A DNA stretch of 58,665 bases, the filler included, from Dugesia japonica (taxonomy: Eukaryota), in assembly GCA_001938525.1 (NCBI GenBank). It is 5 parts of 5 records of this genome, joined end to end, with 100 filler letters (N's around TTAATTAATTAA, not from the genome) between each part and the next. Parts side by side here need not be neighbours in the genome. Positions count along the whole stretch, not along the records: positions 46,942 to 58,665 come from MQRL01586495.1; 4 more parts are not named here. The stretch is one strand, 5' to 3'. Made by a program: the position numbers and the translations under genes. Each line of letters starts with the position of its first letter. Positions within the stretch are counted from its first letter, which is position 1. The notes beneath the pieces are model-generated. The model made no database searches and was not told the origin of the DNA. It saw only the letters and a program-made list of their open reading frames with translations. Below are positions 1 through 58,665 of the stretch, piece after piece.

Positions 1-380
1 ATTCATTAATTTACGCCGGTTACATTAAAATAATATTTTGATTTTATATATTAATTTTATTAAATATTGTGTGATAATTTCCTCGGTCTAGTCAGTTTGA
101 CTTAAATTCTTTAAAAAATTCATATGAAAAGTCGAAGTTGTTTAAATTTTCAAGTTTTTTAAAAAAATTTTACGACAATTTAGGTGAACAGTCCATGTTG
201 TTTAAATAATATGAAAATTTTAAATTTTTAAATCAAATTTTTATGGGAATCCTGGTAAACATCCCAAGTTTCGAAAAATTTTTCAAAAATTTTTTATTGA
301 GATTTTTACATCAATCGATTCAAAATGATCTCGGAATCATTTCTAGCTAGAAAAAAATTTTTCGAAAAATATTGTTCTCA
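1..380 (-). repeat. Dispersed repeat, same family as 39311-40130 in opposite orientation
   Basis: 230-320 (GGGAATCCTGGTAAAC...GAGATTTTTACATCAATCGAT) is the diverged reverse complement of about 39330-39420. The TTTCCTCGGT motif near 78-87 matches the ACCGAGGAAA sub-repeats there. Confidence 0.7.
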
Positions 381-619
381 AATTTAATTATAAACCATTC
401 TTTTCGATAGATAATTTTACGCTGATTAAGACTGATCATGACATATGTGTATTACAATGATGGTATGTTGTATGATGAAAATGTTGTATTTATGATAAAA
501 ATTATTTCATTATTTTCATTACTTTATTTTAATGAAATCTCAAATGCGATCAATGGTTAAGTCCAACAATTATTCTGCCAATAATTGTAATTATAAAAAT
601 TATTTGTAATAAAAATTTA

Positions 620-800
620 CCTTGATTTTTTTCATTATAATTGATTTTTTAAATCGTATAAATCTGTGGAGTCATACTTGTACACTTTATAGTAGATATA
701 TAAAAATATATAAAAATTTATCTTGATTTTTATAATTGTCATTGATTTTTAAAATTGTATACATCTGTGGAGTCATACTTGTCCACTTTATGGTAGATCA
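620..800. repeat. Tandem duplication of a unit of about 100 bp
   Basis: Two copies of TTGATTTTT...ATCTGTGGAGTCATACTTGT(A/C)CACTTTAT(A/G)GTAGAT. Confidence 0.8.
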
Positions 801-2462
801 ATATTTACTATTTATAATATAAATTTAAAGCACAATTGTTTTGTCTGATTTTAATATTATTATTTTAGACATGATCCACGTTCAAGGTTTGTATTATTTC
901 TTAAAAAGTAGAGCTTTAAACAAATTTAGTATTTGACTTTTGGCACTTCGACATTATAATTTTCATTAACAACTTCTTATGTTTTTAACTCTAATATTAT
1001 TAAACATTATTATTATCATTATTTATTGTTGTGGTTTATGAGGGGATCTTTGTAAAATTAATGTTTCTGTCCTACCACTCAATACATATTATGGCTAATA
1101 AATGTCCTTAGTCCCCTCCCCAGATTCCCACAAGAATTACATTTAGAAAATTAGTTTTCGATTTCCGAGAAGGGGTCGGTGACTATTCCTAGAGCGTATT
1201 CACGCATCTGTCTTTGAATTCCATTATTCTCGCTCTTTTTGTAAACTACAAATACTCTTTAAAGATTCTACTCCGGTGGCAAGTCTTTTCTTAGTATTTA
1301 GTGCTTAGTACGTTAATATTAATCTATATCTTAACCTTTTTTCTATCGTAACTTGATATATGAATCATCAACTAATATTTATTAAAATTACGAAAGTACC
1401 GTATAACTGCATTATAATCCTAACCTTTTATCAATCGCAATACATCAACTTATACGGTGAATAATTTCTACACTTGCTAATATTGATTAAGCTGGTTTGC
1501 AATAACTTATTTTTACATTAACAAATACTGATATTATAGCTGCTTATATACCAATTTTCAGCACCACTGTCCTTACCATAGATTATGATTGGTTAATTTT
1601 CTTCCCCCACGCTACCGATTAATTGTTGAAAATTTTGTTTTGTCAGTTAATATTTATTCATTTGTCAGGTAATAATTTATTTTCAATATATTAAAATATT
1701 GTTAAATATCAAAATTTTTAAAACCATTTTCGTTTTGATTGGTTAACCAACCATATTTCTGTATTTGATTGCTGGAATTTTAAAACTTTTTTGTTTTTTC
1801 AAAAGAAAAATTTATTAAATATTTTTATTTTTTTTAAATGTCAACATTAAAAATGACATTTACATTAAAAAGGACATTTAAATTTTTTATGATATTCAAA
1901 ACTGTTGTTAAACCTTATTTAAAATAAAACCTTATTTTTTCTCATAATTTTTTAAATATTGTTTTTAATAAAGTCAATTCATGATAATTATTTATTTGTT
2001 AAATTATACAAAATACAAAAATTTTATTTTCATAAAAGTATACAACTGAAAGTTTCATTATTTCAAATATAAAACATTTATAACTTATTTAAATGAGTGA
2101 ATATTTGAAAATAAAATCAATAATTAATAAAAATTCTTAAATCACTCTTTAAGTCACTGTTTTCTTGATTTAGGTTATATCGATCATGTTTATGAGATTT
2201 TAACTTAGTATTTAGTTGTTTAATATCAATATGAAAGTATAAAGTAACAATTTGCTTATTTCACTCGTTCGAAATTTATTATTTTAAAAAACCTATGTAA
2301 AACCGATCTTAACTTTGATTAATTTTTACGATTAAGAAATTAGCTTTATACTTGGATTATGTTTAGGATTTTTTATTTATAAAATATTCAGCTTATAATT
2401 ATATTAATTTTTATGTTTTGGTGTTTAGTAATTAGACATATTTTAATATTTTTTTTAAATAG

Positions 2463-5400
2463 ACATAGCATTCTAACTGCGGATTGTGAAGGAACCATGC
2501 GATTATGGGACATTGATTCAATAATTGGTACAGAACAAAATTTAAGGCAAACATTTTTGTTTTCATTGGGTAATCAAATTCTCAAAAATTCTTCTGATCG
2601 AAAAAGTCCTGAAATTATGGAAAAATGTTTGCGAATGACAGAACCTTTGCGAACAGATTTATCTAATTATTTGGTTCAAGTTGGAGTTCAAAACATTGCC
2701 GTTAGTTCAACTGGATTTTATTTGGCTGAGTCTCTTGGTATCTATTTGAATATTTGGTTTGAATTTTTTTTTAAACATTAACTTAAATTTGTATTTTTAA
2801 GGAGTACAAAAAGTATATTTTCCAAACCATATGTCGCTTCATTTGTTAGTTTGATAACCTCTTTAATATTTCCTCAACAAACCTTTATGGGTTTACACGG
2901 ATGTCTTGTTGATTTATTGCTGGTTTGTCTTGCAGGTGGTGAATTGCTCTTACTACGAATTTTTGATAATGGGACTCGAGTTACTCAACATCAAATACCA
3001 GGACTCTCGGATGTTCGTGTTATTTTATTTTTAAAGTAATATGTATTAGCAAAATCCATACCAATCTTAGTTATATCTATATCGAAATATTTATAATTAG
3101 GCATATTTATAATACAAATTATTGGTGTTATTCGTTTTCTGGATTTATTTCCTGTAATAAATTGTCAAGGCTGCTACTTTCATTTTAAACAGGCCAGCAT
3201 TCGCAAATTAGGAGAGTTACACTTGAAAAGCTTTTATCTAAAAACAAGTTTTTCAACTAGCTAGCAAATTTGACAATGGCAATAGACTTTTTACCTGTTG
3301 ATCGGATCCAGGAAACATTCGAGAAATTATCCACTATTTATATTGACAATCAAACCCTATAGCGGAAAATTCAGAAGTTCTTTACATATTTTGAATGAAC
3401 ATGATTATCAAATACCTTGCTTATTGATTGATTCGATGCTAATTTTTTAACAAACAACTTTTCAGAGTNATTTAATAAAATAGTCGAAATTACTTCAGTA
3501 ACCCGTTGTCATGTTAGAATAGTTGTTTCTTTTTAAATATTTAAAAAGACTATTTCAGTTAATTCAAAATAAAATTGTAAATAATTCTTCTGTTAAATTT
3601 TATAAATTAACATTTCAAAATTTTTATACGAGAAGAATTTATTTCTCCAATCATGCGAAAACTTCATTTATATTTATCAAGATTCTCTTTTCTAAAAATT
3701 ATTAAAATTATTAACTTTTCTTTAAAGGACCTTTTTTTATTATATTTTTTATTATTANNNNNNNNNNNNNNNNNNNNNNNNNNNNNNNNNNNNNNNNNNN
3801 NNNNNNNNNNNNNNNNNNNNNNNNNNNNNNNNNNNNNNNNNNNNNNNNNNNNNNNNNNNNNNNNNNNNNNNNNNNNNNNNNNNNNNAATTTGATTGCAGT
3901 AGGATATCATGATGGATCGATTGTATTAACTGATCAAATTGGAAACAAAATCATTTTAGAAACAGTGCACAATAATCGGATTTTATTTCTTCTTTATTCT
4001 CCATATGTTACAAATTTTGAGGTATCTTTTTTAACGTTATATAATTAATTTTGGTTTCATAGCAATATCTGTTGGCATCATCTTCTGTTGATGAGACAAA
4101 AGTTGCAATATGGAAGAAGGATAATTTAATGTGTGTTTTGAAATTATCATCATCTATAACCTGCCTAGAATGGTTATCAAGAAAATATATCCATGAAGAT
4201 AAATATCATGTGATCATTACTGGTTTATCTAATGGTTTGATTCAATTTTGGCAAGTTGATGATTCTGGAGATAGCATTCAAGTAACATTAACCTAATTTC
4301 TACGTAATTACTTTGTGGATAGAATGTAATAACATTTTGTGGTCATTCGTGTTCAATTTCGAAATTAAGAATATGTGAAAGTACCAATCTCTTAGCTAGT
4401 GGTTGTAATAATGGTTGGGTGAATGTATGGAGTTTAAAAGATCATTCTTTGATTAGTACCTGTAATGGTGAGGGTATTGTTATTGGAATTGAATGGACAT
4501 TGCAAAATAATCTTGTTACTGCATTCTCTCGTTCCCAATATATAAAGATTTGGAGATATTTTAATAATAATACTTTGCAAAAGAATGGAATCCGTCAATG
4601 GGCATATGTCAGAAAGATTTTTTTAGAATCAACTAAAACTAAATCAATAAAGAATTTAAAGAATTTAAAGCATTTTACTTTATCCATTCATAAATTACTT
4701 AATGAACAAGTAATAAATTTTTATGTAAAATTCATTAAAATATTTTAGTTAAAATCAAATGGTAATTTAAAAAAAATAATTATTCACTTATTCTTTAATT
4801 TTATACTCTAGATCAGTGGTGCCCATAAGGTCGATCGCTTAACAATTTAAAGTCGGTCGCCATCGAATATGAAATTATGTATAGAAAAACTAATTTTTCA
4901 ACCATCTGTCTTATGGCAAAAGAATAATTCTTTCCTATGTGAAATTTAATAATTTTTTATTTTTTTTGTTTCATATTTCCAAACTATTTTAAAAATCGTT
5001 ATGTTAAATTTGTTTTTATATTAAGTGTGTATGGTTTGCAACATTTAAAAATCCAAGCCTACTGTTATTATTATCACATATATACCGATCATTTATTCCA
5101 GTCGATCGCAATTGCTCTTATATTTCAAAAGTAGCTCTTTTGAAAAAAATAGTGGTCACCACTGTTCTAGATGGATGTCATTACGTAATTACAATAAATA
5201 GTTATAAATCTTCAAATCGCCCTTTTAATAAAAATCCATAATCATTACTATTTTCTGACTATTAGTATATTATTAGTATAGAATTTTTTTAACTATGCTT
5301 AATTGAATATGAATAATACTGAAAGGAAACATTTTTTCATTAAGTAAATCATTCCTCGCAATGTTTTCTAGATTCTCCAAATTCCACATTACTCCAAAAA

Positions 5401-8400
5401 AGTTTGTTCCAAATTTTAGTTAATAATTTTATTAACATAATATATACACTGGATTGTTTTCTTCATTTAGAAGGCACATTTAAGTCATGCCTTAATAGCT
5501 TTTATCAGCTTTACATAACCTATATTATATATAAAAGTATCACATTTATTTGGAACAGGCTTGAAACAAGGAAGGTTCAACCAATGCCTCCGCACCAGTT
5601 TCAGAGCGCCAAAATAAACCATAGGGGCGAAAAAATGAGTTTTATAAATTTTTAAACTTTTTTTCTAAAACATTATTTTATGAATTCATTTTAAAGGCAC
5701 TTGCTGAAATGAAACGGCAGTCTTAAGGGGATGTTGCAAACATGCAGCCAGTTTTTATATCTAAAGCAATATACGACATTATAATATCGTGATAATTATT
5801 TTTTAAGTGTGACTGTCGACTGGTTTGCTCTTGCCTGTAGCGTAGTAGATATGGTACGATGTGGTGCTTAAATAACCCTAATAATTTCTAAATGTTAATA
5901 ATAACTTATTTCATAATTAATTTTGTAGTTCATGCCGCATGCAGTATGCTACAGTATACTATACAGAAAGAGCATACACTATACATACCTTACCTAGTGA
6001 ACTACGCAACAATGTTAAACTTTACTTGCTACATAAAATTTCTGGCTTCAACATGTCTTTGACTATAATTCTTTGCCCATAAATAAATTTTGCATCAATT
6101 CCAACTCAGAGTTATCAGATTTTTATTTTGTGTTACCATATTAATCAATATTTCCTGTTTAGTTATTTATTTATTATATATTCTTATTTTACATTTTTAT
6201 AAGTCAAATTATAATTATTAACCATGCCTCCGAAAAAGCAATCAGGATGTTATTTTAGATAAAAAAATCAAATTAAAAGAAAGAGAAAAAAGAATAATTA
6301 TAAGACGTGTCAAAGATTTCTTTGCAAAGGCGAAAAACTGAATCTACTAGTTCACGTTCTTTTTCTGGATAGAGCCAAAGCCTTGAACCTTGCATCAGTT
6401 TACCATATGAACCACATTCTGATTACAATGTTATATGTGAAACAATCAAAACAAAGGAACCAGAAAGGAAAGATGAAGTTGATGACATTGGCGGAATTGT
6501 ACTTGTCATGGAAAACAATGAAATAGGTCAGTCTGTAGGAGTAGTTGACTTGGATTTTATGGGAAACTGGAAAATATATCTGCAAGATGAGAACGGTGTG
6601 TATAACATGGTTTCTAACCATGAAGGAGAATTAATTACTATTGAAGATAGTAATAATATAGTAATAATATAAGATAGTAATAATATAGTAATAATATAAG
6701 ATAGTAATAATATAGTAATAATATAAGATAGTAATAATATAAGATAGTAATAATATAAGATAGTAATAATATAGTAATAATATAAGATAGTAATAATATA
6801 GTAATGATATAAGATAGTAATAAGATAAATAAAAGACAATTCACGTGTCAATATCAACAAAATAACGAAAATTTCATAAACTTTAAAAGATCGATGGTCG
6901 TTTTGGAGTCTTGAATAAGTTGTCAGAAGTATTTAATTTTTTTAAATGGAGCAGTGATATCTAAAACTCTGGCTTTAGAGTTACAAAAATGGCCAGTTGC
7001 CTAGCACTAAAATATGATCAAGATCTGGATGAAAATGAATTCTGTTCAGAAATAGAGACTTCGAAATTCCAGGCTAAGTCAACTTTTAAAGAACATGAAT
7101 TGTCAGATTTATTACTAATACAGCTTCTAAATTGGATTCATTCTATGTCTCTGCAAGAAACATATCCCAACGCAGATATAACTCTGCAAATATTTCTTAC
7201 GTTGCCTGTCACTTTAGCCAGTTGTGAACGAAGTTTTAGCAAATTGAAAATGATAAAAAANTATATGAGATCAACAATGAATCAAGAAAGACTTAGAGAT
7301 TTAGCGATACTCGCAATTGAAAAAGGTTTTGCGCGTGCTTTAGACTACTTTGGTTTGATCGATGAATTTGCTTCCAAGCAAGCGCGAAAAATTGATTTTT
7401 GAGAAGTAAAATTTAAATTTCTGCTTCTTATACTTCTAAATACTGCCATGTTATTCATATATCAAAAAAATTCTTTTAATTTCTTTTTTTTTTGATTTCT
7501 TTTGTCGCTTTTGATGTTTTAAGGGGCGCCAAAATTAGGCTTCGGACCGGATGCCATGAAGCATAGTTTCTGGCCTGATTTGGAATTTGGAGAATCTAGA
7601 CTACGTCATCTTTCGTTAGTTACTTGAGTCATGTTTCATTAAATATGATTTGTTAAGCATTGACGTTTAATTTAATAATTATTCGTTGAAAATGAAAATT
7701 ACTTGACAATGAAAAAGACTGATACCAAGAAAATAGTTATTTCTTTAGGTTATCAGAAGTTTGAACGTTTGTTTTAAATATATTTAAAGTGAACAGTTTT
7801 TTTAACTTTTGATAACTTTTAGGTTGATATAATTTAATTTATAAATGAAATCCAAATTGAAATAATCTTATTATATAAAAATAAAATTTCTCAACGAAAT
7901 ATTCTGCAAAATATTAATTAATACTTAATAATAGTTTGAGTTGTGTTTGTTAATAAAAGTTAATTTCTGTTTAGTTTACTTTTATTTTGATTTATATATC
8001 ATTAAATTATATTCAAAATAATCAAAGTATTATTATTCGAATTATAAATAATTATTTTAGGTCTTTTCATGAATAATTTATTGAATCTTGAGGAAATGAC
8101 AGTTTTTTTAATAATTGCTAATCATTATTTATTTATATTTTTTACTTTACTTTATATTCTACTTTGTTTTTCTTTAATTAACAGGAATTTCGGGGATAGT
8201 GTTTAAAAATGCATTTTAAGTGGTTCACTGTAAAAAATAAGAATTCAGGATCTTAATGAACATTAGTTATTTAAGCATAGTGGTAATGTTCTTTTGGTAT
8301 CATTAAATAAAATAAAGATGATGCCATATTATTTTTAAGAATTTGTATGATAAATCAAAACTAAGTAATTGATCTTACTGTAATGAACGTTACTTTGAAT

Positions 8401-9380
8401 GAGTTTTATACTATTTCATGATGTTATCATATTTTTATTGATAACATTTGTTTTTTTATGATGTTTATTTTTACACTAAACTATTGACTTTTATATTATA
8501 GTTTCTTGAAGAAGTGGAATCTGTGAAATCTGGATTTTCAATTGTTTTTTCTCAATATCTCCAATGCTTAATTCAATTCGCAATTTCATTGAATTTTATT
8601 CCTAAATTCACGTCATGTTCTTTTATGGAACCGATTGATTTAAATAATAGTTTTAAACCACCATGTTTATTTGAAATTACCAACGAAACATACCAAAATC
8701 GCGGAATATTAAGACATATTTTGAATATAAATGGTAGAGCTCTTCCCAATCACCACTTGGATTGGCTGTTCATGATTGATGAAATGGTGAAACTTACACA
8801 ATCCGTTTGTTTTGAATGTGAAATTCCAGTAAATATAATTCCTAAATGGTGGTGGGTTTGGTGCGTTGGAACAGAAGAACTTGTTCATCATTATATAGAA
8901 TCAAAATGGGTACTTGAGTTTTATTCTACATTATTTGTCATACGATTTAGAATAACCATTACTGGACTATGAAAAAACAAATTGAGCTTTACCAGTGGTA
9001 TCAGAATTCACCAGATTATTGGATAAAGGAGTATTCAAATTCAACGTTTATCTGGGGTTGTGGTATTAAAGGAGAATTGGGGTTTTCAACAAAAGCTGAT
9101 TGGGTTAAACCAACTTTAGCAAGTATTGATGGAATACAACAAATTGTATGTGGTAGTGGCGTGACTTTATTAATTACTTGTGAGAATAAATTAATGGCTT
9201 GTGGTGAAGGATTAGAAGTTATATTTAATCCCTTTATGAGAGAAGAATCTTATCAAATTATCAATGTTCCGGTCTTGAATGGTATGTTAAATTATTTTTT
9301 CTTTATAGGTTTTCTCATGATTTTCTTGGAATATCATAGATATTCCGATATATACATTATCATTCCTTCAAACGACAATA
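2463..9380 (+). CDS. HERC1: Internal part of a spliced HERC1-like E3 ubiquitin ligase (WD40 region, linker, start of the second RCC1-like domain)
   Basis: Exons about 2463-2737, about 2802-3036 (boundaries uncertain), 3887-4021, 4063-4281, 4323-4709, 8502-8909 and 8951-9281. GT-AG joins from 4022 onward keep the frame. WD40 motifs: GTMRLWD, GHSCSISKL...LLASGCNNGWVNVWSL. The spliced LLNEQ|FLEEVESVKSGFSIVFSQYLQCL resembles HERC1 MLQEQYAYEKPHVVCGDQLVHSPYMQCL. WYQNSPDYW...FIWGCGIKGELG...QIVCGSGVTLLITCENKLMACGEG resembles the start of HERC1 RLD2. Truncated by the scaffold end. Confidence 0.85.
4814..5164. mobile_element. Non-autonomous hAT (Buster/Charlie-like) MITE
   Basis: TIRs CAGTGGTGCCCA / TGGTCACCACTG. 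8-bp TSD CTCTAGAT / TTCTAGAT with central TA. Subterminal GTCGATCGC repeats at both ends. Confidence 0.9.
6644..6826. repeat. Minisatellite built from AAGATAGTAATAATAT / AGTAATAATAT units
   Basis: Direct inspection. It produces the spurious ILLLSYIIT / ILLLYYYY ORFs on the minus strand. Confidence 0.95.
6989..7402 (+). pseudogene. hAT transposase C-terminal dimerisation domain
   Basis: YPNADITLQIFLTLPVTLASCERSFSKLKMIK.YMRSTMNQERLRDLAILAIE is the hATC motif. Confidence 0.95.
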
Positions 9381-9480
9381 NNNNNNNNNNNNNNNNNNNN
9401 NNNNNNNNNNNNNNNNNNNNNNNNTTAATTAATTAANNNNNNNNNNNNNNNNNNNNNNNNNNNNNNNNNNNNNNNNNNNN
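9381..9480. other. Artificial scaffold-joining spacer
   Basis: N44 + TTAATTAATTAA (stops in all six frames) + N44. Confidence 0.97.
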
Positions 9481-9669
9481 AAATTTTATTTAAAAAAATA
9501 TTTTGATAAACTAATATTTTTTGTTCAAGTTTCAGTTATAAAACTTTTAAATTTGTTTGAAAAGACAAATTGATATGTTGTTTATTTTTGTTGTTGTCTT
9601 AAATAAATCTTAGAATGAAAAGTATTTAATTTTTAAATGCAAATATGAATGTTACAGATTCATCTAACA

Positions 9670-9703
<34 letters not shown>

Positions 9704-10519
9704 NNNNNNNNNNNNNNNNNNNNNNNNNNNNNNNNNNNNNNNNNNNNNNNNNNNNATTAATTAATTAATATTATCCTTTTAATTAATATTATTAAAACAT
9801 TAATAACATAGCTGCACATGGCACTAGAATATGTTTTTTATCCGATCTATGGTTATGTATCTTTTTGTTTAACAAACAGAAGGAGTCCAAGCACTCTGTG
9901 AGAGATTCAGTTACCAATATGATTCCGAAAACTATCACGGTGCAGTATTAAATGCTTGTGGTTAAAATAGGTGTTTTTTAGTCAGCAGACAATTATATCA
10001 CAGATAAAGATAAGAATTTAAATCGAAATTAGTACGTATTCAATAAATTGAATAATGGTATTTTATGTAATAAATGCATTAACTCTACTGAGTGAAGAAA
10101 TAGAGTGCAAAAATGTATTGAGTGATTGTATTGCGTGAATTGAATGAATTAAATGCATAGAATTGATTGATTGTAATGAAGGGATCGAAAGCTAAAAGGC
10201 TAAATCAAATGAGTATATTAAGCAGATTAGGTTAGTTGAGTATATTAGTCAAGTAGAATGTGTGAATGAGTGAAACGAGTTGTTGACAGTATTGAGTATA
10301 TTAAGTAGGTTTAGTGTATTAAGTATATTGAGATTAATAAATGGATGTCAATAATTAAATTTATTTGAGTCAATATTCCAAAAACCGTAATCAATTAACA
10401 TTTTTTCTTTAATTGAAATTGCTTAACTATTTTTCTTTATTACTGTATTACATTTATTTGGGAACAAATTTTGGAAATTATCATAATTATTACAGTTAGT
10501 AACACTTACATTCTCTCAA

Positions 10520-12800
10520 ACTGTTGTCACTATTATATTTTATTAAAAGGTTTTCAAAATCTAGTAAATTACAAACTTAACGGCAAATATGTTGAGACGT
10601 ATTTAAATGTAGAATGTTAAGATGAAAGAATTTTCTGAAATAAAGAGTTTACGAGAGAGAAAGTTCAATCAAAATTGTTGATTGGGATATAAATCAATAT
10701 TGTATTACTATTAAAGAATTATTAGCTATTTATACCTTTGTTATGAAGTTCAAATATTATCTAATTTGTAAGCGATTCATAGTGTGAAAAGACAATCAAG
10801 TGTTAAAAAGGATGCTCAACTTGGATAGTCTGAATACACCTCATTATTGTATTTGGAGAGCAGAGCTAGAAGTATTTGAAATGATAGTAGAATTTCGAAA
10901 GGGTAAAGAACACAGAAATACAGCTGTTTTATNTAAATTATAGTAACAATGCATGAACAAACATTTCAAACCTCAAAAGAAACAAAAAATCAAGGTAGAT
11001 CTCATAGAATTAAATAGGGAACAGAATCAATTCACTTAAAAAAGGCTTTCAACAATATAAAAAATCACAATAATAAATGACAACAGGAAAATGATCCAAA
11101 TATCAAATTAATACTTAAAGTGTTGTGATATTGGTCTTTTATAAAAATGTATTTTTTTAAATTTGTGTGCCATAATTATATGTATATAAATACATTCATG
11201 TATGTGTGCATATACTTTTAAAAAAACATACTTTCTATAATAGAAATTATTATAGAGAAATATGAGTCAATAATAATTATTGACACAATTAAAAGTTAAT
11301 TAAAAATTACAATTCAAAATAAAACTTGGCAACGGCTGAAAATAGAACAAATTAAATAACCAGATAATTGGCAACCGCCAAATGAAAAATAAAAAAAGAA
11401 ATTTAAGAATTTAAATGTAATTATGAGACTCAATTAAAGAATTCTCGGCAAGGGCCAAAACAACAAATTTAAATTGAAATAACAATTGTAATTTGAAATN
11501 NNNNNNNNNNNNNNNNNNNNNNNNNNNNNNNNNNNNNNNNNNNNNNNNNNNNNNNNNNNNNNNNNNNNNNNNNNNNNNNNNNNNNNNNNATTTAGTTCTT
11601 TTGTTAATAAAACTTGTTAAATCATTATTAATCTTGTTAAATATTTTTATATATTTTTATTTGGTGTAATTGTAAAATAAATTATCTAACACAGCATATA
11701 CCCCAGGTTTCCCTCAATATTTTCTCTGGTGACTCTATTTGAGGCCTACAAAATTTCTCCACAAGTAAAATAATAGTTACAATAATAAATAAAACTTAAT
11801 AACTAAATAGAAAATAAAGAGAACATTTATAGAAAAGGAATTAATCAATGATCTAAATATCAAATTAATACTTAAAGCGTTAAAAGAAGGTTACAATAAG
11901 ATAAAAAAAACTGAAGAAACAAACGAAGCAAAAATATACTAGGAAAAGAAGTAACAATTAAGAATACAAGGAGAATTTTTTATTTTGGAGAAAAATAACG
12001 ACCACCTTTTGGTAGTACCCAAATTTAAAAGGGAAAAGATTACATGAAAAGACTTTAAGTTATTGGGTCACACTGGAGCGGAAAAAACTGCAGAAGTTTT
12101 ACAAAGAGAATATTATTGACCCTCATTGTCAAAAGATATGCGAGATATTATTACTAATTGTAATTCATGTAACCCCAAAAAGTATCTGATTGGTAGGATT
12201 AAAACACGATTAGAAAACATCACGGAATACAAACTATTTTAGTTTATAGAAATATATATTACAGGACCATTTAAACAAATAAAGGAAGGTAAATAAATAT
12301 ATACTGGGTATAATAGATTATTTTTCAAAGTTTTCAATTTGATTTAAGAATAACATCATCCGAAGTTATCTGTGAAGCCTTATGGGTAAATTGGATATTC
12401 AAATTCGGGAAACCTGAAACAATCCATTAAAATAGTGGACGTAATATTTGGTCTAGATTGTTCCAGGAATATTTAAGAATATTGAGAATATGAAAAATAT
12501 TTACGTTGCCGTACTACTCTCAAAACGACAAGTTGGTAGAAAGACTATTTAAAACATTGAAGCTCACGATAAGCGCAGTTATGGAAGACAGAGAAATCCA
12601 AAACTAGAGCTCAAAATTACCTAAAATAGAAGGCGACATTCAAAATACAATACAGAAAATAACCAGATATTCAGCATATGAAATCCTGTTTGAAAGAAGA
12701 CCGAAAATTAACTTATGGAATATTATAAACACTAAAAATAACAAACCGAACTTTAAAAAATACGTGGAAAACATGAAGCAAAAAATAAAGATAATACATA
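10520..12800 (+). mobile_element. Heavily decayed Ty3/Gypsy pol (RNase H to integrase)
   Basis: About 12065-12170 reads GHTGAEKTAEVLQREYY*PSLSKDMRDIITNCNSC (integrase zinc finger), followed by ITGPF, GIIDYFSK, WIFKFGKPETIH and LVERLFKTLK. Many stops and frameshifts. The left boundary is approximate. Confidence 0.85.
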
Positions 12801-13329
12801 GTAAAGGTCGAGACAATTAAAATTTTACTTTAATAATCATTGTTAGAAAATATATTTGCTGATATATTAATCGTTACTTTTAATTATATTGATTTTATCG
12901 AATCTAACAAAAAGAAGTAGAAGAACGGTGATTCTACGTAAATTTGAATGAATAGAAAATATAAGAGGCAATTACCTTGGTGAATACAATGGAGGAATAC
13001 AGATAACACGTCGATGTAGTTAAGAGTTACACAGATGGCGAGGGTAACTTGTCAGAAATAATAATAACAGAAGACATTTAAAAGGAAACACGGTAAAGAA
13101 AATTTAGCAGTGTAAGTCGTTCCATAAATTTGGTCTTGCCAAAAGAAATTGTCGAAAGGAAGAAATTGTAGAATGTTGAACCTGTCGTAAAAATGGACAT
13201 AAATCTTAAATGATTTATTTTTAAAGTGAATTTAAATGCCAAAAATATTAACTAATATTTTTTAAAACAATAAAATATGGGAGAATATTTCTTTTTAGTG
13301 TTTGTCAAAAAAATAATTTTATAAAAATT

Positions 13330-15350
13330 AAAATTTCTTAAATCCTTCTATGTTCAAATTTTTAAGTACTCACATTTCTTTCGATTTCTTTCCCATGCTT
13401 TTATTTTTAAATAATTGTGTGTCATAAATTTGCTTGAAGACTCTGTATAGTCCTTCAAGTCTTTCTTGACTTTTTTTGCGTTTCTCCTTTATTGACGCAT
13501 CTTCTTCCACATAAATTTTTCAGTGTTTGTTCTTCTAGTTTTTATCTGTATTTCTTTGGACCGATACTGTCTTTCTCTGTAGAANNNNNNNNNNNNNNNN
13601 NNNNNNNNNNNNNNNNNNNNNNNNNNNNNNNNNNNNNNNNNNNNNNNNNNNNNNNNNNNNNNNNNNNNNNNNNNNNNNNNNNNNNNNNNNNNNNNNNNNN
13701 NNNNNNNNNNNNNNNNNNNNNNNNNNNNNNNNNNNNNNNNNNNNNNNNNNNNNNNNNNNNNNNCTAACTTCTTTGGGAATTCTTTGATTATCCCTGATTC
13801 CAATGCCTTCCAACAATTTGCTTTCTATTCTTTTGTGCAGTCATATCTCAAAATTCATTTTTCGAAAATCGTTTTTTATTGTTTTCGAATTTTGTTTTTC
13901 TATGGCTATTAATATTTGATACCTACTAAACTGGTCTATTATGCCTTGTAGGTACTTTTTCGTTCTTTTGTTTCTTGCATAAGTTCACATACGTCCATAA
14001 TTTCAAACATTTTAGTCGATTGGAGTTATTTTTACAAGTTTTTTTGTCGTTGCTGTTGCAACCTTGTTTTATTGACATATCTTACATTTTCTAACAATTT
14101 CCTTAATTTGACTTCAAAGATTTGTTCCCATAGACATGTATTTTATATAATTAACAATTTTCTTTATTATTCCTTTCTAAACTTAGGAAAACATAGAATA
14201 AGTNTCATTGTGAGTGCTATCCTCAATCCCTCGAACACATTATTTGTTTCTTTAATTCAAATCTTTTGTTACCAGGACATCTACACAAATGTTCTAACAC
14301 TCAGAATTTCTTTTTATAATTCCTAATGAATTTTTTGAAGTAATTTAAATCCCTAAATGCTTTGAAGAATACTTTCAAANNNNNNNNNNNNNNNNNNNNN
14401 NNNNNNNNNNNNNNNNNNNNNNNNNNNNNNNNNNNNNNNNNNNNNNNNNNNNNNNNNNNNNNNNNNNNNNNNNNNNNNNNNNNNNNNNNNNNNNNNNNNN
14501 NNNNNNNNNNNNNNNNNNNNNNNNNNNNNNNNNNNNNNNNNNNNNNNNNNNNNNNNNNNNNNNNNNNNNNNNNNNNNNNNNNNNNNNNNNNNNNNNNNNN
14601 NNNNNNNNNNNNNNNNNNNNNNNNNNNNNNNNNNNNNNNNNNNNNNNNNNNCTAGTGCTGCGGAAACTTCCAAACTGCATTTTAGTTGAACAAAATTGTC
14701 TGTTCTTATTTGAGAAAGCTGTTTTCTTCTGTGATTCTTCATTGAGTTTTAACTGATAATACGCATTGAGCTCTTTTCTACATAATTGTTTTGAAAGGAA
14801 TGCAGAATTTGTCTCATAATATAGGAAATAGTTTTCTATTAGTTGTGCTTTTCATTGTTTTAATTTATTTGCTGTTATAAATTTGTACAAATTATTTATT
14901 TTTTTCATTACAACTGTCACATTATACTGTCTCTTTTATAATAGTGATGATATTTTTTCTCTGACATAATTTTCAAGAACGGAAGCATTTCATAGTTTGA
15001 TGATTTTTAAAGCTTTTGATAAATATTTGAATAGATTATTCTTGTTAATCAGCCTAGATCAGGTTTAAAATAGCAATATGTTGGAATTATTGTATCAAGA
15101 ATGTATGTTTCTGGACATATTAATTTGTTCGTTGGTTTCTAACATAGATGTTCTAAAATTATTGGTTGTTTCATTCTGTACATTACTTGTGAAATACATT
15201 TACAATTTTTATTTGTTTTTATTTTTTCGAGATTTTGTGGAGTTAAAGATAATTCTATGGTACTATCAGTCATTTTTCTTTTACTAAAAACTCTTCTTCT
15301 TTGAGATTGGTTTTGGTGAATTTAGTGCTGACCAAAAACGCTTTTTTCAT
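13330..15350 (-). mobile_element. Second decayed Ty3/Gypsy pol, opposite strand
   Basis: Minus-strand fragments in RT-RH-IN order: NEESQKKTAFS (about 14740-14712), KMQFG, ILCFPKF (about 14200-14178), KKYLQGIIDQFSR (about 13960-13922), IPKEV and ERQYRS. Interrupted by N gaps. Confidence 0.7.
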
Positions 15351-15872
15351 TATCGTTGTTAAAGTTTATTATGATGGGTGACTTAAAAGGGTATTTCAAT
15401 ACACGATCTACCCATCAGTATGGATAGTGTTATCTTATTTACAATTTCTAAGATAATTTCGATTTTTGCACTTATATTTCAGGTATGTTATTAGTTAGTT
15501 AAGTGTGTATATTTGTATAGTGTGCGTATTTTTAGTTTATATTTGTTTAGTGTGTGTGTTTACTCTCCATTAATTATTAATTTTCAAAAATCTTTTCATA
15601 TTTATTGAATATTTTATTAAATACTGAAAATCGATTATAATTAAAATGTACAAATTACTTAGATAAAAGTTGATAAGCTTGTTAAATCGATAAATAAAAA
15701 TAAAATCAAAATAAACATTGTTAAAGTAAATAAAAATTGTTGTGCTCAATTTAAATAAGAAAAACTAATATTAAAATATGTCCACTGTAATACAAATACC
15801 AAGTAAAATTCTAATATATAAACGTGGTCAATTTAATGAAAGAATGAAACATGAAACATGAGAAAATCTGTA

Positions 15873-16615
15873 TCAAGCTGGGCTTGGTGATTTTACTAAA
15901 CCAATATGTTTTCCTAATTTTAATGCTCGCTGTCGTAACATATCTTGAATCAATTGAAAACACATAGACAAAAGCACTAGTCCAAAGAACAAATATATTG
16001 CACAAATAATCGGCTTGCTCTCATTTTTCCATTGGGAATTCAATAAACCCGGGACTAAATCACCGAAACCAATTGTAGAGAATGTTATAAACACAAAATA
16101 ACAACTATTTAAGTACACCCAATTTTCCCAAAAACTGATTAACAAAGCGCCAACTAAAATATAAACAATAAATACACTCAATGGTAAAATTAATGGCAAT
16201 TCGCATTCGTCTTTACGATGAAGATTGTTCATAAAATCTCCAGTATCAATCGAAATAGTAAAATGAAGTTTTTTCTGCTTTTCTTCACTAGATTCCGTGA
16301 TTCGAGAGAGATTTGTTGAACCACTTGAAAGTAATAATAGATTTTTACCGATTAATTTATTATTCGGTACTGTAAATGATTTACTATCGTACTGGGATTG
16401 AGTTTCAGTTAATGATATTACCGATGCAGTTTTTGTCATCTGTCGTCTTCGACATTTCATCCGATTTCTTAAGCATTTATAAAATATTTTAAAGCCTTTT
16501 CCAAATAAAGAACCAAGATTAGTAAGACATAAAACCATCAGTGGTATTCCAAACATCGCATAAATAATTGTAGCTATTTTACCGTTATTAGTTTGCGGAA
16601 CAATATTCCCATATC
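15873..16615 (-). CDS. Terminal exon of a two-pore-domain (K2P/TWK-type) potassium channel
   Basis: Acceptor TTTCAG|GA splits the Gly codon that begins G-Y-G-N-I-V-P. M2 is IIYAMFGIPLMVL, the second pore is YFVFITFSTIGFGDLVPG, and M4 is IYLFFGLVLLSMCFQLIQ. Upstream exons were not found. Confidence 0.95.
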
Positions 16616-17444
16616 CTGAAATAAAAAGATCATGTAATTTACTTGTCGTTTTAAGCATGTTTCAATGATGACAACTAACAAAAAAATAATTAAAATTCGA
16701 TTATCTATTATCTATTATACAGAGTCTGTACGCTAATAATAACCTCACTTAATGAACCAAAATTTTTACTGGTTAGTCCAAATTGCCAAAAACATTGACT
16801 TAGCATTCATTCTCAATATAACAATAGAAATACTTCAACCATCCAGACACTGTTCATAAACTCAACTCTCTAGCTTATTTGCGAGATCTCCACACCTTCT
16901 TATCTATCCTCGAAATAAATTTTTGTTTCGTTTTATTAGCAATAAGAAATTTTTCTATTTCTTTCAAGTCTTCACAAAGGATTCACTTATTTTCTATTAA
17001 TCTATTTCCTTCTTTTTTTGCATAGCTTATAATTTAAATGCAGTGCTAAAGAATTTTATAGTATATTTGATTCAGAGGAAAAAGTATTAATGGTATAGTT
17101 AACTATTCTAAAATTCTTGAAATTATTAANGATTTATCATTGAAATTTCAATTTATTATAGTAAATATTTAAATTTATTTAAATATTATTAATATAATAA
17201 AATAATTACTACTTCCATTTCAAAATTTTAGTAGATATAATTAAGAAAACTAATATATTATTAATGAATATGATTCGCATAAATATTATTTTTGTAATTA
17301 TAAAATGAACAAGAGCCGCGGTTAATAGTCCAGAGAATACGGTAATTGAAGATTAATCAGAAACATTGAATTAAAACGTGTTTAAAACNNNNNNNNNNNN
17401 NNNNNNNNNNNNNNNNNNNNNNNNNNTTGTTAGTTAATTTTACA

Positions 17445-17665
17445 ATAACAATTATTACGAGAATAATTGTTGGACATAACCACTGATCGTTTTTCAGAAT
17501 TCATTTAAAATAAAAGCTTCGATTAAAATTTATTTTTGATAATAATTCTAAATCTCAATTTGGTCTACGTCAGGAATTGACAGGAAAAAAGTCAATTCCT
17601 GAGGAAGACAAAGTCGAAAATTAGAATTATTATCAAAAACAAAAAAAATCGAAGCTTTTATTTAC
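17445..17665. repeat. Inverted-repeat (hairpin) element carrying hammerhead motifs, Penelope-like terminus; same family as 42300-42655
   Basis: Arms AAATAAAAGCTTCGATT...TTTTTGATAATAATTCTA and TAGAATTATTATCAAAAA...ATCGAAGCTTTTATTT. The leader GAGAATAATTGTT.GACATAACCA.TGATCGTTTT is shared with the copy near 42317. Confidence 0.75.
17594..17628 (+). ncRNA. Minimal type I hammerhead ribozyme
   Basis: AATTC-CUGAGGA-A-GAC(AAA)GUC-GAAA-AU-UA-GAATT: stem I AATTC/GAATT, intact core, 3-bp stem II, palindromic AAUU in place of stem III, UUA cleavage triplet. Confidence 0.75.
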
Positions 17666-18284
17666 AGTTAACTCCGAATATTTTGCATAAAATCCTAAAA
17701 TATTATTTTTTTATATAAATTTCAATTTAATTAGAAAAATAGAAGTACTAAACAACTTATTTAAAATAAGTACTTGGATGGCCTACTTTTACTTTTTTTT
17801 AAATACCTCATTATTGGTTAATTTAATATTTTCAACAAATATTTCCAGAACAATATATTTCTTACAATACTCGATGCTTGACAACCACTTATTGCTCATA
17901 AATTACTTCAAGAAATTATCACTGATTGCTTAATGATTGTCTAAGCAAGTATTTTCACAACTTTTAAAAATTAAATTAATTTTAATACATTTATTTAATT
18001 TTAAAAAATTTTAAAGTTTCCAAAAAATACTTTCTTATCAATTTAAAAAATATTTACGAACTTAATAAAATCTAGAATCAAATCTTTTTTAATTACTAAA
18101 ATTTTTTTAATGAATAATTTTAGAATTTACATGACAATTTTATAAACAATATTTATATATTTAGAGCCATAATTTTTTAAATTTATATTTCAATAAATAA
18201 CGTTTATCTCGTCAAAACTAAATTAGATTTAAAACTAAATAGTAATAAATTAAAATAATTTTGAACTAAATTAGAGAAAAGTGC

Positions 18285-18795
18285 CATTTAATTAACATTT
18301 TATAGTTCAACATCCTAGCAACAAAAATAGTGGTGCATATAGTAACTATAGCACAGGTTTCAGAAATTATTTGGGTGTACAGATTTATGGTCAAAGGACA
18401 ATTGATCATGAAAATATGGTCATATGGACAGTTGGTCATAAAGCCAAACGGTCATAGGTTGTTTGGTCCCTGTAAACTGTAAATAAAAGTACTTGTAATG
18501 GTACTATTAATTTAAAAAGATTAATTTTCTAATTATTTTTTTATTATTTTTAAATTAAATTAATTAAATTACTTTCTATTATTTTTCATATCGTAATAAC
18601 AGTATAGTAACCAAACATCCTACAGCCTTTTGTTTTTATGACCAACAGTCCGTATGACCATATGGTGATGACCAAACGACCTAAGACTATAAGTCCTATA
18701 ACCATTTAATTAATATTTTATAGTTCAACATCCTAACAACAAAACTAGTTGTGCATATAGTAATTATAGCACAGATGTCTCAAATTATTTGGTGG
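18285..18795. mobile_element. MITE-like element (about 18385-18703) flanked by direct repeats of about 90 bp
   Basis: GGTCAT arrays on the left mirror ATGACC arrays on the right. CATTTAATTAA.ATTTTATAGTTCAACATCCTA...TATAGCACAG is present at about 18285 and about 18703. Confidence 0.65.
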
Positions 18796-20306
18796 GTTAC
18801 TTTAGATAAAATACGTTAGTTAGCGGGCAGCACTAATACTGTATCTGGTTGTAACACTTTGTACTACCGCATACAACACTATTAGTAATAGTATTACTAA
18901 TTAAACGTATCATACTACATTGTATTTGTTAGGTAAATCTTACAAAGATAATTTATTTTCTAATAAATTAANNNNNNNNNNNNNNNNNNNNNNNNNNNNN
19001 NNNNNNNNNNNNNNNNNNNNNNNNNNNNNNNNNNNNNNNNNNNNNNNNNNNNNNNNNNNNNNNNNNNNNNNNNNNNNNNNNNNNNNNNNNNNNNNNNNNN
19101 NNNNNNNNNNNNNNNNNNNNNNNNNNNNNNNNNNNNNNNNNNNNNNNNNNNNNNNGTTAATAATGTGAATTTGATTTGTAAATAAATAGTTTAAGAATTA
19201 ATTACAGATCTTCAAATGCAATTAATGAGTAAGATAAAAGTTCATTTTAAATGTTTAAAGTTTGGTTTGGATATTTTAAATCAATTTAAATTTTAATTTG
19301 GAAATTAAATTAAATTAATTAAAGTAGTTAATCAATAAATTTTGATTAAAATAATTTTAATTGGAAAAATTATTCATTTTTAGTTTTTCTTTTGCTAAAG
19401 TTATTTCATAATTTTATTGTATAAATAATATGCAAGTTTAATAGTGTTCTTATAGAAAATAAATTGTCTTCGGATGATTTTCCTAACAAAATTTATAAAA
19501 AGTAGATTAACTGAGTTATTTTGTAAAGAAAAATTTAAAAAAAAATCTCAAATATGTTATCGAATAAATCTATTGTAACCACACAATATATTTACGTTTT
19601 TCAAAATCTAATTTAGAGACGACATTATTCAATCTGAATTATTCTCGCTTAATCCTCTATTATTGTCTAATAATCCTCTGATGTTAATTTCATTGAAATA
19701 ATTATCTAAATATTTCACAAATGGAATACCAAATTAATTTCACAAAATATATTCTCAATAATCTAAATAAAATTTTCAAGGAAAATATAAATTGATAAAT
19801 GAAAAATTAAAAAATTATTTTATGGTTAAAGTAAAAAAGTGCTCTTTATTAATATGAACATTGTAAAGATTGCCATCAGATGTGAAAAGCTGAAAATCAA
19901 TAAATTACAAAATATAACAACTAAAAACAATAGGATATTATNCTGATCCATAGTTTCCCAAAACTAGGGTCTGCGGTTTCATGGGAACCGGGAGATAATT
20001 TTACGGAGATATTTACCAACAACTTTGTAGTCTATTCGTAAATTAGCTACCCTGAGATATCTCGCTAAGCTAGACAGAAAGGTTCGGCATTCATTCATTC
20101 ATCAAATGGAGCTTACATACAGCTCATGAATTCCATCTCAAAAGATTTGGCTGTTCGAACGCNATAAAGTCTTTCACGCAATATGTGGTNTAACATTTTC
20201 ATGCAACAATTTCACTGGAAGTTTTCTTTCCCACTTAACGGGCGTTTTAGTTTCAAATGTTGGTAGCGATTGGGAGTAACTGTTTCACCGGGTTCCAATA
20301 GCTCAA

Positions 20307-22512
20307 AATATTAAAATATTTTATTAAAGACAAATTAAATCAATTAATTGAATTAATTAAAAATAATTGATTTTATAGTGAATTAAAAATATTTTTAAGA
20401 ATTTTTAAAAATTTGTATTAAGTATTATATTTCACAATAATATTTATAAATTCATTCCCTTGACGACTTCCGACTTTTTCAATAATTATACTTACGATTA
20501 AACATTTTAAAATATCCGATAACATAAATATTCCTTTTAAACACGAAACAAAAAATGGTTTTATAAACGAAAAATCATTCAATTTAAATATATTATTATT
20601 TAATTTTTAAAATGATTTTCTTAATACATTATTCCAGAAATTTTGTCTAAATAAATCCGTGAACAAAAATTCAATAAAATTTAAAATATGAATTAAAAGG
20701 GTGTTTGATAAGTCTCTCCGTAATTTATTTTTCTTTAATACTCCCAAAATAATAAAATTTTTATTATAAAATTCAAATATATTAGTAATATTGACATTGA
20801 AGTTTTTTATTTAGTTTAATTATGTCAAATTGCGATTTGTTTAAATATTCGAAAAACCAAAATTTCAAAATTTTGACGATTAAAGAAAAGATGAAAATCA
20901 TCAATCATATATTCAAGTTCCTCGGGAATTAATCAAGAAAAAAAATGGAAAATATTTCAAGCAACAAAACTATNNNNNNNNNNNNNNNNNNNNNNNNNNN
21001 NNNNNNNNNNNNNNNNNNNNNNNNNNNATCAGATTGACCTGTGATTACTGTTACTACAGAGAATACAGAAAATGTGCAGATGCTTTTTAAAGAACAAAAC
21101 CAATTCTTATAAATAACTGACATTGGTGCCATTCTTGGTATCTCTAGATATTCGATATATACCATTTTAGAAAAAGAGTTGTATTGATTATCTTACAAGA
21201 TTCAGTGGTATCAGAAAATCTTTAAAGAAGACTTTCAAAATCAGCAGCTAGCAAACAAACCAATTTTAGAAGATTCAGCTTGATCAGAAGATTTCTTTGA
21301 CAGATCGATAATTTCTGATGAGAGCACATTTTCTCTTAATTTGGTCGAAAAAATGTTACCTGAAAATTGAAGTTTACAAGTGAAAACCTTGCAATAAAGA
21401 GCAACTAATGGAATTCGCCTAAAATTAATGTTCTAAAATAACCCAATAAATGCTAAAGAAATGTTGTGTTGGCCTTTCAACGTCGTTTGCAGCAATGTGT
21501 GAAAACTGGTGGCAAATCCTCTGACCACTAAGAACTTTATTAAATAAATTATGTAAAACATCTCTATTTTTCCTTACCTTTTGTTTTATATGAGTAGTTG
21601 ACAGATTCAATTAAGGAGAGACTTATCAAACCCCTTGTATAATTATATATTATTATAAATATTCTTTAGAAAAATGCAAAAAAGTACTTAGAAAATCAAT
21701 AATGAAACCAGATTGATAATTAAAAATAGCGGTAAAAATTGCCTGTAAGCTATAAAACTGGCAGACAAATTTAAATATTACATATCAAATATTTACATTG
21801 AAGGAAAATCACAAGTCCTATTTAAATTCAGTGTATTTATTCCAGAAAGTATGTTTTGGTAAATCTAGTGTAGAACGATAATATTAAATTTAGAGATAAA
21901 ATTTAATTTAAATTTTAAAGTTTTCCAATTAAAAGTTTTTATGAGAAAAACTGAAAAATTTTTTTGTAATTAAAAATTTTATTTAAATCAAAACCCAAAA
22001 TTATAAATTTTAGAATTTTCAAATAATTATTTTTTTGCAAAAAATTATTTTAAATAAAATATTAAAAATATTTTTGATAATTAAAAAGTTTTTTATTTGT
22101 GTAAAAGTTAGAGTTTTATTAGTTTTTTAAAAAAATAAAATATATATAATTAAATGTAAAGTTTTATATACGAGTTTTGTTCAGACGAAATTTCTGAAAA
22201 AATATATTAAAAAAAATTTTAATAATTAAATAATAATGTATTAAAATTGAATGATTTTTCTTTTGTAAAAGTATTTTTGTTTTATGTTTACAAGAAATAC
22301 TTAATCTTAAGAAATGTTTAATCGTAAGTATAATTATTGAAAAAGTCGGAAGTCGTCAAGGGAAATGAATTTATAAATGTTATCGTGAAAAATAATATTT
22401 AATAAAGATTTTTAAAAATTCTTAAAACTATTATTAATACACTAAAAAAACAAATTTATTTTAATTAATTTAAATAATTTACTTAATTTGTCTCAAATAA
22501 AATATTTTAATA
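20307..22512. mobile_element. Foldback element with inverted arms of about 200 bp
   Basis: CCCTTGACGACTTCCGACTTTTTCAATAATTATACTTACGATTAAACATTT (about 20457-20507) is the reverse complement of about 22312-22362. Similarity continues outward for about 150 bp. Confidence 0.8.
20696..21637 (+). mobile_element. Deleted Tc1/mariner element
   Basis: TA-flanked TIRs AAGGGTGTTTGATAAGTCTCTCC / GGAGAGACTTATCAAACCCCTTG. Relic peptides ILGISRYSIYTILEKEL (HTH) and IISDESTF (first catalytic Asp). Confidence 0.85.
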
Positions 22513-22631
22513 TAAACTTTATAATAAATGATTTCTAAATATCTATATCTATCTATCTATCTATATCTTTATATACATAACAAGAATCCATTCTTTTACA
22601 AAGGTATTCTTTGACATTTTGGCACAACTGG

Positions 22632-22731
22632 NNNNNNNNNNNNNNNNNNNNNNNNNNNNNNNNNNNNNNNNNNNNTTAATTAATTAANNNNNNNNNNNNN
22701 NNNNNNNNNNNNNNNNNNNNNNNNNNNNNNN
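22632..22731. other. Artificial scaffold-joining spacer
   Basis: N44 + TTAATTAATTAA + N44. Confidence 0.97.
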
Positions 22732-23225
22732 GGATCAACCACCATCAGACGAAAATGAAAAATATGAGATTATTCAGTCTGTATTATTTAAACAAAGATT
22801 TAAGCAATTATACTGAATATCAGATGGCTATAATCATAATTCTTAATTTGGAATTTTTAAAAAGAATCATTTTCATCTCAATATTATTCATCTCGAATAA
22901 TGTATGTCTTACAATCAGTACCTAATTTTGATATATAGTTTAATTAATATATTAGGTTTAATGATATGTGAACGTGTACCGACCCTCTTTAGGGCTATAA
23001 ATAATGATTGAACGAATGAATATCGTTCCTCTTTAGGACTATTATGAGAACGTGTACTGGCCCTCTTTAGTGCCAAAAATAATGATTGATTGATAAAACA
23101 ACTCAAAGTCATATTTTTAGAAATGTTTTTTATTTAATTATTTTGTTTAAATTAAACAATTAAAATAATAACAACAAAATACTTATATATATACACACAC
23201 CAAAAATTACTCGAAAACCATAATA

Positions 23226-23717
23226 ATGATTTCTAATAGTAATTACAAAGAGAAAGTTTCCAAAGAGATTATAAGTAAAATGAAATTTTCAATTGGAAAA
23301 CCTTCACAATTTGTTGACAAAGGTGGTTAATATACAGTCATATTCTTTAAAACCGGAAATTGTCGAATAATGGGCTTGAAAAAACCTATAGAAATGGAAA
23401 ATTTACAGTATGATATTAAATATATTCAGTTGCAATCGTTAACAATCGTAATCAATTTGGGACTTTCGATTTATTTATATAAATTGGTAAAGATAACAAA
23501 ATGTTGGTTTGAACCAGAATTGTTTCCAGTATTGTGTCTTACAAAATATGATCCTATATGTGTTAATGTATTTTCATCAGGAAAAGGCGTCATACTTGGT
23601 TTCAAGAATTTACATTATCATGGATATGTTGACAACATAAATACATATTTATATAATTTAATAGATAAAATGCAATACGAATGCAATCCTGTTTCAACAA
23701 CCAATTTAAATAGTTGA
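23226..23717 (+). pseudogene. Compact, intronless, divergent TATA-binding-protein-like gene with one in-frame stop
   Basis: ATG 23226 is in frame with ORF 23370, with TAA at 23328. Repeat 1 is TVIFFKTGNCRIMGLK (cf. TBP TALIFSSGKMVCTGAK). Repeat 2 is WFEPELFPVL...CVNVFSSGKGVILG (cf. YEPELFPGL...LLIFVSGKVVLTG). Confidence 0.8.
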
Positions 23718-23783
23718 TTTGTGTAAATATAAACTTTTTAAAATAATTATGTTGTATAAATATATTTTTTATTTGGTTTTTAT

Positions 23784-24229
23784 TTAGATTGGTCCAATAT
23801 TAATGTAAAATTTTTTAAATCCTTGGATTTCAATTTTAATCATCCATTTATACAAATTTTGATAACCAAAATCATATGTATTTTCAGGAACATCCTTTGA
23901 ATTAATTATAAACTCATCTTTTATTACAATTGACTAGTCAAATCTTTGTAAGATTTGATTTAGTATCATAATATCGTTGGAACTTATTTCTGATACAAGC
24001 ATACTGTATGTGCATCTTTTCATCTTACCAGGTTCCTAAAACAAAGTAATTAATAAATAAGAGTAAATAATGGTACTTGAAATGAATATATTAGTGGCTT
24101 CTTGAAAAATTACATCATATTTCCATGAAATATCTTTGGTTTGCAACAGTCAACAGTAACTGTTAAGGCATTATCTTTACATAAATTAATAAGATTTCTT
24201 TGTAATTTAGATAATGAAAAATTTCCCAT
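23784..24229 (-). pseudogene. Two-exon orphan gene convergent with the TBP-like gene, with in-frame stops
   Basis: MGNFSLSKLQRNL...YSFQ|EPGKMKRCTY...WMIKIEIQGFKKFYINIGPI*, joined by a GT-AG intron of 41 nt (24076-24036), the same size as three HERC1 introns. Confidence 0.45.
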
Positions 24230-26137
24230 TTATTTTAACAATAAAACCTTTGTCATTTTTAAAATTAATGAAATTGAATTGTAAATTTTAGTATATATAT
24301 ATACATGTTAGTGTTTAGTGCGCATGATTTTGATTGGTTCATACATGTATGAGTCATAATTTTACAATAAAAATGGTTGATGACTAAGCAAAATTGAGTG
24401 TTGAAATATGATTTGGTTTTGCATAGTGTTAGTTGGATTTGGAACACTCGTCGTATTATCAATATAAAAATCCGAATTCATAAGAAATACTTTATTAAAA
24501 TCAAAACTATAATCAACATTATTCATTAAACAAACAAAATAAAATTCCGTGTTTTTAATTGGTGATCTTTTTTTCTAAAATTAAAAATTGAAAGTTTTAT
24601 TCATTAAGATTAATTTTTAAAAATTTGCGACAACATTTAACTATTAAAATTTTATTTATTAAAATTAATTTGATCCATTTAAAAACATTTTATTTATTTT
24701 CTTAATTGTTCTTTAAAAATTTTAACTACTTTAAAATTTTAATTATTATAAAGATAAACTTATATTCAATAATTTTAATTTATCCTTAAACCAAATATTT
24801 GTTTATTTAAATTTTTCGTAAATTAATTTAGATCTCTCTTTTAAACAAAATATTTTACACACAAAAATTTCAACTTGCTTTTCAACACTGCTCACACATA
24901 GTTTTATATGGGTTATTATTTAGTCTTTATATGGTTATTATAGGGNNNNNNNNNNNNNNNNNNNNNNNNNNNNNNNNNNNNNNNNNNNNNNNNNNNNNNN
25001 NNNNNNNNNNNNNNNNNNNNNNNNNNNNNNNNNNNNNNNNNNNNNNNNNNNNNNNNNAGTTACTAGAAGTCCCTGAAATGTTTCTAAAAAGTTACTATAG
25101 ATCTGGTAATTATTTCTAAATATTTACTATATGTCCATAAACAGTTGCTAGAGTTATGAAAACCAATGCATTCATAAAAATAATGCTATAAACCGAATGC
25201 ACTCAATGAAACAATTAACAGCATACATTCAATAATTACATTATATAAATACAAATATTTCAAAGAAATCTATACATTAAACGTATTCAGTACATTCATT
25301 TACCTATTAATACGCCTAATCTATGTAATCTACATAATATTTTATTAATAAAATAAACAAAGTTCATACAAATTTTCTTAGATTTACATATAAATTTCAT
25401 TAAAAACATTATACAAACTTCATAATGTTTTCTATATAGTTTTATAAGATAATTATTGGGATTTTTAAGGTGATTATATGGTAATTATATGATTTCTTTA
25501 AAAGAATTATATGGTTATTATAGGGTTTTATATGAGCTTATTAATCAAATGTTTTGAAATTGCATAGATGTCTATGTTATATTTTCGAACGTTACATAGA
25601 TGTCAATAGAGTTAACAATAGGGTAACAAAAAACCCAATAGAGCTTCATAAACAATAAACTATTTGANNNNNNNNNNNNNNNNNNNNNNNNNNNNNNNNN
25701 NNNNNNNNNNNNNNNNNAGGGTAACAAAAAACCCAATAGAGCTTCATAAACAATAAACTATTTGAGTCTTATATGCAGTAAACCAATGAATAATTTTACA
25801 CACAATACACTCAATAAAGTCATTAGGTTTATATATTAAACCACATAGAATTATATAATACATATAAGAAATCCATTATAGTTATTTAATAAACAAAATA
25901 CACCCATTAATACATATAATAAACAAAATTAACTAAAAGAGTAATTAAATGCACAAAAATAACCTAATATAGTCTTATAAACAGTAAACCAATTGGTCTT
26001 ATACTCATTAAAAATATTAAGGATACAATAAACCCTATACATACAGTTAAATACATACAATAAACTAAATAAAGTCATATAATACNCATTATACAGCAAA
26101 TATACTCATCTATTTAAAATATTAATAATAAATGTTC

Positions 26138-28020
26138 CCAGGGGAATATTAAAATTTTAAACATATTAATCCATGTGTGCATCATAAATGCATGTTAAGC
26201 AATGAAAAAGTAAGATAAACAAAGAGCTGATATAAACTTAACCACTGATTAGTAATGCATTTGTATAATATTATAGACGACATGATTGAACATATAACTT
26301 CATCAGTTCAAGGTTATAATAATAGCTAATATTAATCTAAATAATTCTTAAATAGTAGATGATGTTCAAGAAAATGATGTAGAAATAGTTGAAATAGATG
26401 CATTGGTAGAGTAAGAGATGAGCGATACTCAACCAAATGATGCCATTATTGATGCAAAAATGATTGGCGCATCTATAAATAATGTCATTATTGATGAGGA
26501 AATAATTGATATGCCTCCATATGATGACAATATTGATGAAGTAATCCACAATAATCCTATAAATAAGGATATGATTGATGATGAAATGACTTATTCGCAG
26601 GCCAATGATGAAAAAAATGATAAAGAAATGACTGATTGATTGAATTTTCAAGTGTGTAATAAAGAAAATTTGTTTTAAATAAATTGTTCTCAAAATTGTC
26701 ATTTGTTTGTTATCTTACATAGATATTTCAACTGTATTACATATATGTCGTTAAAATATTTCAAAAATTACATAGAGATCATTACACGTTTTTATAAATT
26801 ACATAGAAGTCACTGAAAATTTGAAAATACTTATGTAAACCAATGGGAAAACTTTTCAAAACTTACATAGAAGTCCCCAAAAAATTTTAAAAATTACATA
26901 GAAGTCGAAAAAGTATTTAAAAAAAGTATCATCCCGCGAAAAAAAATTTCTTTGTTCAATTTTGTATTTCTAGAGTCTAAAATGTAACGAAACAAAAACC
27001 TTTTTGATACTATTAGTTAATGTAATGTATGGGTAGTTTTTAATTCTTTTTAAAATTGTACAAGAATAAAATTTTAAAAAAATTCAACATGGCGGCTGTT
27101 TCTTACTTTTAAAATTTCTTTGTTTAATAAATTTTTGTGACGATGTCATTTGAAGTGTTTTCATACACCAATTTGTTCGTAAATAAAGAGCGCATCGTTC
27201 AAAAGCATGGTCGGTGCGATATCATGTTTCTACTTGACTCTGTTTTCAAAAAACTAAATTCCCTTGTTTCCATTTTTCTACCGGAAGGAAGCATTTTAGG
27301 AAGGAGATATTTTGAATAATATTTTGAATAATAAACCTAGTAATAATCTTAAAGGCTTCCGGGGAATACTAAAATTTTATACATATTAATTCATCACAAA
27401 TACGTGTTAAGCAATGAAAATGTTAGATAAACAAAGTACTAATATAAACTTAACAACTGAATAGTAATGCACTTGTATAAAATTATAGACGATATGATTG
27501 AACATATTACTTCATCTGTTCAAGGTAATAATAATAATAATAACTAATATAAATTTAATTAATTATTTAATAGCAGATGATGTTAAAAAAAATGATGTAG
27601 AAATAATTTAAATAGATGGATCGACAGAGGAAGAAACGAGCGACACTCAACTAAATGATGTCATTATTGATGAAAAATTACCTGATACACCTACAAATAA
27701 GGATATGATTGATGATAAAATTACTGATTCGCAGTCAGATAAGGTTATAAATGATAAAGAAATGAATATTGAAGATTGAATTCTTATGGATTTAATAAAA
27801 AATATGTGTGTGTTTTAAATAAATTTTACTCATAATCTTTTATGTGTTATTTTGTATAGATATTTAAATTGTAATACAAATGTGTTGGTAAAATATTTCA
27901 GAAAATCACATAAAAGTCTCCAAAAAGTTTCAAAACTTGTATAAATGTCGGTGATAGTTTACAAAAATTAACTAGAAATCGGTGAAAATGTACAAAAGTT
28001 AGATAGAAGTCGGTGAAAAT
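26138..28020 (+). repeat. Diverged direct duplication (about 26138-26900 and 27359-28020) containing a short Asp-rich ORF
   Basis: Both copies start CC(A)GGGGAATA.TAAAATTTTA.ACATATTAAT and share GTTAAGCAATGAAAA and TGATTGAACATA. SDTQPNDAIID (26421) corresponds to SDTQLNDVIID (about 27639). Confidence 0.85.
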
Positions 28021-31000
28021 TTAAATAAATACTCGTATGTATTTGTATGTATAATTTTTAAAAGTTATTTGTTCTTTCTAATATGATTTGCTCGTAAATC
28101 ATACATTTTTCGATAACAATTCTTTAGACATTGTATAGATAGTTTTTAATTGCCTACTGGATAGTATTAAATTCAAGTCTAGATGATAAAGGTTTGAGTC
28201 TGCGCATGACTTTTAAACTTTAAAATTTTAAATCTTTAATAACTCGCTATCAATACGTCAGATTGAAATTCCAAGATAGCAATTATATTCACCAAGCTTT
28301 TACGAAGCCACTTTTCATTCTTTGATCTGACAATTTTTGTATGTTGAAGTATTGCGAAGGAAAGTCAATACAAAAATTTGAATTACCGCGCATTTATTTC
28401 TTTATACAAATTTTTAAACCAGGTCAAAGTTCAGCCAAAATATATTTTCAAAGTACTTTACATTCAAACCAGGTTAAAGCTCATCACAGTATATTTGCGC
28501 ACAAGTCAATATTGCAGTTCAGTTTTGCCAGCGCGGGGAAGGGTGGGCTCATGCGCTACATTCTCTCTACACACGGTTTTCTTTGTTTTCCGAATTTATA
28601 AATCCAGCGATTTAATAAAATGCTTTTACAGCGGTTTCATTTTGATTGTTTGTTGCAGTTGAAGACTAATCATTTAACTAAAGTGATTAATGATAACAAT
28701 CATTAATTGATCGACTAATCTCCATATATGCTATACCCATAACGATTTGTTCCATAGGATTACTAATACCATAGGAGGATATTAACATTAATATTAATAT
28801 TACCTGGGGTATATTAATGTTAATATTATGTCAGTCTGGAGGATATCAATGTTAATATTATTCCCCAGGGAGCAACTAGTGTTAATGTTAATATTGAGCA
28901 TCAAATTTTTGATTGTATCATTTTTTTGATCGGGATCATGAAAAATTAATTCTGAGGGTAGGGGTGGGAAGAAAAAAAAAGAGGTGTGGCGATTAATTTG
29001 AAATTGGTTTGGTTCAGATGGTGTGTAGGTTTATAAGAGTAAAAGAGAACTTGGGATGGGTGTGGGGATTTTGATTTTAACTTTTTTGGGATTTTTATGA
29101 TATGGGCGTGTTGTAATCAAAATACTGTCTATATTGTCTTAAGGACTTATGGAGTAGGATGAATGGTTTGCTCTACAATGCGTGGTAGCTCACTAGCACA
29201 GCTGATAAGTTATCACGCTTTTATTTTTTAAAGATGTATATGTTTGTGGGTAATTGATAGAATTTTGTGGGTGATGGCTTGTTGGAAAGGTAATGTGTTG
29301 GGGAGTATGATGGTTGTGGGGTGAAGGGGAATTGAAGAATTTTAAATCCATAATTTTATTGGTTAATTTTTACAAGTAGTATAATGGGGTTATTTACAAT
29401 TTTCCGCCGAAAGACAAGTATATTGATGAGAAGGCAATTAATTATTGGTGATTATAATACTTAAATGATTTGTTTCTGTGTGTTGGGAGTGGAGTAATGG
29501 TTTCTGAAAAATGGTGATTTTTAATAATAAGGATAAATTTATTTAAGATGTTATTTTACGAAAAATAGATGTATTTTTTAGCAGACTTATAATTATGCTT
29601 GAGATGGGACAGTCTTTATATTTTTGCGGGAGATGGAACAGTCTTGGTATGTTTCGGCCAGTCTACAATTCCCACACACGTGTCGCTATGTTTCATCCCT
29701 ATTGCATTCATTAATAAAAAACATTTATTATTTTACTATTCATTAAACTTTATTAAGTTACTATTTATAAAAACTTTATTAATTTACTAATTATTAAAAT
29801 AAAAAACATAAAACAATCATCCAATAAAACATTTTTTTATAGAACATTAGTTTTCAAAGTCTTTGTAGTTCCAGGATGAAATCTTCCATAATTAGATCGA
29901 TATCTATTGCTTTTGTTTTCAAGACATGATCAAAATATTCTTTCGTGGTCAACAGCATACAATCATTAAGAAATTCCGGAAACCTTTCATTTAATATCTG
30001 CTTTGCTAATTCTAAAAAAATTAAATAAATTAATAATAAATTAAACTGTTATTATAATAATTTTGATATTTTTCATTCATATTTTCAAAATGAACACTAT
30101 CATTATCATCATCATGGTATGCGTCTTCCATCTTTTCATCATAGCCTGTGGCTTCTATCTTTTCATCATCTGGATTTTGTTCATCTTGAATCTATGTTTC
30201 TTCTATTTCTTCATTAATATTCATGGTCCCGTTATCAATGGCAGTAATTATATTTTTTAATCCTTCCTGGTTAGCAATATTTTCAAGAACTCTTTCCCTT
30301 TGATCAGGATTTCAAAATATTTTTCAAAAGCATTCATTTTATTTTGTAAAAAGTAAATTGAATTTTAAAAACAGGTTCTATTTATATAAACCTGGTAACC
30401 AATCATAACTATTAAAACGAATATTATCGAGCCATATCAATTTTAGTAAACATCAACTAATCACGACAATTAAAAGAAATATTAACAAATCATATCAATT
30501 ATAACAAACATTAACTATTAGGAACTCACAAATAATGAGCACGTGTGTATCGCAACTAGTATACAGGGAAAAGTTTTCATAAAATTAATCACTTTTAAAA
30601 CTCAAAAAATGTAAGAAGGAAAAATACAACTAAGGAAAACGTGTCAACACTAACTGTGAAAAAAAGGAAAATTACCGATTTCATAATTATAAGCTGTTCT
30701 ATTTGAAGAAATCGATTATATATGACTTCAAAGTAACTATTTTTTTATATCATTTTATAAATTGAAATTTTATTTTAGAAATCGGTTTCAATAAAAAGAT
30801 CCAAATTTAGTCTTCTTCTATCCAGAATTCATAAGAAGTATAAAAATATAATAAAATCTCTGTTTGAAGATTAGGCCGTCAAATTGAAGTCAGTGAGACT
30901 ATTTATAAATCCTTTAAAAAAAGAAATGAGAAGCAATATGATGACAACAACCAATGAATTATTCAAGTGAGGATTGAAGGCTTCAAGAAGTCAATTAATT

Positions 31001-31619
31001 CAGTAGAAGCTATCTGGGAAATCCAAAACATTGAAAAGAAGAACTCAATTTTCTATCAAACTTTATGTTTATTTGTTTTTTATGAAATAAATCTTAAGAA
31101 TTTTTATTTAAGAATTATAGTTTTTAATTATAAAAATATTTTTTATATACAATATTAAAAAACTTAATAAATAAGTAAAAGAAAGACTAAATAATAAAAC
31201 ATTTATTTTAAAATAACATTAATGATAGCAAAATTAATTATTACATTTCTCCATGTCGAACAGATACTTCTCCATTGACATTATCAAATTGAATTTTACA
31301 CAATCAATGCAATCTGCATGCAAAAATCAGCTCTCATAAACTGATTTACTACAACATCCGGAAATATTGGTTGGCGATATTCATCAAACATCCCGCGATC
31401 TTCTAATAAATCTTTAAGCATTCCTCAATTAAAAGTTAAATAAATTACAAATGATAAAAAGTCAAATCTGTTTTTGAAAACTGTTCTTCAATATTTCTCA
31501 TATTTTCCATATTTGTTTAATTCATTTTAATTACAAAAAATAATAATGAAATGCTATATATATATATATATATAAGTATATAGATAATACCCTAAATTAG
31601 GACTGGGTTTTTTAACCTA

Positions 31620-31800
31620 AAATTTTAGTGTTAAAATTTTAGTGTTAAATTTTAGTGTTAAATTTTTAGTGTAAGATTTAAAATGTTACATGCCTAAATT
31701 TTTAGTGTGTGATTTAAAATGGTACATGCCCAAATTTTTAGTGTAAGATTTTAAATGTTACATGCCCAAATTTTTAGTGTAAGATTTAAAATGTTAAATT
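31620..31800. repeat. Tandem repeat array upstream of the Polinton-like genes
   Basis: Short AAATTTT(T)AGTGTT units followed by about four units of about 36 bp, AAATTTTTAGTGTAAGATTTAAAATGTTACATGCC. Confidence 0.9.
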
Positions 31801-31813
31801 TATACTATAAAAA

Positions 31814-32479
31814 ATGAGTGAAGAGAAAAAAGTTGAAGTTAAAAAGGTTCTTTATCAAGCTAATTCAGCAGATTTATCTTTAGCATGTGTAACAAATATA
31901 ATGAATAATTTTAGTAGTTTTAAAAATTTAGATATAAATGAATTAATAGATTTATCAAAATGTGAAGGAACAAAAGAAATAGCAATACCAAAATTAGAGG
32001 CACTTAAACAATCTTATGAATTAATAGAAAAATTAGATGTTAATCAAAAAACTAAAAATTTCATTAAAGCAATTTCATCTCATTATATGGTTAAAGTTAC
32101 AAAAGATGAATGTAAAAGTTTATCGTTAGATCTTCTTGAAAAGAATTTTAACGAAGCTCTTGAACTTGCTGAATTTTATGAAAAAAAATTTACTGAAGCG
32201 CAAGAAGCTCATAACATAACTTTAAAGAAATATAATGAAACTCGAGTAAAAGTAAAACAACCAAGAATGGTTGAGTTTGACAATTATCTAATGAAATATA
32301 ATCCTGCAGAAAGAGAAGGAAAAAGAAATTATGTAAAGAATGAAGATATTACTAAATTACAACAAAAAATAATTAATGATAAAGAAGGAATTTTAAAACT
32401 TTATAAAAATAGATATAGTAAAGTACCCACAAAGGGAAGTGATTCTATTGCCAATGCTCATGTTAAATTAAAACAATAA
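31814..32479 (+). CDS. Hypothetical helical/coiled-coil protein of the Polinton-like element
   Basis: Intact 221-aa ORF in very AT-rich DNA. AAAATG start context, and the next ORF starts 2 nt after the stop. No family recognised. Confidence 0.7.
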   Translation: MSEEKKVEVKKVLYQANSADLSLACVTNIMNNFSSFKNLDINELIDLSKCEGTKEIAIPKLEALKQSYELIEKLDVNQKTKNFIKAISSHYMVKVTKDECKSLSLDLLEKNFNEALELAEFYEKKFTEAQEAHNITLKKYNETRVKVKQPRMVEFDNYLMKYNPAEREGKRNYVKNEDITKLQQKIINDKEGILKLYKNRYSKVPTKGSDSIANAHVKLKQ

Positions 32480-32481
32480 AA

Positions 32482-32748
32482 ATGGATACAGTTTTATATA
32501 AAATGTTAAGTGAATATAATTTTAAAGAAAACTCTATACAAAACTTTTGTAAAGTTAATAATGTTAATGAGAAAACTATTAAAAAATATTTAAAGAAATG
32601 GAACATTGAATATAACACTAGATCATGGGATCCATCTAGAAATTTACAAAGAAATTCACATGGAAGTTTTATTTCTTTAATTGATAGATTTGAAAAACAA
32701 CACCCAATTAAAAAATCAAATAATGGTAAAATTAATTATGAACAATAA
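32482..32748 (+). CDS. Small putative helix-turn-helix protein
   Basis: SIQNFCKVNNVNEKTIKKYLKKW fits an HTH pattern; identified by eye only. Confidence 0.5.
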   Translation: MDTVLYKMLSEYNFKENSIQNFCKVNNVNEKTIKKYLKKWNIEYNTRSWDPSRNLQRNSHGSFISLIDRFEKQHPIKKSNNGKINYEQ

Positions 32749-32954
32749 AATAAAGAGATTAAAAATATTAATGTAAAAAATAGTGGTGATAATAATTATG
32801 ATGATTTATTTTTAGAGTTGAAAAAAATATGTATGCAGTAACGTATTGTTTTATAGTACTGTTTATAGTTGTGATTTAGTACTGTTTATAGTTGTGATTT
32901 AGTAATACAACCTACAATAAAATATAACACTCTATTAAATTTTACATCTAATAA

Positions 32955-34254
32955 ATGATTACAATGTTAGATTTAGACAATAATATTGAATTTTCACATA
33001 CAGCGGTTAAAAATGATACATTAGTAATATCACCATCAGCAGGAACATTAAGTAAATTAAATTCAAGTGGAGACATAGTATTTCAATCTCTCCAATCTAC
33101 AAATCCACTTGATATCTGTAATTCATTATTATACTTTNNNNNNNNNNNNNNNNNNNNNNNNNNNNNNNNNNNNNNNNNNNNNNNNNNTTAGAAAATAACT
33201 TCTTTCCAAGTTTATTTAATTCATTAAGATTATTTTTAGGTTCATCTGAAATTGAATCAATTAATGATCCAGGTGTAATAAGTACAATGTTAAATTTTAT
33301 ATTTTCAACTGAAACAATAAAAAGGAATATGGACAATTATCAGGTTTGATGCCAGATATAAATAATGGAGATACAGATGTAAAAAATAATGGATATCAAA
33401 TTAGAATGAAACTTTATAACTCAGGTAAATTTGAAGGTTACTTTCCATTAAAAAACTTATTTGGATTCATGCAAAATTATAACAGACTTTTATATAATAC
33501 AGCAATAGAACTTAGATGTAATAGACAAATTGAAAATAATTTATTATGTTATGGTGATAAAGATGCAAAAGCTACTTTAGAATTAGATGCACTAGAATTT
33601 CACATACCAGAAGTAAGATTATTACCTAAAACAGAATTAATAATGTTAGAAAGAATATCAACAGAGAAATCAATTAAAGTTTCATATTTAAACAGAATAT
33701 GTGGTAAAACTAATTTAGAAGTCGGTCCTTTTTATTCAATTAAAATTGGTAGTTTAGCATATCAACCTAGATATATTTTAATTTGTTTTAAATCACCAAA
33801 TTCTTCATTAGAAACTAATGATAATCTATTTATACAGAAAGTTACAATAACTACAAAAGTCGAAGCAAAAGATGTACCAAAATCTAATTATCTTAAAGGT
33901 TTACAATTACAATTAAATAATACTAACTATCCAGCTAATGAATTAAAATTTGATATGTCTAAAAATGAAATGGCTCATCCTTATTTAAATTATATAAATT
34001 GTTGTCATGACTTTTTCATTGAACCACAATTATCATTATTAGATTTTGGTAATTTATATCCACTATTTTGTTTTGATACAANNNNNNNNNNNNNNNNNNN
34101 NNNNNNNNNNNNNNNNNNNNNNNNNNNNNNNNNNNNNNNNNNNNNNNNNNNNNNNNNNNNNNNNNNNNNNNNNNNNGAAGAAAAACATGTAGAGATGAAA
34201 CTTGCTAATAGTAAAGTTGTTATGATAGAAAATGTTAAAGGTCAAGATATTTAA
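32955..34254 (+). pseudogene. Double-jelly-roll major capsid protein (Polinton-type), with a frameshift near 33330 and N gaps
   Basis: LNSSGDIVF, NNFFPSLFNSLRLFLGSSEIESINDPG, FPLKNLFGFMQNYNRLL, PRYILICF, LNNTNYP and YPLFCFD are motifs typical of Polinton capsids. Confidence 0.8.
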
Positions 34255-34272
34255 TTATTTCCTCTTAAATAA

Positions 34273-35560
34273 ATGTCCTCTAAAAATAATTTTATATGTG
34301 ACAATTGTGGTAAAATTATTTTAAAAAAGAATAAATCCAGACATTTAGATTTATGTATAAATAGTGTAAAGCAAACTAAATCAAGTTTTATTAGAAAAGG
34401 TTTTAAAACCAATTACAACAGAAAAATATCCAGGTGAAAGACATTTATTTAAATATAATTACACTGGTCCTGGAACTAGATTAGATATTAGACTTGATGA
34501 AAATAATAATCCTAAATCTGGTGAAGAACCAATTAATAAAGTTGATGAATCTGCATTAAAACATGATATTGCTTATAATTCAGAAGATCTTAGAGATAGA
34601 CATATTGCTGATGTTAATTTAATACATGATCTAAATAATATCCCAAACCCAACATTAACAGAAAAGTTTCAAAGAGCTCTTGTAAAATTAGCTATGAAAG
34701 GTAAAATAATGATTGGTAAAGGTGGAACTAAAAAAGATCCATTTAAGAAAAGTACAATTATAAAAGATGAATCTGAAGATGAAACTAATGATAAAGAAAT
34801 ATTAAGTAAAGAACTACATAAAGAATATAGAAAACCTAAACATTTTAGAAAAGTAATTGTTTATGAAAAAGATGATATTTGGTCTGCTGATTTAATATTT
34901 CAAGGTATTGAATGTAAAGGTAAAAATGTAATACTAACATTTATAGATCTTTACACTAGATATGCATTTGTTGAACTTTAAAAAAGTAAGACTGGACAAG
35001 AAACAACAAAATCATTTGAAAGAATTTTAACTAAAAGTTTTAGAACTCCAAATAAATTATGGACTGATGAAGGATTAGAATTTTATAATTCATCATTTAA
35101 ATCTTTCTGTAAAAAAATGACATTCTTTTATATTCAACATTAAATCAAGGTAAAGCAGTTGTTATTGAAAGATTTAATCGCACATTTAAAAATAATCTCT
35201 TTCAACATTTTACTGCCGTTGGAAATCAAGATATCAATATTAAGTTATTAGAACAAATTGTTGATGATTACAATAACACAATACATTCATCAATTAATGT
35301 TACACCTCAACAAGCAACAAATAATCCAGAAAGTATTGAAATTGAAATACCAAAAGATTACAATCAAAATCTAAAATTTAAAATTGGTGATAGAGTTAGA
35401 ACTACTAAAATTGGAAAAACATTTCCTAAAGGTTATACATTTAAATGGACAAAAAGAATTTATGTTATTACTAAAATTTATCATGAACAACCTATAACAT
35501 TTCAAATCTCAAATCTTAACGGCAACAAAATATTGGGAAGATTATATAGTAATTACAAAA
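34273..35560 (+). pseudogene. Zinc finger / parvovirus-type phospholipase A2 / DDE integrase gene
   Basis: 34273: CDNC-x11-H-x3-C finger. The frame open from 34370 reads YNYTGPGT...PINKVDESALKHDIAY...RHIAD (PLA2) and runs without a stop into WSADL, TFIDLYTRYAF. After a stop at 34979 and a frameshift near 35115 it continues LWTDEGLEF, VIERFNRTFK, YNNTIHSSI and KFKIGDRVR (Maverick-type integrase). Confidence 0.9.
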
Positions 35561-35611
35561 AACTTCTTTATAAATTGTTAAATGTAAGATGTAAAATTTT
35601 ACATATAGAAA

Positions 35612-35830
35612 ATGGAAGATTTTAATAATTATTATCTTAATATTAATGATGATATTCAAGTAAAAGAATTAGAAGAAAAAATAGAAAATAAGAAAATAGA
35701 AATCTATAATTACAATTGTGAAATAAAAAAACAACATGCTATGAATGAATTAGAAGGATTATATGTAGATATGGAACAATTGATACATAATTTAACTTAC
35801 ACCCAATATTTATTAGATAAATATAAATGA
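35612..35830 (+). CDS. Small hypothetical coiled-coil ORF
   Basis: 72-aa ORF preceded by the shared upstream motif. Confidence 0.5.
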   Translation: MEDFNNYYLNINDDIQVKELEEKIENKKIEIYNYNCEIKKQHAMNELEGLYVDMEQLIHNLTYTQYLLDKYK

Positions 35831-35899
35831 ACTAACTCCAGTGAATGGGAATTTGTATTAGATAATGGATTAATGTGATTAAAATGTAAATATAGAAAA

Positions 35900-36085
35900 A
35901 TGATAGGTTTTTTTGATACTAGTGATAAAACTCAAAAAGATTTTGTTATTCTTGATGATGTTAATTGTATTGAAATTGTATTCTATCATATTGAAGATTA
36001 TTATGAAGAAATAGGTGAGCAATTAGTTTTAACAAATCATAATGATTATCTTTTAAGAAAATTAATAATTATTATTAATAATTAA
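35900..36085 (+). CDS. Small hypothetical ORF, paralogue of 36122-36343
   Basis: MIGFF...KDFVI...IEIVFYHIEDYYEEIGEQLVLTN aligns with the next ORF. Confidence 0.65.
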   Translation: MIGFFDTSDKTQKDFVILDDVNCIEIVFYHIEDYYEEIGEQLVLTNHNDYLLRKLIIIINN

Positions 36086-36121
36086 TAATTATTAATAATT
36101 ATTAAAATATAATTATAAGAA

Positions 36122-36343
36122 ATGATAGGTTATTTTGAATATTATAAAAAACAAAGAGATTTAGTTATTCGTAATGGTGATGATATTAGAATTATATTCT
36201 ATCATATTGAGGATTATGAAAAAGAAATTAGTAAAAAATTAGTTTTAGCAAATTTTGATGATAATACTTTAAGTAATTTAGTAAAAGATTTAATGAAAAA
36301 TTTGGATATAAAAATCAGCATTTTAGACCTTTACTTGAATTAG
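36122..36343 (+). CDS. Small hypothetical ORF, paralogue of 35900-36085
   Basis: MIGYF...RDLVI...IRIIFYHIEDYEKEISKKLVLAN. Confidence 0.65.
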   Translation: MIGYFEYYKKQRDLVIRNGDDIRIIFYHIEDYEKEISKKLVLANFDDNTLSNLVKDLMKNLDIKISILDLYLN

Positions 36344-36442
36344 AAGAATGAGAAGAAGAAAATGTAATTGAAGATGAAATTGAAATTATAATTGAAAGTG
36401 AAATTTCTTATTCTATGTAAAATGTTACATATAGGAAATAGC

Positions 36443-36523
36443 ATGTACCTATGGAATAATAACATTACACATTTTAACAATAAAGTACTTCCTAATAATT
36501 TTAGACTTTTAATGATTGGATCT
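36443..36523 (+). CDS. Probable N-terminus of the A32/FtsK-like packaging ATPase, cut by the scaffold end
   Basis: MYLWNNNITHFNNKVLPNNFRLLMIGS resembles the LPxxxRxxxxGxSGxGKT lead-in to Walker A in Polinton ATPases. Walker A itself is missing. Confidence 0.55.
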
Positions 36524-36623
36524 NNNNNNNNNNNNNNNNNNNNNNNNNNNNNNNNNNNNNNNNNNNNTTAATTAATTAANNNNNNNNNNNNNNNNNNNNN
36601 NNNNNNNNNNNNNNNNNNNNNNN
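36524..36623. other. Artificial scaffold-joining spacer
   Basis: N44 + TTAATTAATTAA + N44. Confidence 0.97.
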
Positions 36624-39310
36624 TTATTTCTTAAATTTACAAAATATTGTTGAGGAGTTTATTCGTAATTGTGTGCAAAGATTTCATTTTGATTAGTCGA
36701 TATTAAAATTTTAAATAAAAGAAAAGATTGAAGTGATTAAGTGAAGTTGCTAAAGTTAGATAAATGCATAAATAAAATGAAAATTTCCAATGGAATAATT
36801 GCAAAATTGCTGATTAAATCTATTTTTTAGATTTGTTTTCAAAAAAATTTACATAAATTTCGGAAAACTGAATTCTAATTGAAAAAATAGTGCAAATTTC
36901 AACAGTGAATTTTCTTGCCAAAGAAATCTAATAATAAATTAAATATACAAAGAAAAATAAAGGAAATCGATGAAAATGGAATGAGATCTATTGTTGCAAA
37001 TATATTAATAATAATATCGAAAAGTAATTAACAAATTAATAAAGTTAACCACTAATTTTGTTAATTTATATTTTCATTAAACTAAAAACTTAAGATCAAA
37101 TTTATTTTATTTTATATTTTCATTTGCCTTTGTTTTGTTTTATTATGCTGCACTGTAAGCAGATTTTTGAAAAAGGTCTCCAAAATTATTATACAGACTA
37201 TTTTTATGATAAACTCTAAAAATACCACAAGCTGATAAAAAAAATGAAATTTAAGATAAAGCAAAAATTTATTTAAAACAAATTTTTAAATTTATAAATG
37301 AATCATAATTATTTGCTATTCTAGATAACAGACTTCTCCGATAAAAAACCAAACCCTGATCAATATTGAAATTTAAAATACTCTACGACTTTGAGAGAAT
37401 AGAAAAGAAGTATATGTGAAGTTGGTGTAAAATGAATTTCCTCAGAAATAGACACAAATATACTCTAAATTGCAGAGTTTAATTCATTAAAATTAGCCAC
37501 TAGTGTGTATTTTCTAAGAAGATTTTAGAAAACAAGTTTTATTTTTCTAAAAATATCTCATTACGTTTCCTCCGATTTTTGAACTAAATCATTTTCTTAT
37601 TTAACTGAAATTAATTTTGAATGTATTTTGAAAATTTTAAATCAAGCGAGATTTCTTCTTTACCATCATTTTTATTATATTTGAATGAATTTTTCGTTTT
37701 GTTTAATCAACTATGAGTATTATTACATAGGTTTTACAAATATTTTTTGATAAAATTATTCAGTTTAAGAAGTAAACCGATGATTTTTATTTATTTCAAA
37801 TTTTAGTGAATAAATGAGGTAAAAATTGATACCTTACATAATATAATTATTTATATAATTATTGAAAACAGAAATGTTGCCCAACATCAACTTCTGTAAA
37901 AATAACTAAAATTACCCCCAACATAAAAAGCACAAACCCTAAAAAATAATAAAATCGTAAAAATGAATTTGCGAGAATTTGCATGGATATATTTTTAAAG
38001 ATTATTCTCAAAACTAAAAACTATATAAAATTATGCAGTAAAATCATGGTGTGTTGCATAATAGTTTTTGAAATCTTTCGATAGTTATTACTTCTTAAAC
38101 AATCAAAACATTTTTTTCACAGTTTTTTGAAAAAATTAACTTTAATTTTTTTAAATGAGAATTACAAAAAGATAAAACATTATATTATGTGAGGTATAAA
38201 TTTATTTCCAAAAATTTGAAAAAAAAAAGAAAATAATAAAAAAAACAATTTTTTTGAATTTTCCAACCCTAAAAAATNNNNNNNNNNNNNNNNNNNNNNN
38301 NNNNNNNNNNNNNNNNNNNNNNNNNNNNNNNNNNNNNNNNNNNNNNNNNNTTCAAATTAATTTAATTTGACAAATTTCTACCGTGTATATTCTTGATCAG
38401 TAAAAAATTCTCTATCTAATAGTAATTGGATTATTAAATTTGGATGAAAATTATAAAAATTAACTTTTTATTTGTGTCGATTAAGGGTAATCGTGATTTT
38501 TGACTATATTTTTTCAACTTTTCTTTGTAAACATTAAGTTTGGTGATTTTAGGTAATGTTTTTCTTGATCAGTAAAGAATTCTCTATCGAATNNNNNNNN
38601 NNNNNNNNNNNNNNNNNNNNNNNNNNNNNNNNNNNNNNNNNNNNNNNNNNNNNNNNNNNNNNNNNNNNNNNNNNNNNNNNNNNNNNNNNNNNNNNNNNNN
38701 NNNNNNNNNNNNNNNNNNNNNNNNNNNNNNNNNNNNNNNNNNNNNNNNNNNNNNNNNNNNNNNNNNNNNNNNNNNNNNNNNNNNNNNNNNNNNNNNNNNN
38801 NNNNNNNNNNNNNNNNNNNNNNNNNNNNNNNNNNNNNNNNNNNNNNNNNNNNTTTTTCTATTTAACTTTTTATCTATAAGGTTTGATGATTTTAGGTTTA
38901 CATATTTGGAATCAGTAAAGGATTCTTTATCTAATAGATACCTCGCTGACCAATTTTGAGATACATTTTAAATTTTTGAAAAAAGTTACCAAATCCGAGA
39001 GGACAGCTGAATATATTCGTTAGGAAACATTTATACCGAGACGATATTTTAACTTTGTACAGTCATTTTTTCCTCCTGAGTAAAATAATACCAAATTTGA
39101 AACCATACNNNNNNNNNNNNNNNNNNNNNNNNNNNNNNNNNNNNNNNNNNNNNNNNNNNNNNNNNNNNNNNNNNNNNNNNNNNNNNNNNNNNNNNNNNNN
39201 NNNNNNNNNNNNNNNNNNNNNNNNNNNNNNNNNNNNNNNNNNNNNNNNNNNNNNNNNNNNNNNNNNNNNNNNNNNNNNNNNNNNNNNNNNNNNNNNNNNN
39301 NNNNNNNNNN

Positions 39311-40130
39311 TAATCTCCATCGAATTCTCCATCAATTGATGTAAAAATCTCGACAAAAAATTTTTTCAAAAATTTTCGAAATTTTGGAGGTTTTCCCGGA
39401 TTCCCTTAAAAATTTGAATTAAAAATTTTAATAATCGTAATGTTTAAACAAAATGACCTAATTTCACCAATTTTACCACAAAAGTTTAAAGTAATTTTAA
39501 AATACTTAAAAATTTAAACAAATTCTACTTTTTCAAAGAATTTCCGTAAAAATTCATCCCACATTAACCAATCTTGAGAAAATAATTGACCGAATCACCC
39601 AAATATTACCTAAACTGATCTCACAGAGGAAATATTTGACCCAATTCTCCTAAAACTGTCAAAAATTGACCACATTCGACTCAATCACCCCAAAAATTAC
39701 CCAAACCGAGCAATTCCGAGGAAATATTTGACCGAATTCACCTGGACCAATGAAAAATAAACTTTATTCAACCTCACCGAGAAAGTTTCAGACCAAATTC
39801 ATCAGAACCAATCAAAATCCAACCAAATTTAAGAAAAACTTCTTAAACACGAAGAATTATTCAACCAATTGACCCCATTCAACCTCACCGAGGAAATTTG
39901 GGACCACTTTCACCTAAATCACCCAAAATTATCAATGCCGAGGAAAAACTTTGACCAAAACGCTCAAAATTTACCCATACCAACCAATCCCGATGAAATA
40001 ATTGACCAAATTAACCTGAACCATCTAAAAATAGACCTTATTCGACCTCACCGAATAAACTTTGGACAAAAACCACTTATAACCAATAAAAAATTGACCT
40101 CATTCGACCTCACCGAATAAATTCCCAACT
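39311..40130 (+). repeat. Dispersed repeat with a degenerate internal tandem array
   Basis: Recurrent TTGACC...CTCACCGAGGAAA units about every 60 bp; related to 1-380. Confidence 0.75.
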
Positions 40131-40283
40131 CAATACACAGGAAAAATCCATAGCCACTTTCCCAACTAAAAAGCCTATAAAAAATTTTCCTAACTAAATA
40201 CACAGAAAAATCCATAGCCACTTTGCCGCTTATAAAGCCTAAAAAATTTCCCAACTAAATACACAGGAAAATGTATAGCCACT
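40125..40283. repeat. Three-copy tandem repeat (period about 62-64 bp)
   Basis: AACT(A/C)AATACACAG(G/A)AAAAT..ATAGCCACTT occurs three times. Confidence 0.85.
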
Positions 40284-41730
40284 TAATCCTATTAAATTTG
40301 ATTACGTAAAGAGGACGGGGGGGGGCTTGCTGAATGTGTGCTGGCTATGTCCGCTACTATCCATCTACTTCAGCTGTTACAACTATGTTTTAATTGGAAA
40401 CCTTTTGTCTTACAATATTATATCTCTCCAACACCAAAAAATTGTCATATAAAGAAAACTTTTATCAATTATCAATTGCTTATCTATTTCGAATCCAACG
40501 CCACCACCTATTAACATCTTTAAACGTTGTATCTGAGATTAAAATATGATTATAATTATTCAAAGACCTATGGCCACATGCGTCATTGATATTACGATTG
40601 ACATCTACAGCTTCATGGCTTAGTTTGAACTTGATTAGATTTGTTGCACCCGATTGCCTTTTTTCAATTTTGAATTTCTCATTAAAAATTGAGGCTTATC
40701 TATTAATATTAAAACAAATGCGATATGAAAATAGTTTTATATAAACTTTGTAAAATATTATTTGGACTAGAGTTGTTTGAGATCCAATTAAATTGAAAGC
40801 TTCGATCAAAATGTTGTTTAATTTTAATATGTATTTAGTTGTTATTAGTATTTCGAATTTTAGACTTCAGGATTTAAATGTTTATTTTATTCGAGATTTA
40901 TTTTATTTTATTAAATTTTGATTGGTTAATTTATTTAATTATTATAAATTACATTAATTTTAGGTTTATCTATTTTAATTTGTAATTCTTCATGTTTTTA
41001 CCTGTGAAGAGCGGAAATGTAGCCTGTTCCTAGTGTTATATGATGTTGTTTGAGATGTTCCTTAACTCTTGTTCGAATGGATCTAAATGCTTACCTATAT
41101 TGATGTTTCTTTATATAATTTGCATGTTATTCTATAAGTAATATGTTTTTTATTGCATATATTTCTACCATCACAAATGCATTTGGGATGCTCAAAGGTT
41201 CTTCCGTTTTGAATATTATTCTTTGATTATGTTTGAGATTAGATTTTAATAATTAATTTTGCATTATTTGGCTACATTTTATTTTATTTTTTAAAAATTT
41301 TATATATGAAGAAAAATTATATTTTGATATAATTTTAATTGAGTTGATTAAGTTAAAATTGAAGATCAAAAACGATAATATTTTCTTACCAGTGTAATAC
41401 TTGTTTAAGCTTGGCTAACTAATTTAATTTAACCACAAATAGGAAATAACAAGCTTAAAATGTTATAAGGTTTTACATTCCAATGTTTAAACAAATAGAT
41501 TTGTACCATTTCCAAAGAATTTTTTCACGTGATCAAAATGAAGTTTAAATCCAATTCAAATCATCTGGAGGTAGATTGTATATTATAAATTATATTTTAT
41601 ATTATATGATTATATATTATTACAAATAATTTAAAATTAAAAACCATTTAAATGATTTCTCTATAATATATAACTTTTCATTGATATTAAACAATTTAAA
41701 ATTCTAAACAAAATAATAACTAGCAATTAC

Positions 41731-42184
41731 CGTTAATCAGTCTAACGATTCTCCATAGTAAGAAGATTACCATCACAGAAATCTGATCTGAGTTCAACTG
41801 GACAAAAATTATATCAGCCATAAATGAAGTGACAATGATGGTTCCATCAAAAATCTTTAAATAAAAAAAATTAATAATTAATTTTTTTATTATCATGAAC
41901 AATTATTTTCACTTCTACTTTCTTTTTGAAAAACCTTTCACCAATAGACACAACTCTCATTATCAGTTCTATCATAAAAACCACCAATATTGCAATACTG
42001 ATGTAATGTAGATACAATCCAATATTGTGAAGAACAGTGGACCTATGTAAACTGTATTCTGAATTTGTTTTATGATCGGATGAATACGAATCTTTATGGT
42101 TATCATCAAGCTTGTCAGAATCTTGATGTGACCATTTCTTTGTAGTATGGAATGAAGTATTACACAACTGTAAAAGGATACTTT
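41731..42184 (-). CDS. HVCN1: Two exons (42184-41913, 41854-41731) of a voltage-gated proton channel (Hv/HVCN1 family), S1-S2 loop to S4
   Basis: LHYISIAILVVFMIELIMRV...FFKKKVE|IFDGTIIVTSFMADI...LLWRIVRLING matches Hv1 FHYMSITILVFFMMEIIFK...[22 protein letters not shown]...RLWRVARIING. The 58-nt GT-AG intron keeps the frame. The S1 and C-terminal exons were not located. Confidence 0.88.
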
Positions 42185-42299
42185 CTACAAATAATTTGTA
42201 TATTAATGTTGATTTACAATTTTTAAAATTATTAAAAGACAAATAAAATGAGAAATAAATGTATAATTATTAAATATTAAAAATTGAATTATTGATCAA

Positions 42300-42655
42300 T
42301 TATTCTTACAATTATTGCGAGAATAATTGTTCGACATAACCATTGATCGTTTTGTAGAATTCATTTAATATAAAAGCTTTGATCAAACTTTTGGTTTTTT
42401 ATTGATATTGGATAACAATTCGATATTTCAATTCCTGACGAAGACAAGGTCGAAATATCGAATTGTTATCCAATATCAATAAAAAACCAAAATTTAGATA
42501 AAAGCTTTTGTATTAAATGAATTAAAAATTGAATTATTATTGGAAGTAATTATTGATCGTTTTTGAGATTTCATTAAATTAAAAGATTCGATCAAATTAT
42601 TTTTGTTTTTGATAGTATTTCAAATTTTCCACTTTGTATTCGTCAGGAATTGATT
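42300..42655. repeat. Hairpin element with hammerhead motifs, Penelope-like terminus
   Basis: Arms TTTTGGTTTTTTATTGATATTGGATAACAATTCGATATTTC and GAAATATCGAATTGTTATCCAATATCAATAAAAAACCAAAA. A further degenerate inverted copy lies at about 42555-42652. Confidence 0.75.
42429..42465 (+). ncRNA. Minimal type I hammerhead ribozyme
   Basis: CAATTC-CUGACGA-A-GAC(AAG)GUC-GAAA-UA-UC-GAATTG: perfect 6-bp stem I, intact core, palindromic AUAU, AUC cleavage triplet. Confidence 0.8.
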
Positions 42656-44771
42656 TTTTTTTGATTTATTCAATAATCAAATTTATCATAGAAATATTTT
42701 TTTTGAATTAATTTATTTTACTGAATTTTAATTGATTAATTTTAATTATTATAAATTTCATTGATTTTATGATTATCTTCTTTAATTAGTAATTCTTTTT
42801 TTTGTTTCCTCCTGATAAATAATTGTCGCAATTTTCAGTAATTTTGAAAATTATCTTTCAAAAATGAACAAATTTTGAATTGTGTAAAATAGGGAAAATA
42901 ATGATCAGAGTTGCAATATTACTTTCAATTTAACTTAAAAATATATTTATGTCGATTGAAAAATATTTGCTTCTTTTATCTCTGAGGTTTGCCGGTCAAT
43001 TTCAAAATATCTGAAAGAATATAATTAAATTATACCTATATTATGTTGTTTCAAATAATTCAATACTAGTGTTATAGTTTTGGATTAAATAATAGTATAA
43101 TGTGAGGTTTCTGCTCTTGACCACTCGGTTACGAAACTTGAGTATACAGTTTTATACAGTTTGTTACAAAATATATATCTATGATGATACCATGATATAC
43201 AATTACATCAGGGTTATAAAATAGATACGTAATCACACGGTTGTCATGGAATAGTATGTATTGTGTAATGATTGTGTAATGGCTACGCAATAATTCAGAG
43301 ATGGTACAAAAATATGGGTTACGTAATAATTACATAACAGATACGTTATCAATCAGGGGCTTCATAATGAAGTGTAACATCAAAACTTTGTCACAGTCAT
43401 GTAATCACGTGGAAGTTTCGTAATAATAGTAATTACGTCATTATAAGGATTAACGCATAGGAAAATTATGAAACCGATTTAATAACCAACTATACAGTAT
43501 GATGATGTAATGAATATTTTTTATTACTGTAAGTTTGTACTGTAAATTTTTTTTATTGTTTTGACATTTTAAAATTAATTTTCTTCATTTAGATATTTTT
43601 ATATCAATTTTGATTATCAATTTACATCAAACCGAATTCTTTTCTAGTGGGAAATGAGTTACATCTACAAGATATTAACACCTTTTTTAACCTTTTTTTA
43701 AAAATTTTTTTATTTTATTTTTTTAAAATTTTATTTTTAATTTTTTTAAAAATGTTTTTTTTAAATTAATTTTTTTAAAAATCGATTTTCGTCGATTCAG
43801 TTCCGGTTTGAAGTCATATTTAGATTTGATCAGGTTTAAGTATTTAACAATTACTATTTTTAAATTTATTTAATTTTGCCCATTTATTATAATTCTCAAA
43901 CAAAATCATTCTCGCTTAGAAGATAATTTACAAAATCAAAACAACTGTTGAATAAAGTTCTCTAAATAAATTTTACTTGTCATTTAATTAAAAATTTACG
44001 TATTTTTTTAAATTTTTTCTATGTAGATTTTGATTGAATAAAAGTTCGAAAATTATTTCTGCAAATTTCTCCTATATTTATTTTACAAATTAATTATCTT
44101 TGAATGAACTTATCATAAGCAACAAATGAGCAGGAGTAACACCAGAAAATAAGTCTAATATCGGCTGATTACTTATTAATGACAAAAGAAAAATAAAATA
44201 AGTTTGAAGTTCAAAAACATTAAGAGTTCTCTAGTTGGCAGCTAATTGTCAGATATTACCTACTGTGATTGTAAGATATTTCTTAAAATAATCTAACATA
44301 ACAACTCGTAAAATTCCGAAAGAAATATTTTATTAGATTTAATTTTAAATTTATAATAATTAAAAATAATAATTAATTTACAATTTAAAAAGTGAGTGGG
44401 AATAATTTGAAAAATTATTAAAAGTTTTAATTATAAATAAATATTATTAATTCTTTATAAATATAAATAAATAAATAAAATTAAAGATAGAATTAATTTT
44501 AGTAAATTGAAAAGTTGAGTTTTTTAAATTTTAAGATTAATTAGAAATTAGATGGGAAACTATTTGTTATTGTTTTAAATAAAGTTCTAAATGAAAATTA
44601 TGTTTAAAATGTTTTACCAATTATAGATATATTTTCTTTAAACAAAAAGCTTTGATATTTGATTTGTTTAACCTGATAAGAAATTATTTAATTCTGTTTA
44701 TTTTAATAAGTAAAGTAATTCTAATAAATAATTACATTTATTTGAGTTTCCCGCTATACAATACTATACAT

Positions 44772-45021
44772 CAGTGATGGGCAAACTTTCAAAAGCCGCG
44801 ACACATCTAAGTAAATTTTTAATGCAACCATAAACATTTATTTAAATTATTTTTGAAACAGTTATTAATAAATATATAATAATAAAAATCTTATTATTTT
44901 TTATGTCAAATTGAAAATCAATGCGATTAATGAGCTTGGCATTGTGTAGATTTTTTAATTATTGAAAACATTTCGTGACACACTAACATACTTGCTGCGA
45001 CACACCATTTCACTACCACTG
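44772..45021. mobile_element. Degenerate hAT (Buster-like) MITE
   Basis: Ends CAGTGATGGGCAAA and TTTCACTACCACTG. Flanks CTATACAT and ACATACAT match at 6 of 8 positions. GCGACAC occurs near both ends. Confidence 0.65.
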
Positions 45022-45204
45022 ACATACATTAAAATGTTATGTCAATTTAGCAGTTATGTTTGCAGTTCGATGAGATTTGTATAATTTTGACATTATTTTT
45101 GTTATTAACTCTTTCCGGTTCATTTGAGACCTTTAAATTATTTTTTCTTATGCAATCTGTATAGAGCCAATGTTATTTAACGTTTTCATTTCAGTTAAAC
45201 CCAT

Positions 45205-45776
45205 TGAAGTTAATGAAGAAAACATGAATGCATTAATTGAAGCAAATCGCCAAATCACGAATTGAGAAATTGCTTTGGGATTAAATTTGTCTTATTCAAC
45301 CGTTTATGGTCACAAGAAATTACTAGGTTTTGTTTCAAAGCTCAATAATTGGGTACCTCACCTTTTTATGAAACGAGATCTAATCTGTCGAATTGAGATC
45401 TTTGATTTGCTTAAAAAATAGTGAGATTGTAAGAGAATTATTCATTTTGAGTTTTATCAGATATTTCTACAATTGATTCGAAAGTGTACTGCAATCAACC
45501 TAACAAATGTTACCATAAAACAGAAAAGGTGCGGTGTTCCACCAAGATAATGTCAGACATCACATAGGTTTTGCTAGTCGTCAGAAGCTGTTACAACTCG
45601 GATAGGTTGCTTTGCCACACTCATCGTATTCGTCCGATTTAGCATCCATAGTCAAATACTTGTCTTCCTGGATCAGTTTTTCGCAAGTAAAGATCAGAAC
45701 TTCTATCACCACAGAATTATGTCACTAACAGAAAGATGGCAAAAGATGTTGGACCAAATAATTAGTATGTAATTTA
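45205..45776 (+). pseudogene. Internally deleted mariner transposase relic
   Basis: LNLSYSTVYGH...LGFVSKLNNWVPHL, VFHQDNVRHH, LPHSSYSSDLAS (cf. YSPDLAP) and LTERWQKMLDQN. Confidence 0.9.
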
Positions 45777-46630
45777 ATAAAATATATGAATGGTAAACAA
45801 AACTAAACAAAACAAAAAACGTTAAGTAAATGATATTAAAATATAAAGTCTTCATCTAAAACTATTCTATTTCATGTTTAGTTAAAAATCTCTTTTGGAT
45901 CCGGAAAATGAAATAAACTTCTGATAGTAGTTTGACATCACCTATAATTAATTATCCTATCAATTCCGTGTAATAAAATAGTATTTTTATTATTCTTAAA
46001 TATTACAAACTACTTTATCTACTAACAGGAAAAATAAAAATGTTAACAGAAAATATAATCAAATCAAATAAACCATTGCAGTACAAAGTAGGAAATCAGT
46101 TGATTGCTGAATAAAAAGTATTGCTGATATTAAAAAAAAGGAAAATTTCTGAGAATTCCAAAAAATTATTTATCAAAATTATGCGAAATTTGCAAAATGC
46201 ATATATAAAGAGAAGAAATATTTTCCTAGAGATATTAAATTAACAAAAATCACATCGAAGAATTGTCTAGGGATTATAANATTCAATAACAAACAACATT
46301 CCATGATCTTGGTTTATTTATTTTACAATTTGACAAGAGATAATTGCTGGGAAATTTTGGAAATTTTCTGATTGACTTGAAAATTGTTTATTTAATATTA
46401 TTTTTAAAAAATAAAATGTTTTCAAACATCAGTTTTCATATCTTAAAATTCGAGAAACAATATATTTTCCTTAGATTTAAAAAATAATAATTATAATAAA
46501 CTAATAATAAATTATAATAATTATTCTCAGATTTTTCTTAATAATAACAATTATATTAATAATAAAAATAATAATAATAATAACAATAATAATAATAATA
46601 ACTTTTAAACGCCATTTCAATATATATTTG

Positions 46631-46673
46631 TGCATTACATGTTTCGACAGCATAACTGTCATCTTCGGATACA
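46631..46673 (-). ncRNA. Minimal hammerhead-like motif with one core substitution
   Basis: Minus strand UGUAU-CCGAAGA-U-GACAG(UUAUG)CUGUC-GAAA-CAUG-UA-AUGCA: 5-bp stem II, palindromic ACAUGU, GUA triplet. U4 of the core is replaced by C. Confidence 0.65.
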
Positions 46674-46841
46674 ATAATAATTCTTTTTATGAAAATTCTT
46701 TATTTAAACAATATTTATTTCTTTTAAAAAAAAATTATTATACATAAAAAATTCTGATTATGTAAAAAATTATGCAATCTCTCTAATCAATCAAATTAAT
46801 TAAAAACATTCAATAAAGATTTAGAAAGACCAGTTTGAACA

Positions 46842-46941
46842 NNNNNNNNNNNNNNNNNNNNNNNNNNNNNNNNNNNNNNNNNNNNTTAATTAATTAANNN
46901 NNNNNNNNNNNNNNNNNNNNNNNNNNNNNNNNNNNNNNNNN
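46842..46941. other. Artificial scaffold-joining spacer
   Basis: N44 + TTAATTAATTAA + N44. Confidence 0.97.
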
Positions 46942-48429
46942 TTCTAGTTGTAAGATTTTAATATGTTTTACAACACTTGAAACTAAATATCTTTTATAAA
47001 TCGATTTGGGTTTTAATTAATTTAGATTTTGTAACAATATCCTACTAACAATCATTGAAATTAATAAAAAGATTTGATATTCTTCATTTTAAAACTACAC
47101 CTGTGAATACTTATATTTTATTTTCAAAAACTTTTGATTTTATAAATGTGTAATTTACTGTTGACAAAATAAAGTTCTCATTTGTTGTAAATATGAAAAG
47201 GAGTATATTATTTGCTTTATTATTAATTAGCTTTATCTTTATTTATATTTATTTAATCTTAAAACTTGGTAACGTCAAAGATTTATAAATTACGAAATTA
47301 TTTATGAAAATAGTAGGTGGTAAGCTAGGAAATCAACGGATGATATGAAAATAAGACTATTATAAGAAATTAGTAAATTGAAAGTAATATGAAAACCGGG
47401 TAAAATCAGGAAGTAAAATCGATAAAATTTATTATTTTATATTTTCAGAGATCATGTCGAGATATCCACGAAAATCATCACAGAGCTTACAACCAGGAAG
47501 ATAAACTACAGGAAGATACTATAAAGGAATATAAATTAAAGGAAGATAATCAGGAAGAAAATTAAGGAAGCTAATCAGGAAGAAAATTTCAGGAAGATAT
47601 TAGGAAGAATATTCAGTCATACTTATTACGGATGCAGTTATGGGAAATAGGGATCCCCAACTGGTAAGCTACAATCAGAAGATTGATCACCTTTGTAGAA
47701 AGTAACCGCAGCAGTTGTCTAATGACTATAACTGAAGAAGTAATTGGGTATTATTGGATTTGTGATATAATTTAGAAAGCCTGCGTATGGGAGGGAAAAC
47801 CTCGGAAGATATTAACGGAAGCCTGCACAAGGAAGGAAGATACGTGAAGTCCTAAGCACATTAACCAGTATGTTAAAGGAAGGCCACGTAATTAAGCACA
47901 CTAAAAGAAGCCTGATTAGAGGAAGAATTAAAGGAAGCCGGAAGCGTTTGCCTGCACGAAAAGAGTATTCCAAACGGGGCCGCCGATCCCTCAGAAAGCT
48001 CTCGGTACTCCCCCAGGAAGAATTATTAAAAGTGTGCATTGTNNNNNNNNNNNNNNNNNNNNNNNNNNNNNNNNNNNNNNNNNNNNNNNNNNAAACGGGG
48101 CCGCCGATCCCTCAGAAAGCTCTCGGTACTCCCCCAGGAAGAATTATTAAAAGTGTGCATTGTTACACCGGCATATCAAAAGGAAGAAAAGGAAGAAAGC
48201 CAGAAGAGTTCGCCTATACTACAGAAAAATGGGTACTCCTACATTTAGGAAGAGATAACCTGGCGTTAATTAGAAAAAAAGGAAGTATTACAGGAAGATT
48301 AAAGGAAAGCTTAATTAAGGAAAACGGAAAAAGAGAAAATTTAAGGAAGATGGTTGTGGGGCTATGATGACAAGTATAGAGCAGCATGGTATTAAAGTAA
48401 GTTTAAAAAAACAGGAAGAGGAGTAATTG

Positions 48430-48923
48430 TCTCCTAAATAAAGACAATTAGAAGTAAATTTTACTAATTTTACTAATCGGAAACAGCAAATGGGAGAAAC
48501 CCCACAAGCATATATGAAGGAACTTAAGAGGCGTGGTAAATTGGCCTTAAGAGACAAGCTGGCAGATAGTCAAGTACTCGCTATCTTTTTAAACGGAATA
48601 CGAGACGAGAATGCCAAACTAATGGTAACACTGAGTAAGCCCGTGACACTACAGGATGCTCTGTCCACGTTGTGAATTGTAGTCGATAGACCGTCGGAAC
48701 GAATATTTAAAGTAGAGGGACAAACAGAAGAAACTACACCACGAATATCAGATTTCATACCTAATACACAATCAATGAGGAAAACCCTGACCCCAGGGCA
48801 AGAACGGAACAACCTAAATGATAGATCTAATTATCCCAGAGGGAATGGTGGAGGATTCAATGCACTTGGAATAATTGGCAAAATAATCGAGATATACAAT
48901 GCAATACCTGTGGAAGAAGGGGA
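48430..48923 (+). pseudogene. gag: gag (capsid C-terminal region and start of the zinc knuckle)
   Basis: RKQQMGETPQAYMKELKR...AIFLNGIRD...KPVTLQDAL, then IQCNTCGRRG at 48894-48923 running into an N gap. Confidence 0.85.
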
Positions 48924-49139
48924 NNNNNNNNNNNNNNNNNNNNNNNNNNNNNNNNNNNNNNNNNNNNNNNNNNNNNNNNNNNNNNNNNNNNNNNNNNNNN
49001 NNNNNNNNNNNNNNNNNNNNNNNNNNNNNNNNNNNNNNNNNNNNNNNNNNNNNNNNNNNNNNNNNNNNNNNCAAAAGAATGTCAAAACGGGAATCAAACA
49101 AATTATAATCGGAATCCGAATACAAATCTGGATAATCTA

Positions 49140-52100
49140 ATGCAAGAAAATGAAAGATTAAGACAACGAGTAAATCAAAACAAGGGACAAGTCAATTTAG
49201 TACATCAAAATACTTTCGACAATGTGTATCACAAGGTGCAACAGGAAAACGATTGGCTCAAGTGGCAAAACCAAGACTTGCAGGTACAGCAGGAGAGACT
49301 GGCCAAAAGGAACTTGTTAAACGAACCACATAAGAATCAGTGTAATATGGTTAGGACACACAGGCAGATTTATAATCAACATGACGAAACAATAGAAGTC
49401 ACCAAAACGGAAGATACGCGAAAACGAATATTTATCACGTCACCGGAATTCGAGTGGACCGAAGAGATCATCTATAAAACAATAAAAACGTCAGTAACAA
49501 CCACCGGTAGAAGAAGAGTGATGAACCAGTTACTTCAATTATATCAGCACCCACAAGTACACGCAAAGGTAAAAGCTAACTGGCAAAAAACAATATCGGA
49601 TTATATCGCCGAGCTGTATAAAGAAACCCAGTTAGACGATTATGAGTTTGAAATTCAATATGTATGGCATAACAACCCGGAAGTCATTTTAAAACGGCTA
49701 AAATTACACCTAAAAAGTACGACACTTGAAAGGAGCACTTAGCGAAATAAAATGGGATAAAGTAAACCCGTCCCTCGAATCACCACCATTTAACGAGCAG
49801 CAGCAATGGAATGGGAAGTGGATTAAGCACCGATTGCAACTAGGGAATATAGGAATCAATATTCTTCCCGATGACAAGAACCTAATTTATTACGGGGCAC
49901 GACCTCATGAAACTACAGTAATCAAATTGATAAATTGGGATTTGGTATCCCGAGCATAAATGGTAATCCAAGAAATAGAAACAGACGAGTTATATCATAA
50001 TCTCGAAGAAACATTCCTAAAGAAAATAGTTCCCCTCCAGGCTCAAAACTACATGCGTAAAAGATTGGGAAAAATAAGGCTAATAGACTATCCAGAATTG
50101 GAACAAGCCGAAGCGTCACGGTTATCCTTAGCCCGAATTGATGAGATACAGGTAGCAGCTCAGAAACTCCATGATACGATAAAGAAAGAAGTATACCTAA
50201 AGTTGACAAATCAATTGGTTGAATTATTGGAAGTTATACAACTGATCACCGAGTGCGAAAGCGATTGGACAGAATGGTTACCAGTGCATTATGAGTGGGT
50301 AATATCCAACATGGGATTATCAGATTACCAAGTATGGCTATATAACCCGGAAGGAAATATGAAACTGACGCTCACAAGATTAATGGTAGAGGATCTAGAA
50401 GCGGCGTTTAATCAAGCCGGTTATCCATGCATAACCGATAAATATGTATGCACTCCAAGTGCTATCGTAGATTTTAATGCCGGAAAGAAACATCTATATG
50501 ATTTTGGAGTAAAACCAGGAGAGGACATTGAAATCGTAGTATTGGACAAACACCATGGTATCAACTACGACATCTGGATAACAAAATCCGGACGATCAGC
50601 TTTAGAAATCATGGGAGAAATGGAGTATCTATATAAACAAGGGGTAGAGCCGATTAAAATCAAAATAATTTCCACTGTACTCGGGAAGAAGGATAAACTG
50701 ACAAAGGAGGAGAGGAAGCAGTTATTAATGACGCATAATGATTTTCTCAAACAACGATTAGAGAGAAGAGAAGGCAATTGCAACATGATAAGAATGTGGC
50801 AAATGCCATCAAGAGAAGTGGTAGCAATGCGAAAAGTGGAAGAAATGGTTCACCGAGTACAGATAGAGAGGGAGAAGTTCCCTCAAGAGACCTATTGGAT
50901 GATAATGAATAGAATCTACGACATATATGACGGACTAGAAATACCGGAGGAAATCGAGAACCAGTCGCTCATGATTAAACAAAAGTATGCCGAAGAAATA
51001 TTGGCGACTACAAAAATTCAAGATTATAAATTATATTTAAATATCGGGGAAAATGAACAGGAAGTGACTAAATATAGTCGATTTAAACCACAAGGAATAA
51101 CCATGATGGATTTAANNNNNNNNNNNNNNNNNNNNNNNNNNNNNNNNNNNNNNNNNNNNNNNNNNNNNNNNNNNNNNNNNNNNNNNGTTGAGACCGACGA
51201 CGAGGACAAACACATATTTCAATGCCACGCAAAGCCCGGAGAAATATGTGAGTTAGATATAGACGAGGAGCCGCGGACGGATCAATCACCGGATCTCAAG
51301 GAGCAAATGGAAGAGATAACAGAACTATACGTATCCGAAGTATTGTCCGGCATAAAGGAACACGTAAAAGAAAGTCAGAAAATACAGAATATTGATAACT
51401 TGCCAATAACCACCACCAAATCAGTTGTATTTCCGGAAGGGACGCCAACAATACGCGATATTGGGGTGAACTACACAAAACCGATAACCGAGGAATCCGC
51501 TACGTTTCACGCTATCAACAACCTATTAAGAGTAACACGAGAAACTCGACCAGTCGTGAATATCAAAGTATATTGGAAGATGACGAATAACTTACGGAAT
51601 TTGGCAATCTATGGACAACTCAGCTTGTGGGCTCAAGCACAATGGTGGAAAGAGATAACCTTATACGAAGATGAAGTACAAAATACATCCACCATATCCG
51701 ACTATTCTATTAGAGTCAGCCTCCTTAATAAAAAGGGAAGCATAAAAAAGGTAGATATGATAACGCTGGAAGGATTAACGGTCAACCATATCATAAAACC
51801 AATCAAGAAATGGCTATGGCCAAAATCGCTCAAGTCTTATAAAATGGAGGCAGGAGCAACAATGATCATATTAGCAGAGAAGGAGGATCACATCTTCTTA
51901 CATGATATCAAACCAGGAGAGATCACAGAAATAAAATTAACACCACGTAAAATGACCATCGACATCCCGATACCAAAAACACCGGATACCGACCAACTCA
52001 TATTCAATATGATGAGCCTATATCTACAAGAAATACTACCAGTAGAGAATGAACGACTTATAAACACTTATGGAGAAAACAAAGTCCAGGTAAACATGGT

Positions 52101-54650
52101 TCGGGATAATGACCATGACACCACAGATCTAACATCAGATGAAGAGGAGCTGGAGGAAGAAATCTCGGAGGATATTGGCCAACCCCGGTTGTTACCATTT
52201 AAACATAAATTCGCTGGTCCTTTCAGCTCCCATCAGGCAGAGCAGATATCGAAGATAATATCTGATTTCTGTAATTTCCAGGAAAGTATACCTAGGGCAG
52301 CATTTTGGAAAGCATTAAATTTACTAATGGATCTGGCAAAATATACTGAAATAGCAAAGGAAGAATGTGCCAAATAGGAGTCAGTAATCAAGTTGTATGT
52401 TGGTGCAGTGAAAACAAGTGCCAGAGGAGAAGACTTTCAAGTCACGATATCTGAGGAAAGAACCAGAATTGGCTGTCATTCACATACCACATTGAGATTT
52501 ACTATAAAGTTTGAAGGAAAACAACATTTAATGGACGCAGGATTGAGACTCGGAGAAAATACATTTCTTCAAATACAGAAACCAGAGGATTGCATCCCAG
52601 GACCATTAAAATCTATGAAGGAAGTAATACAGCAACTAGAGGAGTTGTACGAACAAGAAATCAACAATGATAAGTTATTTGAAGAAGTCAACAATAGAAC
52701 AATGGAGATAAATATTGAGTTATGGGAAGACAGTAAAACATGAGGAAGTCTGGCGCGAGTAATAATGAAAATACTCTTAACCTTGGAAGAAAACTTGGAA
52801 CTATTAAGACATGACAAAGTCATTCAATTAGTTCTAAAGCTAAATCAATTACGAGCTATAAGTCAAATGCCTGAAGACATAATGGATGCAATATTAAATA
52901 AAGCAGTTCGAATGATAACCAATGAAGCCGTCACGGTAACAATCAGATTTCCCGACGAAAGTGAAATTCGTTGGCAGGTCCAAATGAACGAACCATGGGC
53001 TAAGTTGCAGAAGAAGATTGTAAAATTTATGAATCAACAACGTAGCCTTAACGAGGAGAAAACTAGAGTGCAAACATCAGTTCAGGAAGACGACATAGTA
53101 CTCTATTACAACCACGTAATAGAATCAGACCAAATGAGATTGCCAGTAAAATATATGGGGGTTTGACCAGGTACTAAATTAAAATTTTATGTAACATCAA
53201 GGGAGGAGAAGAGACGACGCCTACGGGTCTCGGAGGAAAAATGAAAGCAGGAAGCTAGGGAATTAGTGGAATATTACATAGAAGAAATAAATCCATTAAT
53301 ATTCACTAGAGCCAAGCTCCCTAAACAAGAGCAAAATAAACAACGAGTAGAGATGGTAGCAGCTCCGACTAACACCCCGGTCAAAGACGAGAAACCGGAA
53401 GACAATATACCGAAATTGTTTGAATTACTGGTAGGCGATAAGTTAATAAAACCGGAAATCATACGACGATGCAATATAGCCTTACAACAAGATCTAGCCG
53501 TAGAAGATCTTAGAAAATTGCGACGAGTAATACTAGCCATCAAAGTAGCACATGTATGAGATCCAGTTCAGTTCAGTAAGATTCCGGTTAAATGGCGGAA
53601 AGCAGAGATGGGCCAGACCACGCCATTAGAAGTCAAATTCAGAATAATCGATCCAGAGGGGGATAAAGTCACAATTAGGATACCAGTATATAATACAATC
53701 AAGCACCTACGGGATAAGCTACCATTTAAGCCACCATACAAACTCTTGGGTGAAGATGGAATAGTGGAAGATACCACTCCGATTGAACTGATGAAAATAG
53801 ATTTAGTTAAACCTAATACGTTGTGGATTTTTCCCGAATTGGGAGGTACTCTCACTCGTAAAGACGCAGATCCTTTTGAAGCAGTAGATAAAACCAGACC
53901 AATAATGGGAGAGGCCTCAGGTATGTTAAAAGCATATAAACACCGCACATAACTAGCGGCTAGTCAAATATTAAGACCTACAACCGATCAATCAGGAAGT
54001 GCAGAAGCATCCCGAGAAACTAAAGAAACTCCTAAAACAAGCCAAGATTGGGATCATTGAAACAAAAACGATTAACGACATCCATAAATCATCAAACTAA
54101 GCGATTAGCAACGGTATCACAAGAGAGATACCACGAAAAATCGACAGATGATGACATACCAACCGAATTAGTAATACGGCAGTTACTGCTAATGTTGTAT
54201 CCGGAATTAAAAATATGGATTGGGAAATTTCAACTATCAGATAATCTCAGACCACTGGCAAAGAAATAGAAGCAGCCATTAAGAAATTCCCTGCCATTAA
54301 AGGTACTAGTCTTTGTACCAGAGATAATTTTGAAGGAGTCATGGACGAATTATTACAAGATCAGCCAGCCAAGGATAGTAGTATCCATAACACATCTGAT
54401 TAATCAAACACATCTATCAATCGCAAGAAGCAAGCCGTCAAAAAATTTCATTCTAGGTAAACTACCAATAGTGGATCTAATGCAGAACAAGATAGTGCCG
54501 TTAATAAAACAGCATGGGGGATGGAAAAAGTTCATTGAGGCTATATGCCCTAAACCTCAGCCATCTCATGAAAATGCAACTAGAGTAATCAGGATTGTCC
54601 GGGATCAGTTAAATGAGATCGAGAATGGATGGACACGCGGGCCCCGCCAA
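49140..54650 (+). pseudogene. Accessory polyprotein region: ubiquitin/SUMO-like repeats, possible CARD-like domains, Bcl-2-like domain
   Basis: ORFs from 49726 to 53952 share one reading frame and are separated only by stop codons. Repeated DY...KPGE units, a UBL ending LWIFPELGG, and IKQHGGWKKF. Confidence 0.65.
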
Positions 54651-54656
54651 AATTCA

Positions 54657-55100
54657 TGGCAAGCGTTAACCACTACAATACTCTTGTTATTCTTAATGAT
54701 GGGCAGAGGTGAAGCCATACTAGCATACGATTGCGATGGAATGCAAGTTGGGAAAGAGGTATTCTCATTAGTGGATACAGAGGAATGTCCAGATGCAAAC
54801 CCGGAAAATATCTCACTCCGTAACAATTCCATTTATCATCTATATCAGGAGTCAGATTATTATAAGGCCCAAATACGCGAATGTACGGTAACGGTAAAAA
54901 CGTTCATATTTCATTGCGGATAACATAGTTATACATCAATAATCGACCCAAAAACGGTGAGACATCCGGTACATTAGCAATGGCGGTTACAAACCCCGAT
55001 AGTGTCACTTCACTACTCCCGTTGGAAAAAGGACAATTCGGTCGAGTGGTCGGAGAAGTAATGTACCTATACAAATGCAAAGCCATAGATGCTGAGTTCT
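54657..55100 (+). pseudogene. env: Internally deleted chuvirus-type envelope glycoprotein
   Basis: Signal peptide TTTILLLFLMMGRGEA, then ILAYDC...FSLVDTEEC...HLYQ...ECTVTVKTFIFHCG*HS. In another frame: LAMAVTNPD...GQFGRVVGEVMYLYKCKAID. Confidence 0.75.
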
Positions 55101-55379
55101 CGTCTAAAAGGAGAAAGCACACCAGCACCAGTACAAATGTATTATAACGCCTATCCGCAGCATGGTTGGCCACCCATGAACCAACAACCCTAACAAGTAT
55201 GGGCACCAGGTCCCATGTACAACAATCCGTATATAAGCCCGCCACAAGCCCCGAATATGGCGCTATTAACAGGAAGCAATATATCAATTATGGACCGAAG
55301 AGTAATCGAGCAAAACTTGCGCGCTCCAAATAACCCAATTACTGAGTATGATAAGTTAGAAACACAGACTGTATGTATG

Positions 55380-55730
55380 ATGATTTCCCAGAAAGCAAAA
55401 TTATTACAGAAAAGGATAAAGATCGACGGAAGATGGGTAATAGCTATTATCGATACAGGAGCAAGTACAACGCTAGTCCAAAAAAGAAAATTAGAAGATT
55501 ATCGACTACTTAGAATAACAATAACTAAAGGAGTTATCATCACTGCCTCCGGAGAAAAAATCTCACCCTAGGGAGAAGCAATATGCGCAATAGAAAGCAA
55601 CGGAACCCGGCTCTGGCATAAACTGCAAATAATGAACGAATTAACATTCGACTGTCTATTGGGGTTGGACCTCTTGTCACGCCTTTGTCCGGAGGGAATA
55701 TTGGATTTGAGAGAACTAACGATACGGGAA
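55380..55730 (+). pseudogene. First retropepsin-like aspartic protease
   Basis: IKIDGRWVIAIIDTGASTTLV...ITASGEKI and FDCLLGLDLL, with one in-frame stop at 55569. Confidence 0.88.
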
Positions 55731-56027
55731 AATTACGATCAGGAGTATGCCCCGGTAGGGTATCAGAGAACTCGAATAATAACCAAACAGAAACGACCAC
55801 AACACTGGAATCAGCCAACACCCAACCGGCTGCAGCAACGCTCAACGGGCCGAAACGAACAAAATAACTCGAATCAAGATTGTCGGAAAATCACTCATAC
55901 AGCCACCATGATAAGGGACGATTGGATAAGGTTTCAAGAACGAGAACCAAGATGAAAAAACCAATCAAAATCAAACCCCAGTCATAACCCTTCAGATGTA
56001 GTATGCACAAGCCTCAACGGCGGACCA

Positions 56028-58573
56028 ATGCTAACCATTATGGTTAAAATAAACGGCCGACACATAACAGCCCTATTGGACACAGGAGCAACCAAATCGT
56101 TGCTGCCAATAGATGAAATTGCGATAACCGATTACAAAAACATATTACCTACGAACACTATAGTGGATGTGGCAAATGGTAGTAGCCTCAAGATTTTTGG
56201 AGAATTAGCCTGTGAAGTCGAATATCAGGATAACAAAATTAAACACAATATGATCATAGTAAAAATGATGGAACAGTGTATACTAGGAACAGACATTCTT
56301 CCCGTCCTGATGAAAAACGTTATATTAAACTTCTCAACATTACGGTTACAATCATTGGAGGGGTATGCCCATGTGAAAGATCAGGAAGTATTCACCACAG
56401 AAAAAATCTTGGTGCCTAGTAGATGTCAAGTATATTGTGTAGTCAGTACCAAAAGTGCATATAAAGGAGATTGTTATTTCGAACCGTATGACGGATTTGC
56501 ACACCAGTACGAGCTACCCACAGCAGGAGGAATAACCACGGTCAACAAAAGTGGGGAAGTACCAGTTAGTTTGATCAACTTCACGGAAAAAGATATCAAA
56601 ATCAAACCTAACTCTAGGATGGGTACACTAACCCCCATCGAACCAGAGCCCGACGGGATAGAAGAAGTAGTCGCTGAACCGGAAATCGACAGAACGTTTA
56701 AAGTAGAGACGGAAACTTTGTCGGAGGGTCAGAAACAAGCAATACTGCAACTGCTGGAGGAATTTAGAGACATTTTTGCATGGACTGATGAAAATTTGGG
56801 TATGTGCACAGCGACAAGGCACACAATTCCACTAACAGACGAAACGCCATGCAAACAGAAGCCATATGCCATGACGGTAGAGAAAAAAGAGTTTGCAAAT
56901 AAGGAAACGGCCAAATTAGTAAAAATTGGGGAAATAGAACCTAGCTGCTCACCGTGGCAGTCACCAGTGGTAATGGTCGATAAAAAAGATGGGACACAGC
57001 GATTCTGTATCAATTACAGAAGACTGAATGCCCAGACTAAGAAAGACACTTATCAATTGCCAGATATCAATGAACTATTGCAACTGTTGTGTAACGCTAA
57101 AATATTTATCACGCTGGATTTGCGAAGCGGTTACTGGCAAATAGAAATCAAACCAGAAGATAGAAAGAAAACCGCCTTTTCTACAGGCAAAATTTGTATC
57201 AGTTCATCCGTATGCCATTCGGACTTACTAATGCACCAGCCTCATTCCAACGAATGATGAATTACGTAACTCACGGCATATCTCAATGTATAGCCTATAT
57301 CGATGATATACTAATCTTTTTGCCAACCTTTGAAGGGCACCTAAATGACTTGCGTAGTGTGTTTGTACGATTACGTAAAAGGAATCTAAAAGTGAAACCC
57401 ACCAAATGCGAATGGGCCAAGAATAAAGTAACATATTTAGGTCATTTAATATCGGATAAAGGAAAAGAGCCCGATCCACGAAATACCGAGAAGATACGAA
57501 ATCTAGCACCGCCAAATTGCGTGCTCAAAATACAAGAATTTCTCGGTCTCGCGAACTATTATCGATAATTCATTAAGGATTTCACTAAAATTGCGAAGCC
57601 GATGCAGGAACTGGTCAAACAAGATACTGCCTTTATATGGGGGCTGGAACAACAACAGTCATTTGAAACATTACGAGACAAATTATTAACTGCACCAATT
57701 CTGGTACACCCAGATTTCAAGAAGCCATTTATATTAGCCACTGACGCTAGTGGATACGCGATGGGTGCAGTTTTGAGCCAACTAGATGAACAAGGAAGAG
57801 AACGAGTAATTGCATATTTTAGCAAGAAATTTTAAGGAGCAGATTTAAATTACAGCACAACAGAACGAGAGATAATGGCTATTGTGAAAGCCACTAAACA
57901 TTTTCGATCACTTATACATGGTCACGAGGTGGTAATCTATACGGACCACTTACCAATTACGTTCATGGCGCAGAAACCATTACGATGGAATAGAATGGCC
58001 AAGTGGTAACTGGCAATGCAGGATTATTGTCCTCTGTTAAAGTTTAAAACGGGTAAAGCAAACTCAAATGCTGACTGCCTGTCCAGAATCGGTGGACCGG
58101 AAACTACGGAGAATGCACCAGAAAGTACAGAAACGTTCATATTGCTAGAATTATAGGAGAAAAAAGTAGGAATGGTATATTTCATACTAGCGGAAGATAG
58201 AAATTTTGATGGACTAAAGCAAGCACAGGCTGATGATGATGAGATAAAGATCATTATGAAATACATGGAAAATTACAATTTAGAAAAGTTAGAATGTGAA
58301 CTTAAGATGAAGGAACACCTAAAGAAAAATGGTGGTTGGTATGCACTTACCAAAGGATGGTTGACAGTGTTAGCTATCACTAAAGCAAGGCGGGATAAAA
58401 TACTTGAACAATATAACAATGGAGTACTCGTTGGACACATGTCTCACAAGAAAACCGAATTCAAGTTAAGACAGAAATATTACTGGCCACATATGACGGA
58501 ATCTGTGAAGGAATGGATTGATAAATGCCAAATATGTGCTGCCAGGAGAGAAACGGGCTTTCCTCTTGATTGA
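56028..58573 (+). pseudogene. pol: pol: second protease, RT, RNase H and integrase zinc finger (disrupted, truncated)
   Basis: ALLDTGATKS...CILGTDIL; SPWQSPVVMVDKKDG, LDLRSGYWQI, RMPFGLTNAPASFQR, YIDDILI; ATDASGYAMGAVLSQ; GHMSHKKT...YYWPHM...CQIC. Several frameshifts and stops; the integrase core is absent. Confidence 0.97.
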
Positions 58574-58665
58574 TAAAGGTACTCAGACAAGCCGCTCCTG
58601 AGTTATCATATCTACTAATTTGTTGCCTTTAATAAATTATTTTGTTTGCATCTTCTATAATTTGT

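Follow-up and report, generated by a model that had tools for sequence, protein, structure and literature searches.

What fills the several kilobases of coding DNA between gag and pol in a large Ty3/Gypsy element of Dugesia japonica, and might it act on the host? The window analyzed here, 58,665 nucleotides of assembly GCA_001938525.1, is built from five scaffolds with N-TTAATTAATTAA-N linkers in between; the element lies on the last one (MQRL01586495.1, positions 46942-58665), which is fragmented and has three N gaps inside the element. A first-pass annotation had read, between a gag knuckle and a first protease about 6 kb downstream, ubiquitin-like repeats, possible CARD-like helices, a Bcl-2-like domain and a viral glycoprotein, and had proposed a potentially infectious element coding for its own modulators of apoptosis and ubiquitination. 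As described below, the locus is very probably a dead copy of a multi-copy Ty3/Gypsy retroelement with the Burro-like order gag-cargo-env-pol, whose intact form would have been one polyprotein of roughly 4,300-4,700 aa, an estimate obtained from about 3,400 visible codons plus the missing env and integrase parts, added by size only.

Organization of the element

By Pfam, PDB and frame analysis, positions 48427-58575 (plus strand) are a decayed Ty3/Gypsy element, in which a gag knuckle, about 5.4 kb of cargo, an env remnant, two aspartic proteases (PR), a dUTPase-like domain, reverse transcriptase (RT), RNase H and an integrase zinc finger follow one another (Table 1). The distance from knuckle to first protease is confirmed, at about 6.5 kb.

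Table 1. Features of the element and of its 5' region (Ubl, ubiquitin-like)
Positions	Strand	Feature	Support and remarks
47292-48400	+	High-copy 5' region	Likely LTR or 5' UTR; boundaries inferred from depth jump
47494-47613		AGGAAG-type tandem repeats	Within high-copy 5' region
48427-48675	+	Gag capsid-like C-terminal part, with stops	Mainly by position
48900-48923	+	Start of CCHC zinc knuckle	Read from sequence; N gap 48924-49071 cuts the knuckle
49140-53952	+	Cargo, about 1,600 codons	Coiled coil, helical segments, up to seven candidate Ubl units; frameshift near 49720
50314-50553	+	Repeat unit U1, candidate Ubl	Related to U1b, U2, U2b (shuffle p 0.001-0.002)
51010-51264	+	Repeat unit U1b, candidate Ubl	p 0.001-0.002 to U1/U2; N gap 51116-51186 inside
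51694-51951	+	Repeat unit U2, candidate Ubl	p 0.001 to U1 and U1b
52372-52587, 52918-53205	+	Two more candidate Ubl units	Weak; helical segment between
53617-53847	+	U4, ubiquitin/SUMO-like unit	Best supported; di-glycine at end
54144-54560	+	Likely Bcl-2-like domain, BH2-like end	One stop, possibly local frameshifts
54660-54725	+	Hydrophobic segment, likely internal env signal peptide	Hydropathy peak 1.54 at 54666
54714-55102	+	Env remnant, class III mononegavirus/gB-type	Two pieces in two frames, two internal deletions, C-terminal anchor missing
55416-55670	+	Aspartic protease 1 (DTG)	Pfam gag-asp_proteas; one stop
56037-56315	+	Aspartic protease 2 (DTG)	Pfam E 7.6e-8; PDB retroviral-like proteases
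56442-56621	+	dUTPase-like domain	PF00692 E 0.0016, below cut-off; PDB dUTPases E 3.6e-4
56853-58080	+	RT and RNase H	Pfam, PDB, tree; frameshift near 57190, stops
58379-58575	+	Integrase H2C2 zinc domain	Pfam E 2e-16; copy ends here

Both long frames noted in the first pass hold. Positions 49726-53949 can be read in a single frame of 1,408 codons interrupted by 6 stops, while the remaining two frames carry 10-28 stops per 600 nt, and the ORFs from 54048 to 57257 share a second frame, a single env piece (54974-55102) sitting in the third. The giant gag-cargo-env-pol frame is interrupted in the window copy, with 16 stops and at least 5 frameshifts in seven inferred coding segments; long shared frames persist, and in the relatives described below the frame is open. 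The element ends at about 58575, with neither integrase core nor 3' LTR, and most alignments to relatives terminate at 58555-58567. Its GC content is 37-40%, against 19% in the flank. Rfam and tRNA scans of the scaffold gave no matches.

Assignment to Ty3/Gypsy (Metaviridae) follows from the order PR-RT-RNase H-IN, IN being represented by its zinc domain only, and from an RT closest to Ty3/gypsy: the best PDB matches are 4ol8 and the Ty3 Gag-Pol entry 7q5b (E 1e-25 to 1e-24). An RT/RNase H tree of the window and its relatives (138 rows after near-duplicates and short matches were dropped; quick search without bootstrap) places the window, on a long branch (0.8), in a 12-row set with 10 of the 11 env-bearing rows and the protein P0004 (SH-aLRT 98); the remaining env-bearing row, P0192, falls just outside this set. 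Kinship with Burro was judged by domain order.

The window copy is dead: it carries stops and frameshifts, has lost about 500 aa of env including the anchor, and has no integrase core. The suggestion that it is potentially infectious fails for this copy, where env is internally deleted and devoid of its anchor and the integrase core is absent.

Env remnant and relatives with open frames

The viral glycoprotein was correctly recognized, as a remnant only, of about 130 out of about 620 aa and without a membrane anchor. It matches PF24664 (Monjiviricetes_fusion) with E 1.2e-11 and 43.7 bits, against a cut-off of 27, over profile positions 5-87 and 348-392 of 653. Ten relatives, in all of which env is continuous, align to the window over these same two blocks, for instance at residues 1291-1370 and 1637-1674 of P0123; because the relatives align in these two blocks only, about 500 of the about 620 residues must be missing. 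The lost part includes the hydrophobic anchor, which lies about 550 residues after the signal peptide in the relatives, and no hydrophobic segment was found after 54975; what the window copy retains between the Bcl-2-like region and the protease is an env without intact ectodomain and anchor. The relatives show a matching hydropathy peak directly before env. In an IMG/VR scan with the env piece, none of 111 candidates was confirmed.

Relatives were reached from the PR-RT frame, which retrieved P0003, a protein with env tail, PR and RT in one frame. Cluster look-up led to P0123, 3,735 aa long, in which capsid, knuckles, full env, two proteases, RT, RNase H and integrase share one frame. The P0123 search gave 146 matches among 2,116 candidates; among the matches listed, 12 were picked by precomputed domains and scanned, and PF24664 was present in 11 of them. 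In 11 proteins of 2,293-4,057 aa (P0123-P0132 and P0192), PF24664 lies upstream of PR-RT-RNase H-IN in a single frame, so that, as first proposed, the ancestor of the window copy likely encoded a single giant polyprotein in which gag and pol flanked env.

P0123-P0132 and P0136 are unnamed ENA/JGI polyproteins and share the layout of the window: a single frame running gag-knuckles-helical bundle and Ubl-(Bcl-2-like)-env-PR-PR or ankyrin-dUTPase-like-RT-RNase H-IN. Their RT/RNase H is 48-51% identical to that of the window. Between knuckles and env, these proteins have a cargo of about 450-900 aa that includes one or two Ubls, and the window has one of about 1,800 codons; moreover, in contrast to the window copy, their env is whole and the chain continues past the integrase. 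P0136 features gag, a Bcl-2 match (E 0.0015) just before env, env and PR, and P0124 a ubiquitin match (E 4e-5).

A JGI metagenome scan with P0003 found 80 loci, mostly RT-only as judged by match ranges. Near-identical members of P0123-P0132, P0136 and P0183 recur on 12-18 kb metagenome contigs, in clusters of up to 21. Additional modules in several of these proteins are a third protease, ankyrins, C2H2 fingers or, past the integrase, a membrane-anchored extension; several have an AT-hook-like motif ahead of the Bcl-2-like region or env.

Gag and the cargo region

The gag part is assigned mostly from its location: the capsid-like stretch has no Pfam match and aligns weakly to the gag of P0123 and P0124 (tblastn E 0.37 and 0.18), while the context of the knuckle is similar to that of the relatives' knuckles. 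For the cargo no homologue was detected. No match to 50356-53949 was found by phmmer among 1.84 billion representative proteins, and none of 1,721 candidates among proteins of 2,474-5,000 aa was a homologue of the cargo read-through; Pfam gave no match over the whole read-through, and a PDB sequence search nothing but one nanobody (E 1.4).

Of the ubiquitin-like repeats claimed for this region, the internal repetition is borne out by the pairwise alignments (Table 1), while outside support for a ubiquitin-like identity was obtained for U4 only. The KPGE motif occurs three times, which happened in none of 20,000 shuffles; yet some 4-mer was threefold in 161 of 1,000 shuffles, and the case for repeats therefore rests on the pairwise alignments. 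Compared with 13 Ubls of the relatives, U1 is not significantly similar (p 0.19), while p is 0.003 for U1b, 0.01 for U2, and 0.01 and 0.06 for the two further units, in order of position. In Atlas, U4 matched ubiquitin and Rad60-SLD clusters at 0.90, which we consider lead level, and its hhalign score of 20.7 exceeds the shuffled maximum of 14.9; U2 matched no ubiquitin, the best hit, unnamed, being at 0.77. An alignment of four window units had no ubiquitin match in PDB, and one of the four has a di-glycine. Ubiquitin-like calls in the window copy are accordingly weak, one unit of up to seven candidates being supported; a Ubi/SUMO-like motif upstream of the Bcl-2-like region, seen here at lead level in U4, is solid in the relatives by Pfam and fold searches.

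The CARD-like helices found no support in either Pfam or PDB. In a relative, the helical module was modelled as about four helices in 65 aa, against the six helices and about 90 aa of a death fold; a profile of the relatives' helical region had no match above null in the cargo. A TFIIS-N-like identity, considered for the helical bundles, was dropped, as Pfam gave no support.

A likely Bcl-2-like domain

Judging from its alignments, the region between cargo and env is likely Bcl-2-like. It aligns with residues 1182-1254 of P0136 (pairwise E 1e-5), which are the Pfam Bcl-2 stretch of that protein (E 5e-4 to 1.5e-3, below cut-off), and a profile of the relatives scores 9.2 bits on it, against a null maximum of 6.0. 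The earlier assignment holds to the extent of this alignment, and not as a direct Pfam or PDB match, none being obtained for the window region. The Bcl-2 fold was recovered neither in a PDB profile search nor when the P0136 model was put through four fold searches, whose matches were filled by the Ubl and hardly probed Bcl-2 or the helical bundle; a single-sequence AF2 model of 54036-54920 had a pLDDT of 36. Local frameshifts within the domain were considered but are not established, the preference for them being only about 2 bits (18.3 versus 16.4 and 16.0).

Comparison with known elements

That the novelty of the element would depend on comparison with Burro was a sound expectation, the layout being already published (PMC6431247). 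In the accessible text of that report, Burro, a group of giant Gypsy-like LTR retrotransposons of planarians, has a Gag with knuckles, Ubi2/SUMO-like and BCL2 motifs, an in-frame mononegavirus-like env between gag and pol, and a dUTPase between PR and RT; it is proposed to meddle with apoptosis and ubiquitination, and decayed Burro copies with stops and frameshifts are described in D. japonica (PMC6431247). Since domain order and proposal are both given there, most novelty is removed. Burro/GYPSM1 is described with the order gag-Ubl-BCL2-env-PR-dUTPase-RT, followed by RNase H and IN, and with a high copy number. Likened by description only, the window agrees with it in copy number and in order, its Ubl being at lead level, its Bcl-2-like part likely, and its dUTPase-like domain between PR and RT below the Pfam cut-off. 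Among the motifs given for Burro1/GYPSM1 in the accessible description, BIR, MATH/TRAF and ankyrin had no Pfam match in the window; for this reason we call the element Burro-like and not Burro1. BURRO1 and BURRO4 are, according to the part available of PMC8532177, under PIWI control.

Elements with GAG-ENV-POL order and a gB-type env are known in Platyhelminthes, Nematoda and Bryozoa, and for most of them transmission is said to be elusive (PMC13524379, accessible text). Smed_errantivirus_1-6, HSV/gB-type elements described there, resemble the window in having a Ty3/gypsy pol and, between GAG and POL, an env of gB/class III type. Over the stretch compared, the start of the window env is identical to none of the six, and it shares 20/42 and 19/42 residues (45-48%, counted by eye) with Smed_errantivirus_1 and _2, respectively; the six are intact, in 1-215 copies, whereas the window copy is dead. 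The terms "Bcl" and "ubiquitin" have no matches in the accessible main text of PMC13524379, where the cargo is not described.

The window thus contains a new decayed member of the Burro-like elements, kinship with the clade being by description. Apparent differences from the elements described, as far as the available accounts go, are a cargo about twice as long as that of the relatives, repeated Ubl-like units (up to seven candidates, against one motif named for Burro in PMC6431247) and tandem proteases, of which the Burro description there makes no mention. The literature searched held no further description, and an account of Burro2-4 may already cover this family. In these terms, the window brings a divergent family to the Burro-type retroelements, which have been little studied, and shows that cargo length and repeat number vary among them.

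Possible functions of the cargo

Modulation of the host by the cargo, as we infer it, would proceed as follows. The internal signal peptide would insert the polyprotein into the ER membrane, where cleavage by host signal peptidase would set the class III fusion protein free on the lumenal side. Through the env anchor the chain would pass back to the cytosol, and there the element's proteases would release RT, RNase H and integrase. The env signal peptide, starting about 35 codons past the BH2-like motif, would remain attached to the C-terminus of the Bcl-2-like domain upstream and tie it to the membrane, in the way that cellular Bcl-2 proteins are held by a tail anchor. So tethered, the domain would be able to postpone the death of the cell that makes the element. 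The Ubl-like units would bind components of the ubiquitin system or act as decoys for it (U4, with its di-glycine, being alternatively a cleavage signal). Stem or germ cells nearby would receive the genome in enveloped particles, on the model of Drosophila errantiviruses. In its full form this reading, put forward tentatively and on the whole unlikely, would make the family a distinct Burro-like lineage with a cargo amplified to up to seven diverged Ubl-like units of no detectable family, an env signal peptide acting as the tail of a Bcl-2-like death inhibitor, and intact enveloped members, elsewhere in the genome, actively keeping infected stem cells alive.

Alternatively, the cargo may serve the processing or assembly of the element itself, the Ubl units being deubiquitinase cleavage signals or spacers and the Bcl-2-like part a membrane adaptor; we regard this as doubtful, yet a serious possibility. 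Pestivirus polyproteins carry ubiquitin inserts cut by host deubiquitinases, and fragments of the bovine viral diarrhea virus polyprotein are indeed among the fold matches of a relative's Ubl; a di-glycine ends both U4 and the Ubl of P0136, and four env-bearing relatives (P0126, P0127, P0130 and P0131) seem by eye to have no Bcl-2-like part. However, the di-glycine is found in just one of ten aligned relatives and one of four window units, and the element has two proteases already.

As to host modulation, a role in apoptosis and ubiquitination was suggested in print as early as 2019; the literature searched contained no experiment that tests the suggestion on Burro-type elements. The intact natural relatives offer clean domains for testing; the window copy, a fossil, adds little.

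Copy number and state of the family

Low-depth contigs cover 46942-47291 and stop there, where the summed depth of run X1 jumps from 31 to 86,000-140,000 and GC content from 19%, in the flank, to 37%. On checking for an LTR pair and a primer-binding site, this 5' high-copy segment was found to have no partner, the element ending at about 58575. Within it, 47974-48042 and 48093-48163 are near-identical and flank a 50-N gap, likely an assembly duplication.

The cargo plainly belongs to a multi-copy family. In each of four public DNA runs all 30 bins of the scaffold were covered. Depth per bin, which does not equal copy number, is 3,982-31,561 in the cargo and 9,861-74,458 in pol, two cargo bins being about five times below their neighbours. 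Altogether 26,184 run X1 contigs were placed on the stretch: 1,785 are at least 99% identical, 5,203 are at 95-99%, 12,389 at 90-95% and 6,807 below 90%. The ends of the stretch are overrun by only 8 of them.

As most contigs are 90-95% alike, the family is suggested to be old, and the two env deletions, which take about 500 aa including the anchor, might be common to most copies; the lineage would then be non-infectious and env-decayed, spreading intracellularly or mobilised by intact relatives. This we hold to be unlikely, if by no means negligible: the many private-looking lesions and the 3' cut imply that the deletions may be the window copy's own, and full env is kept in all ten close relatives. 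The 32 contig pieces seen in detail, out of about 69,500, are too few to judge whether the deletion junctions are bridged.

That the cargo instead reflects nested insertion, or unrelated repeats wrongly joined in short-read assembly, is very improbable: the fragmented scaffold with its three N gaps, the cargo's want of homologues and the two bins of low depth would agree with it, but the element keeps to one strand, to an A-rich composition of about 39% GC throughout and to long shared frames, the relatives have modules of like kind in the corresponding position, and thousands of public-run contigs lie across the whole cargo, in every bin, one of them spanning the cargo/Bcl-2 junction (53783-54053).

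Other features of the window

The five scaffolds of the window are unrelated and are separated by four artificial N44-TTAATTAATTAA-N44 linkers (9381-9480, 22632-22731, 36524-36623 and 46842-46941). A Polinton/Maverick-like cluster at 31811-35625 (+) features a double jelly-roll capsid (PF21738, E 1e-15), a phospholipase A2-like ORF (PF08398) and integrase-like pieces. The same scaffold carries, at 23331-23717 (+), a divergent single-frame TATA-binding-protein-like ORF (PF00352, E 1e-8), possibly of mobile-element or viral origin. Exons with WD40 and RCC1 repeats at 2383-9436 (+), presumably of a HERC-type host gene, are accompanied by a hAT transposase remnant (6965-7402). A potassium channel exon (PF07885, two stretches) lies at 15873-16661 (-), and an exon at 41871-42266 (-), with no Pfam match, reads like a voltage-sensor or proton channel. 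Further decayed Gypsy fragments, of RNase H, integrase and RT, are found on another scaffold, at 10698-12595 (+) and 14669-14767 (-).

Follow-up and report, generated by a model that had tools for sequence, protein, structure and literature searches.

Does a decayed retroelement of Dugesia japonica encode an array of ubiquitin-like (Ubl) domains, and what would such an array do? The question was raised by a sequence-only reading of the window, the 58,665 nucleotides of joined genomic DNA analysed here, which had proposed five or six ubiquitin/SUMO-like domains in a retroelement polyprotein. All of the peptides quoted in support were found where they had been placed, in a single plus-strand frame. 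In our preferred reading, to which we give about an even chance, the region encodes five clear and one weak tandem Ubl modules of ~230 residues and a separate Ub/SUMO-like domain, all of them integral, non-conjugated Ubls that bind host proteins of the ubiquitin system.

The element and its domain order

The array lies in a high-copy, decayed Ty3/gypsy retroelement copy of GAG-ENV-POL organisation with a truncated env. A broken gag-like region on the plus strand (48460..49340), read by eye from the translation, contains a probable zinc knuckle broken by a 148-N gap (48924-49071); a Pfam scan of this region gave no significant match. Downstream of the array, an env fragment (54666..55000, plus strand) represents the N-terminal part of a class III, gB-type fusion protein. 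Its match to the Pfam family Monjiviricetes_fusion (54666-54920, E 1.2e-11) is to a fragment only and lies 5' of the PR, RT, RH and IN domains. The pol region (55410..58552, plus strand) is broken and cut near the end of the window; by Pfam it contains two retropepsin domains, a dUTPase-like linker, RT, RNase H and an integrase zinc finger. The dUTPase-like domain between PR and RT scores 18.7 bits (PF00692, E 0.0016), below the curated cut-off of 22.

Between the array and env, a possible Bcl-2-like domain was read by eye in two frames (54245..54570, plus strand), in which we take some words to resemble BH1 and BH2 of Bcl-2; searches of these pieces against Pfam and the PDB gave no match. A Ubi/SUMO-like motif is present 5' of the possible BCL2-like region and of env, as judged from the ESM Atlas match of one unit (U6) and the predicted fold of another (U1), with Pfam blank. 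The placement of a gB/class III env between gag and pol is that of Burro-type and Platyhelminthes GAG-ENV-POL errantiviruses. As part of the best overall explanation, which we hold at about even odds, the array region is read as the gag-env cargo of a Burro-type element that has since decayed.

There are six in-frame stops in 49960-53982. Three of these appear to be private to the present copy, because nearly all other contigs differ from it at these positions. There is no sign of present-day expression in three RNA runs labelled as the species of the best DNA match: screening 13.6, 11.6 and 10.5 million records returned 4, 1 and 1 reads, all less than 90% alike, and a run search listed no RNA data set as containing the element sequence.

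A repeated module with a Ubl core

The first three units had been described as about 75-80 residues long. Their resemblance is real, and the true repeat is a module of ~230 residues, in which a helical segment is followed by the Ubl core and a helix. The start-to-start distances of successive units are 227, 232, 226, 246, 164 and 233 residues. Held-out profile tests establish R0-R4 as five homologous copies, with R5 as a weak sixth and U6 as a separate domain; all lie on the plus strand.

R0 (49440..50082), which had been overlooked and brings the count to as many as seven units, consists of a helical segment and the core U0 (~49638-49932), with a frameshift near 49714-49740, within U0. Its N-terminal half was recovered with held-out E values of 1e-6 to 1.5e-5 and its C-terminal half with 0.03-0.11; in each of the six runs with training sets drawn from R0-R4, the latter ranked above every one of the 1398 background tiles. 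The R0 DNA echoes the start of U1. R1 (50125..50688; core U1, 50323-50544) and R2 (50821..51402; core U2, 51019-51260, interrupted by a 71-N gap) have held-out E values of 2.3e-14 and 1.5e-6, respectively. R3 (51499..52086) contains U3 (51697-51942), and the R1-R3 alignment extends across ~190 residues (z 12.1, 0 of 500 shuffles). R4 (52237..52728; held-out E 1.8e-10) holds one stop. The fourth unit had been placed from 52393; it does belong to the array, but its core U4 starts at ~52432 and is shortened (~52432-52575, 48 residues), missing ~24 alignment columns.

R5 (52744..53337; core U5, 52930-53193) is a probable diverged repeat with two stops and a weak profile match. Its hhalign comparison has an E value of 0.029 and a probability of 1.7%, yet is in register; the C-terminal half (E 0.57-6.3) ranked above all 1398 background tiles in two of three runs, and the N-terminal half was not found by profile search. 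Profiles of R0-R5 do not match U6 (53623..53847), which has no detectable kinship to U0-U4. Of the two last units assigned to the array, U5 is thus weakly related and U6 not detectably so.

The mutual likeness claimed for the first three units is borne out: U1, U2 and U3 give pairwise z scores of 6.4-9.4 (0 of 1000 shuffles), and a profile of U1 and U3 recovers held-out U2 with an E value of 0.0011 among 1950 six-frame tiles. The U1-U4 pair has a z score of 6.8, and the remaining 11 of 15 unit pairs fall below 3. The repeats are only 16-23% identical to R1, with register and hydrophobic pattern kept. At the DNA level there is almost no repeat. A BLAST self-comparison shows the diagonal alone. 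MAFFT alignments joining U6 to the other units were dropped owing to misalignment of U6, and U5 is partly misaligned in alignment A2. Two further proposals were rejected: a strict two-module super-repeat, since R0 has its best match in R1 even though R1 and R3 form the closest pair, leaving motif spacing as the sole support; and a three-helix BAG domain for the flanks, for which Pfam gave no match.

Predicted folds, the Gly-Gly tail and candidate cleavage sites

The alignment used for folding contained window sequences only, and so ubiquitin was not fed into the prediction. The AF2 model of U1 (pLDDT 67) has the order beta-beta-alpha-beta-beta-alpha-beta, and U1 is predicted to adopt a beta-grasp, ubiquitin-like fold. 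Ub, Ubl, UBX, ISG15, NEDD8 or SUMO are named in 42 of 45 Foldseek rows, Ub/Ubl structures rank first in the PDB (TM 0.6-0.68; best E 3.5e-3, none at 1e-3), and BVDV fragments are among the fold matches. The identity of U1 to any solved Ubl is at most 21%, its VIA Z score of 8.2 is at a level that the tool calls common, and the structure matches do not separate Ubl, UBX, PB1, CIDE-N and FERM-type beta-grasps. A single-sequence AF2 model of the whole region was discarded (pLDDT 30.8).

For U6, language-model features predict a Ub/SUMO-like fold: the ESM Atlas assigns it to Rad60-SLD/ubiquitin clusters (0.92; recognition 2949). U1 had no usable match in the Atlas. Homology to U1 suggests a beta-grasp for U0, U2, U3 and, in part, U4; for U5 the assignment rests on inspection by eye and the weak in-register match. 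The ubiquitin-like fold proposed for the whole array is thus supported at different strengths for different units. The suggested check with ubiquitin and Rad60-SLD HMMs gave it no support, as these Pfam models match none of the units. A phmmer search of the PDB with U6 returned 17 matches at E values up to 10, none of them a Ubl, and PDB sequence searches with U5, A2 and the repeat profile A4 yielded nothing relevant.

The di-glycine noted at the end of one unit is present (53842-53847, the end of U6) and is the sole GG in 1341 residues, against 1.6 expected. Compared with the ubiquitin string quoted in the sequence-only reading, it is shifted by one residue towards the last strand, outside the canonical register. 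In the other six of the seven units no GG follows the last strand, and the probability of a GG falling near the tail slot by chance is ~0.025 over seven units. Copy differences were counted in the region around U6 only, from the best 40 of 158 rows. Within U6, 21 of the 29 listed differences fall on third codon positions; around it, the same is true of 25 of the 33 listed differences with a share below 0.95 (p 7.5e-7), compared with 7 of 31 near-fixed differences that the present copy alone carries. The U6 frame thus appears to be under purifying selection among copies. The best 40 of 158 differences include the base immediately before the GG, but not one of the six bases that encode it. The GG is most simply read as the remnant of a captured modifier.

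Short words of the type [VC]N[ML][VI] occur before R0 (CNMV, 49341..49352), between R1 and R2 (CNMI, 50779..50790) and between R3 and R4 (VNMV, 52090..52101), all on the plus strand, with a similar word, VNLV, at 49191-49202. Four were seen, 0.19 expected and none of 5000 shuffles did as well; the motif was defined post hoc, which inflates the significance. VEMV between R5 and U6 (53347..53358, plus strand) fits a looser pattern and is a weaker candidate. We take these words to be putative retropepsin cleavage sites.

Possible function and relation to known systems

Because six of the seven tails have no GG, we favour integral domains over pestivirus-style cleavage tags. An ancestral element would have captured a Ubl and then amplified it together with its helical flanks. 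The modules would be made within one polyprotein and cut by the element's aspartic protease at the [VC]N[ML][VI]-type words after every second module, which would release pieces of ~420-480 residues with two Ubls each; the last piece would join U6 to the Bcl-2-like domain. Such two-Ubl pieces might compete for or recruit proteasome receptors, p97 cofactors or SUMO enzymes, and element proteins would be shielded from turnover or cell death damped. The decoys for host Ub/SUMO machinery suggested in the sequence-only reading would be compatible with this picture.

The usual tail motifs of modifiers are LRGG and QTGG. A different role for U6, which we consider unlikely, is as a functional cleavage signal, with a DUB or SUMO protease of the host cutting after the GG to free the Bcl-2-like/env part from the array, independently of virion maturation and as in pestivirus ubiquitin inserts; U0-U5 would be separate integral domains. 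The GG of the most canonical unit does sit no more than one residue from the tail slot, at the chance level given above, the frame of U6 seems to be selected, and the GG bases are absent from the listed differences. Against this, ELGG fits neither of the usual motifs, there is a proline in the tail, the GG is displaced towards the last strand, its absence from the differences is seen in the best 40 of 158 rows, and the element encodes protease domains of its own. A combined scheme is a long shot: an enveloped retroelement would have evolved its own family of ~230-residue helical-plus-Ubl modules, amplified sixfold and freed by the element protease as two-Ubl decoys, while cleavage behind the GG of the seventh domain by an isopeptidase of the host would release a Bcl-2-like protein that counteracts apoptosis. 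If true, the transposon would carry a poly-Ubl cassette for counter-defence, with processing shared between element and host.

It is also conceivable, although fairly unlikely, that the beta-grasp cores have no tie to the host ubiquitin system and instead serve a structural role or self-association, as PB1/DIX/CIDE-like modules or as solubility or folding spacers that aid the assembly or folding of the giant polyprotein. PB1, DIX, CIDE-N, FERM F0 and TBCE domains are within ~1 Z of the top match to U1, the low identity of U1 to real Ubls agrees with this, and the constant helical flanks suggest a single folded module. The first rank of Ub/Ubl among PDB matches and the clustering of U6 with ubiquitin/Rad60-SLD speak for a ubiquitin connection instead, as does the MATH, BIR/RING and BCL2 cargo of related elements, which is tied to ubiquitination and apoptosis (PMC6431247). 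We think it very improbable that one or two units are true Ubls and the others neutral, decaying tandem duplications without function. The incomplete core of U4, the weakness of U5 and the frameshift in R0 would fit such decay, and the selection result covers U6 only; yet register and hydrophobic pattern survive at 16-23% identity, the near-absence of DNA repeats points to old duplications kept at the protein level, and three of the six stops sit where nearly all other contigs differ from this copy.

On our preferred reading of integral Ubls, the array shows repeated Ubl amplification under apparent selection, although the present copy is dead. U1, U3 and U6 are small, stop-free domains, which makes them amenable to direct tests for host partners.

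Ubiquitin and Ubl inserts in pestiviruses (BVDV) are near-intact host sequences with a GG end, at which a host protease cuts to free NS3. The array resembles them in placing a ubiquitin fold in a viral-type polyprotein and differs in that its units are highly diverged and six of seven have no GG; the earlier idea of pestivirus-like host-protease signals is thus disfavoured for these six. With type I modifiers (Ub, SUMO, NEDD8, ISG15) the units share the predicted fold, but not the canonical Gly-Gly register. Integral type II Ubl domains, of which USP7 carries five and coronavirus nsp3 two (Ubl1 and Ubl2), have no GG and are used for binding. The array likewise has several predicted beta-grasp domains in one chain, six of the seven without GG, but here they are spaced by 130-160 residues of mostly helical flank that belong to a tandem module.

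Profile A4 matched none of 1.84 billion representatives at E 0.001, and homologue searches found nothing for the array among proteins shorter or longer than 737-2347 residues, or for the env piece among longer proteins, in libraries that may hold few animal transposon proteins. The one locus from the metagenome scan was rejected: its match spans 28 residues of a cadherin-like protein and is due to chance.

The HSV/gB-type errantiviruses of Platyhelminthes, Smed_errantivirus_1 and _2, share the GAG-ENV-POL order, and by eye 16 of 29 residues at the env N-terminus agree with the row for Smed_errantivirus_2; the main text of that source has no mention of ubiquitin, SUMO or Bcl and does not describe gag-env cargo (PMC13524379). 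The layout resembles that of Burro/GYPSM1, giant gypsy-like planarian LTR retroelements; Burro-type elements are the best case of transposons whose cargo affects cell death and ubiquitination in the host. Burro1/GYPSM1 have internal regions of up to 25 kb with MATH, BIR, RING and ankyrin cargo, and the RING-BIR cargo domain of Burro1 is reported, second-hand, to block apoptosis in planarian stem cells. No MATH, BIR, RING or ankyrin domain was matched by Pfam in the scanned pieces of the present copy, which is decayed and cut off by the window inside integrase; it further differs in having two protease domains and a mostly deleted env. The Burro/GYPSM1 polyprotein order of gag, Ubi2/SUMO-like (PF11976), BCL2-like, env, PR, dUTPase-like, RT, RH and IN, as given in PMC6431247, matches that of our element, in which the BCL2-like domain is a possible one. 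Ubl domains in such elements are thus known already, and this was the only report on them that we found, with no account of a long array. Where that paper names one Ubi2/SUMO-like motif, the present element has as many as seven units, of which five or six are copies of the ~230-residue module, and a cargo region much of which had been unannotated is resolved into tandem modules, each with helical parts and a Ubl core, and candidate processing sites.

Setting of the array

The window DNA is AT-rich, with a GC content of ~18-30% that rises to 33-42% from ~47 kb onward. From this point it carries a broken Ty3/gypsy element on the plus strand, in the order gag-like region (recognised by eye from the translation), ubiquitin-like (Ubl) region, env fragment, two retropepsin domains, dUTPase-like linker, RT, RNase H and integrase zinc finger. 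The env fragment matches the Pfam model Monjiviricetes_fusion (E 1.2e-11) and stops ~110 residues in, followed by a short Pro/Gln-rich stretch (54666-55250, +); the bulk of the fusion protein appears to be deleted in this copy. The tandem retropepsin domains (55410-56300, +; Pfam E 3.8e-5 and 7.6e-8) each contain a DTG motif, and the first carries a stop. An exact 71-nt duplication either side of a 50-N gap (47972-48163) is probably an assembly artefact; the leader around it (47490-48400) is rich in AGGAAG words. Because 7083 contigs from one DNA run align to 3.8 kb of the element, 5331 of them being <95% alike, the family is abundant and old.

Elsewhere, the window contains a Polinton/adintovirus-like cluster (31811-35625, +) with Pfam matches to a double-jelly-roll capsid (E 1.6e-15), a parvovirus-type PLA2 domain (E 8e-10) and integrase-like pieces; an isolated 128-aa frame with a TBP-like domain (23331-23717, +; E 1.3e-8), which may be part of a mobile element; an exon of a two-pore potassium channel (15873-16661, -; Ion_trans_2, E 2e-25); a C-terminal piece of a hAT transposase (6965-7402, +; E 4.6e-13); and a frame resembling by eye part of an Hv1-type voltage sensor (41871-42266, -), with no such match in Pfam.

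Repeat array and predicted fold

The predicted Ubl domains lie between gag and env (49440..53847, +), in a frame interrupted by six stops (49960-53982) and, inside unit 2, by a 71-N gap. All peptides quoted in the sequence-only reading are present in this one frame. Four of the 15 unit pairs compared clearly resemble each other (U1-U2, U1-U3, U2-U3 and U1-U4; z 6.4-9.4, 0 of 1000 shuffles); the remaining 11 do not. The likeness reaches ~60 residues upstream and ~45 downstream of each Ubl core, and the R1-R3 alignment of whole modules spans ~190 residues (z 12.1). Held-out modules were recovered by profiles built from two to four others, with scores far exceeding those of 1398 background tiles (R2, E 1.5e-6; R4, E 1.8e-10; R1, E 2.3e-14); unit boundaries were set after inspection, which biases these tests somewhat in favour. 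R0 is an extra upstream copy, its N-terminal half being found at E ~1e-6 to 1e-5 when held out and its C-terminal half, in a different frame, at E 0.03-0.11. R5 as a whole scored E 6.6-40 in the held-out search; its C-terminal half aligns in register (hhalign E 0.029) and beats all background tiles in two of three runs, and its N-terminal half was not found by the module profiles, none of which matched the region around U6, the separate last domain (53623..53847, +). Successive units start 227, 232, 226, 246, 164 and 233 aa apart. U4 lacks ~24 alignment columns and begins later than originally placed. The single locus returned by a metagenome scan (L001, 1-2538, +) is a chance match: by eye, one frame there resembles cadherin repeats, EGF, a membrane helix and a tail of SH2 type.

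Pfam ubiquitin and Rad60-SLD models matched none of the units. A model of U1, folded from an alignment restricted to four units of the window, has a pLDDT of 67 and a beta-beta-alpha-beta-beta-alpha-beta topology. Foldseek found nothing in the PDB at E 0.001; the best match has E 3.5e-3 and TM 0.68, and 42 of the 45 matches listed are ubiquitin, Ubl, UBX, ISG15, NEDD8 or SUMO. The highest VIA Z score, 8.2, belongs to OASL and FAT10 Ubl domains (rmsd 2.3-2.4, 72 aligned), tied with TBCE and UBX, and a viral structure library returned CIDE-N, giant-virus Ubls and BVDV inserts. These matches make a beta-grasp fold likely for the U1 model, spread as they are over several beta-grasp subtypes. In the ESM Atlas, U1 had no usable match; U6 fell in ubiquitin/Rad60-SLD clusters (0.92, recognition 2949), with its best ten family-bearing matches all from one clan and 159 features in common, a range typical of distant relatives. 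We consider it quite probable that at least four units have the beta-grasp fold.

Conservation and possible roles

Differences among copies favour third codon positions: 26 of the best 40 listed around U6, 21 of the 29 listed inside U6 (p 2e-5), and 25 of the 33 listed with a share <0.95 in one run (X1). Near-fixed differences, taken as marking changes private to the window copy, show 7 of 31 at third positions (31 of the 40 listed, the 9 outside the array frame being left out), and three of the six stops coincide with near-fixed differences. Thus, active lineages conserved the frame, or at least its U6 part, and the window copy decayed after insertion. Three RNA runs (~25, 25 and 6% read) gave 4, 1 and 1 poorly matching reads, and thus no hint that the element is expressed today.

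As first noted from the sequence, one unit ends in Gly-Gly: U6 is the sole unit with this pair past the last strand, at +8/+9 from the threonine opening that strand (+9/+10 in the ubiquitin string used for comparison). With seven units, a Gly-Gly would fall no more than one residue from this slot in one of them with a probability of ~0.025. The six Gly-Gly bases of U6 are absent from the 40 best-supported of 158 differences (four contig runs). The word [VC]N[ML][VI], defined after looking, occurs four times in 3213 residues against 0.19 expected: twice after gag, once between R1 and R2 and once between R3 and R4; a looser VEMV lies between R5 and U6. We take these hydrophobic words at domain borders to resemble retropepsin sites. 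Cleavage there would yield three pieces of two Ubl units apiece, and a further piece with U6 joined to a possible Bcl-2-like domain.

The sequence-only reading offered decoys or host-protease signals. We rank first, at about an even chance, that integral Ubl domains serve as decoys or adaptors toward the host ubiquitin system. A purely structural role for the array ranks lower and is rather unlikely; host cleavage at U6, the unit with the terminal Gly-Gly, is slightly less probable still, and neutral duplication of the module is improbable.

Known relatives

Our literature search, which did not extend to Grohme 2018 and reached Lee 2026 only by way of PMC13465017, found no multi-Ubl array or 230-aa module in such elements. 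The available parts of PMC11410931 and PMC8532177 provide context only. According to the section of PMC6431247 on planarian Burro/GYPSM1 elements, these carry a Ubi2/SUMO-like motif (PF11976) upstream of BCL2 and env, so the Ubl motif is already published and not new here; that section makes no mention of a second retropepsin domain for Burro. Platyhelminthes GAG-ENV-POL errantiviruses of gB type are described in PMC13524379, where the env row of Smed_errantivirus_2 resembles the window env (16 of 29 residues identical, counted by eye). These likenesses to planarian and other flatworm elements suggest a flatworm host. Judging from the same section of PMC6431247, the domain order of the window element matches that of Burro/GYPSM1.

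Follow-up and report, generated by a model that had tools for sequence, protein, structure and literature searches.

The closest described systems are the Burro (GYPSM1) elements of planarians, which are giant gypsy-like LTR elements. According to Arkhipova and Yushenova (2019; PMC6431247), Grohme et al. (2018) observed a BCL2-like motif in Burro-2, -3, and -4. In Burro elements, a Ubi2/SUMO-like domain (PF11976) precedes the BCL2-like motif, BCL2 and the protease are separated by an Env with kinship to mononegavirus fusion proteins, and a dUTPase-like domain is located between the protease and the reverse transcriptase (RT) (PMC6431247). There is hardly any doubt that a Bcl-2-like domain in front of Env has already been published for planarian Burro elements. 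The RING/BIR cargo of Burro1, named B-IAP, is reported to protect stem cells from apoptosis (Lee et al., 2026, Dev Cell, as cited in PMC13465017). This cargo resembles the domain discussed here in being apoptosis-related and carried by a planarian gypsy element, but it acts on caspases, belongs to another family than the Bcl-2-like domain, and comes with reported functional tests. Burro1 and Burro4 are expressed upon knock-down of smedwi-2, according to the available section of a further report (PMC8532177). A second set of related elements consists of six Schmidtea GAG-ENV-POL elements of about 15–18 kb (Smed_errantivirus_1–6, HSV/gB-type), taken from the accessible part of Chary and Hayashi (2026; PMC13524379); the string ‘bcl’ does not occur in the main text of that paper, as far as it is accessible.

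The stretch of DNA analyzed here (the window; 58,665 nucleotides of Dugesia japonica) is AT-rich animal DNA with 20–30% GC, while its final 11 kb, starting at about 47.5 kb, have 35–41% GC. Pfam scans of the ORF pieces revealed, in this order, a long cargo stretch without a family, a Monjiviricetes (chuvirus-type) fusion glycoprotein (PF24664; Env), two aspartyl proteases, a weak dUTPase, an RT, an RNase H, and an integrase zinc finger. This is a decayed Ty3/gypsy-type element with env ahead of pol, and its coding parts described below lie on the + strand. The longest open piece (49960–52377; 805 aa) is a cargo part of the polyprotein and has no Pfam family. The frame that opens at 49960 contains six stops, up to 53952. 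A candidate SUMO/ubiquitin-like domain (52744–53166) is a weak lead from Atlas clusters (PF11976 0.82, PF00240 0.79, both below the reliability mark of 0.9), and Pfam gave no ubiquitin match for the ORF pieces of the window, this one included. A second putative ubiquitin-like domain (53560–53952) is homologous to the pre-Env stretch of relative P0004 (27% identity over 88 aa, E 3e-7); the single-sequence AlphaFold model of this ORF has a pLDDT of 33 and no usable fold, and Foldseek returned nothing for it.

Downstream of the glycoprotein fragments, Pfam identified a first aspartyl protease domain broken by a stop (55194–55955), a frameshifted stretch with a second protease, a dUTPase-like domain, and the RT (55956–57568), and an RNase H followed by an integrase zinc-binding domain (57569–58573), after which the window ends before the integrase core and the 3′ LTR. 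The dUTPase-like match (PF00692, E 0.0016) remains under the cut-off and lies at the expected place between protease and RT. The tandem aspartyl-protease-like domains (55194–56310) ahead of the dUTPase-like domain have a counterpart in P0006, P0025, P0026, and P0032, each with at least two such domains. No LTR pair is present among the repeats listed, and about 11 kb of the element are visible up to the window end. Near the left edge of the element, a short duplication flanks a masked gap (47800–48100), possibly an assembly artefact. Contig records matching 53.5–55.5 kb numbered between 1,315 and 4,895 in each of four runs, mostly at 90–95% identity or lower, and they are so numerous and diverged that many diverged copies of the family must exist; depth differences among contigs were not taken as copy numbers. 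The copy in the window itself is almost certainly dead.

The element shares with Burro the BCL2-like domain directly before Env, the position of Env between gag/cargo and pol (from the Pfam order, as a single frame is not demonstrable in a broken copy), and the placement of the dUTPase-like domain. A counterpart of the SUMO-like domain before BCL2 is a candidate at most, given by the weak PF11976 lead described above. What sets the window copy apart from Burro is that it is broken, more compact, and equipped with two protease-like domains; no Pfam match to BIR, RING, MATH, ankyrin, or a CCHC knuckle was found in the scanned ORF pieces, where masked bases may hide a knuckle. The internal region of Burro reaches up to 25 kb, versus the roughly 11 kb visible here before the window end cuts the element. 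Measured against the published description of Burro, the window element looks more like a compact relative than like Burro1 proper. It also resembles Smed_errantivirus_1–6 in gene order and Env type, as judged from the accessible part of that source (PMC13524379). When the 47 N-terminal residues of Env were compared by eye with elements 1, 2, and 4 (three of the six), 21, 19, and 18 residues were shared, respectively; these three are not identical to the window element, which has lost most of Env. The likeness of its Env to that of Schmidtea elements and the AT-rich animal surroundings would agree with a planarian host, as for Burro.

The initial annotation proposed a Bcl-2-like domain immediately upstream of the glycoprotein, read in a single frame through a stop at 54267. 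The motifs it quoted were placed correctly: KIVPLIKQHGGW starts at 54489 and ISQPRIVV at 54360, both in one frame, which also contains TAG 54267. An overlapping ORF (54245–54403) carries NFEGVMDELLQD at 54326 and is the frame that codes from about 54260 to 54368. Trained on the other ORFs of the element, a codon-phase model that was correct for 34 of 37 held-out pieces assigns 54060–54255 to the originally annotated frame, 54263–54365 to the overlapping frame, and 54375–54915 to the annotated frame again; within the domain, it switches to the overlapping frame only in 54263–54365. Comparison with other contigs gave the same borders, with small indels separating other copies from the window copy at about 54258–62 and 54369–70. 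The Bcl-2-like domain of the window copy is thus broken twice by small frameshifts. Since 54263–54365 codes in the overlapping frame, TAG 54267 is a by-product of the frame shift and no point nonsense codon. The indels in the other copies and the codon-phase model rule out the point-nonsense reading, and reading through this stop follows the wrong frame, as it lies in the out-of-register stretch between the two shifts.

The domain can accordingly be divided into three pieces. Piece A (54150–54257, annotated frame) comprises the N-terminal helix and the start of the helix at the BH3 position, with a phmmer match to P0007 from query residue 39. Piece B (54260–54367, overlapping frame) contains the helices up to the start of BH1, including NFEGVMDELLQD, which aligns with the F-x-x-V-x-x-E-L-F-x-D stretch ahead of NWGR in natural Bcl-2 proteins. 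Piece C (54372–54542, annotated frame) extends from the RIVV helix 5 to BH2 (LIKQHGGWKKF) and scores 23.1 bits against the profile of the relatives described below. In some contigs of the same species, both flanks of 54263–54603 are kept around a different, shorter interior across the Bcl-2-like region, which suggests sub-families that may be diverging or losing the domain.

BH2 had been called good. Its GGWxxF core is present, but the motif is not fully canonical, as the first Trp of WIxxxGGW is a Leu in the window copy; this position is Trp in seven of eight domain-bearing relatives. When the triplets of the element were shuffled 1000 times, a loose BH2 pattern, fitted after the motif had been seen, arose in one shuffle and plain GGWxxF in 25; plain GGW occurs three times in the six frames of the element. 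The proposal of KISQPRIVVSI as a degenerate BH1 does not hold: the codon-phase model and the indels in other copies place K-I-S-Q-P out of register, and only RIVVSI belongs to the domain, as helix 5. The BH1 site falls on the second break, which spares no more than the Arg/Lys and helix 5. The spacing from this Arg to GGW is 48 residues, versus 45–50 in motif-selected Bcl-2 references. The BH1 signature NWGR is found in none of the eight domain-bearing relatives, one of which starts too late to hold it. The Gly and Arg of NWGR are needed for BH3 binding in Bcl-2. As NWGR is absent from all eight relatives, anti-apoptotic activity is not assured.

Taken alone, the window sequence had no Bcl-2 match in Pfam or the Atlas and none among PDB sequences, where only glycosyltransferases appeared (E 0.2–1). 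Word-indexed protein searches with the window copy returned no relative, and locus searches of metagenome and viral contigs gave no match. The fold of the single-frame translation, proposed as a check by the initial annotation, was predicted by AlphaFold as all-helical with a pLDDT of 39 and had no Foldseek match; 37 of its residues are out of register. The Foldseek blanks carry no evidence, because both single-sequence models are of low confidence (pLDDT 39 and 33). The single copy is too diverged for direct matches. Natural Bcl-2-like ORFs were collected by their WGR and GGW motifs, and Pfam Bcl-2 was matched by 3/3 and 14/14 of those tested. The reference profile contains 76 sequences from 109 unique cores, after removal of seven motif-only or doubtful ORFs and of those with fewer than 85 upstream residues. 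Against this profile, the ORF 54270–54920 was the top of 1703 pieces (E 0.12), with BH2 alone covered. Once X was placed at both breaks, an alignment was obtained over 98 columns (probability 84.5, E 6.9e-6), versus 23 columns for the annotated frame. The observed scores were reached by 0 of 2000 full shuffles, by 8 of 2000 shuffles that kept BH2, and by 9 of 2000 for the upstream part alone.

A phmmer search over 1.84 billion proteins yielded 37 matches, of which 17 were informative, with 110 aa or more ahead of the start of Env; the other 20 were excluded because their upstream sequence was too short or an Env start was not detected. Eight of the 17 carry a Bcl-2-like domain at the same place before Env, and in seven of these the phmmer match itself extends over the BH2 region. 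Pfam Bcl-2 is matched by 7/8 at E 0.1 or better (best 7.7e-5). The curated cut-off of PF00452 (31.4 bits) is missed by every relative (16.5–23.6 bits for five relatives), and the window copy has no match. In a comparison of the relatives’ profile with 177,635 PDB sequences, the best 60 of 135 matches all belonged to the Bcl-2 family, led by Bcl-xL (E 5.4e-6), Bcl-2, A1, and a viral Bcl-2 homologue. Profile-profile comparison with natural Bcl-2 sets gave probabilities of 95–97%. Of 1703 six-frame pieces, the unaltered ORF of the window scores best against this profile (E 3.5e-6, versus 0.69 for the runner-up), while piece B alone does not score. The claim of a Bcl-2-like domain upstream of the glycoprotein is supported through its relatives. 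Most of the Bcl-2 signal is located in helix 5 to BH2, and the BH3-side half is poorly conserved among the eight. Without the BH2 columns, the profile matches weakly (probability 3, E 0.015). The signal is also partly circular, because the eight relatives were chosen with the Bcl-2 profile, whose members were chosen by the WGR and GGW motifs.

The region nevertheless very probably is homologous to Bcl-2. Like PF00452 and Bcl-xL, its best PDB match, it has a hydrophobic helix at the C-terminus and, between the BH3 position and BH2 (helix 5 included), the same arrangement of helices. It differs by its embedding in a polyprotein, a longer linker, and a hydrophobic helix that also precedes Env. 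In its proposed action it resembles a candidate viral-type Bcl-2, but it departs from the family in two strict features, with a score below the Pfam cut-off and no NWGR. The relatives are 16–37% identical to the first of the eight, with the domain in frame and BH2 recognisable. P0006 and P0009 join the Bcl-2-like domain and Env in one ORF, and that of P0009 also contains a CCHC knuckle and a weak ubiquitin match (E 0.031). The domain is absent from the other nine informative relatives, one of which (P0004) keeps a homologue of 53560–53949 and a close Env. The Bcl-2-like domain is therefore dispensable for this Env. Relative P0034 has a BEL/Pao-type DUF5641 domain directly ahead of the same glycoprotein family, so that another element class uses this Env.

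A linker (54543–54665) separates BH2 from a hydrophobic helix (54666–54722; Kyte-Doolittle 1.54 over 19 aa), which is a putative internal signal sequence of Env and possibly the tail anchor of the Bcl-2-like domain. In line with the downstream signal-peptide helix and glycoprotein of the initial annotation, the helix is followed by AYDC and a PF24664 glycoprotein match. The latter consists of an N-terminal fragment of a chuvirus/gB-type fusion glycoprotein with the AYDC start (54720–54974, stop at 54921; PF24664 positions 5–87, E 1.2e-11) and a middle fragment in another frame (54971–55105; PF24664 positions 348–392, P0006 residues 494–528). About 250 aa are missing before the middle fragment and most of the remainder after it. 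In other copies, the sequence departs from that of the window past about 54974 and 55065 and ahead of 55109. From BH2 to Env, the distance is 69 aa in the window copy versus 51–81 aa in the eight relatives, with the hydrophobic helix in between. The helix starts 47 aa after GGW, versus 0–24 aa in 24 natural Bcl-2-like tails, and it is less hydrophobic than these natural tails (1.54 versus 1.64–2.88; rows filtered at 1.6, some with intron read-through). The layout of all eight relatives fits a tether, and the chances that the signal helix does tether the Bcl-2-like domain appear evenly balanced.

Taken together, the locus is probably a frameshifted, non-coding copy of a Burro-type pre-Env Bcl-2-like cargo, whose intact versions likely act as a membrane-tethered brake on host death. 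In intact elements, the domain would be made on the cytosolic side, as part of a gag-cargo-env-pol polyprotein. A processing model for an Env whose entry is led by a helix and followed by cleavage is provided by viral polyproteins that contain internal signal sequences. On this model, Env would be led into the ER by the hydrophobic helix; with a cut ahead of AYDC, the Bcl-2-like domain would stay tethered by its C-terminus to the ER membrane, in the topology of cellular Bcl-2 proteins. The tethered domain might then damp apoptosis in element-expressing cells through a non-canonical groove without NWGR. An anti-apoptotic action of the intact domains is an even bet, and the case for cell survival suffers from the loss of NWGR throughout the family (0/8 relatives). 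The idea that the domain keeps element-expressing cells alive cannot apply to the window copy, where the six stops of the upstream frame (49960–53952) and the frameshifts rule it out. A further proposal, which we consider rather doubtful, is that of an NWGR-less retroelement branch of Bcl-2, with the Env signal helix as tail anchor, as a second anti-death arm (ER/mitochondrion) of planarian-type elements besides the caspase-level B-IAP, and as a module gained and lost among related elements (8/17).

The main competitor is a Bcl-2 fold that blocks no apoptosis and instead binds innate-immune or other host proteins, as the poxviral Bcl-2-fold proteins A52, B14, and K7 do. The lack of NWGR in 8/8 relatives, the poor conservation of their BH3-side half, and the ubiquitin-like cargo that adjoins the domain in P0009 all agree with such a binder. 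Yet BH2 is kept, with its first Trp in 7/8 relatives, and no poxviral immunomodulator occurs among the best 60 of 135 PDB matches, where Bcl-xL, Bcl-2, A1, and the viral homologue lead; moreover, Pfam Bcl-2 still recognises a herpesvirus-type Bcl-2-like protein whose helices have diverged. We regard this binder as unlikely, at about one half of the weight of an even chance. Somewhat less probable still is a purely structural role, in which a captured passenger would serve as a spacer in front of the Env signal helix while drifting or being lost. That nine of the 17 relatives do without the domain, including P0004 with its upstream ubiquitin-like homologue and close Env, and that some same-species contigs replace or skip the stretch with both flanks kept, would suit a passenger, but an in-frame domain with recognisable BH2 in eight relatives at only 16–37% identity is hard to explain without selection.

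It is very improbable that HGGW is a chance match in a region unrelated to Bcl-2. Such a reading could draw on the single copy, which has no direct match in Pfam, PDB, the Atlas, or the fold searches of a low-confidence model, and on the three plain GGW in the six frames of the element. It is largely refuted by the Pfam, PDB, and profile-profile results of the relatives and by the published Burro order, an independent annotation of the same position (PMC6431247).

We thus retain the reading of a broken copy of a Bcl-2-like cargo. As a discovery it is minor, because reports from 2018–2019 already describe the domain and where it lies, and the window copy is broken. The eight natural relatives allow a functional test without mending. 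If the intact domains block death, apoptosis of the host would come under retroelement control at its mitochondrial step, with a bearing on the persistence of elements in the stem cells of regenerating animals. The literature searches returned no experiment on the function of the Burro Bcl-2-like domain; Grohme et al. (2018) and Lee et al. (2026) may treat the loss of NWGR, the anchor, or the function.

Elsewhere in the window, a remnant resembling Maverick/Polinton elements (31811–35625, + strand) encodes a double jelly-roll capsid-like ORF (PF21738, E 1.6e-15) and a parvovirus-type phospholipase A2 (PF08398, E 8e-10), along with weak matches to a C39-type protease and an integrase. An exon of a two-pore-type potassium channel gene (15873–16661, − strand) matches Ion_trans_2 in two stretches. 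The + strand also contains a WD40-repeat exon (4323–4748) and a hAT transposase dimerisation domain (6965–7402).

Follow-up and report, generated by a model that had tools for sequence, protein, structure and literature searches.

The locus described here raises the question of how a chuvirus-type fusion glycoprotein (env) came to lie upstream of the protease (PR) in a Ty3/Gypsy element of Dugesia japonica, and whether this arrangement is a new one. The window, by which we mean the whole stretch of 58,665 nucleotides that was analysed, carries in its last part what we take, with a probability of about 85%, to be a fossil Burro-like GAG-ENV-POL Ty3/Gypsy element, of a kind known from planarians. 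The feature named in the original prediction is real, was correctly seen and was largely correctly interpreted, but it is a decayed copy of a kind that has already been described.

The gaps filled with the TTAATTAATTAA spacer at 9381, 22632, 36524 and 46842 are artificial joins, and the sequences flanking them may not be neighbours. The element, the parts of which are collected in Table 1, has a GC content of 0.39–0.43 and a positive AT skew (a strong A skew), compared with a GC content of 0.25 and no skew in positions 1–47300. No LTR pair or long direct repeats were found in 45000–58665, where the copy is truncated at its 3' side near the end of the window. Neither a PBS nor a target-site duplication was found for the element copy, and no tRNA genes were found. 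Two identical 71-nt copies (47972–48042 and 48093–48163) flank an N gap, and they are probably an assembly overlap.

Table 1. Recognised parts of the element, with positions counted along the window
Feature	Positions	Strand	Basis
Decayed, probably Burro-like Ty3/Gypsy internal region	47400..58550, limits approximate	+	Composition, domain order; 3' end stops before integrase core
Gag remnant	48460..48923	+	Two-sequence Gag profile
Long polyprotein region without assigned domain	49960..53559	+	One frame with stops (frame track)
Possible ubiquitin/SUMO-like domain, lead only	53563..53865	+	Similarity to P0003, Atlas
Bcl-2-like domain remnant, BH1-like to BH2-like part	54330..54539	+	Relatives-only profile
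Internal signal peptide	54660..54716	+	Hydrophobicity, -3/-1 residues; cleavage inferred
Env fragment 1, class III ectodomain start	54717..54974	+	PF24664, relatives profile
Env fragment 2, central helix end and following strands	54971..55105	+	PF24664, profile, P0010 similarity
Aspartic protease 1, IDTG at 55449, broken by stop	55416..55660	+	gag-asp_proteas E 4.5e-5
Aspartic protease 2, LDTG at 56076	56037..56303	+	gag-asp_proteas E 7.6e-8, RVP E 1.5e-7
dUTPase-like domain between PR and RT	56436..56621	+	PF00692 E 1.4e-4, 22.1 bits, cut-off 22
RT and RNase H, with stops	56979..58006	+	RVT_1 E 7.9e-10, 3.8e-21; RT_RNaseH_2 E 3.8e-24
Integrase H2C2 zinc-binding domain	58379..58549	+	Integrase_H2C2 E 2.1e-16

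The carrier had been assigned to Ty3/Gypsy, and the Pol region agrees with this. Its domain order, PR-RT-RH-IN, fits Ty3/Gypsy (Metaviridae), with IN represented by its H2C2 part only, and the best of the eight PDB matches of the RT was the yeast Ty3 RT (E 2.6e-20), with the caulimovirus and foamy virus enzymes ranking behind it. The RT has a frame change near 57170 and its YIDD motif at 57296. The integrase catalytic core is absent after the H2C2 domain, and the matches to the relatives P0006 and P0036 end at about 58550. From 49960 to 58570, the copy is read in five tracks, with a change of frame between each and the next and 14 stops in all. The element copy is dead, every part of it being broken by stops and frame changes.

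Upstream of Pol, the remains are fainter. A Gag profile built from P0008 and P0045 matched 48460–48630 (E 1.4e-4; reversed control, E 12), and no Pfam family matched the remnant. At 48900, a CxxC is cut off by an N gap; judged by eye, it may start a zinc knuckle. The N-terminal Gag with CCHC knuckles that is a Burro trait may be represented here by the profile match, its knuckle region falling in the gap. The long region that follows gave no significant Pfam match, and its first part, 49960–51114, gave no Atlas match. The possible ubiquitin/SUMO-like domain showed 27% identity to residues 15–117 of P0003 (E 6.5e-4), and its named Atlas matches were Rad60-SLD/ubiquitin (0.85–0.87); it gave no Pfam match, and a four-sequence profile was not significant. 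A second SUMO-like pattern was seen by eye at 52921–53202, where Pfam gave no ubiquitin-family match.

The env remnants of this copy bear out the observations from which the original prediction set out. All four cysteine motifs were found where it had placed them, AYDC at 54723, SLVDTEEC at 54765, HCG*HS at 54912 (with the stop at 54921) and GEVMYLYKC at 55052, the last one in a different frame from the other three, and the hydrophobic stretch just before AYDC reached a Kyte-Doolittle 11-mer value of 2.37. An HMM search of the kind that it had proposed for both fragments matched fragment 1 to positions 5–87 of the 653 of PF24664 (Monjiviricetes_fusion; E 1.1e-12, 47.2 bits, cut-off 27) and fragment 2 to positions 348–392 (E 0.0053), a match that falls short of the cut-off. 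A profile of 10 full-length relatives, from which the window was excluded, gave stronger matches, at positions 3–108 for fragment 1 (54654–54974; E 9.2e-33) and at positions 369–413 of 625 for fragment 2 (54971–55105; E 8.6e-13), while the best match of the reversed window had an E of 1. Fragment 2 was 69% identical to P0010 over 35 aa.

Two large deletions had been claimed, near 54975 and after about 55100, and the spacing in the relatives supports both. The distance from xYDC to GEV was 356–376 aa in all 10 relatives compared with about 110 codons in the window copy, so that about 250–265 residues were lost between the fragments by the first deletion, near 54972. From GEV to the first protease DTG, the distance was 315–558 aa in the 7 of the 10 relatives that reach a protease, compared with about 132 codons here. 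The second deletion, near 55105, removed at least 180 residues and with them the TM helix and what else followed in the ectodomain. The window env thus has no TM segment and lacks about 70% of its length.

The env was claimed to be a chuvirus-like glycoprotein, and this identification stands on the PF24664 match above the cut-off and on the predicted structure of a relative. The gB-like fold is that of the env of the relative P0011 (AlphaFold model, mean pLDDT 66.5) and not of the deleted window copy. Searched against the PDB, this model had herpes gB as its best match (E 1.9e-12), with 116 matches at E ≤ 0.001. Against predicted viral structures, the best matches were chuvirus and chu-like glycoproteins, at their top the G of Tacheng tick virus 4 (A0A0B5KJV8; E 4.1e-40, 21% identity). 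PDB sequence searches with env fragment 1 and with the env alignment as queries gave no relevant match. The env is a class III fusion glycoprotein of the chuvirus/gB type, and its family is only distantly related to real chuvirus G, with an identity of 17–21%. The likeness to the G of Jingchuvirales thus consists of the best structural matches to the P0011 model and of common cysteine motifs, whereas that G is encoded by a stand-alone viral gene and the env here is part of a retroelement polyprotein.

The relatives also show how the env is placed in working elements. An exhaustive search with env fragment 1 gave 44 protein matches, and a word-index search with the same fragment found nothing among 22 candidates. 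Pfam was run on 22 of the 44 matches, picked for length or context. Six of these 22 (P0006, P0010, P0023, P0027, P0034 and P0036) had env and then an aspartic protease in one ORF, and three of the six ran on through RT, RNase H and integrase in the same ORF. The env also precedes the protease in P0045 and P0167, and a CCHC knuckle lies ahead of env in P0008 and P0027. P0043, in which env follows the BEL/Pao marker DUF5641, was the sole BEL-type match, and env after a Gypsy integrase was found in none of the 22 scanned relatives. Because intact relatives keep the order in single ORFs, we consider env before PR to be a trait of the family and no accident of the window copy. It was also predicted that the env lies in frame before PR-RT; the single ORFs of the intact relatives uphold this for the family, but it cannot be read from the window copy because fragment 2 is in another frame and the five tracks hold stops.

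These findings bear on the possibility that a chuvirus-derived endogenous viral fragment was inserted by chance into an ordinary Gypsy copy. It is reported that chuvirus glycoprotein fragments often adjoin Gypsy fragments without true capture (PMC10084718, in the part available to us), and the AT skew of the env segment, 0.13, is below the 0.22–0.33 of its neighbours; its GC content of 0.41, however, matches that of the element. Moreover, env fragment 1 is in one frame with the Bcl-2-like domain ahead of it, a domain that stands before env in several relatives too (below), and the nearest homologues are element-borne, whereas chuvirus G is as distant from the family as stated above. The original prediction had itself asked whether the segment might be a separate insertion with its own boundaries. 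No common 6–8-mer flanks it, and in intact relatives a single ORF holds env ahead of PR-RT-RH-IN, which argues that the env is no separate insertion. Chance insertion is thereby largely refuted, and we regard it as extremely improbable.

Three further parts, which had been missed before, identify the element: the Bcl-2-like domain, the second protease and the dUTPase-like domain. The Bcl-2-like domain was recognised with a profile made from the relatives only, which matched 54360–54539 (E 8.5e-6; reversed control, E 2.4), and the window piece scored up to 27.9 bits compared with at most 6.2 bits in shuffled sequences (198 reported out of 200 made). With the window row included, the family profile matched Bcl-xL (E 1.7e-4). 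The remnant has QHGGW at about 54510 and a frame change near the domain start. The window piece alone had no direct Pfam match, and P0030 alone did not match Bcl-2 in the PDB. For a model of P0016 (mean pLDDT 51), Bcl-2-fold proteins filled the first 33 rows at middling scores (best Z 7.2), and Foldseek gave no match at E 0.001 (best E 0.036). The domain lies ahead of env in 8 of the 20 relatives with enough upstream sequence and is absent in 12; 7 of these 8 were tested by leave-one-out. The members that bear it are not clustered in the env tree (153 of 500 shuffles were as low).

Tandem aspartic proteases are likewise not peculiar to the window, which has two; they occur in P0010, P0027, P0034, P0036 and P0167, with up to four in P0027. 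P0036 has one further protease after the integrase, and P0006 and P0023 have a single one. Extra hydrophobic segments were seen after the integrase in P0006 (2254–2568), P0036 (2485–2738) and P0023 (2775–3197). In P0006 and P0036, this part looks like a signal peptide, a small ectodomain (fibronectin-III-like by eye) and a TM helix, an apparent second membrane protein in the same ORF. P0023 (110–290) and P0033 (1–150) have a similar-looking domain before env, and their env sequences lie on opposite sides of the tree. This domain gave no Pfam match, and by eye we take it to resemble a DEDD-type nuclease. In P0013 and P0007, an env fragment is joined to host domains (MRP-L47 and FAD-oxidase C), and these are most likely gene-prediction chimeras.

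The arrangement had been called unusual; that it is undescribed is not supported, since it is in print both for Burro (PMC6431247) and, with the order GAG-ENV-POL, for elements from Nematoda, Bryozoa and Platyhelminthes (PMC13524379). PMC10084718 found, in its accessible part, no clear glycoprotein capture by Gypsy in arthropods, and the feature could therefore look new. In the available text of PMC6431247, the env of planarian Burro is placed in frame between a BCL2-like domain and PR, in the order BCL2-env-PR-dUTPase-RT. Of these traits, the BCL2-like domain directly before env was found here through the profile of the relatives and the dUTPase-like domain between PR and RT at the Pfam cut-off. 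Burro (GYPSM1) and the window element have in common one long ORF, Gag, the BCL2-like domain, env, PR, a dUTPase-like domain and RT, perhaps also a Ubi2/SUMO-like domain before BCL2, which is a lead only here, and the 4,873–5,140 aa of Burro fit the about 3,700 codons that remain here. Decayed Burro copies with stops and frameshifts are described as well, as here (PMC6431247). On the basis of domain order and the published descriptions, we conclude that the element works like, and probably is, a Burro-related GAG-ENV-POL element.

There are also differences. The Burro env was called homologous to gypsy (F-type) Env by HHpred, with mononegavirus matches too (PMC6431247), whereas the env here is class III by fold. 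The window copy has two proteases, and tandem proteases are not mentioned for Burro in the part of PMC6431247 available. No LTRs or downstream ORFs are present in the window, unlike in Burro, which has LTRs and exceeds 25 kb (PMC6431247). MATH_TRAF, BIR, RING and ankyrin modules vary between Burro families in that account; no MATH, BIR, RING or ankyrin was found in the upstream frames of the window, where the sequence is decayed and gapped, and the downstream ORFs would lie outside the window.

The available part of PMC13524379 reports that Ty3/gypsy elements of nematodes, bryozoans and flatworms carry a gB-type env in GAG-ENV-POL order, and that chuvirus-like glycoproteins also adjoin gypsy pol in 114 arthropod elements. 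Its main text does not use the word 'polyprotein', and its figures may show such a layout. Its Platyhelminthes C1a errantiviruses share with the window element a Ty3/Gypsy Pol and a gB-type env between gag and pol; they are intact, of about 14.5–18 kb with flanks, whereas the window copy is broken. The motif YQE at the start of domain I, which the window has, occurs at that place only in six Schmidtea rows of its env table; these are 6 of the 11 YQE occurrences, the other 5 lying elsewhere in the sequences. Counted by eye, 20 of 38 residues are common to the window and Smed_errantivirus_5, and P0013 and P0007 are, by eye, nearly the same as Smed_errantivirus_1. As to the C1a cysteine-bridge configuration, most of domains I–II is deleted here; by eye, the 38 residues left are similar to those of the C1a rows. 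The likeness to the Schmidtea rows makes a planarian host likely.

Among other known elements, certain non-canonical metaviruses of nematodes, in which an RNA-virus glycoprotein was captured (Sacco et al. 2022, doi 10.1099/jgv.0.001739, as cited by PMC13524379), share the flipped order of env and pol in a Metaviridae element, but the nematode env rows in the table of PMC13524379 are without the domain I start motif of the window. The BEL/Pao element Anakin (PMC7642597, accessible part) has a glycoprotein of the same superfamily, PF24664; its Pol is of BEL/Pao type with env after the integrase, whereas the window element has a Ty3-type Pol with env before PR. Troyka (PMC12440569) and Cer1 (PMC10309623) were dropped from the comparison, as nothing in the available parts of these sources pointed to env before PR.

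A tree of 66 env residues from 41 sequences, 5 of the 46 being left out, places the window in a group with 35 others that include all members with env before PR and all Bcl-2-bearing ones. A long branch with support of 100/99 separates them from five rows, one of which is the BEL-associated P0043, and this argues against derivation from an Anakin-type env. With 10 of its 37 inner branches starred, the tree resolves the deep split only; its rows were chosen by similarity to the window, which is a bias, it holds no named Jingchuvirales sequence and its root is arbitrary. An independent env capture, which had been proposed, is not established, and PMC13524379 describes the env association as probably ancient and argues for ancient co-divergence.

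The same data bear on whether the element could belong to a separate, undescribed GAG-ENV-POL Ty3/Gypsy lineage from a host other than a planarian, a lineage that would have captured its chuvirus-like glycoprotein independently. The env group does lie apart from the BEL-associated env, several accessory domains of Burro were not detected in the window, and GAG-ENV-POL elements are reported not to be monophyletic (PMC13524379). Nevertheless, the Bcl-2-like domain, env, PR, dUTPase-like domain and RT follow one another as published for Burro. The start of the env is like that of the Schmidtea rows; it is unlike the remaining rows with YQE and unlike the three BEL rows from mosquitoes, which are without the motif (PMC13524379), and the matches that are near-identical by eye to a Schmidtea element share the 36-row group of the window. 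We consider a separate lineage improbable and retain the Burro-like reading. As a discovery, the feature has little weight, since the architecture is in print and the copy is a fossil. The analysis ties the in-frame env after BCL2 of Burro to the gB-type GAG-ENV-POL elements, it indicates that the env of this family is of class III, and it adds sequence evidence on how the env is released.

The release of the env by signal peptidase had been suggested, and an internal signal peptide is conserved in the family. Of the 46 sequences, 12 were skipped; all 34 that could be scored, among them that of the window, have a hydrophobic h-region immediately ahead of xYDC, compared with 27 of 484 control windows. 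In 35 of 41 homologues, small residues satisfy the -3/-1 rule for a cut placed two residues ahead of xYDC, the next best offset reaching 12 of 41, and in the window copy the cleavage is predicted after G-E-A, at the same distance from AYDC. Beyond the ectodomain, all 11 relatives that reach so far have a TM segment, with a second weak segment in one of them. Judged from these sequences, the predicted release of env by the host signal peptidase is well supported.

From what was observed, namely the domain order, the single ORF of the relatives, the env fold of one relative and the conserved signal and TM segments, the following processing model can be put forward. In working relatives, one ORF encodes Gag, then accessory domains (in this element a Bcl-2-like and possibly a ubiquitin-like one), an internal signal, a class III ectodomain of the gB/chuvirus type and one TM helix, and continues with one or more proteases, a dUTPase-like domain, RT, RNase H and integrase. 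Gag and the accessory domains would be cytosolic, the internal signal would thread the env ectodomain into the ER lumen and the host signal peptidase would free its N-terminus. The TM helix would then stop the transfer, so that Pol would stay cytosolic, and the element protease would cut Pol from the env tail. This would yield enveloped particles that can fuse with other cells. The window copy is capable of none of these steps.

It is also conceivable that the order is real but that the Gag-Pol polyprotein is not the source of env, which would come from a message of its own, spliced or started internally. From a single ORF, the same quantity of Gag, Env and Pol would be made, an uncommon situation among LTR elements that favours a separate env message. 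In several homologues, a Met lies near the hydrophobic stretch, and Cer1, a single-ORF element, is reported to make a spliced product (PMC10309623, accessible part). On the other hand, diverse relatives have a frame that stays open through the signal, ectodomain, TM segment and Pol, and with its single TM helix the product has the topology that a polyprotein needs. We judge the separate message unlikely, somewhat less so than a separate lineage, and the two routes are not mutually exclusive.

If the env is released from the polyprotein, its cleaved signal might have a second use, staying behind as the C-terminal anchor of the Gag-side chain. The Bcl-2-like domain would then become a tail-anchored membrane protein, like cellular Bcl-2, and Gag would be held at the same membrane as env. 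The position ahead of the signal would be a swappable cargo bay, as suggested by the Bcl-2-like domain being present in some relatives and absent in others. The family also multiplies its proteases (1 to 4 before RT), some members apparently adding a second signal-plus-TM protein after the integrase. This dual use, with its cargo bay, extra proteases and membrane protein, is tentative, and we hold it to be rather doubtful as a whole. If true, the retroelement would be an enveloped one, organised in the manner of a flavivirus or alphavirus polyprotein, with budding coupled to the control of host cell death. A signal that anchors the Bcl-2-like domain would explain the exact position of this domain and offer a testable route to effects on stem-cell survival; Burro1 is reported to protect stem cells via its BIR/RING region (cited in PMC13465017, available part). 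No paper stating such a use was found in the literature searched, and Sacco 2022, Lee 2026 (Dev Cell) and Grohme 2018 may cover it. The remaining novelty may lie in the processing model, above all in the signal peptide as the tail anchor of the Bcl-2-like domain.

Elsewhere in the window, several other sequences were recognised. A host gene that contains WD40 and RCC1 repeats and is presumably HERC1-like has exons in 2383–9436, and a fragment of a hAT transposase lies inside this gene at 6965–7402. An exon at 41871–42266 (-) resembles, by eye, a voltage-sensor/Hv1 segment and gave no Pfam match, and an exon of a host two-pore potassium channel (K2P) lies at 15873–16661 (-), its best matches reaching 39–40%. 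A second Gypsy remnant with an integrase zinc finger and core, at 28–33% to P0006, was found at 11997–12826 (+). A Polinton/adintovirus-like remnant at 31811–36343 has a double jelly-roll capsid-like ORF (PF21738, E 1.2e-15), a phospholipase A2-like ORF (PF08398, E 8.2e-10) and a weak integrase similarity at 34916–35307.
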